Assembly (NCBI GenBank): GCA_002269645.1
Contig: NIVC01001473.1
Location: forward strand, 1 to 36,998
Length of the DNA stretch: 36,998 nt
From: Macrostomum lignano
Lineage: Eukaryota
Direction of reading: 5' to 3'
Within the stretch, counting starts at the first letter, position 1. Each line of letters opens with the position of its first letter. The notes beneath the pieces were generated by a model that searched no databases, was not told where the DNA came from, and saw only the letters and a list, made by a program, of their open reading frames with translations. The translations under genes were made by a program, and so were the position numbers. Below are positions 1-36,998 of the stretch, in pieces.

Positions 1-117
1 ATGATCTCGCGTCCACTAATAACACCTGACTGAAGCATACTTCACTGAGAGCTCTCGCCGTTCAGTTTTGTGCGATTGTCCCTGCGTTTCGGAAAAAATG
101 CGACAGTTAAAATCTTT

Positions 118-2255
118 GAGAATCTCGACCTGGAGAATCTCGACTCTTGAGAATCTCGACCTTGAGAATCTCGACCTTGAGAGAATCTCGACCTTGAGAG
201 AAGCTCGACCTTGAGAGAATCTCGACCTTGAGAGAATCTCGACCTTGAGAATCTCGACTCTTGAGAGAATCTCGACCTTGAGAATCTCCACTCTTGAGAG
301 AATCTCGACCTAGAGAATCTCGACTCTTGAGAGAATCTCGACCTTGAGAGAAGCTCGACCTTGAGAATCTCCACTCTTGAGAGAATCTCGACCTTGAGAA
401 TCTCGACCTTGAGAATCTCGACTCTTGAGAGAATCTCGACCTTGAGAATCTCGACTCTTGAGAATCTCGACTCTTGAGAGAATCTCGACCTTGAGAGAAT
501 CTCGACCTTGAGAGAATCTCGACCTTGAGAATCTCGACTCTTGAGAGAAGCTCGACCTTGAGAATCTCGACTCTTGAGAGAAGCTCGACCTAGAGAATCT
601 CGATTCTTGAGAGAATCTCGACCTTGAGAATCTTGACTCTTGAGAGAATCTCGACCTTGAGAGTCTCGACCTTGAGAATCTCGACTCTTGAGAGAATCTC
701 GACCTTGAGAGAAGCTCGACCTTGAGAATCTCCACTCTTGAGAGAATCTCGACCTTGAGAGTCTCGACCTTGAGAATCTCGACTCTTGAGAGAATCTCGA
801 CCTTGAGAGAAGCTCGACCTTGAGAATCTCCACTCTTGAGAGAATCTCGACCTTGAGAGAATCTCGACCTTGAGAGAAGCTCGACCTTGAGAGAAGCTCG
901 ACCTTGAGAGAAGCTCGACCTTGAGAATCTCCACTCTTGAGAGAATCTCGACCTAGAGAATCTCGACTCTTGAGAGAATCTCGACCTTGAGAGAAGCTCG
1001 ACCTTGAGAATCTCCACTCTTGAGAGAATCTCGACCTTGAGAGAATCTCGACCTTGAGAGAAGCTCGACCTTGAGAGAAGCTCGACCTTGAGAGTCTCGA
1101 CCTAGAGAATCTCGACCTTGAGAGAAGCTCGACCTAGAGAATCTCGACCTTGAGAATCTTGACTTTTGAGAGAATCTCGACCTTGAGAGTCTCGACCTAG
1201 AGAATCTCGACCTTGAGAATCTTGACTTTTGAGAGAATCTCGACCTTGAGAGTCTCGACCTAGAGAATCTCGACTCTTGAAAGAATCTCGACCTTGAGAG
1301 TCTCGAACTGAAGAATCTCGACCTTGAGAGTCTCGAACTGAAGAATCTCGACCTTGAGAATCTCGACTCTTGAGTGAAGCTCGACCTTGAGAGTCTGGAA
1401 CTGGAGAATCTCGACCTTGAGAGAATCTCGACTCTTAAGAGAATCTCGACCTTGAGAATCTCGACCTTGAGAATCTCGACCTTGAGAGTCTCGACCTAGA
1501 GAATCTCGACCTTGAGAGAAGCTCGACCTAGAGAATCTCGACCTTGAGAATCTTGACTTTTGAGAGAATCTCGACCTTGAGAGTCTCGACCTAGAGAATC
1601 TCGACTCTTGAAAGAATCTCGACCTTGAGAGTCTCGAACTGAAGAATCTCGACCTTGAGAGTCTCGAACTGAAGAATCTCGACCTTGAGAATCTCGACTC
1701 TTGAGTGAAGCTCGACCTTGAGAGTCTGGAACTGGAGAATCTCGACCTTGAGAGAATCTCGACTCTTAAGAGAATCTCGACCTTGAGAATCTCGACCTTG
1801 AGAATCTCGACCTTGAGAGTCTCGACCTAGAGAATCTCGACCTTGAGAGAAGCTCGACCTAGAGAATCTTGACCTTGAGAATCTTGACTCTTGAGAGAAT
1901 CTCGACCTTGAGAGTCTCGACCTAGAGAATCTCGACCTTGAGAGAAGCTCGACCTAGAGAATCTTGACCTTGAGAATCTTGACTCTTGAGAGAATCTCGA
2001 CCTTGAGAGTCTCGACCTAGAGAATCTCGACCTTGAGAGAAGCTCGACCTAGAGAATCTCGACCTTGAGAATCTTGACTCTTGAGAGAATCTCGACCTTG
2101 AGAGTCTCGACCTAGAGAATCTCGACCTTGAGAGAATCTCGACCTTGAGAATCTCGACCTTGAGAATCTCGACCTTGAGAATCTCGACCTTGAGAATCTC
2201 GACCTAGAGAATCTCGACCTTGAGAATCTCGACCTTGGGAATCTGGACTCTTGAG
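118..2255. repeat. Satellite array of 15-17-nt units (gagaatctcgaccttga and variants)
   Basis: About 2.1 kb of uninterrupted tandem units. An internal 331-nt higher-order duplication is visible (tctcgaactg at 1301 and 1632; tctggaactgg at 1394 and 1725). Confidence 0.97.
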
Positions 2256-2643
2256 AAACTGCTGAAAACTGCTCGCGACTCTCCGAAGCCAGACAATTAA
2301 TAACAAACCAGTGAGAAGTGCTGGCGATAGGGATTGAATGGAATAAGGGTTCATTTCCGACCATTTCAATTCCATTAAATGCAGCTGTCACAACGCAGAG
2401 TAAATAGACAGACTGAGCACTATACAATCAATGAGTTATGACTTTATGAGTAAATTTGAACTGGCGTTCCACACACTATGTTTCTATTTATTCAATCAGG
2501 CAATCAATCAATTTATGAACGAATTTGTTCTAGAATAGAATTTTATTTGAAACGAGTGAAAAAATCAGTGCAACTTTTATTGACAATTGCTTTGTTAAAT
2601 TGGGTCACTCAAGAGAGACTTTTTCTGCGATTTCCGCTGAAGA

Positions 2644-3363
2644 CGCTATTACATCAATCTTAGGCACTCTGACATCAATCTTAGGCGCTATTACATCAAT
2701 CTTAGGCACTCTTACATCAATCTTAGGCGCTATTGGAGCAATCTTAGACGCTATTAGAGCAATCTTAGTCACTCTTAGATCAATCTTAGGCGTTCTTGCA
2801 TCAATCTTAGGCGCTCTTACATCAATCTTAGGCGCTATTAGATCAATCTTAGGCGCTATTAGAGCAATCTTAGGCGCTATTAGAGCAATCTTAGACGCTA
2901 TTAGAGCAATCTTAGACGCTATTAGAGCAATCTTAGGCGCTATTAGAGCAATCTTAGACGCTATTAGAGCAATCTTAGACGCTATTAGATCAATCTTAGG
3001 CGCTATTAGATCATGTAGGTCGTACGCTACACTCTCTGCCTCACATTATTCATGACTTACCCTCTCGCCTAAACTTGTTTACCGATTCTCGACCAATCAC
3101 GCATCGCTTTACCCCCACCCCCAATATTGACTAATAAATATATTGAGCAAACAAAGCCACACAGAGGCCACCTTTCTCGGCACGCAAACCTAGACTTCAC
3201 AGATCAATCTTAGGCGCGATTAGAGCAATCTTAGGCGCTATTAGATCAATCTTAGGCGCGATTAGAGCAATCTTAGGCGCTATTAGAGCAATCTTAGGCG
3301 CTATTAGATCAATCTTAGGCGCTATTAGATCAATCTTAGGCGCTATTAGATCAATCTTAGGCT
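2644..3363. repeat. 21-nt minisatellite (atcaatcttaggcgctattag), split by a ~187-nt insert at 3014-3200
   Basis: Tandem units read directly at 2644-3013 and 3201-3363. Confidence 0.95.
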
Positions 3364-3399
3364 ACTAGCTATACTTCAATTTTGGCCAGCCCTAAGGCT

Positions 3400-3760
3400 T
3401 TCACAGATGGATTCCGATTGCAATGCCAAAACTCATCAATATACCAATATCAGCTTCAGCAAATCCAAAGCTAACCTCATGTGAAAACTGGTCATGGTCA
3501 GGTTTCTTGGCGAGCATCAATTATACAACAGATCCCAATACCCACCTGGGCAGGTGAAAAAAAAGTAAAGCCATTCCCATTCGTGGCCATACTCCAAGAT
3601 TCGAAGATCTCAAAGCCGAAAAATAAGAAGCGGTGTCTGTTGGTAGGGTCCAGCGAAATCAATGCTTGTAAGCTTCTGTATGAGGGGATTAGCATTATGG
3701 GTCTGGCTGGGAAACTCTGGAGCTATTCCTTCTCCAAAGTTTGAAGATTTAAGCGTCTCA
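3400..3760 (-). mobile_element. Decayed LTR-retrotransposon integrase fragment
   Basis: Minus strand reads SIDFAGPY (3646-3663 = IDFAGP, resembling the Ty3/gypsy integrase first-Asp motif). Further on it reads DQFSHEVSFGFAEADIGI, loosely like GxQFTSxxFxxFxxxxGI. Stops and frameshifts are present. Confidence 0.4.
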
Positions 3761-4398
3761 CATTTTACCCACATCGTCTGAGTGGCAGCAGACGACTTGT
3801 GCGGTCAAGTTGCCGGGGAGACCCTCCCATGACAGACAAAATTCCGTTACAGGATCCCATGGCTGCCACGCAACTGCCAAGGCCTGCTAAGTTGTTTCCT
3901 AAAGCTGCACAGCTTTTTCCCTTCCCTCCCCCAGGACGAGGGCTGCGCACGCGGGACCCCAGTCTCCAAGTGGAGTGTGGGTTGTGAAGACAGCCAAAAT
4001 CCTTTTTTCTCTGGGAGTTGTTCAGCGTGTCCCCAAATCACACGCAGGTTTAACTGGTCTACAACCCTCTTTTTCTGCAACACCGGAATAGAAGAAAGAG
4101 GAACGGGCCATGCGGTCCGCAGTCGCTGGACTGCCACATCATGCGATCTTCGCTTCTCATTGTATTTCATGACTTCAATAGCCTTTCTTCTCAGTCAACC
4201 AACCAGAGGGACATGGAGTTCTAAATACAGCAACTGGAGTTTGTAGCCGTGGTTGTTGTTGTCATTAGTTAATCCTGAGCGCGCAGCACGCACCTCGGAT
4301 ATCTACGACTACCAATCTACCATAGACAATTGAAGAGGATTTTCTAGACTGAATTTGTCTATGGCCAAACCGCATTCAGCGTTATGTTGTCATATAGG

Positions 4399-4868
4399 TT
4401 TTGTCAGCCTAACTGAGAATAAAGCCATCCAAAGTGAGAATTCTGCCTACGCTGACTGCGAAGGGCCTGGCTGCGTGCAGCCTTAGTCTATGGGCCATAG
4501 ACTATAATGGATAAGCAAAGTGATAAAAAGCCATCCAATGTGAGAATCCTGCCTACGCTGAATACGAAGGGCCTAGCTGCATCCAGCCTAGTCTATGAGC
4601 CATAGACTATAAAGGACAAGCAAAGTGTGTTCCTGTTTCCGTTATTCCGTTCAAGCTATTGGCTAGTCATATGGCTCAGAAGGTATAAAAATAAAATAAT
4701 ACGACACATAGACCAATCGATTCTCACATTGGATTGCTTTTTATCACTTTGCTTGTCCTTTATTGTCTATGGCCCATAGACTAAGGGTGCACGCAGCCAG
4801 GCCCTTCGCAGTCAGCGTAGGCAGGATTCTCATTTTGGGTGGCTTTATTCTCAGTTAGGCTGACAAAA
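4399..4868. mobile_element. Foldback/MITE-like element with ~150-nt inverted arms
   Basis: 4399-4550 (ttttgtcagcctaactgagaataaagcc...) is the near-exact reverse complement of 4718-4868. The left side carries an extra ~100-nt tandem copy (about 4525-4625). Confidence 0.85.
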
Positions 4869-4984
4869 GCAATACTAAATGCACCAGCGATGCAACAAAT
4901 ATGACGGTCCCTATCGCCCGGGTTCTACTTCAGCTGTCCATGAACGCACTCCCTGCCTTGGACTGAATAAAGTGTATTTACTGT

Positions 4985-5060
4985 GTAGCCGCGCGCGGAA
5001 TCGAACCCGGGGACCACTTTGACGAGTTTCCGCTTTCCACTCCAGATGCTGTATTTGTAT
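4985..5060 (-). mobile_element. Degenerate tRNA-like/SINE head fragment
   Basis: Perfect Pol III B-box GGTTCGATTCC on the minus strand (4997-5007). No convincing cloverleaf or A-box. Confidence 0.3.
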
Positions 5061-5324
5061 CTCCATCAATCAGCCAAGTGGAATTGCTGGGAAGTGAAAA
5101 AAAAACACATTGAAGAGCTCTGACACGATTCAGCACACCTACCAACGGCTGGGAGGAGAGCCTATAGCAGCTATTCATATTATAACAAGGTGAGAAAATT
5201 AAACCATAATTTTCAACTTGAATTGCTAGTCCTTTGGAAGAGGATCAGATCCTTTTATTGTTATTTTTAGTTCTCTCGCAAATTTTTTTCCTAGCCAATG
5301 TATTCCCATCATTGAGGAGCAGAG

Positions 5325-5829
5325 CTTTCCAGGAAACCTTTGCGTTCTATTGCCTGCACCTCTGAAACTTTCCAGGAAATCTAACTTTCCAGGAAACCTT
5401 TGCGTTCTGACTTCCAGGAAATCTAACTTTCCAGGAAACCTTTGCGTTCTATTGCCTGAAACTCTGAAACCTTCCAGGAAATCTAACTTTCCAGGAAACC
5501 TTTGCGTTCTGGGGGGTGTTTCTCGAAACTCACGTAAGTTCTATGGTAAGTTAGATCGTAAGAAAGAAATTTACGTGTAGCGTAAGTTTGCTCGTAAGAC
5601 GCTTTCTCAAAACTCACTTAGACTTTGCGTGGCTTACGCTGTTCGTAAGTCGTATCTGAAACGAAAAGTTACATGTCTATGGTCATAAATCTGCAAATAT
5701 CTTTACTTAGTCTATCGTAAGTTGCTTTCGAGAAAGACCCCCCTGACTTCCAGGAAATCTAACTTTCCAGGAAACCTTTGCGTTCTATTGCCTGAAACTC
5801 TGAAACTTTCCAGAAAATCTAACTTTCCA
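5325..5829. repeat. Tandem repeat built on ttccaggaaatctaactttccaggaaacctttgcgttct, interrupted by a MITE
   Basis: Units visible at 5325-5511 and 5743-5829. Confidence 0.9.
5512..5742. mobile_element. PIF/Harbinger-type MITE (231 nt)
   Basis: 17-nt TIRs GGGGGT(G/C)TTTCTCGAAA with 1 mismatch. 3-nt TSD CTG at 5509-5511 and 5743-5745. Many internal cgtaag motifs. The empty site gcgttctgacttcc is preserved in a neighbouring repeat unit at about 5402-5415. Confidence 0.8.
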
Positions 5830-6619
5830 CTAACGTCAACTTCAAAAAATCAAGTTCAAAAACTTTCAAAATAAAAGAATCGGAGACCAGAAAAGTGAGA
5901 AGAGGACGCGCTTTGCTCATTTCTCTCTTTTCACTCCATCAATTCGATGTTGTGTCTGCCTATAGCCAGTCAAGGCGAGAATACGAGAGAGACGAGAGAG
6001 AGACATCAGCAACATGCGTTGCTTTGAAAGACATCTCGCCGCCCTGTCAGTAATCCGAAGCAAGCATGCTGAGGGATTAAGTCCTTGGGGGGGGGGGAGC
6101 TGCATGGAGATCAGATCCTCTAACCCTGTGCCCAGATAAGAGGGACGCAGTAGGGGAAAGCCGCAACAAAAACACGCTGAGCTGGAGCCCTCTCGGAAGC
6201 TTATCTGACTATTACAGACGGCGCTTGACCTGATCCCTCCCCAGATCCCTCTAAAAAAGAATTGATGAGAAGGAGGGATATCTGGATAAGAAGAGCAGAA
6301 TGACCTCGTACTGGACCGCGTGACGCGGACTAAGGATCTTGAAGTGTATCGGTGCGCAGGCTAGAAAAGATGGAGTGATCGATTGGCTATCCAACTCTGA
6401 GGGATGATTCTAGCGGAGTCGGAAGAGTACTGAGTCAAAATTTAAACTTTCTCCTTATATCAACAATTTATTCATTACATGGCCTGTACGGTGTTGAAAC
6501 TACGGGGCTCGAGCTACCATCCTGTATTTCCAACGCAGCACAGAGCTACGGACCTATCACAGGCTTCCATGCACTGGTGAACTCGTTCCATGCAGTCGTT
6601 TACGGATTTCTGCCGAAAG

Positions 6620-6715
6620 CAGCCTATTGTTCAGCGTACTAACCGCGATCAACTCTGCTTAACTTGGAAGTGCTGGCGGCGAATGCGCAGGGTCCAGGCT
6701 GGGGTTATATGATAG
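6620..6715 (-). mobile_element. 5S-rRNA-derived sequence (SINE3-like head or 5S pseudogene)
   Basis: Minus strand 6665-6636 aagttaagcagagttgatcgcggttagtac matches metazoan 5S AAGCTAAGCAGGGTCGGGCCTGGTTAGTAC at 23/30 positions. The C-box is not conserved. Confidence 0.5.
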
Positions 6716-6812
6716 AGCTTTCCTGCTTTCCTTATTTCTTCAATCCTTAAGAGAATCCTGACTCCCAGCTCCTAGCTTTTCTCTGCTATAGAATAATTTT
6801 AGTATATCAAGA

Positions 6813-6842
6813 CTAGCACAATGCCCCCCTTCGGGGATGCAC
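6813..6842 (-). mobile_element. Helitron-like 3' terminus (hairpin + CTAG|T)
   Basis: Minus strand gcatccccgaaggggggcattgtgCTAG|t. The same hairpin occurs at about 11430 and 18774. 5' end not identified. Confidence 0.55.
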
Positions 6843-7730
6843 ACGTAAACAAATTAATAAGCAGCATCCTGCCAGATTCTAATGCGGTGCTTAGCAAACA
6901 GTTCATGCATACTTTATCTTACAACTTCTTTGTTATAAAGTCAAGGTCTTCATGCTAAAAACTGTCCCCTGAAAAGCAAGCTTTCGTATTAACTACTCGG
7001 ATATTCACGTTATGATTGGCTCTTGGAGTGAGCGATTAAGTGATTAAAATTGTAGGGAAAATACTGAGTGAGCTTCCTGAACTCTAGATTCTGTCTTTAG
7101 GATTCCTTGCAATTAACTCTTGACTCAAAGATCTTATGCAAGCTCAAGAAGTCAGTCCCGGGCGTCCCCATAGCGCAGGTCCCGCGAGTCTTGCAAGATA
7201 TGCCAATAAAAAGGCCAAAGATGTAATATTACCTGTTGCAATAGAGTCCAAAGACACGCAAAGTAGACATTGATGCCGGCTTTGATGAATTAATAAGAAA
7301 AAGTCAACAAAGAAGGATCTAATAGCTATTCTTGGTTTTGTCTATCAAAAAGATAGAACGCAAAAAAGTCATACCATTGCAATGTGAGTCCTCACCGAAA
7401 TAGCGTGCGCGGTTACTGATACTGCAATCTGCACTGAACCTGGCCACAGTGCAAGCACGAAAGTTTGCTTTTGCCTTTGTTCGCACGTGTTTTTATTACG
7501 GCCTCTTTTTGCTTTCGCTACCTTCTTTGTGCTCTTAAGCTTCTTGTTGGACTCATGTTAACTAAAGGGGTCATCATGAGCTCTAAATACTAGGTAAAAA
7601 GTTGCAAATTTCTTTAAAGATTTTCATGAGTAGGGAATGGAGATATGCGCAGATGTGAGCTCATATTGATTAATAATTTAAATGGTACGAATATTCAATA
7701 ATGGGATTGATCGTTATAGGATATTCAAAC

Positions 7731-8342
7731 GATGGGGAACTTCCAAGATGGGAAACAAACTTCTAGGATGGAGAACTTCCAGGATGGTGAACTTCCAGGA
7801 TGGGGAACTTAGAGGGTGGGAACTTCCAGGATGGGGAACTTAGAGGATGGGGAACTTAGAGGATGGGGAACTTAGAGGGTGGGGAACTTCCAGGATGGGG
7901 AACTTCCAGGATGGGGAACTTCGAGGATGGGGAACTTAGAGGGTGGGGAACTTCCAGGATGGGGAATTCCAGGATGGGGAATTCCAGGATGGGGAACTGC
8001 AGGATGGGGAACTTCCAGGATGGGGAACTTTGAGGATGGGGAAATTCCAGGATGGGGAATTCTAGGATGGGGAATTCCAGGATGGGGAATTCCAGGATGG
8101 GGAATTCCAGGAAGGGTAATTCTAGGATGGGGAATTTCCAGGATGGGTAACTTCCAGGATGGGGAACGTCCAGGATGGGGAATTCCAGGATGGGGAATTT
8201 CCAGGATGGGTAACTTCCAGGATGGGGAATTCCAGGATGGGGAATTCCAGGATGGGAAACTTCGAGGGTGGGGAACTTCCAGAATGGGGAACTTCCAGGA
8301 CGGGGAACTTCCAGGATGGGGAACTTCCAGGATTGGAAACTT
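7731..8342. repeat. 15-16-nt G-rich minisatellite (ggggaacttccaggat / ggggaattccaggat)
   Basis: Tandem units read directly. Confidence 0.95.
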
Positions 8343-8771
8343 CAGTACACAGGGAGTCACTTTGGCGCTTATCCTGGTCTGGAATTGGTGACGAGGTGCC
8401 CAGAAAAGCAGAAAATTCTGAGACAGATATCCGCAAAACATTTCCCACAAGCCTTGTATGTTGGTAGTCCGCAGAGTTGATATTCGAGCATCCGCCGGAC
8501 TCTCGAGAGATCCTGATCTGCTCTCAGCTCCCGTCTGCCCCGCTCCGCTTGTTTTCATTGAATATATTCTCGGTGCGTAAATTTACTCTGAGACCAGATT
8601 TTTCCATTGCTCAGACAGATTGGCTCAGTGAGGGAGGATCCTTCGGGTCAGACAGAAGTACGCGTGCATGCAAGGCTTTTCGACGCTTCATTAATTATTC
8701 ATGAGCAGTCGCTACCGTTCGGCCAAGAACTACTATATGGAGTAGTTTGGATTGGAGTTCAGATAAAATGG

Positions 8772-9498
<727 letters not shown>

Positions 9499-9737
9499 CT
9501 CTCCTTGAGTGAATAGCGCCTAAGCATCGAAAGTCAGAATTCGGGTTTGGCTGTGCAACTAATGGACTGACTTTGTGGAACAGAAGAGCAAGTGCTACTG
9601 GGAGCGTCTATCGAGAAAGTCTCTTCTTAAGGGCGTGGCTTTTTGAAACAAATTTTGAGCTGATCTGACTCATTATCTGTTTAGAAATCGTAAAGTTTCT
9701 CAAATATCTTTCAGCAGCATCTGATTTAGCGTATATA

Positions 9738-9916
9738 AATGAGTTACAGTAGTGAATTCGAATGAGTTACAGTAGTGACGTCGAATGAGTTACAGTAGTG
9801 ACGTCAATGAGTTACAGTAGTGACGTCGAATGAGTTACAGTAGTGACGTCAACGAGTTACAGTAATGACGTCGAATGAGTTGCAGTAGTGACGTGAATGA
9901 GTACAGTAATAGCGTC
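9738..9916. repeat. ~23-nt minisatellite (aatgagttacagtagtgacgtcg)
   Basis: About 8 tandem units. Confidence 0.92.
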
Positions 9917-11429
9917 AGTCTGTCATTCATAATTTGGAATCGAATCGTGTTGCATTGTATTTTTTGTTCGAGAAAAAACATTCCCTCTGAGTCACTATTG
10001 ATTAATGCAGAAGAGTAGTGGCTCTGTGACTCGTGCCCGAAGGTGCTCAATAATAAAGGGAAGCAAGCGATGGGGTATTATTCCCAATGAGAATCACGGC
10101 ACGACTTCCTCTAACCTGAAGCACGCGCCCAATGCCCAGAACATCCCGCCATTTTCTGGGTGACTTGCTATCTACCTCTTATTTGTCATTCTCTCTCTTT
10201 GCTATTCTCTTCTCTTCTCTGTCTTTCGTTCCCGCTGTCCGAAGTCAGTTGAAAACACGTTCCAAAATCTTCGTGTTCGGCTGCTAATGAGGCCCGGGCC
10301 TATCGAACTGATGCATCGAGCTCTCTCCGTGTGTAATTTCTTTAGCATTACTGTTGTAAGCTTAGTTAATTGAAATTGCGATAAACAGGGTTGGGAGAGA
10401 ATGACGGACACGATACGGATGTACAAGATTCAATTTTATCATGTCTTCTTTTTTCTAATTTTACGGATTTTTACAGATTACGGGGAGCATTGGGCACCCG
10501 GATGTTTGTTTGTTTGTTTATCATTTCCTGGAGTGTGTGTTTACCGAGGGAATTGGGTACCCAATTTCTTGTGTTTTTACTTTTTTATAATTTTTGGTAA
10601 CTGGACAATCCTAATGTTCGCTATTGTATTATGTTATGGATTTATTTTTTTTAGTTTATTTAGTTTGTTTTTTTTCTGTTCGATAAGTTACTCGTAGAAT
10701 CGTTCAATATAAGTACATATCAGGTCTTGGTTTCGTAGTTAGTTACATATTAGTTATTACTAAATCCGACACTCTCTGGTTCTTACTTTTGTCACAGAAA
10801 ACATAATTTGACTCTTGCCTCGCAAGAAGCTTGACAAGCCTCGCCCCCAACCCCGTGTTCGAGATAATTAGTCCTACAGCACTCTGCTTGGGTTCAAATG
10901 CATCTCCCTCTCTGCTTCATCGACTGTTTTTGCGTCGAAAATTGTCTTTCAAGATTTTTTAATTGCCTACTGTCTAATTGTTTTTTTTAATGAGTGCTAA
11001 GCAATTTTTGGCTGACAAAATTATCACTGCAAGCGGGGCAGTTCAATTCAAATTTTGTATCTACTGTTGCACCTGATGACCCCATAAGATTTGCTTGCAT
11101 CGCCATCGAGTGAGGCCTATTTTTCTCGTGATCACACGACTTTAGAAGCGTCATTTTTAAATGAATTTTTGTACACCAGTCGCGTGACTTGATGGCTCAA
11201 CTGACAACATAATAACCAAGTTAAGATATATATTAGTTTTAGTATTACATATAGTTTTAGTATTACATATTTGAAAATTAATGTCTCACTTGTATTGCAA
11301 ATAATGCCTTAAAAGTACATTGCTAGAGCATACCTAGCCTAAGATTGATGCTTATTTATGATCAGTCTTTAATCCGGCCAGATAAACTCTAGATTTCAAT
11401 GTGCACATAAAATCTGTTGTAGAATATGA

Positions 11430-11590
11430 CTAGCAATCTATAGTGCCCCCCTTCAGGGCGCCCAATGAGCAAGGGAAAAAAATTATTTATGTGAATCCTT
11501 TTTGCTTTGATACCTAAGCAATTCCCCCCTTAAGCCTTGACATCTTAGCGATTCCCCCCTTAAGCCTTGACATCTTAGCATATAATATGA
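11430..11590 (-). mobile_element. Short non-autonomous Helitron-like element with internal 30-nt duplication
   Basis: Minus strand a|TCATATTATA... 5' end at 11590. 3' end ...gccctgaaggggggcactatagattgCTAG|t at 11430. A/T target, no TSD. Confidence 0.55.
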
Positions 11591-14568
11591 TGAAAAAGTT
11601 AAAAATAATCCATGAATTCAGTACTAAAGCTGCTGCACTTCTTTTACCGAATATTATTGATAAGAACCAAAGCTTGTACGAGCGTAGTAGCTATAAGGCA
11701 AACCACCGACTGCTTCGTGTAGCAGATGCATGGATTCTGCTTCTTCTTACATCAGAGAGAGAAACTTATTATATACTATAGAGTGCCTGTTGGTCTCTGG
11801 GGAATGCGAATTAAAGGAAGCGATGTGGAATTCTGCAGAATTAAGTGATCTTAATCTCTTTGATGCCATCAAACTCGATGCTCTCTCTTTTTCCTCTTTC
11901 AGTCAGTCGGACTGAAGAATGGTTGGAACCGGCGGCCGCAGCTGTGCAGGCCCTTAGAATTGAAAGCCGAGCGCTTAGAGTTCGATCGAGAGAAAAAACT
12001 TCAACCAAAGCAGCTCGACAATTTCTGACCAAAAAAATTGGACGCATTCAGGCGGCTTCTGTTGTTCGCCAATATTTTTTCTAGGATGCGTTTGCATGTT
12101 CGAGGGACAGAAGAGAGCGAAGCGGACGAGCTGCAAAATGGAAAACATTTGGTTTCGGACGAAACGGAACGGCAAAATTAAAGAGAATGGATTGGACTAA
12201 AAACGTACTTTAGTTCGAATTCCTGTTACGTATAATCTCCAAAGTGACAGTTCACTCCATCAGCCCAGCGCAGCTGGATCTGTTTTGAAATTAAAGTACA
12301 AAAAATCTGACGGTTGTTTTAAATTCCAGACACGGACCACTGGAAGGTACGTCTACTTTAGTAGTCCTTGATTCCAGACAGAGTTTAGTTTAACAAAAGT
12401 AGGTTACTTTTTTAAAAGGACACTGGGATTAGCTTAGTTTGTAAAAAAACGGTCTGGCTAGCTTTTCATTCATATTTGTTCTAGTTTCTAAAACCGTTGC
12501 AAGCAAATGAAGTTTTCAAACGCAATACACGCATACATGAGCTGCATTAAGTACTGTAAGTAAGTAGTGCAGAGTTTTCATTCTATTTAAGAAGTCAAGC
12601 ATTCAGCTCAAGACGCATGTGTGCTTAGTTAGATGTTTTCACTAACCAAGCAGCGATCCAGGAAGCGCAATGTGTGAGCAATGGAACACGTACCATGGAA
12701 CGCCAATCCTGTAAACTGTCTGGTGGCCTCTCCAGCTCCATTTGCAAGGCGGGCATGAATTGTCTGAATTTAATTACTTCTCTGTGTCTTGAATTCAATG
12801 CTCTGCCTGTGGCGTCGCCGACCAAAGACGGTGTTGTAACCATAGACTAAAGTAGACGCATTGGTTGAGTATGTATGAATGGCAGTGTCTTAAAATGAAG
12901 TTAGTCAAAAACATTGGTGCACTCATAGCCATTCTCTACTACATCATTGTCGCAAACTTTCACTTCGACCCAATACCAATTTCAAAACGTTATTGTTTAA
13001 CACTTGCGATTGCCATAGACAACGAATCAATTGGAGCATGTTAATAACAAGTGTGTTTATGTTATATGTAACAGTTTAAAAGCATAGAGAAAAAATCCTT
13101 CATGTTTAAGAGTAGCATTACTATGAGTAGTAGTTATAACTGAAAAGCCAATAAATTACCCTCAACTAGTTACTGACGCCAGCAGATTCAAATTGTTACT
13201 TGTTGAAGGTAAACGTGCGGTTTTCGAAATGGCAATTTTCAAACATTCGTGAAACTTCGCTTCGGATATTTCTAACTGAAAAATAAAAAAGCTCCTCTTC
13301 TTGACTCAGAGTCACTTCACTTGTTTGCTCTTCGACTGCTCTGGTGTTCAAGGCTACAGTTTTTGCACACGATGGCTGACCTTCTTCCCCGATTGGTCGC
13401 CTTAAGGCAGCGCTTATAGCAGTCGATGCTCGACAAACAACGCGATTTATTTTTCTTGAGAGGTACTTTTGGCCAGTAATGCACATAATACTGCTGGCTG
13501 GGGTCGTGACCTGTTTCATGGAGGGCAGCAATGCGAGTCCTCTATATGACAAAGCCACATGCACAATTACATTGTAACACGATTCACCGTGCATTTAAAC
13601 GCTAAAAGCGTGCTTAAAAGGCTCGTGATCGCGTATTGACCAGAGTAATTTAATGCTCTAGAAATTTATCGTGATTAAAGTTTTGCTCAATAGTCGCGTC
13701 TTTCTTGCTGAAATTTCTGGAATTTGAAGCCCTGAATAATGAGTGCACAGTGTAGGAGCAGTGTAAAACTGCAATTACTATGGACAAGCCCCTCAGTTAC
13801 TAAGCTGCTGTAACTAGGTAACTATAGGTGCAAGATCCCATCAATTGGTGCTTGATGAAGCACCTTTCAAAAGGTTAATATCCGCATCTCATCGGACAAA
13901 TCTCTCAGACCAACTAAACTATTGAAGTGACGCGCCTTTGAATAGAGAAATGATGTTAAAAGAAAGGCGCAGAATCACATTTTTGTTTTAATCTAACAAC
14001 AGAAAACAGATATATTCCTAAGCAAGCAACATTCCTTTATTTTCTTCGATATGTGTTCATCAACCAACTCGCGTCGAAGCGCATAATAACAACGAAAGAG
14101 ACATTAACACCAAACACTGCAGAAAGATTTTCTAAAAAAACAGTTTACTGGAACGGAAGATTACACATAAGAGAAGATTAACTAATACAGTTGAAATTAA
14201 GCTGGGTTTTATTAAAGTATTTTCGTACAACATTCGCAAAAGCGACCGATCAAGTAAACGTATTGCTTTTTTCATACAACAATTTAAAAAAGACTCAGTA
14301 GTACTACTAAAACAGGTCCTAGTAGTTCACGAAGAATATGCTCTGTATTTGTTGTGATCAATTATGCTTATGAGAATGGCATACAACATGTATTAGGCAG
14401 TAATAATTGAATCTAATATATTGTTACACAGGAAACAGACGACAATGCAGTGTAAAACATGATGAGTAAAAATAATCGTGCTTAATCGTATATTTACTAA
14501 GCATTTCTTAGTGATTATAAACGTTTATAAACGCATGGTCAGTTAGTTTTTTTAATGAAATAATGTTT

Positions 14569-14617
14569 CTATGAATAGCCATTAACTGCGCTCTTTCTTT
14601 TTCGCCCCAACTTCGAT
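14569..14617 (-). CDS. unc-104: Kinesin last coding exon: (R)[15 protein letters not shown]
   Basis: Acceptor aatttcag|A TCG AAG, phase 2. Resembles the KIF1A C-terminus RSKLSRR. TAG at 14571-14569. Confidence 0.85.
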
Positions 14618-15330
14618 CTGAAATTGAGATGTTGGATAAAATTATTATTAATTAGTAACAGCATCTCAGTAAAGTCTAAACAAAGCCCAATAAATCGATG
14701 AAGGTTTAGTCACTCAACCAGGCACAATCGACCTCACCTCATCTGACCAGCCATCAGCGGATTAAACGCGTAGAGCCAGTCGTGGACCTCCTTGTCCTCT
14801 AGCATTGCATCAGGTAGCCACGATGCGGCGTGATCACCGTAAAGACGTTCTTAGCCCGCAGCATGGCCTGCTGTTCTTCGCTGTACTCAATCTGTGCGGT
14901 AGCTAAGTTAATAAAGCCCCGTTCAACAGGATCTCGCTCGTTCTGGTAGATGTAGAGAAACGGCCTCCTGACAACGACCCAGCGGCGTACCCAGCCTCCC
15001 GACTTCTCCTCCAGAAAGTTCAAGTAACCGCGCCGAGACACCTGTGGCGAGGCGCGAATCTCGTCGCACTGACCAATGAGGCTGCCTGGTCGCAAGCTGT
15101 CCAGCGGATTCTGACTGGCTGACTCGCCAGCGCCTCCGCTAGCCGAGCTCATCACGCTCTCCATGGTCGGCGATTTCTGCATCATGTTAGCCAGCCCACC
15201 GCTGCCACCACCGAAGCTGGTGAGGGAGGCGAACGATGCTGACGGCGAATGACGCATCTGCGGACGCCATATTTCGGACATGCCGCTGGCGTAAGATATT
15301 GCCGAGGGTAGGGCCGCACGGATCTGTGGT

Positions 15331-15390
<60 letters not shown>

Positions 15391-18300
15391 GGAGCTGGCG
15401 GTGCTTGCGGCTGCTGCGGCAGCGTTGGCTGCAACTGAGTTGTCGGAGTACTAGCAGCTGGCAGTAGCTGGGTTCGCCCACTACTCAAAAGTTGCAGACA
15501 CTTTCGAATCAAGAGCTGCTCGCGGCTGAAGTTTTGTTTAACCTAAAGAGAGTCAGTAGCAGAGTAAGTAGGTGCGTATTTTCAGCATTAATCTTTAACC
15601 TTACTTTTCCATTGCCTACTACGAAAACGTCAAACCACCAAATCCTTGAAACGTCACAGTACTTACTTCATCGGGAATGTCGTCCAGCACTGAATAGCTG
15701 GGACTCCGGGCCAACCCGCAACCGCCGCTGCCCAGCTCGCCGCCTCCAACGCTGACTCCACTGGACGAAATGTCGTCTCCCGCGCCCCGGCTGCCGCCGC
15801 TGCCGCAGCCGCCTCAGCGTCCATCGTAGTCAGAGCATCAATTCGACCATCTTGTGCCAGCTTCTCCCTCAGCTGCAGTGTGTGGCGCGCCTTCTCTACC
15901 AGCTCCAGCCGGACCAGTCGCTCCAACTCCCATTGATGCTCGACAATCAAGGAGTCCGACCTGGGCCGCCAGCCTTTGAGATTCTCCTCGCCGCGAACGT
16001 AGGCAAAGTTGGTGCTACCACCACCGCCGCCGCTGCCTCCGCTCGCTGTGCTGGCGTCCAGAAGGCGCCGAGAACGACGGGTCGCTGCGGATGTTGCATG
16101 ATCAGGTCGTCGATACTGTAGATCAGCCCAAGTATCAATGGTGATTTTTTACCTACCTTTTTCAGAAACCTGATAGATTTGCAGGTCGTACACAGTGGTG
16201 ACCCGGTTCACATCTTGAGGCCGGCACCAGCTGCCAAACAGTTGCTTGATTGATCTGTCGGTGTTTAATTGAACGAACTCAGTCACTTCGAGTGACTATA
16301 TAACCACTGTATAATCCGATTTGCAAGTGCGAATCAATAAAAGTTTTAGGCCAGCACACGAAAATAGAGTAATCATTGCATGTAAATGTATTCTGGTTAA
16401 ATTTTATTTGGTATCTAACAGGTACTTATGCGACATCAGTTTGTTATTTATAATCGTTTCCATTATAGAAAAAGTACGTGTGAAACAACAATCGAGTTTT
16501 ATTTAAAATACAACACGAATACTAAATATAGTGCTGTCCTTAAAACTTATAAATTGTAATTCTATGTACACTGAGTACTGATGTTTTTCAGAATGACTGA
16601 AACACACTGAAAGCAGCTTATGCAATGTGCGCGCGTGTTAATTTCAGATAGTTTAGATAGAAACGGGACGTGAACACTTCAAAACAGCAATTGTCGAGCA
16701 AGGGAGCAACGAGTATATAAGCATTTCAGAATGACGGCTTCAAGATTTAATCGCTTTACAGACGGAGCGATAACAGAGAAAGCTCAAGATTTTATGATGG
16801 AAAGATAATAATTTTTCCACTCGATAGCTGCTTGATGCGAGCTAAGACGGTATGCTCAAGGATTTGCTCATCTACGAAAATAAAAAAGCAAAGCGCAGTT
16901 GAAAAAAGGAAAAAAACTCTAAGAACAGAATGCATTCTAAATAAAAGAAAAATATACTCAAAAATTAGTGCTCTCTGACTTAGCATCTTTTCTGTTAATT
17001 ACATCAAAGCAGCCTTAATTTTTTAGGTTATTTTGTTAGCTACTTTGTTTAACGCCATTATGACTGATTGCTACTCACAGTGAGACATTTTGCGTGATGC
17101 TGCCAATGTTAAAAAAAAGGAGGGTAATAAAAGTGACAGAGTATTTAGCTAATATTGAGTTTGGTAAATCGCACTTGAAAGATAGATAAATTAATCTATA
17201 AATCTAAGAACTAAAAAAGTAAAAAACGCTCTTTTGCTTTTTAGAAGAGCTGGACTTCTGTACTTCAAATAAAAGCAACTAGACAGCACTTTAACATAAA
17301 AAATAGCAAAATATTTTCTTTCTACAACCTGTTATTGTTCTGTTATTAACCTGAGGCGCTAACAAATAAAGTGTGGCATCATTGCAACTACAAAGATTCA
17401 GTTATGTCGGTTTTCAGTCATGGACAGCCGAATTTTAGAAGCTTCAGATTTCCAGGTTTTCAGTTTTAGAGGTCTTTATTATAAACAAAATATAAAAACA
17501 TTGAAAGAGATATTAATATATTCAAGACTTAAGACTCAGGAAGTATGAGTAAAAGACGTAGAATGAGGCCAACAAAAATGTGATTTTAAAATTTGACATG
17601 GAAATGGAATTATAGTCATCTAACGGTCTGTCTGACTGATTGGGTTTGTGTTCTGTCTGAGTTTCTGCATTTTCTGATAGCTCTATCAGCAGTAGTTAAA
17701 ATCAAACTTGAGCTACAACAACTGTATGCCAGAAACTTCTTAACATTTACACACGTAGCAGCGTACGAAGTACTTCATTGGCTTACCTGGGCACCGTGAG
17801 CTTTGTATCCCTAGGATAGATGACCAACGCCAGGTCCTTGGTGACACACACGGGCTGACAGCATCCCTCAATGTCCACGTAGCAGGTAACAGTCAGGTAG
17901 ACTCGCTCGCCCGTAGGCGTGACAGTATTTAGAAGTGGACTCTCGTGCAGCGAGCTGTCCCAAGACGCTTCGAACCGAGTGTAGACTCGCTCGTCACCTT
18001 CCAAGCCGCTACTAGCACCCGACTGACTGGACGACAGATTGCCAGCCTGAATCAGGCTCAACGATTGAACTCGCGACTGCATCTCACCGGACGCGTCCAG
18101 GCCCGAGTCGAACGAGTCGCGAACCCGACCGACCACGAGTTCGCGAGCTTCGCGTACTGCAGCCTCCGGCGGTCCGGGCTCGTGGGCCAGAGTGACGCCC
18201 AGTCTGCGCTGCAGACCGTGACGCAGCAGGAAGACACCCTGGCAGGGAGCGTCTTCCGAATGGTCGACAGCAACAGGCGTGTAGTCTCCGGTTGGCGCCA

Positions 18301-21300
18301 GTTCCAGCATTTCAAAGCTGGCTAGCAGGTCGAAACGAGTCTAAAATTACGGACGAATCGTAAATTGATTTGATCAGAACTGAGTTTGTCGTACTCCAAG
18401 TCCAATTAACAGACTATGAGAGTAAAAAATTAAACTGCAACCGTTTAGACACGACTAATGAAGCCCATTGTAACATTTGTCTAAATAAATGTGTCAGCTT
18501 GCTAAAGGTTATCATGACTATTAAATGCGTCTTGGGTCAAAAAATCCAAAAATGTGCCAATTGTATCATTTAAGGCGCCATGGGCTGCATAAAGGTCCTC
18601 TAAGGTGTTCAAGAGTCTCATAAAGAATATCTAGATATACGTCATTGAGTTCCGTGTTGCTTTCAATTCATTATCAAATAAATTTCGGACATTCGACTCT
18701 CGTTTAGGCATTTTTTATCGATTATCGTAATTTTCGGCATGGATCTCGACTGAAAATGTATTAGATGTCCTAACTACCAATCTAGTGCCCCCCTTCGGGG
18801 CGGTTGATAAACAGGGAGCAAAAATTAAAAATTAAAAAATATGCAATTCCGTTAAAAAAACACATTTTCTTAGGAACCAATTCATTCTTCAGTTTTATAA
18901 ATCACCTTATTCGAGCAAAATTGTCACGGGCAAAAATGTTTGCTATAAATCTCTCTTTTCTAAAAGTAACAAAAGGATCGAAGCTACAAAAAAGCCTTTA
19001 CTAAGATAGCAGGCATTCCCCCTAAATATTGAAAAAAATAGAAAAAGCATCCCACAGATAGAAAGCATCCCCCAAAAAGCAAGCATCCCTAAATAGCAAG
19101 CATACCCCAGATAGCAAGCATCCCCCAGATAGCAAGCATCCCCCAGATAGCAAGCATCCCCCAGATAGCAAGCATCCCCCAGATAGCAAGCATCCCCCAG
19201 ATAGCAAGCATCCCCCCAAATAGCAAGCACCCCCCAGATTGCAAGCATCCCCCCAAATAGCAAGCATCCCCCAGATTGCAAGCATCCCCCAAATAGCAAG
19301 CATCCCCCAAATAGCAAGCATCCCCCCAAATAGCAAGCATCCCCCAGATATCAAGCATCCCCCAAATAGCAAGCATCCCCCAAATAGCAAGCATCCCCAG
19401 ATATCAAGCATCCCCCCAAATAGCAAGCATCCCCCCAAATAGCAAGCATCCCCCAGATTGCAAGCATCCCCCAAATACTAGATGTCTTAAAAGTCGAAAT
19501 TAAACTGATAAGAAGCATTCTAATGTAGGCAAAGCCTTACATGCAACGGTCCCACTGATGCGGCAGTCAGACCAGTGGACAGCAGCAGAGGCGGCGGAAC
19601 CAGCCGAACTGGCGGCACCGGCATCGCAGCGGACTGGGCCGAGGCCTGGCGCCAGCGCTGCTTCTGCTGGGCTGGCGGAGACGAAGAGTCTTTAGACGAC
19701 GTCGCCGCGCCACCCAACGAGGACAGTCCGCTGTGGCTGGACTCGGAGACGATGAGGCTGCCCAAACCTCCACCAACTCCGCTGCCTCCGCCTCCGGCGT
19801 TCTGGTGTCCGTACACCTCGAACACCAGCGGCTGATTGCGCAGATAATCGACAAAGGCTCGCGTGACCACGGTGGCAAAATTCTGCTCGTGATAAAAGCC
19901 AACAGGCTCTCCAGTTTCGGCCGCGTTTTTAGTCGGCTCGGTACTGAAAGTCTCCTCGGCCCGGTGCATGAAGCTGTACTGACAGAACACGTCTGAGAAC
20001 TCCGGTCCGATGCCCACCGCTTGCAGGACTGTGACGCGGAAGGACACGCTCCGGCCTAGGGTCAGGTGTTCCGGCAGCGAAGCCGGATTGAAGTCCAGGC
20101 TTTGGTCAATGTCCTGGGTTGCGGTGGCTGCGGAGCTCGCTGCCAACAGGTTGGACGTCGCTAATACGGGGCCTTCAATGTCGTCGTCGGCACCGGAAAT
20201 TGACGAGGCTGTCGGGCTTTTACGAATGGCGGCCAATGCGGCCGCCGCTGCCTTCTTTGCAAAGTAGTCCTTGTCGTCGAACTGCAGTCGAGCACTGCCG
20301 GACTGTCGAACTCCGCCGGAGCTGCCTTCAACAGAATCTTCGGCTACGATTTGAACTGCCACGCGTAGGAAACCCTTGACCACGCCTTTCTCGCTGACCA
20401 CAGCGGCTCGATGAATTAGAGGGACGTTGTAGTACAGATTGGACAGGTGAACGAATGCTCTGAAAGTTGTAAGACAGTGGATTTCTAAGCAACAAGTGGC
20501 AACCTAAACTGTTTTCTTTGAAATAAAGCCGGAAAACTTACCGGCCGATCAAGCGAAACCATGGAAACCGATCGTAGAAAGGATCTCGTGCTGGAGCGGT
20601 GGTTACAGCAACAGCCGAGTTGTTCGATTCAGACAGTCCGCTGTCGACTTCCTGACGGTACAGATCCCTGATTAGCTCTAGGCGCTGTCTGAAACGAAGA
20701 AAAGCTCACAATTTAGCGTTGATCCTTCTTTTTGTGATTGGCTCTGCTTCTAAGAAGGGTTTTCAGGTTTCTTATGCCTTTCAGCACTGCTGGCATCGAA
20801 CTTGCACCGAAAGAGGCATCCCTAGCACATTACCATTCTGTTCGAGATCAAGGTGACAGTTGATCCGCAAGTAACAGATAGCTATTCCCATTTCTCTGAC
20901 CTTAAGCACGCACACGGATGAGTAAGTATACATCGTCAGGGATGTACACTCTCCGTACCCTGGAGGTTGACCCTTATAGTGTGCTGTCAGAGAAAGTTAG
21001 ACACTACAGATAGTCCTGCAGGGGTTTGTAGTCTAGTGATTAGAGCGTTGGACTCACAACTGAAAAGTCGGGGGTTCGATTTTCGACCCATTCGGATCAA
21101 TTTGTGTACTTGAGCAAGACACTTAACACTTAACTCTGCTTTGCTTCAGTTCACCCAGCTGTAAAATGAGTGCCAGCTGGGGTAATTGAGGATGTGTGTG
21201 GCGACCCCCCAGTCCTTGACTGAACAGCCGTACGCAGCCTTCAGATGCGCCGCGCAATAGCTGCGGCTGAGCTGTCGGTTGCACATCACCCAGATTCGAA

Positions 21301-24300
21301 AGAAAACCTACCTGAACTTCTCCAAGCTCCAATGGTGCACGGCGCCATTCTTCAGGTCCTGCACCTCGATGGCCAGCACGGTGCGCGGATACTGACGACC
21401 CGAAAAGTCGCCTGGCAACAAATCCGGGCCCAGCGGTGTGTAGGCCGTGTCAGTCAGCAGCGCGAACTGGAACTGAACCTGAAAGATCCAAATCTAAAGG
21501 CATTATATTACTCATATCTACTTAGCAGTAGTATCACTAAAGGCTTCTTGCTCATTTCCACCGCCACATTGAAGGCCGCAGATTATTTGCAAGTTCTGGT
21601 ATAAAATCTATTCGCATAAGCGTGTTTACACACATGTTACACAAAACATTTACGGCAACATATTTATGAATAATGCCCATGACTTACAGAAGGCTGAAAG
21701 ATATCGTACATATATTTTGGATTTCTGAATTGCAATGATAGGGACAAGTAGACAGTTTTGATATTTGAAACTTTGTAGTCCTGAAATTACTCAAAGCTTG
21801 AAAATAATATACAAAGAAAGATTGTAAAAAGCAAAGTCGATAGCTTAGTGTATAAGATCGAGATTTTACTCAGCAACGACAGATAGTAGAAGTTCAGCGA
21901 ACGGATTCATATTACAACAGTGCTACTTATTAGTAAAGCATCGCGAACTGGCACTGCCAAAAGCTATAATGCAAGTATCATTGATACTGTATCAACAGCC
22001 AAAAAATTGAATTAGAGAACTACGGCCTACAAGGCTTCGAAATTTTTTGTCCATCATGCTTTTGGACGCTTAAATTACAGATGACAAGACATGTTCTATT
22101 GCAATGACGTGTTTTCATGGTATTAATTTGCTGCTTCAGATATCTCAGCTGTCCAATAAAACTGTTAAAAATTATTCGGTAAAAACACAGATACTAGAAT
22201 AAACTAGATGGGCCACAGATTTCTACTTTCAGATCAGTAGCAAAGAAGAATACGTATAAGAATATAAGACAGCTGAATGACTTTGATAAGGAAACGCTAT
22301 ACAACTTGCTAATTGGTTCAGCAATAATGTACATTAGCCAGTCCACTGAAATGTACATGGCAGCTTTAGGCTGGAATTCCGAGAAAGGCAATAAAAATTG
22401 GGGCGGGTGGGGTGGTTAAGTGTTGAAAGGCACCGTGGGGTGGTAGAGTAGGAGCCAAATAATGAGCCTCGCTTTAAAAATACATTAAAATGCGTCCGTT
22501 TAACTTGCTACTGAACTGAAAGTAGCTTACATGCAAATGTGCTGAGTGGCCCATCTAGTTATTCTAGTATCTGTGGGTAAAAATATTGTTCAGAAACTAA
22601 ACTGTTACTTTGCTGGCTTTTTTGTCCAAGTCACCTGCTAGGTCGCTCAGAGCAATTTTGTTAGTTTTAAAAATAAGCTACTTTGTATAGGAATCGCAGA
22701 GGAAGAACAACTGATAGTGTCACAACGACAAAGGAATGTCTCACTACATGTACCTAGAAAGTTAGAATTTGGTCCCAAAAATATTATAATGGGAAATTAA
22801 TCGGTTCTAGTTGAAGCTATAGGAACTTCAAAACAATAATTGCAGCTACCTTGATTTGCCAAGCAGGCTGCAGTAATAGGCGGCAACCCTTGATTAAAAA
22901 GTTGGGAAAATTGGTGGTTCAGAGAGGATGGAACTCTAAGAGTAAGAGTACTATATAGTGCAAGTTAGGCATACAATCACGGAACTTTTTGTTTTTATTG
23001 TTTCATGTTTTTAATTTATTAACTATCAATGAAGACTCTATGTAGTAAAATAGTTGCCTTCTTTAAATTTGAAGCATTATACATAAAGTACTAGGCTTGT
23101 AAAACAAACTTACTGTGCATAATGACTAGAAGAACGTGAAAATTGGTCTCTCTCTAAGGGATCAATTACTAGCTATTATGGAATTCTAAGTTTCGAGGCT
23201 AGAAGTTTGAAAAATACTAACAAATTAAGTATTATTTTCTTTGTTAAAATACTGTTAAAAAACTTTTTGAAGTGTCGTTGAAGTGTTGTAGTGTTGTTGG
23301 GGTGCGTTGTTGGAGTGTTGGTGAGTTTTCAGAATTGTTTTTAAAGTTTCTTGCAAAAATACCGGAAGAACTAGATAGGCCACGCGGCACGTTTGCATGT
23401 AAGCTACTTTCAGTTCAGTAGTAAGTTAGACAGAATCATTTTAATGAGTTTTAACCCCCCACCCCGCTCAAATTTTTATTGCATTTCTCGGAATTCCAGG
23501 CTAAAGCTGCCATGTACATTTCAGTGGCGCTGGCTAATGTACATTATTTCTGAACCAATTAGCAAGTTGTTTACGCTTGCAAGCTTGGGCTTCCAAACTT
23601 ATCAAAGTCATTATTTTATTTTTATAAAATAGCTTATGTATTCTTCTTTGCTACTGAACTGAAAGTAGAAAGCTGTTTTACTAAGTATATATGCCTGAGT
23701 GGCCCATCTAGTCTAGATTTTGTCACAAAAACTCATTTTAAAGAGCTTGTTTAGTTTCCATAGATTTTTGTGGTAAAAATTAAAAGGAGAATTGAAGGAG
23801 AGTTGAAAGTAGCAAGTTCGCTGAGCACAGTGTTAGCAATGTACTTGTCTATGAAACGCTCGTGCGGCCTTCAATTACCGTAAATAAAAAGTACACAGTT
23901 ATACACAGTTAAGACATAACCAAGCAGGTGACTGGAGATTTACTTTCCAGCTCAGGTGAAAATGCACGGACTTTAACCAACGCATTCTTCGTACCATATT
24001 GACTATGTTAAATGTAGCAAATAAAATTGATTAAATAAAGCTAAATAGTTGCCATAAGTGAGGTTAGTCTTACCCTTAGCGACGTGTACTGATGATCTTT
24101 CCACTTGGAGAAAGCCCAGTTTGCCAAAGAGAACTCACGACGACTCCATTTCGCTGCAAGGTATATTTAGTACTCGTAATATTAACGATAGCTATCTTTA
24201 TCATGCTAATTCGATTACTTCACAACAAGTGCCCGTTTATTGGAACAAACCTCTTTCATCGGCTTCGGTGGCTTCTGAATCGTCAGCTAGGCAGCACGAA

Positions 24301-27300
24301 CCGAGCATAGAAGACATCATGCTCTGGCTCATTATCACCTGCTCCTGCAGAGACTGAATTGTCGCCTCGTAGTCCTGTATGATTAGACGGGTTAACTTTA
24401 TTGATTCGGTAGTTACTGTGTATGTTAACCAAGATGGACCAGACTGCCAGGCTTTATTGGTGGATGTTGTGTTCACCAAGATAGACTAGACTGCCAGGCT
24501 TTATTGGTGGATGTTGTGTTCACCAACATAGACCAGACTGCCAGGCTTTATTGGTGGATGTTGTGTTCACCAAGATAGACTAGACTGCCAGGCTTTATTG
24601 GTGGATGTTGTGTTCACCAAGATAGACTAGACTGCCAGGCTTTATTGGTGGATGTTGTGTTCACCAAGATAGACCAGACTGCCAGGCTTTATTGGTGGAT
24701 GTTGTGTTCACCAAGATAGACCAGACTGCCAGGCTTTATTGGTGGATGTTGTGTTCACCAAGATAGACCAGACTGCCAGGCTTTATTGGTGGATGTTGTG
24801 TTCTTAGACCAGACTGCCAGGCTTTATTGGTGGATGTTGTGTTCACCAAGATAAACCAGACTGCCAGGCTTTATTGGTGGATGTTGTGTTCACTAAGATA
24901 GACCAGACTGCAAGGCTTTATTTGGTGGATGTTGTGTTCACCAAGATAGACCAGACTGTGAGGCTTTATTGGTGGATGTTGTGTTCACCAAGATAGACCA
25001 GACTGTGAGGCTTTATTGGTGGATGTTGTGTTTACCCAGATTGACTACTAGTGAGTAAAAAGTTTAGTTTACTACGGGTTAGAACAGAATGGAACCTTCG
25101 ATGCCAAGGCACTCATTCGTGTTTTACCTTAAAGACAGCTTACCCTTCTCTGCTTCTCAAACTCTCGATCGGCGAGCACTTTGTCTCGCTTATACTGCTC
25201 TTCAAGTTGCAGCAGTCGCAGCTCCATCTCTTTGCGCAAGTCGACGCCTTGCTTTTCTAGTAACTCGGCCATCGCGTACTGCCAGTCCACTCCTTCCGCT
25301 ATGTAATTATGGGCAGATTTTTTACGAATAAATGGTTAATGTCGACATAATTGATTAATTCACGGCTTGCAATCGCAAATAAAACATTTACCTGTCGGCG
25401 TGTCAACTTTCGGCTCCCTCGCCTGCAACGGGTCGGTGAATCGGAACACGTGACTTTTGCCCAGAATCACTCGCGAACCGGACTTCAGTTGCGTTGTGGA
25501 TTGGGAAACTTTCTTGCCGTTCACGTAGCACTCAGCTGAGCCAATCGGGGTCAGGCTGACGGATCCTGTCGCAGGAAAAAGACGGATTGCGGTTTATGTA
25601 GATTTACCAAAACCGGCATAGTTATTTTTTCTCGGGACTTTCCTCCTGAAGAAACAATTGATATTGTTTCTTAAGGAGTTTCCACGATTGATATTACTTC
25701 TCGGTGATTTCGCACGGTTGACGTTACTTCTCGGTGATTTCCCACGATTGACATTACTTCTCGGTGATTTCCCACGATTGACGTTACTTCTCGGTGATTT
25801 CCCACGATTGACATTACTTCTCGGTGATTTCCCACGATTGACGTTACTTCTCGGTGATTTCCCACGATTGACGTTACTTCTCGGTGATTTCCCACGATTG
25901 ACATTACTTCTCAGTGATTTCCCCGACTGGTACTTCTCGGTGATCTCCCACGATTGACATTACTTCTCAGTGATTTCCCACGATTTACATTACTTCTCGG
26001 TGATTTCCCCGACTGGTACTTCTCGGTGATCTCCCACGATTGACAATAATTCTCGTTCGTTTTCTACGATTTTGACTATTTCTACCCCTATTCAAATATG
26101 TTAAACGCAGTTCTCACCGTTGCGTAACTCGAACACGCAATGCTCGGGCTGTATGCAGTCGCCGCTGAGCTGAACATCCTGAGGCACGGTAGCTTCGGGT
26201 CGACCGACTCTGCAAAAATTGCCAAATTTTGTTTAGCTACAAACAACAAGAAGAGGGGTAGCTGGGAGCGGGTAAAAAGGCGATTAAATCTTTACTTAGT
26301 CTCGCCCTCCTTTAGATAGTAGATCAGACACTCGGACATTAACGGGTCCTCGTTCAGATTGACCAGATGCGGCGTACGTTTCGGTGAGAACACTGCCAAT
26401 GAGCCGCCGTCGTTCATGACAGCAAGGCCCATTTCAGCCAGCTGATGCTCCCTGAAGTTCATAGGGTTCATTGCCGGGATATAGCCAGGGGGGCTGCGGA
26501 GCTTCGACTAATTTTGACGCCCCCTAGCCCACTGATTTGGCGCCTTTGATGTCCTTTCTCAGCAGGTGTTGCGCCCTCACACAGGTTTGACGCCCCTGGG
26601 TGCTGGCGCCCAGTGGTGCTGGCGCCCCTTGGTGCTGGCGCCCCTTGGTGCTGGCGCCCCTTGGTGCTGGCGCCCCTTGGTGCTGGCGCCCCTTGGTGCT
26701 GGCGCCCCTTGGTGCTGGCGCCCCTTGGTGCTGGCGCCCCTTGGTGCTGGCGCCCCTTGGTGCTGGCGCCCCTTGGTGCTGGCGCCCCTTGGTGCTGGCG
26801 CCCCTTGGTGCTGGCGCCCTTGGTGCTGGCGCCCCTTGGTGCTGGCGCCCCTTGGTGCTGGCGCCCCTTGGTGCTGGCGCCCCTTGGTGCTGGCGCCCCT
26901 TGGTGCTGGCGCCCCTTGGTGCTGGCGCCCCTTGGTGCTGGCGCCCCTTGGTGCTGGCGCCCCTTGGTGCTGGCGCCCCTTGGTGCTGGCGCCCCTTGGT
27001 GCTGGCGCCCCTTGGTGCTGGCGCCCCTTGGTGCTGGCGCCCCTTGGTGCTGGCGCCCCTTGGTGCTGGCGCCCCTTGGTGCTGGCGCCCCTTGGTGCTG
27101 GCGCCCCTTGGTGCTGGCGCCCCTTGGTGCTGGCGCCCCTTGGTGCTGGCGCCCCTTGGTGCTGGCGCCCCTTGGTGCTGGCGCCCCTTGGTGCTGGCGC
27201 CCCTTGGTGCTGGCGCCCCTTGGTGCTGGCGCCCCTTGGTGCTGGCGCCCCTTGGTGCTGGCGCCCCTTGGTGCTGGCGCCCCTTGGTGCTGGCGCCCCT

Positions 27301-30300
27301 TGGTGCTGGCGCCCCTTGGTGCTGGCGCCCCTTGGTGCTGGCGCTTCCCAAAACACTACGAGCGTAATCTCTAGAGACCAACTTAACCCAGGAACCTTTT
27401 GATTCAAAAAAAATCTTGAGTACTATCAATAGACATTCATCTCTCAAGACTGGCGCCCCTTTACAGGATCGATAATATTGTTTGGGGACTTTCTTGACAC
27501 ATTCAAAAATTATATATCAAGTTACTGTTAAAAACTGTTATTAAGATGACAGACGTATTTATGTACAAACCTCTCCTGTCTAATTGTCTCAGTCTTCTTC
27601 AGTTTCTCCTCCCAGGTTTCGTTGAGTTCGGCAATCAACTTTTCCGAAGTGCGCAGCTTTTCGATGGCGTCTTCGCCACCGCCGCCGCCGCCGCCGCCGC
27701 CGCCGCTGACGCTGCCAGACTTTGGCATCTTCGATGGTGCACCACTGGCTGCTGCTTTCGACATCGTCGGCTGATGTTTTGTTCCACCCGTAAGCGACTG
27801 CGGCGGCTGCGGAGGCGACTGTTGATTGGGCTTGGTAAGCTGTTCAGTGAGCTCGATGCCCTCCAGTTTGATGATGTCTCTGAGCTTCTGAACCTCCTCT
27901 TTGAGTTCGCGGATCAATCGGGCGTTCGGATCCTCGTTGATGACCGCTTTGCAGACGATCTGCTTGGCCCGATCGGCGTATCGAAGGGTGCTCAGCGTCT
28001 CGTCGTAGTTGATGTCAGCTGGACTCAGGGCAGCGATCATGGCCGTCTTTGAGTTGCCGCCTATAGGAGTTTTCCAGGGTCGATATTTTTGCTTGGTGAC
28101 TTTCCGTGATTCATATTGTTGCTTGGGGACTTTACAGGATCGATATTTTTGCTTGGGACTTTCCAGCATCGATATTATTGTTTGGGGACTTAAAGGATCG
28201 ATATTGTTGCTTGGGGACTTTACAGATCGATATTGTTGCTTGGGGACTTTACAGATCGATATTGTTGCTTGGGGACTTTACAGATCGATATTGTTGCTTG
28301 GGGACTTTACAGGATCGATATTTTTGCTTGGGACTTTCCAGCATCGATATTATTGTTTGGGGACTTAAAGGATCGATATTGTTGCTTGGGGACTTTACAG
28401 ATCGATATTGTTGCTTGGGGACTTTACAGATCGATATTGTTGCTTGGGGACTTTCCAGGAGTGATATTGTTGCTTGGGGACTTTACAGATCGATATTGTT
28501 GCTTGGGGACTTTCCAGGAGTGATATTGTTGCTTGGGGACTTTACAGATCGATATTGTCGCTTGGGGACTTTCCAGGAGTGATATTGTTGCTTGGGGACT
28601 TTACAGATCGATATTGTTGCTTGGGGACTTTCCAGGAGTGATATTGTTGCTTGGGGACTTTACAGATCGATATTGTTGCTTGGGGTCTTTCCAGGATCGA
28701 TATTGTTGCTTGGCGACTTTACAGATCGATATTGTTGCTTGGAGACTTTACAGATCGATATTGTTGCTTGGGGACTTTCCAGGAGCGATATTGTTGCTTG
28801 GGGACTTTACAGATCGATACTGTTGCTTGGGGACTTTCCAGGAGCGATATTGTTGCTTGGGGACTTTACAGATCGATACTGTTGCTTGGGGACTTTCCAG
28901 GAGCGATATTGTTGCTTGGGACTTTCCAGAATCGATATTGTTGTTTGGGGACTTAAAGGATCGATATTGTTGCTTGGGGACTTTCCAGGAGTGATATTGT
29001 TGCTTGGGGACTTTACAGATCGATATTGTTGCTTGGGGTCTTTCCAGGATCGATATTGTTGCTTGGCGACTTTACAGATCGATATTGTTGCTTGGAGACT
29101 TTCCAGGGTCGATAATATAGCCTGGAGACTTTACAGGATCGATATTATAGCTTGGGGACTTTCCAGGAGCGATATTGTTGCTTGGGGACTTTACAGATCG
29201 ATACTGTTGCTTGGGGACTTTCCAGGAGCGATATTGTTGCTTGGGACTTTCCAGAATCGATATTGTTGTTTGGGGACTTAAAGGATCGATATTGCTGCTT
29301 GGGGACTTTCCAGGAGTGATATTGTTGCTTGGGGACTTTACAGATCGATATTGTTGCTTGGGGACTTTCCAGGAGTGATATTGTTTCTTGGGGACTTTAC
29401 AGATCGATATTGTTGCTTGGGGTCTTTCCAGGAACGATATTGTTGCTTGGCGACTTTACAGATCGATATTGTTGCTTGGCGAGTTTACAGATCGATATTG
29501 TTGCTTGGCGAGTTTACAGATCGATATTAGTTGGGGACTTTCCAGGATCGATATTATTGTTTGGGGACTTTACAGGATCGATATTGTTGCTTGGGGACTT
29601 TACAGATCGATATTGTTGCTTGGGGACTTTCCAGGGTCGATAATATAGCCTGGAGACTTTACAGGATCGATATTATTGCTTGGGGTCTTTCCAGGATCGA
29701 TATTGTTGCTTGGCGACTTTACAGATCGATATTGTTGCTTGGGGACTTTACAGATCGATATTGTTGCTTGGGGACTTTCCAGGGTCGATAATATAGCCTG
29801 GAGACTTTACAGGATCGATATTATTGCTTGGGGTCTTTCCAGGATCGATATTGTTGCTTGGCGACTTTACAGATCGATATTGTTGCTTGGCGAGTTTACA
29901 GATCGATATTAGTTGGGGACTTTCCAGGATCGATATTATTGCTTGGGGACTTTCCAGGATCGATATTGTTGCTTGGGGACTTTCCAGGGTCGATATTGTT
30001 GCTTGGGGACTTTCCAGGGTCGATGATATAGCTTGGAGACTTTACAGGAAGGATGACAGAGTTTTTGAATTGTCTAATATATTGATTTCGAGATTTTGCA
30101 AACAGGATACCATTGTGCGAATCGATGATCTGCTAGCAGGAAAATTTTTTTCACGATCCATGTTGTTATTAATTGAATCAGGGGCTTTTAAAAGAGGTGA
30201 TTTTCCGAATATCCTCGATTGGAATTAATGGGAGAAATGCTTAATCTGATGATTTTTTGTGTATTCTCACTTTATACACTTCCAGCCTGAAAAATATTTT

Positions 30301-33300
30301 CAACTTTTTCAAGTTGAAACTTTTTCAAACTTTTTCAAAACTTTTTCAAGCAAAGCAAACACGTCTTTAAAGCAAACACGTCCAGTTGTGACTACTGTTT
30401 CAGTAGCATACAGTACCACGAATCCACAAACATTCCTATCAGATTTTTGAATTTTTTCAACTCGAAATGATAGTGAATGAAGCACAATGAAGCTATTAAT
30501 AGAATATAAAGGCTTTCAGTAGCTAACCCTCCCTTGGAGCTCGAATGCCTTTACATTAGTCACTGCATGAACCACACCCAGGCCTCACCCAGTGGACTCA
30601 ATTCCAGGGCAGACTCAAACCAACCGCACTCTACGCTATTACATACCCAGATTCTCGCGCAGAAGCCAAGTTAGCACTGAGTCACGGTACGGAATGAACT
30701 GGGCTATTTTCTTGCTCTTTCGGCGATCCATCTGCAAGAGGTTTTGTTATTTTGTAGGAGTTTAAGATTTTATTCTAGTTAGGAATAAAGCTCGTACTAC
30801 TTGGAAGCTGTACCCTTCTGAATATCAACTTGTTTTCTATTTAAACGGGTATTTGAACCGATAGTACAAAGATATGGTCTTTGATGGGATAGAGGCAATT
30901 CCAGATCCTCTATTTCAGGGCAACCACCGCCACCCACCCTCCCAGGTCCTCAGCTGCAGCCACACTCCCAGATCCTCAGTTGCTGGGCCACCCACTCTCC
31001 AGATCCTCTGCTTCTGGGCCACAGCAGTCACCTTCCCAGATCCTCAGCTGCTGGGTCACCGCAGTCACCCTCCCAGATCCTCAGCTGCTGGGTCACCGCA
31101 GTCACTCACCCTCCCAGATCCTCTGCTTCTGGGCCACTGCAGTCACCCTCCAGATCCTCTGCTTCTGGGCCACTGCAGTCACCCTCCCAGATCCTCTGCT
31201 TCTGGGCCACTGCAGTCACCCTCCCAGATCCTCAGCTGCTGGGCCAGCGCTGTAACCCTCTCAGATGACAGTTCGAACTCCTTCGACAATCAAAAAAGTT
31301 ACTCAGTGGGTCTCTCTGCTCTTTCTATCGATAGATGACTCAACCATGATCGGAGATTTCGATTCCAAATACAGCAACTACTACTGTTATCGAATATTCA
31401 TCCGCTGTCACGAGACGCTTGCAGACTCGATGACTCACCTCGTTGCTCTGCGGGATTAAGGGAAAGGGGGGGAATAGAAAAAGTGTAGATTTATTGCATC
31501 AGGTTAGTAACTGCATGGCCTAAAACAAACGACTTCTGCATCGAATTATGGCATAAATTAGCAAGGCGTTGACCCCTGGAGGTCTGGACTTCCGCGGTTG
31601 AGTACTGCTCTTTCTATTTTCCTTTCCTATTTAGTTTTCGTCTTGTTACTCTGAGTCTCTTTCTGGTTTTGAGTCTTCTGCTTTTTTTGCTCTCTAGCAG
31701 TCTCGAGGACCGCGGGACAGAGAGGGAAATTAAAGGTGCGGTGACTCATACAAGATAAAATGAATGTGTTCGTTAATCATCGAGCTATGATTAATGTACT
31801 CCGGTATTTCAATTCTCACGTATCAGTTTTATCAAACGGACTGATTCACAAGTCATCAAAGCGGTCACCATTAAACTTCTTTCAATCCATCCGTTGATGA
31901 TTAAGTTAAATAATCAGACAGAAACCGTCTTTTAGAACGATTCCAGGCTGTTTAATTTTTAATTTTAATAAATATTTAATAAGATTTTTGTATCCTACTT
32001 TGTATTGTATTGTATTATATCGATCTAAAAATAGATGAACACGTGAGGCTTTGCAAGCTTCAATTGGAAAAGATGAAATTCGACGAGAGTTAGCTATTTT
32101 GGTGTCCTGGACTAACCTCCCTTAGGTAAAGTCGATGTCAGTGACGCACCTTCATATCCAATGACCTTAGTCTCTCTGCCTTTCTCACCTTTTTCAAAGC
32201 CCTCCCGTTGCGCAAAGGCATAAAGCAAACAGGGGCGGAGGCGCTGCACTACAAATTCAAATTGCATTTCTATTTTCTACACTGGCCAGGTCCAGCTATC
32301 TCAAAACCAGCCCTATCTTACTTTCTCAGCCGCGTGTTACTAAAATTAGAAACACAACCGGACCGACCGACAGCCCCAACCTCCCTGGGCGACGCCTCTC
32401 CTCCCCCTCTGCCCAGACAGCCAACCCTGTCCTTTGCTCAGCGGCGCAATATGGACAGGAAGGAGAGAAAAGGGTGGAGCTTGCATAGGACTGGCTGAGG
32501 CACGAGTACTGAGCCCCACACACACCCAACACTGCTCTTCCCCTCGAACAACGTTAAAAAACTGGGCGTCGCAACCAAAAATCGACTAAAACTAACCGGC
32601 CTATATATTAACAACAGACTCCATCGGTCCCAAAAGAATTTTCTCCAATTCAACTGGACTATGCCTGCCTGCATGAGCATCTGCGTTGCAGCCAGTGGCC
32701 AGTTTCAGGCGTCGCAGCAGGTTTCCCCGTCCGACAGATTTTCGTCCAACGCCGTCAGCCCTAGGCGACCAGCGTTGATGCTGGTCGACAATCGGAGCCA
32801 GCCGGCCGCCAACGATCCGGAGGTCCCGATCGGCAATTCATCTTCGACTTCTTCGGATTTCGCCGCGGCAGGCTGTTGCGTCATCGGCGGCCGAGTTCGT
32901 CTTCGTCCTGAAGCTGCCTACGTTCAACTTGGCGACGTTGACGCCCCAGGAGCCCGGTGCGTGCGCATTGTGCACATCGGCGACTCGTTCTACCGAAAGC
33001 GTCGGGGTGGAACTGCTGTTGAACTGGCGGGTCGGATACCAGACGGAGACGTGCTGGTGCACTCCGGCGGCGACTTCGGCTCCGACGGTGGCTTCAGCAG
33101 AGACAATGGTAACACCAGGGCGAGCCTCAGAGACCGTTTTGGCAGCATTCTCAGTCCACTGCTGAGACGGCGCAAGCTGCACCAGCTGCGCGACCTGCTG
33201 TCGGCGCTGCCGCACCGGCACAAAATCTTGGTGCCCGCTTGCGACACAAACGTCGGCCAGAGAGATGTTCAACAGCTGCTTGGCTCTGCTTGCCACTGCT

Positions 33301-35650
33301 TGCGGAATTCCTCCGTGACTCTGGAAGGTGTCACCTTCTACGGGATGTCGTCGGCAAAACCAACCGAGGATGAACTGTCAGCGGAACTGGAGTCAGTCGA
33401 CGTGCTGGTGTCGCACTGTCCACCGCGGGACCAGGAGCTTGCCCGCGAAGTCTTTCAGCGAATCCGGTAAGTACTTCTATGAAAGACTTCTATGTACCGT
33501 TTTGGTTTGACCAGTTATCTAATGCACGGAAATGCCCTAATTCTTTATTCCAGTCCAAAGGCCCTCCTGCAAGGGCATTCACCAGTCACAGATCTTCACA
33601 GCGAGACGCAATGGCAGGACGGCGTTCTGCTCTGCAACGACCACCAACTAGCTAACAGGGACAAAGAGGCCACGGCTGTTGGGAAAAGAGAATTCAACAA
33701 GCCGGTAGTTATCGATTTTTACACCTGTCGACCAATGAGCGGCATCAGCCAGGAGTACTCGGAGGTGATGCGGTCAGTTGGCTGCAAGCAGAATCGCTCG
33801 AAAAAGCAATCAAAGCACTCTGAATGCAACCTGTTGTAATTCAGAAATGCTCTTCCGAATGCAACTCGAAAGAGAAGAACAGGATTTCTCCTCTCTAATT
33901 GATTCATAACTCACGAGCTTTTACACAGTGCTATATGGTATATCATGCTTAAGTATACTTTCGACCGCTTATGACTTCATGTGCAGGCAGGCACCGCTTC
34001 GAAAAATCAGTCAGCCCATTAACCATCCACCATCAGCTACAAACTGCTGGCTTTTGTGCATTTTGTTGCGGTCAGCTTGTAATTGGCCGACAATCAAACA
34101 AAAAATTTCTTTGTGCCTTGTGCAAGTATCTGAGTTCGGATTTTTAAACAGTCTCGTCCATATGATCAACTATTAAAATAACTTCGGTCGTTTTAAATCC
34201 CATTGTTATCTGTAACATTTTTCGTAGAAATTTCCCTTTTGCCAATCGGAGCAGTGTGTATTCGTCACGTGACTTGTTTTTGTCTTATTCAAAACACTTC
34301 ATTTTAACAAAAAACGTTCGGTAAACGCACAAAACAAGACAAAACCGAACGATTTGCTTTGACATTGAGAACGAGACTGGCGCTTTCTCTTCTTCATCAT
34401 GTGCGTAATTTTTGCCTCGTTTCATCGACGTGCTTTGTTTTAAACAATTCGCCCTTCGTATTGAAATTATTTGTTAATTTGTTTGTTAGTTTCTAATCTT
34501 GCACCATAGTATTTTGCTCCTCAACCTACTGTTTTGAAGATAGTGTTTCGCAATTAGCACTGATTTATTAACTTATCAACCCCCAACAGTCCAGCAGGCG
34601 ATGCTTTGATTTGAATTGCTTCTGATTTCCAATCAAATTCCATTCATAAATAATAATTATTGATTTTTTTCGCCTCCGTTTGACGCGAGCAATTTAAGAA
34701 AAATATAATTTACAAAATCATTTACAAAAAACAGTTCAGTGATTCAGTGAATCGTATTTCAATATTTAGAGGATTTCACGACGACTCATTCAATGCTTAA
34801 CTGTCTAATTGAGTAATTATAGACCATTTTAATATGTTGACTTTTGCTGTCATAATTTCAGGCACTTGTAGTTTAAACCCTTAGCAATCAATATGTTCAA
34901 AGATGAATCTTCATAAAAGTACATAAAAGTACATGTGCCTTTGGGAATGGGAAATCAATCCATGAATTTTATCGGGGGAGGTCAACGGACCCCGGCCATG
35001 ACCCCTAGAAGATCCACCAACTGTCCGCAAGTTTATTTATAAATGAAGATGATTCAAAACTGTATATCCTATATACTAAATCCTATATACTAAAAATGGT
35101 CTGTCGGTATCTATCTGGGTAGGTACGAGTATGCGATCGATTTTAGCAAAAATAGCTCAACCGATTTACTTCAAAATTGCACTGTTCGATCAAAAATTTT
35201 CACTACAAATGATGTCCTGACGCCCCAAATTTCTCGGGAGGGTCACCTGACCTCCACCTTTAAATTTCCCGGGGAGGGTCCCCTGATCCCCAACTTTCTT
35301 TCTCGGGGAGGGTCACCTGACCCCTAACTTTCTCGGGAGGGTCCCCTTACCCCCAACTTTCTCGGGATTTTCAGGAGGGTCGCCTGACCCCTTCCGACCA
35401 CTCTGGACTCACTACTTATCCATTAAGAAGTTTATTTTCAGTAGAGGAAACGACTGTTGAATGGCTAGATAATCAAACAAAAAGAAGCAAGCTCAAAGAT
35501 GCGCACACACATCGGCGAGGCCGCTAATAACTTTTCCCAACGTTGTCAGACTCTTGTTGATGTTGGCGCCCTCTTTGAGACGTTTGCCCTGGCGCCAGTC
35601 GAGTCCGCTCTCTCGCTGCCGGCCAGGTCCACCAGGCTGATTTTGCTCAC
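14569..35650 (-). CDS. unc-104: Kinesin-3 (unc-104/KIF1A-B type) gene span, 5'-truncated; exons listed separately
   Basis: Spliced translation gives [65 protein letters not shown], an FHA domain, [33 protein letters not shown] and a C-terminal PH domain, all characteristic of KIF1A/UNC-104. All junctions are GT-AG with matching phases once the frameshifts are allowed for. Confidence 0.97.
14738..15525 (-). CDS. unc-104: Kinesin exon: [13 protein letters not shown], poly-Q linker and PH domain; 1-nt frameshift at about 14802
   Basis: Acceptor cttcag|C CGC GAG; donor AG|gtgagg. PH motifs [25 protein letters not shown], and after the shift [22 protein letters not shown]. Confidence 0.92.
15333..15389 (-). 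repeat. Pure (CAG)19 coding repeat giving Q19
   Basis: 57 nt of uninterrupted ctg on +, in frame within the kinesin exon. Confidence 0.97.
15605..15615 (-). CDS. unc-104: Candidate 11-nt kinesin micro-exon (GCA ATG GAA AA = AME + N)
   Basis: ttttcgtagtag|GCAATGGAAAA|gtaagg. Phase 0 in and phase 2 out, which fits the frameshift-corrected upstream exon and the phase-2 downstream exon. Confidence 0.55.
15667..16084 (-). CDS. unc-104: Kinesin exon: [10 protein letters not shown]...[28 protein letters not shown]...; probable frameshift at about 15787
   Basis: Conserved KIF1A stalk motif. Acceptor ccgcag|CG chosen for phase (less certain). Donor GAA|gtaagt. Confidence 0.85.
16157..16254 (-). CDS. 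unc-104: Kinesin exon: (R)[32 protein letters not shown]
   Basis: cgacag|A TCA ... AAA G|gtaggt. Resembles KIF1A RSIRNLFG...NRVTGVYEL. Confidence 0.92.
17787..18340 (-). CDS. unc-104: Kinesin exon: [20 protein letters not shown]...[16 protein letters not shown]...[12 protein letters not shown]
   Basis: ttttag|ACT ... AG|gtaagc. Matches the conserved KIF1A stalk region. Confidence 0.95.
18774..19482 (-). mobile_element. Non-autonomous Helitron-like element containing a ~19-20-nt minisatellite (atagcaagcatccccca, about 19045-19477)
   Basis: Minus strand a|TCTAGTATT... at 19482. 3' end ccgccccgaaggggggcactagattgGTAG|t at 18774. Same hairpin as at 6813 and 11430. Confidence 0.65.
19541..20459 (-). 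CDS. unc-104: Kinesin exon: (R)[36 protein letters not shown]...FRVTVLQA...[17 protein letters not shown]...PLH
   Basis: 919-nt open exon, actttcag|A ... CAT|gtaagg. KIF1-type motifs. Confidence 0.95.
20542..20688 (-). CDS. unc-104: Kinesin exon: (R)[10 protein letters not shown]...[15 protein letters not shown]
   Basis: gtttcag|A CAG ... CG|gtaagt. Diagnostic KIF1 motif. Confidence 0.96.
21021..21255 (+). mobile_element. tRNA-derived SINE with CORE-like domain
   Basis: A-box-like TAGTCTAGTGA (21029) and B-box GGTTCGATTT (21073). These are followed by tgtgtacttgagcaagacacttaac...cttcagttcacccagctgtaaaatgag, resembling the CORE consensus TGTGACCTTGGGCAAGTCACTTAAC...CTCAGTTTCCTCATCTGTAAAATGG. 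3' end approximate. Confidence 0.75.
21312..21478 (-). CDS. unc-104: Kinesin exon: [22 protein letters not shown]...[24 protein letters not shown](R)
   Basis: atctttcag|GTT ... AG|gtaggt. KIF1-conserved. Confidence 0.96.
22203..22559. mobile_element. MITE with 14-nt TIRs ACTAGATGGGCCAC (copy 1)
   Basis: TIRs at 22203-22216 and 22546-22559. The inverted match extends outward to 22186 and 22575 (cacagatactagaata). Confidence 0.8.
23370..23712. mobile_element. Same MITE family, inverted orientation (copy 2)
   Basis: TIRs actagataggccac / gtggcccatctagt. The body is the reverse complement of copy 1 (for example ggaattccaggctaaagctgccatgtacatttcagtgg). Confidence 0.8.
24074..24153 (-). CDS. unc-104: Kinesin exon: (A)[26 protein letters not shown]
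   Basis: ccttgcag|CG ... AGG|gtaaga. Resembles KIF1A [25 protein letters not shown]. Confidence 0.95.
24251..24374 (-). CDS. unc-104: Kinesin exon: [41 protein letters not shown]
   Basis: catacag|GAC ... G|gtttgt. Phases match both neighbours. Confidence 0.9.
24429..25045. repeat. ~45-nt intronic minisatellite (caagatagaccagactgccaggctttattggtggatgttgtgttcac)
   Basis: About 13 near-identical units filling the intron. Confidence 0.96.
25144..25298 (-). CDS. unc-104: Kinesin exon: (A)[51 protein letters not shown] (CC2)
   Basis: tacatag|CG ... AGG|gtaagc. Resembles KIF1A [22 protein letters not shown]. Confidence 0.95.
25392..25565 (-). CDS. unc-104: Kinesin exon: FHA C-terminal part [20 protein letters not shown]...[20 protein letters not shown]
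   Basis: gcgacag|GA ... G|gtaaat. FHA motif. Confidence 0.96.
25659..26050. repeat. 30-nt intronic minisatellite (cccacgattgacattacttctcggtgattt)
   Basis: About 12 tandem units. Related to the 28066-30048 array. Confidence 0.95.
26118..26209 (-). CDS. unc-104: Kinesin exon: FHA part [30 protein letters not shown]
   Basis: tttttgcag|A GTC ... G|gtgaga. Confidence 0.96.
26296..26451 (-). CDS. unc-104: Kinesin exon: (R)[11 protein letters not shown]...[31 protein letters not shown](K)
   Basis: aacttcag|G GAG ... AA|gtaaag. [16 protein letters not shown] is diagnostic for kinesin-3. Confidence 0.97.
26590..27344. repeat. 16-nt GC-rich intronic minisatellite (ccccttggtgctggcg), about 47 units
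   Basis: Almost perfectly homogeneous. One unit lacks a C at about 26817. Confidence 0.98.
27571..28060 (-). CDS. unc-104: Kinesin exon: end of motor, neck coil, low-complexity insert (poly-Gly) and CC1
   Basis: cctatag|GC GGC AAC TCA AAG ([35 protein letters not shown]) ... AG|gtttgt. Confidence 0.97.
28066..30048. repeat. 28-30-nt intronic satellite (ttacagatcgatattgttgcttggggact / ttccaggagtgatattg... variants)
   Basis: About 2 kb of tandem units starting 5 nt from the exon boundary. Confidence 0.97.
30647..30731 (-). CDS. unc-104: Kinesin exon: [28 protein letters not shown](G) (loop 12/K-loop)
   Basis: ctcttgcag|ATG ... CTG G|gtatgt. Confidence 0.97.
30899..31262. repeat. ~37-nt minisatellite (cccagatcctctgcttctgggccactgcagtcaccct)
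   Basis: About 9 degenerate units. Each carries a cccag...ctggg inverted pair. Confidence 0.9.
31734..32151. mobile_element. Possible degenerate TIR element (Kolobok-like ends)
   Basis: TTAA|AGGTGCGGTGAC at the left and GTGACGCACCT|TCAT at the right. Imperfect TIR and an imperfect TTAA-like TSD. Confidence 0.35.
32602..32611 (+). promoter_or_regulatory. Possible TATA box of the nested gene
   Basis: TATATATTAA about 50 nt upstream of ATG 32661. Position only, no expression data. Confidence 0.3.
32661..33466 (+). CDS. Nested MPPED1/2-like (calcineurin-like metallophosphoesterase) gene, exon 1
   Basis: [49 protein letters not shown] and [10 protein letters not shown] parallel MPPED2 RFVCISDTH, PYGDILLHTGDF, LGNLPYEYKIVI, LQDSEVTVKGFRIYG and IDILMTHGPP. 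Donor CG|gtaagt. Start codon could also be 32673. Confidence 0.85.
33554..33839 (+). CDS. Nested MPPED-like gene, exon 2: (R)PKALLQGH...NKPVVIDF...[17 protein letters not shown]
   Basis: ttctttattccag|T CCA, 87-nt intron. RPKALLQGH resembles RPKLHVFG.IH and NKPVVIDF resembles NPPIIFDL. Spliced product is 363 aa. Confidence 0.85.
35067..35400 (+). mobile_element. Helitron/HINE (DINE-1-like) non-autonomous element with internal ~35-nt subrepeats
   Basis: a|TCCTATATACTAAA 5' end (duplicated at 35081), then tagctcaaccgatttacttcaaaattg, and tandem ttctcgggagggtcacctgacccc units at 35220-35395. 3' end not defined. Confidence 0.5.
35511..35650 (-). CDS. unc-104: Kinesin exon (switch II): [20 protein letters not shown]-[frameshift][25 protein letters not shown]
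   Basis: gcaaatag|GTG ... GAT|gtgtgt. One base is missing at about 35590; adding it gives 47 codons and the right phase. Confidence 0.93.
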
Positions 35651-35800
35651 CTATTTGCGAATTTGAGAAGATTTATATATTTAGCGATACATATTTATGT
35701 ATTGCCTACTGCAAGTAGCTTCGTCATGCAGAATGTACATGCGTATGGCGCGCGCATGGAACAGCAATTCATGAATGCGTACATAAAGTAAAAAAATCCT

Positions 35801-35876
35801 TGTCTGTCTGTCTGTCTGTGTGTCTGTCTGTCTGTCTGTCTGTCTGTGTGTCTGTCTGTCTGTCTGTCTGTGTGGC

Positions 35877-35909
<33 letters not shown>

Positions 35910-35910
35910 T

Positions 35911-35944
<34 letters not shown>
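35801..35944. repeat. (CTGT)n microsatellite
   Basis: About 36 units with a few gtgt variants. Confidence 0.97.
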
Positions 35945-36598
35945 CCAGCTCATATACACGTGTCGATATATCTAGCAGTTTAGCATATTCAGCAGTGTAC
36001 GTGGAGCCATACTATCAGTCAAATGGTAGCCAGCCAAGAGAACCCTGAAGCCTGTGCTCTTTTTCTCTCCAAGCCTTGATTCGATAGGCCCCCATTGCAC
36101 AAACACACTCTCTCTCTTCACAGCTCCATCAATCATCGATCGCTCTCCCAGCTTCCTATGCCAAAACACCCGATGCGCGAGAATTGCTGACAGCAGCCTC
36201 CCATCCACCCTCCCAAGACCGATCAGCCCCCCCCCCCCTGAATCGAAGTCGTGATAAACTGTCTGACTAAATTCCCAGTCTCTCTGCTACGAGTATAAGC
36301 TCATACAGACTGTAAAGCCGGTCTTAGTAGACTGACAACTTCTGTTTGTGCTGAACAAAGCTAACAGCTTCTTTCGTCAGTTCATATTCTGTGGCTGTAG
36401 ACTTTCCCAGCATGCTTACAAGTGCCTAATTAACATTCCATTCATCGTGTAGCTTTATTGCACAAGCTTTGTTGGAGTTCAAATATTTATTATATTTTAA
36501 AAAATGCCCATTATTCGTTAGTTTAGGAGGGGTGTCGCCATGGGTTTTATGTTGGGGGGGAGAGAGGGGGTTGGGAGCAAATCCAAGGCTCTTATTTT

Positions 36599-36998
36599 GG
36601 CGCCGCAGGCACTCATTTTAGCGCCGCAGGCAGTCATTTTAGCGCCGCAGGCACTCATTTTAGCGCCGCATTAGGCACTCATTTTAGCGCCGCATTCAGG
36701 CACTCATTTTAGCGCCGCATTCAGGCACTCATTTTAGCGCCGCATTCAGGCACTCATTGTAGCGCCGCAGGCACTCATTTTAGCGCAGCATTCAGGCACT
36801 CATTTTAGCGCCGCAGGCACTCATTTTAGCGCAGCATTCAGGCACTCATTTTTGCGCCGCAGGCACTCATTTTAGCGCAGCATTCAGGCACTCATTTTAG
36901 CGCCGCAGGCACTCATTTTAGCGCAGCATTCAGGCACTCATTTAGCGCCGCAGGCACTCATTTTAGCGCAGCATTCAGGCACTCATTTTAGCGCCGCA
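36599..36998. repeat. 21-26-nt minisatellite (ggcactcattttagcgccgca +/- ttca), runs off the window
   Basis: Tandem units to the end of the window. Confidence 0.96.

Follow-up and report, generated by a model that had tools for sequence, protein, structure and literature searches.

Does the gene that lies antisense within a kinesin intron of the flatworm Macrostomum lignano still encode an enzyme, or a protein that has kept the fold of one and lost its chemistry? The window analyzed in our study is a complete M. lignano contig of 36,998 nucleotides. The nested gene, Mlig021091, is located on the + strand with its ATG at 32661, and its spliced coding sequence of 1092 nt is translated into 363 aa with a C-terminal CNLL. 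Exon 1 encodes a disordered Ser-rich N-terminal extension (approximately aa 1-85) and the metallophosphoesterase motifs I-IV (Table 1). An earlier sequence-only reading of this DNA had proposed an intact antisense gene of two exons and 363 aa, which was confirmed exactly by the open reading frame, the splice sites and the translation, the latter matching GenBank PAA66236.1/PAA67577.1 (BOX15_Mlig021091g1/g2) with 100% identity from end to end. In the databases the protein is described as 'hypothetical protein' (GenBank) and as 'Metallophos domain-containing' (UniRef). The source of the Mlig_3_7 GenBank annotation were RNA-seq and transcriptome assemblies (PMC5730564). No expression data for Mlig021091 were found under its gene ID in the full-text literature and in the supplements of M. 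lignano papers. The TATATAT element upstream of the ATG is at best a possible core promoter of the nested gene. Transposon-like terminal or inverted repeats flanking the gene were not detected. A bacterial promoter and terminator scan of the locus was set aside because the host is eukaryotic.

The enclosing gene encodes a kinesin-3 of the KIF1A/UNC-104 type. The proposed antisense position within its intron was borne out and both exon boundaries were located as claimed, the one at 35511 reading ...GLAD followed by gtgtgt on the minus strand. In this contig one C is missing from a CCC run in the kinesin motor exon 5' of the intron. The same antisense nesting in the kinesin intron is also present at the loci L001, L003 and L004.

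Table 1. Positions of the nested gene Mlig021091, its motifs and the surrounding kinesin exons in the window.
Feature	Position	Strand	Remarks
Kinesin exon 3' of host intron	30647..30731	-	29 aa; boundary at 30731, ttgcag followed by ATGGATCGC
Host intron, kinesin-3 (KIF1A/UNC-104-type) gene	30732..35510	-	encloses the nested gene on the opposite strand
TATA-like element TATATAT	32602..32608	+	59-53 nt 5' of the ATG; pattern match alone
Exon 1	32661..33466	+	codons 1-268 plus 2 nt of codon 269
Motif I, D108-S109-F110 (family D-T-H)	32982..32990	+	Asp present, metal-1 His gone; alignments A1, A6, A7
Motif II, H-S-G-G-D138-F (family HSGDF)	33060..33077	+	bridging Asp present; one-Gly insertion preceding Asp
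Motif III, A193-C194-D195-T196 (family G-N-H-[DE])	33237..33248	+	metal-2 Asn replaced by Cys; catalytic His gone
Motif IV, His252 (SHCPP)	33414..33416	+	present; invariant column in A1, A3, A6, A7
Nested-gene intron	33467..33553	+	phase 2, GT..AG, GTAAGT...TTATTCCAG; splits the Arg269 codon, directly before Pro270
Exon 2	33554..33839	+	last nt of codon 269 to codon 363, then TAA
Motif V, G276-H277-S278-P279 (family G-H-x-H)	33573..33584	+	metal-2 His present; metal-1 second His replaced by Pro
Polybasic stretch K347-K356	33786..33815	+	10 aa, N-terminal to the CaaX box
CaaX box C360-N-L-L	33825..33836	+	identical in four genomic copies
Kinesin motor exon 5' of host intron	35511..35650	-	46 aa

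A Pfam search with Mlig021091 returned no family at E up to 10, PF00149 (Metallophos) included, so that the HMMER check which the sequence-only reading had suggested gave no match. An intact paralogue (P0005) passes PF00149 with 48.7 bits. A PDB search with the single sequence also remained without a match, and the family assignment therefore depends on profile and fold evidence. Since a pairwise BLAST alignment to MPPED2 was partly misaligned, it was discarded and we used profile and multiple alignments. In a phmmer search of 1.84 billion representatives the best match was the intact M. lignano paralogue Mlig006851 (E 1.5e-13), to which Mlig021091 is about 33-43% identical. Source names of the relatives include 'UPF0046 protein C25E10.12-like' and 'metallophosphoesterase domain-containing protein 1-like'. 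Against an HMM built from intact members of the family, Mlig021091 scored 135 bits, and a family profile including the protein matched rat MPPED2 (3RL4/3RL3/3RL5) with an E-value of 4.5e-49. Two AlphaFold2 models reached a pLDDT of 84-96 in the core and less than 50 in the N-terminal residues 1-77/80. For both models the top match in Foldseek was 3RL3, MPPED2 (E 1.5e-8 and 1.3e-9, probability 1.00). The best matches were 3RL3/3RL4/3RL5 and the remaining ones solely other metallophosphoesterase folds, Vps29 among them; the fold match is moderate, with a TM-score of 0.49-0.51 (normalised to MPPED2) and an rmsd of 6-7 A. Membership of the MPPED1/2 family, as claimed before, thus found support in the profile match as well as in the proposed comparison of AlphaFold models with MPPED2. 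By profile and model evidence, Mlig021091 belongs to the MPPED1/MPPED2 (UPF0046) branch of calcineurin-like metallophosphoesterases, within which it has diverged strongly. It has the same motif order I-V as MPPED1/2, and in both the Cys-rich insert of the C25E10.12/K07C11.7-like branch is absent.

The full catalytic signature D-x-H / G-D / G-N-H-[DE] / H / G-H-x-H is incomplete in Mlig021091, which reads D-S-F / G-D / A-C-D-T / H / G-H-S-P and has lost four of the eight key positions. Compared with about 130 intact relatives, DxH is missing its His, GNH both Asn and His, and GHxH its second His in this protein; Asp108, the bridging Asp138, His252 and His277 are still present. More than 120 intact relatives carry D and H at the Asp and His positions of motif I, and nearly all sampled non-flatworm relatives retain each of the eight key positions that they cover. 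We take the metal-1 and metal-2 ligand roles of these positions to be those assigned in Rv0805/MPPED2. The GNH[DE] His stabilises the transition state or the leaving group in this superfamily. In total, 23 of 52 family-conserved positions are changed, and the changes around the pocket include S107G, T109S, G193A, D216N and P230S/W231S. The exchanges of DxH to DSF, GNH(E) to ACD(T) and GHxH to GHSP had been read from the sequence before and were borne out by multiple alignments that included about 100 relatives and rat MPPED2, as was the retention of the GD and SH motifs (HSGGD138F and SH252CPP).

Besides, Mlig021091 differs from MPPED1/2 in an extra disordered N-terminus of 85 aa, two basic loop inserts and a CaaX tail, and it lies below Pfam detection. 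Ser accounts for approximately 15% of the first 95 residues, a CC pair is located at 72-73, and the basic inserts are RKRRGG and RRRK; together with the polybasic CaaX tail all these features were found as they had been described. C-N-L-L agrees with the CaaX sequence criteria, as it has a Cys at -4, an aliphatic a2 and an X that is accepted by FTase or GGTase-I. According to the established CaaX rules, X = Leu is of the geranylgeranyltransferase I type, and CNLL is a predicted geranylgeranylation site. In the polybasic-CaaL tails of Rap1 and the Rho family, a Lys/Arg-rich stretch with Cys-a-a-Leu leads to geranylgeranylation and binding to acidic membranes. Mlig021091 has the tail logic alone in common with these proteins, the attached domain being unrelated. 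The tail had been listed among features not known from MPPEDs; it is present, but it is not peculiar to this protein, since about 20% of the full-length members have it. The CaaX box is recurrent across the family, with Cys at -4 in 20 of 87 full-length members, intact ones included, versus a Cys background of 2%. The other family members with a CaaX box carry basic residues 2-6 positions ahead of the Cys.

Mlig021091 is most likely a catalytically inactive, CaaX-anchored MPPED-like binding protein and not an enzyme. We hold this reading to be probable as a whole, jointly with the view that it is encoded by a transcribed, vertically inherited, two-exon gene under selective constraint. The alpha/beta sandwich fold is retained and the dinuclear metal centre dismantled, and with such a dismantled centre hydrolysis of phosphodiesters would most likely be impossible, which would make Mlig021091 a pseudoenzyme; judged from its motifs, the predicted loss of catalysis is most likely. 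The C-terminal polybasic stretch and a geranylgeranylated CNLL would anchor the domain to the cytoplasmic side of a membrane, where the remnant pocket, the lineage-specific basic loops and the disordered Ser-rich N-terminus may bind a ligand or partner proteins. We infer the prenylation, the membrane location and the scaffold or binding role from the sequence. The binding pocket that we propose is suggested by MPPED2, which is a tight binder of 5'-nucleotides. In wild-type MPPED2 the second GHxH His is absent by nature (Gly252), and in agreement with this the family profile scores the G252H mutant chain of MPPED2 highest. This natural loss alone already reduces the activity of MPPED2.

MPPED2/MPPED1, also named 239FB/239AB, count among the class III cNMP-phosphodiesterase-like metallophosphoesterases; unlike in Mlig021091, D-x-H and G-N-H are intact in them and in dMpped. 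MPPED1/2 and dMpped (CG16717) are measurably active, metal-dependent phosphodiesterases, and it has been proposed that Drosophila dMpped acts as a scaffold or moonlights (PMC10547211). A literature search on MPPED2 H67R/G252H, metallophosphoesterase pseudoenzymes and flatworm UPF0046 yielded nothing usable. The best-known precedent for how Mlig021091 could work is Vps29, a retromer subunit with a metallophosphoesterase fold and an incomplete catalytic site that serves as a protein-binding scaffold. It was among the fold matches with E-values of just 2e-3 to 1e-2 and is without a specific sequence relationship to Mlig021091. Moreover, Vps29, with approximately 180 aa, carries no prenyl group and falls into another branch of the superfamily.

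In parasitic flatworms we identified a separate, strongly conserved clade of degenerate MPPED proteins in which the same four positions are lost. Examples are Hymenolepis KAM3188212.1, the 'metallophosphoesterase domain containing protein' of E. multilocularis and the 'UPF0046-like' protein of Schistosoma. These neodermatan proteins comprise 400-760 aa and share the signature VHISDTRG / GCW[DE] / [ST]HMPA / LCGHDF with invariant DTR, GCW[DE], HMPA and GHDF, whereas Mlig021091 with its 363 aa has different motifs and solely the Cys of GCW in common with them. Of the family-conserved positions 11 of 52 are changed in the neodermatan proteins, which otherwise retain them, versus 23 of 52 in Mlig021091. 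Their genes lie outside kinesin genes, in contrast to the nested Mlig021091; no match to kinesin was found within 10 kb on either side of the degenerate MPPED genes of Hymenolepis and Schistosoma. As these genes are not nested, nesting in a kinesin intron was rejected as a conserved trait of the flatworm degenerate genes. A third, unrelated sequence (P0022) has lost the same four positions and carries Glu at the Asn position. All three degenerate lineages retain the same four residues, namely the Asp of motifs I and II, the His of motif IV and the first His of motif V.

The likeness to the neodermatan proteins could be due to common descent. Mlig021091 would then be the macrostomid orthologue of the neodermatan pseudo-MPPEDs (DTR/GCW/HMPA/GHDF), which would have originated once at the base of Rhabditophora. 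Apart from the four lost catalytic positions and the exchange of Asn to Cys, both carry insertions in the loop following GDF and ahead of the last strand, both are extended at the N-terminus and lack the Cys-rich insert, and cestode members are also CaaX-terminated (CCLQ, CRLQ, CSLQ). In addition, the intron site before the Pro of R-[IV]-[RQK]-P and its phase 2 are identical in Mlig021091 and in the genes of Hymenolepis and Schistosoma. However, the common intron, at which many shortened gene predictions in the family stop, and the missing insert are family-wide characters, and P0022 shows that the same loss pattern can arise convergently. In neighbour-joining bootstraps, a crude approach to deep orthology, Mlig021091 never fell into the neodermatan clade (0 of 300), with or without the motif columns, and the clade itself was recovered in all 300. 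The neodermatan HMM scored Mlig021091 with 78 bits versus 135 for the intact-family HMM, a ratio no better than that of the intact Mlig006851 (126 versus 194), and it was this paralogue and not a neodermatan protein that gave the top phmmer match. We therefore regard a single origin as unlikely. Less probable still is an expressed pseudogene, a recent duplicate that is non-functional or in decay and whose open frame and low dN/dS would result from the short time since the M. lignano genome duplication. The very long branch with its many changed conserved positions and the missing Pfam match would fit this explanation, as would the fact that no orthologue in other species was found among 15 billion proteins by word-indexed and exhaustive searches, Mlig006851 being the nearest relative. 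Nevertheless, none of the four genomic copies has a disrupted start, stop, 363-codon frame or splice site. From the duplicated copies L003 and L004, Mlig021091 differs by 6-8 synonymous and 1 non-synonymous substitutions, which corresponds to a dN/dS of 0.054 and 0.040 (binomial P 9.5e-5 under neutrality) in a test of 7-9 substitutions in all between very recent duplicates, and this small number would also be compatible with a pseudogene. Of 9 coding differences 8 are synonymous, compared with a divergence of 1-5% in intron and flanks; 4 of the 87 positions of the intron vary between the copies, splice sites being unchanged, and the flanks show 1-2.4% mismatches. A dN/dS of approximately 0.04-0.05 argues against a decaying pseudogene, as does the annotation based on RNA-seq, and the value near 1 that had been named as a sign of one was not observed. 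Moreover, the split from the intact relatives is old, judging by the identity to Mlig006851, yet stops and frameshifts are absent, and the core is still modelled as folded with high confidence. An origin as a processed pseudogene or retrocopy was rejected because the ancestral phase-2 intron is kept, the frame is intact in the four copies and dN/dS is low.

A further explanation is that Mlig021091 is still an enzyme. Cys194, Asp195, Asp108, Asp138, His252 and His277 could hold one metal, and therefore residual or altered chemistry is possible. A remodelled site of Asp138, Cys194, His252, His277 and perhaps Asp108 and Asp195 would bind a single metal, e.g. Zn or Fe, and perform mononuclear hydrolysis or another reaction, possibly on a membrane lipid or nucleotide. 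Accordingly, all four metal-2 positions carry metal-capable side chains, and the Asn position is Cys in Mlig021091 and the whole neodermatan clade or Glu in P0022, never a non-ligand. The retention of the same four residues in three degenerate lineages points in the same direction, and strong purifying selection is compatible with a specific chemistry. However, the GNH[DE] His and both metal-1 histidines are absent, several of the 23 altered conserved positions are located around the pocket, and the missing second GHxH His alone is accompanied by a drop of activity in MPPED2. To our knowledge, there is no mononuclear member of the metallophosphoesterase fold with this ligand set. We consider retained enzymatic activity improbable and prefer the reading of an inactive, membrane-anchored binding protein. 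As a wider and rather doubtful proposal, the MPPED fold may more than once have changed from a dinuclear phosphodiesterase to a mononuclear Asp-Cys(or Glu)-His-His module that senses a metal or ligand and is prenyl-tethered to membranes. Such conversions would be represented by Mlig021091, by a clade conserved in every parasitic flatworm sampled and by one or more further lineages, and each of them would have removed the catalytic His and both metal-1 histidines while every metal-2 position remained ligand-competent.

New in our study is the pseudoenzyme variant; the MPPED family and the GenBank entry of Mlig021091 were already known. Vps29 is the classic pseudoenzyme of the metallophosphoesterase fold, and if our preferred reading is true, the MPPED branch would join the short list of such proteins. 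MPPED1/2 are brain-expressed, weak enzymes encoded in the WAGR region for which a scaffold role has been proposed, and non-catalytic roles for the MPPED family would gain support from a relative that is inactive by nature, tethered to a membrane and under purifying selection. The lipid-anchor tail would be a recurrent and so far undescribed trait of invertebrate and protist MPPED-like proteins. For annotation it should be considered that such degenerate MPPED-like proteins score under the Pfam threshold. That these four residues were lost in parallel in a clade conserved among cestodes and trematodes suggests a parasite-wide protein, which would be accessible by proxy in a transgenic free-living flatworm. 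Since transgenesis and RNAi are available in M. lignano, Mlig021091 could serve as an experimentally tractable free-living representative. If the MPPED fold was indeed converted repeatedly, the function of Mlig021091 would also be found in tapeworms and flukes.

The product of Mlig021091, 363 aa from a spliced coding sequence of 1092 nt, ends in CNLL and matches, residue for residue, the GenBank entries PAA66236.1 and PAA67577.1 (hypothetical protein BOX15_Mlig021091g1/g2); UniRef names it 'Metallophos domain-containing protein'. The description of an intact two-exon gene in the sequence-only reading agrees in every detail with the open reading frame, the splice signals and this GenBank identity. 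The annotation of the assembly is not ab initio but was built on a genome-guided transcriptome (StringTie/TACO) and de novo assembly, and novel transcripts below 0.5 RPKM were dropped from it (PMC5730564). The gene lies in an intron of a minus-strand gene, and the exon borders place the limits of this intron exactly where they had been proposed. Kinesin exons further downstream matched, when translated, the Kinesin, Kinesin_assoc, FHA, KIF1B, DUF3694 and PH domains; the predicted domain order is that of KIF1A/UNC-104 (kinesin-3). All four copies of the locus in the M. lignano assembly are nested in this intron, an arrangement for which co-regulation or interference with the kinesin had been put forward as plausible. 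No kinesin nesting was found for the related Hymenolepis and Schistosoma genes, and the intact paralogue Mlig006851 is un-nested, away from kinesin and flanked by an unannotated 400-aa gene and a histone deacetylase gene. The flanks examined showed no terminal or inverted repeats around Mlig021091.

Coordinates of Mlig021091, the surrounding features and related loci
Feature	Sequence	Position	Strand	Remark
Complete contig, Macrostomum lignano	NIVC01001473.1 (GCA_002269645.1)	1-36,998
Mlig021091 exon 1	window	32661-33466	+	ATG at 32661
Mlig021091 intron	window	33467-33553	+	donor GTAAGT, acceptor TTATTCCAG
Mlig021091 exon 2	window	33554-33839	+	TAA at 33837-33839
Kinesin motor exon	window	35511-35650	-	ends ...KVISGLAD, then gtgtgt
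Deletion in motor exon	window	~35592	-	one C short
Kinesin host intron	window	30732-35510	-
Next kinesin exon	window	starts 30731	-	preceded by ttgcag
Kinesin PH-domain exon	window	~14800-15540	-
Minisatellite	window	24423-25045		period 47 nt
Minisatellite	window	25682-26055		period 30 nt
Minisatellite	window	26591-27344		period 16 nt
Minisatellite	window	28071-30049		period 29/59 nt
Minisatellite	window	30929-31266		period 37 nt
Minisatellite	window	35216-35367		period ~34 nt
Minisatellite	window	35801-35944		period 4 nt (TGTC)
Minisatellite	window	36606-36998		period 25/46 nt
Tandem-repeat tracts	window	1-2430; 7860-9610		repetitive pseudo-ORFs
Mlig006851, residues 7-237	NIVC01002442.1 (L007)	9226-9918		one exon
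Hymenolepis weldensis gene	L005	10001-16283
Schistosoma mekongi gene	L006	10001-38171

In the kinesin motor exon a CCC run lacks one C, so that the reading frame changes between ...ADSTGA and GKRLKEGAN; the run is CCC in the other genomic copies (L001, L003 and L004). Over 14.4 kb, the window departs from L001 at 2 mismatches and 35 gap openings, so nearly all differences are indels; the missing C is therefore most probably an error of the long-read assembly and not a real lesion. The kinesin introns are full of minisatellites, of which the 29/59-nt array accounts for 2 kb by itself. Long ORFs on either strand arise spuriously from these arrays, one of which is cut by the end of the contig. 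The tandem-repeat tracts at the low-coordinate end, with pseudo-ORFs of the SRSRF/GRDSQ and LSIY types, lie downstream of the PH-domain exon.

The gene is identical in the window and L001. Over its 1179 bp, 11 positions of L003 and 13 of L004 (gene versions g3/g4, protein P0004) depart from the window sequence, 4 of them within the 87-bp intron. The coding differences (7 and 9) include a single amino-acid change, R170Q, and the Nei-Gojobori dN/dS is 0.054 and 0.040. Under neutrality, at most one non-synonymous change among 9 would be expected with P = 9.5e-5. Near-neutral evolution, which had been named as the mark of a pseudogene, is therefore not what the copies show. Start, stop and splice sites are unbroken in all copies, and the 1.5-kb flanks carry 1-2.4% mismatches plus indels. 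The intron is in phase 2, within the codon of Arg269 and directly before Pro270, and the related genes of Hymenolepis (CA/gtaagt...cag/A CCC) and Schistosoma (AA/gtgagt...tag/G CCT) have a phase-2 intron at the identical site. This common site therefore shows vertical inheritance and rules out a retrocopy. Because residues 7-237 of Mlig006851 lie in a single exon, the paralogue has lost this intron.

A check against Metallophos (PF00149) had been suggested; used alone as query, the protein matched nothing in Pfam (E up to 10) or among all PDB chains, and its divergence is beyond the reach of routine domain annotation. Exhaustive phmmer against 1.84 billion representatives returned 21 matches, led by M. 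lignano Mlig006851 (P0005; 237 aa, E 1.5e-13), which has the full metallophosphoesterase signature and scores above the PF00149 threshold. Relatives carry names such as 'UPF0046 protein C25E10.12-like', 'K07C11.7-like' and 'metallophosphoesterase domain-containing protein 1-like'. A profile of Mlig021091 and these matches hit, in the PDB, rat MPPED2 and nothing else (3RL4, 3RL3, 3RL5; E 4.5e-49 to 1.8e-46). Two AlphaFold2 models, from 22 and 104 aligned sequences, had a mean pLDDT of 67.6 and 69.2, with 84-96 in the beta-sandwich core and below 50 at residues 1 to ~80, 143-149 and the extreme C-terminus. For both, Foldseek ranked MPPED2 first (E 1.5e-8 and 1.3e-9; probability 1.00; TM 0.49-0.51, MPPED2-normalised), and the hits that came next were all metallophosphoesterase folds too (aq_1956, MJ0936, Vps29, LpxH, purple acid phosphatase and Mre11). 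The profile match and the Foldseek results thus support the assignment to the MPPED family, as the sequence-only reading had proposed from the fold motifs.

In three multiple alignments made independently (A1; A6, which includes the MPPED2 chain; A7, of 104 sequences), the family motifs V-H-I-S-D-T-H, H-S-G-D-F, G-N-H-[DE], T-H-x-P-P and G-H-x-H (I to V) stand opposite V-H-I-G-D108-S-F110, H-S-G-G-D138-F, A193-C194-D195-T, S-H252-C-P-P and G-H277-S-P279 of Mlig021091. From the structures of Rv0805 and MPPED2, we take the bridging Asp of motif II to contact both metals; motif I (Asp and His) and the second motif-V His complete the metal-1 site, and motif III (Asn), motif IV (His) and the first motif-V His complete the metal-2 site. 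On this assignment, the two histidines specific to metal 1 are missing from the predicted protein, as is the catalytic motif-III His, which is not a ligand, and Cys replaces the metal-2 Asn. The alignments hence bear out the earlier estimate that about three of seven ligands are gone while GD and SH are kept. In the family HMM alignment, 61 of the 168 retrieved proteins show the complete D-H-D-N-H-H-H-H pattern and 55 more are truncated predictions, intact as far as they reach; departures are limited to few sequences. Of 52 positions with at least 85% conservation among intact relatives, Mlig021091 has changed 23, which marks long relaxed or redirected selection preceding the current constraint.

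Outside the core, the N-terminal ~85 residues (~15% Ser, CC pair at 72-73) are predicted to be disordered. RKRRGG forms a 6-residue insertion following motif I; behind motif II, a loop lengthened by ~20 residues bears RRRK (RQRK in g3/g4), and after F-Y-G the family P-W and ~15 residues are missing. The predicted C-terminus is a textbook polybasic-CaaL arrangement. Such features had been regarded as foreign to MPPEDs; this holds for the N-terminal extension, which is unmatched in most relatives, but not for the CaaX tail. Cys occupies position -4 in 20 of the 87 family members that reach beyond motif V (Cys background 2%), or ~17 once near-identical sequences are collapsed, mostly with Lys/Arg 2-6 residues upstream. 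Intact members end in CTLM, CLVM, CTIQ, CVVL (foraminifer), CCIS, CCVS, CTIL, CLIC, CIIV or CAIL. CaaX-like members include P0006, P0048, P0062, P0084, P0085, P0089, P0119, P0132, P0133, P0138, P0143 and P0153, and one belongs to the foraminifer Reticulomyxa. Judged from these termini, the tail is recurrent in, and probably old for, part of the MPPED/UPF0046-like family, which raises its credibility as a functional feature and lowers its novelty in Mlig021091. The gene model is public and the family is already known. In the literature searched we found neither a degenerate CaaX-tailed MPPED paralogue nor a description of CaaX recurrence in MPPEDs; prenylation seems not to have been considered for this family.

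The evidence best supports an MPPED-fold protein without catalysis; that it is inactive and prenylated, where it resides and what it binds are inferences. Cys360 would be geranylgeranylated, the polybasic stretch would keep the protein at the cytoplasmic face of acidic membranes, and binding of a ligand or partners would fall to the remnant pocket, the lineage-specific basic loops and the disordered N-terminus. Vps29 is a precedent for an inactive metallophosphoesterase fold that serves as a scaffold, and MPPED2 is naturally impaired at the second His of GHxH, with moonlighting proposed. A scaffold role has also been suggested for Drosophila dMpped (PMC10547211).

The profile search also revealed degenerate MPPED-like proteins of 400-760 aa (P0008, P0025, P0032-P0047, P0049-P0052) in cestodes (Hymenolepis, Rodentolepis, Anoplocephala, Echinococcus, Taenia, Hydatigera, Mesocestoides) and trematodes (Schistosoma, Trichobilharzia, Opisthorchis, Fasciolopsis, Echinostoma). 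This neodermatan clade is strongly conserved and present in every cestode and trematode sampled; we found no description of it in the literature searched. The motifs VHISDTRG, HSGDF, G-C-W-[DE], [ST]HMPA and LCGHDF[TA] are invariant, low-complexity insertions are long, and a Pfam domain is recorded for none of the proteins. Where cestode models are complete, their last residues are CCLQ, CRLQ or CSLQ; trematode models have no such ends.

The four positions lost in Mlig021091 are also lost in the clade, with Asn likewise replaced by Cys. A single ancient origin of this state is nevertheless improbable. Neighbour-joining recovered the clade in 300/300 bootstraps and joined Mlig021091 to it in 0/300, with motif columns in or out; the partner of Mlig021091 was Mlig006851 in 7-16% of replicates, and in the others it was an unplaced long branch. 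HMM scores suggest no special affinity either (78 bits for the neodermatan vs 135 for the intact-family model; 126 vs 194 for Mlig006851). Moreover, P0022 (233 aa; DTI, GEKD, SHQPP, GHVN), a third degenerate member unrelated to both, lost the identical four positions. Its Asn position is Glu, a potential ligand, which hints at a preferred decay route or a retained mononuclear site. Since these three lines do not link Mlig021091 with the clade, independent degeneration along a preferred path is favoured by the sequence comparisons; a common origin keeps some probability because distance methods are weak on such divergent sequences.

The pattern that the lineages have in common is of interest in its own right. 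All metal-2 positions are ligand-competent in the three lineages (Asp, Cys/Cys/Glu, His, His), and the metal-1 histidines and the catalytic His are gone in all three. This patterned loss points to a mononuclear site that persists or to a structural function of the kept residues. The most valuable by-product of this analysis is the parasite-wide degenerate clade, along with the recurring pattern in which the metal-1 site is dismantled.
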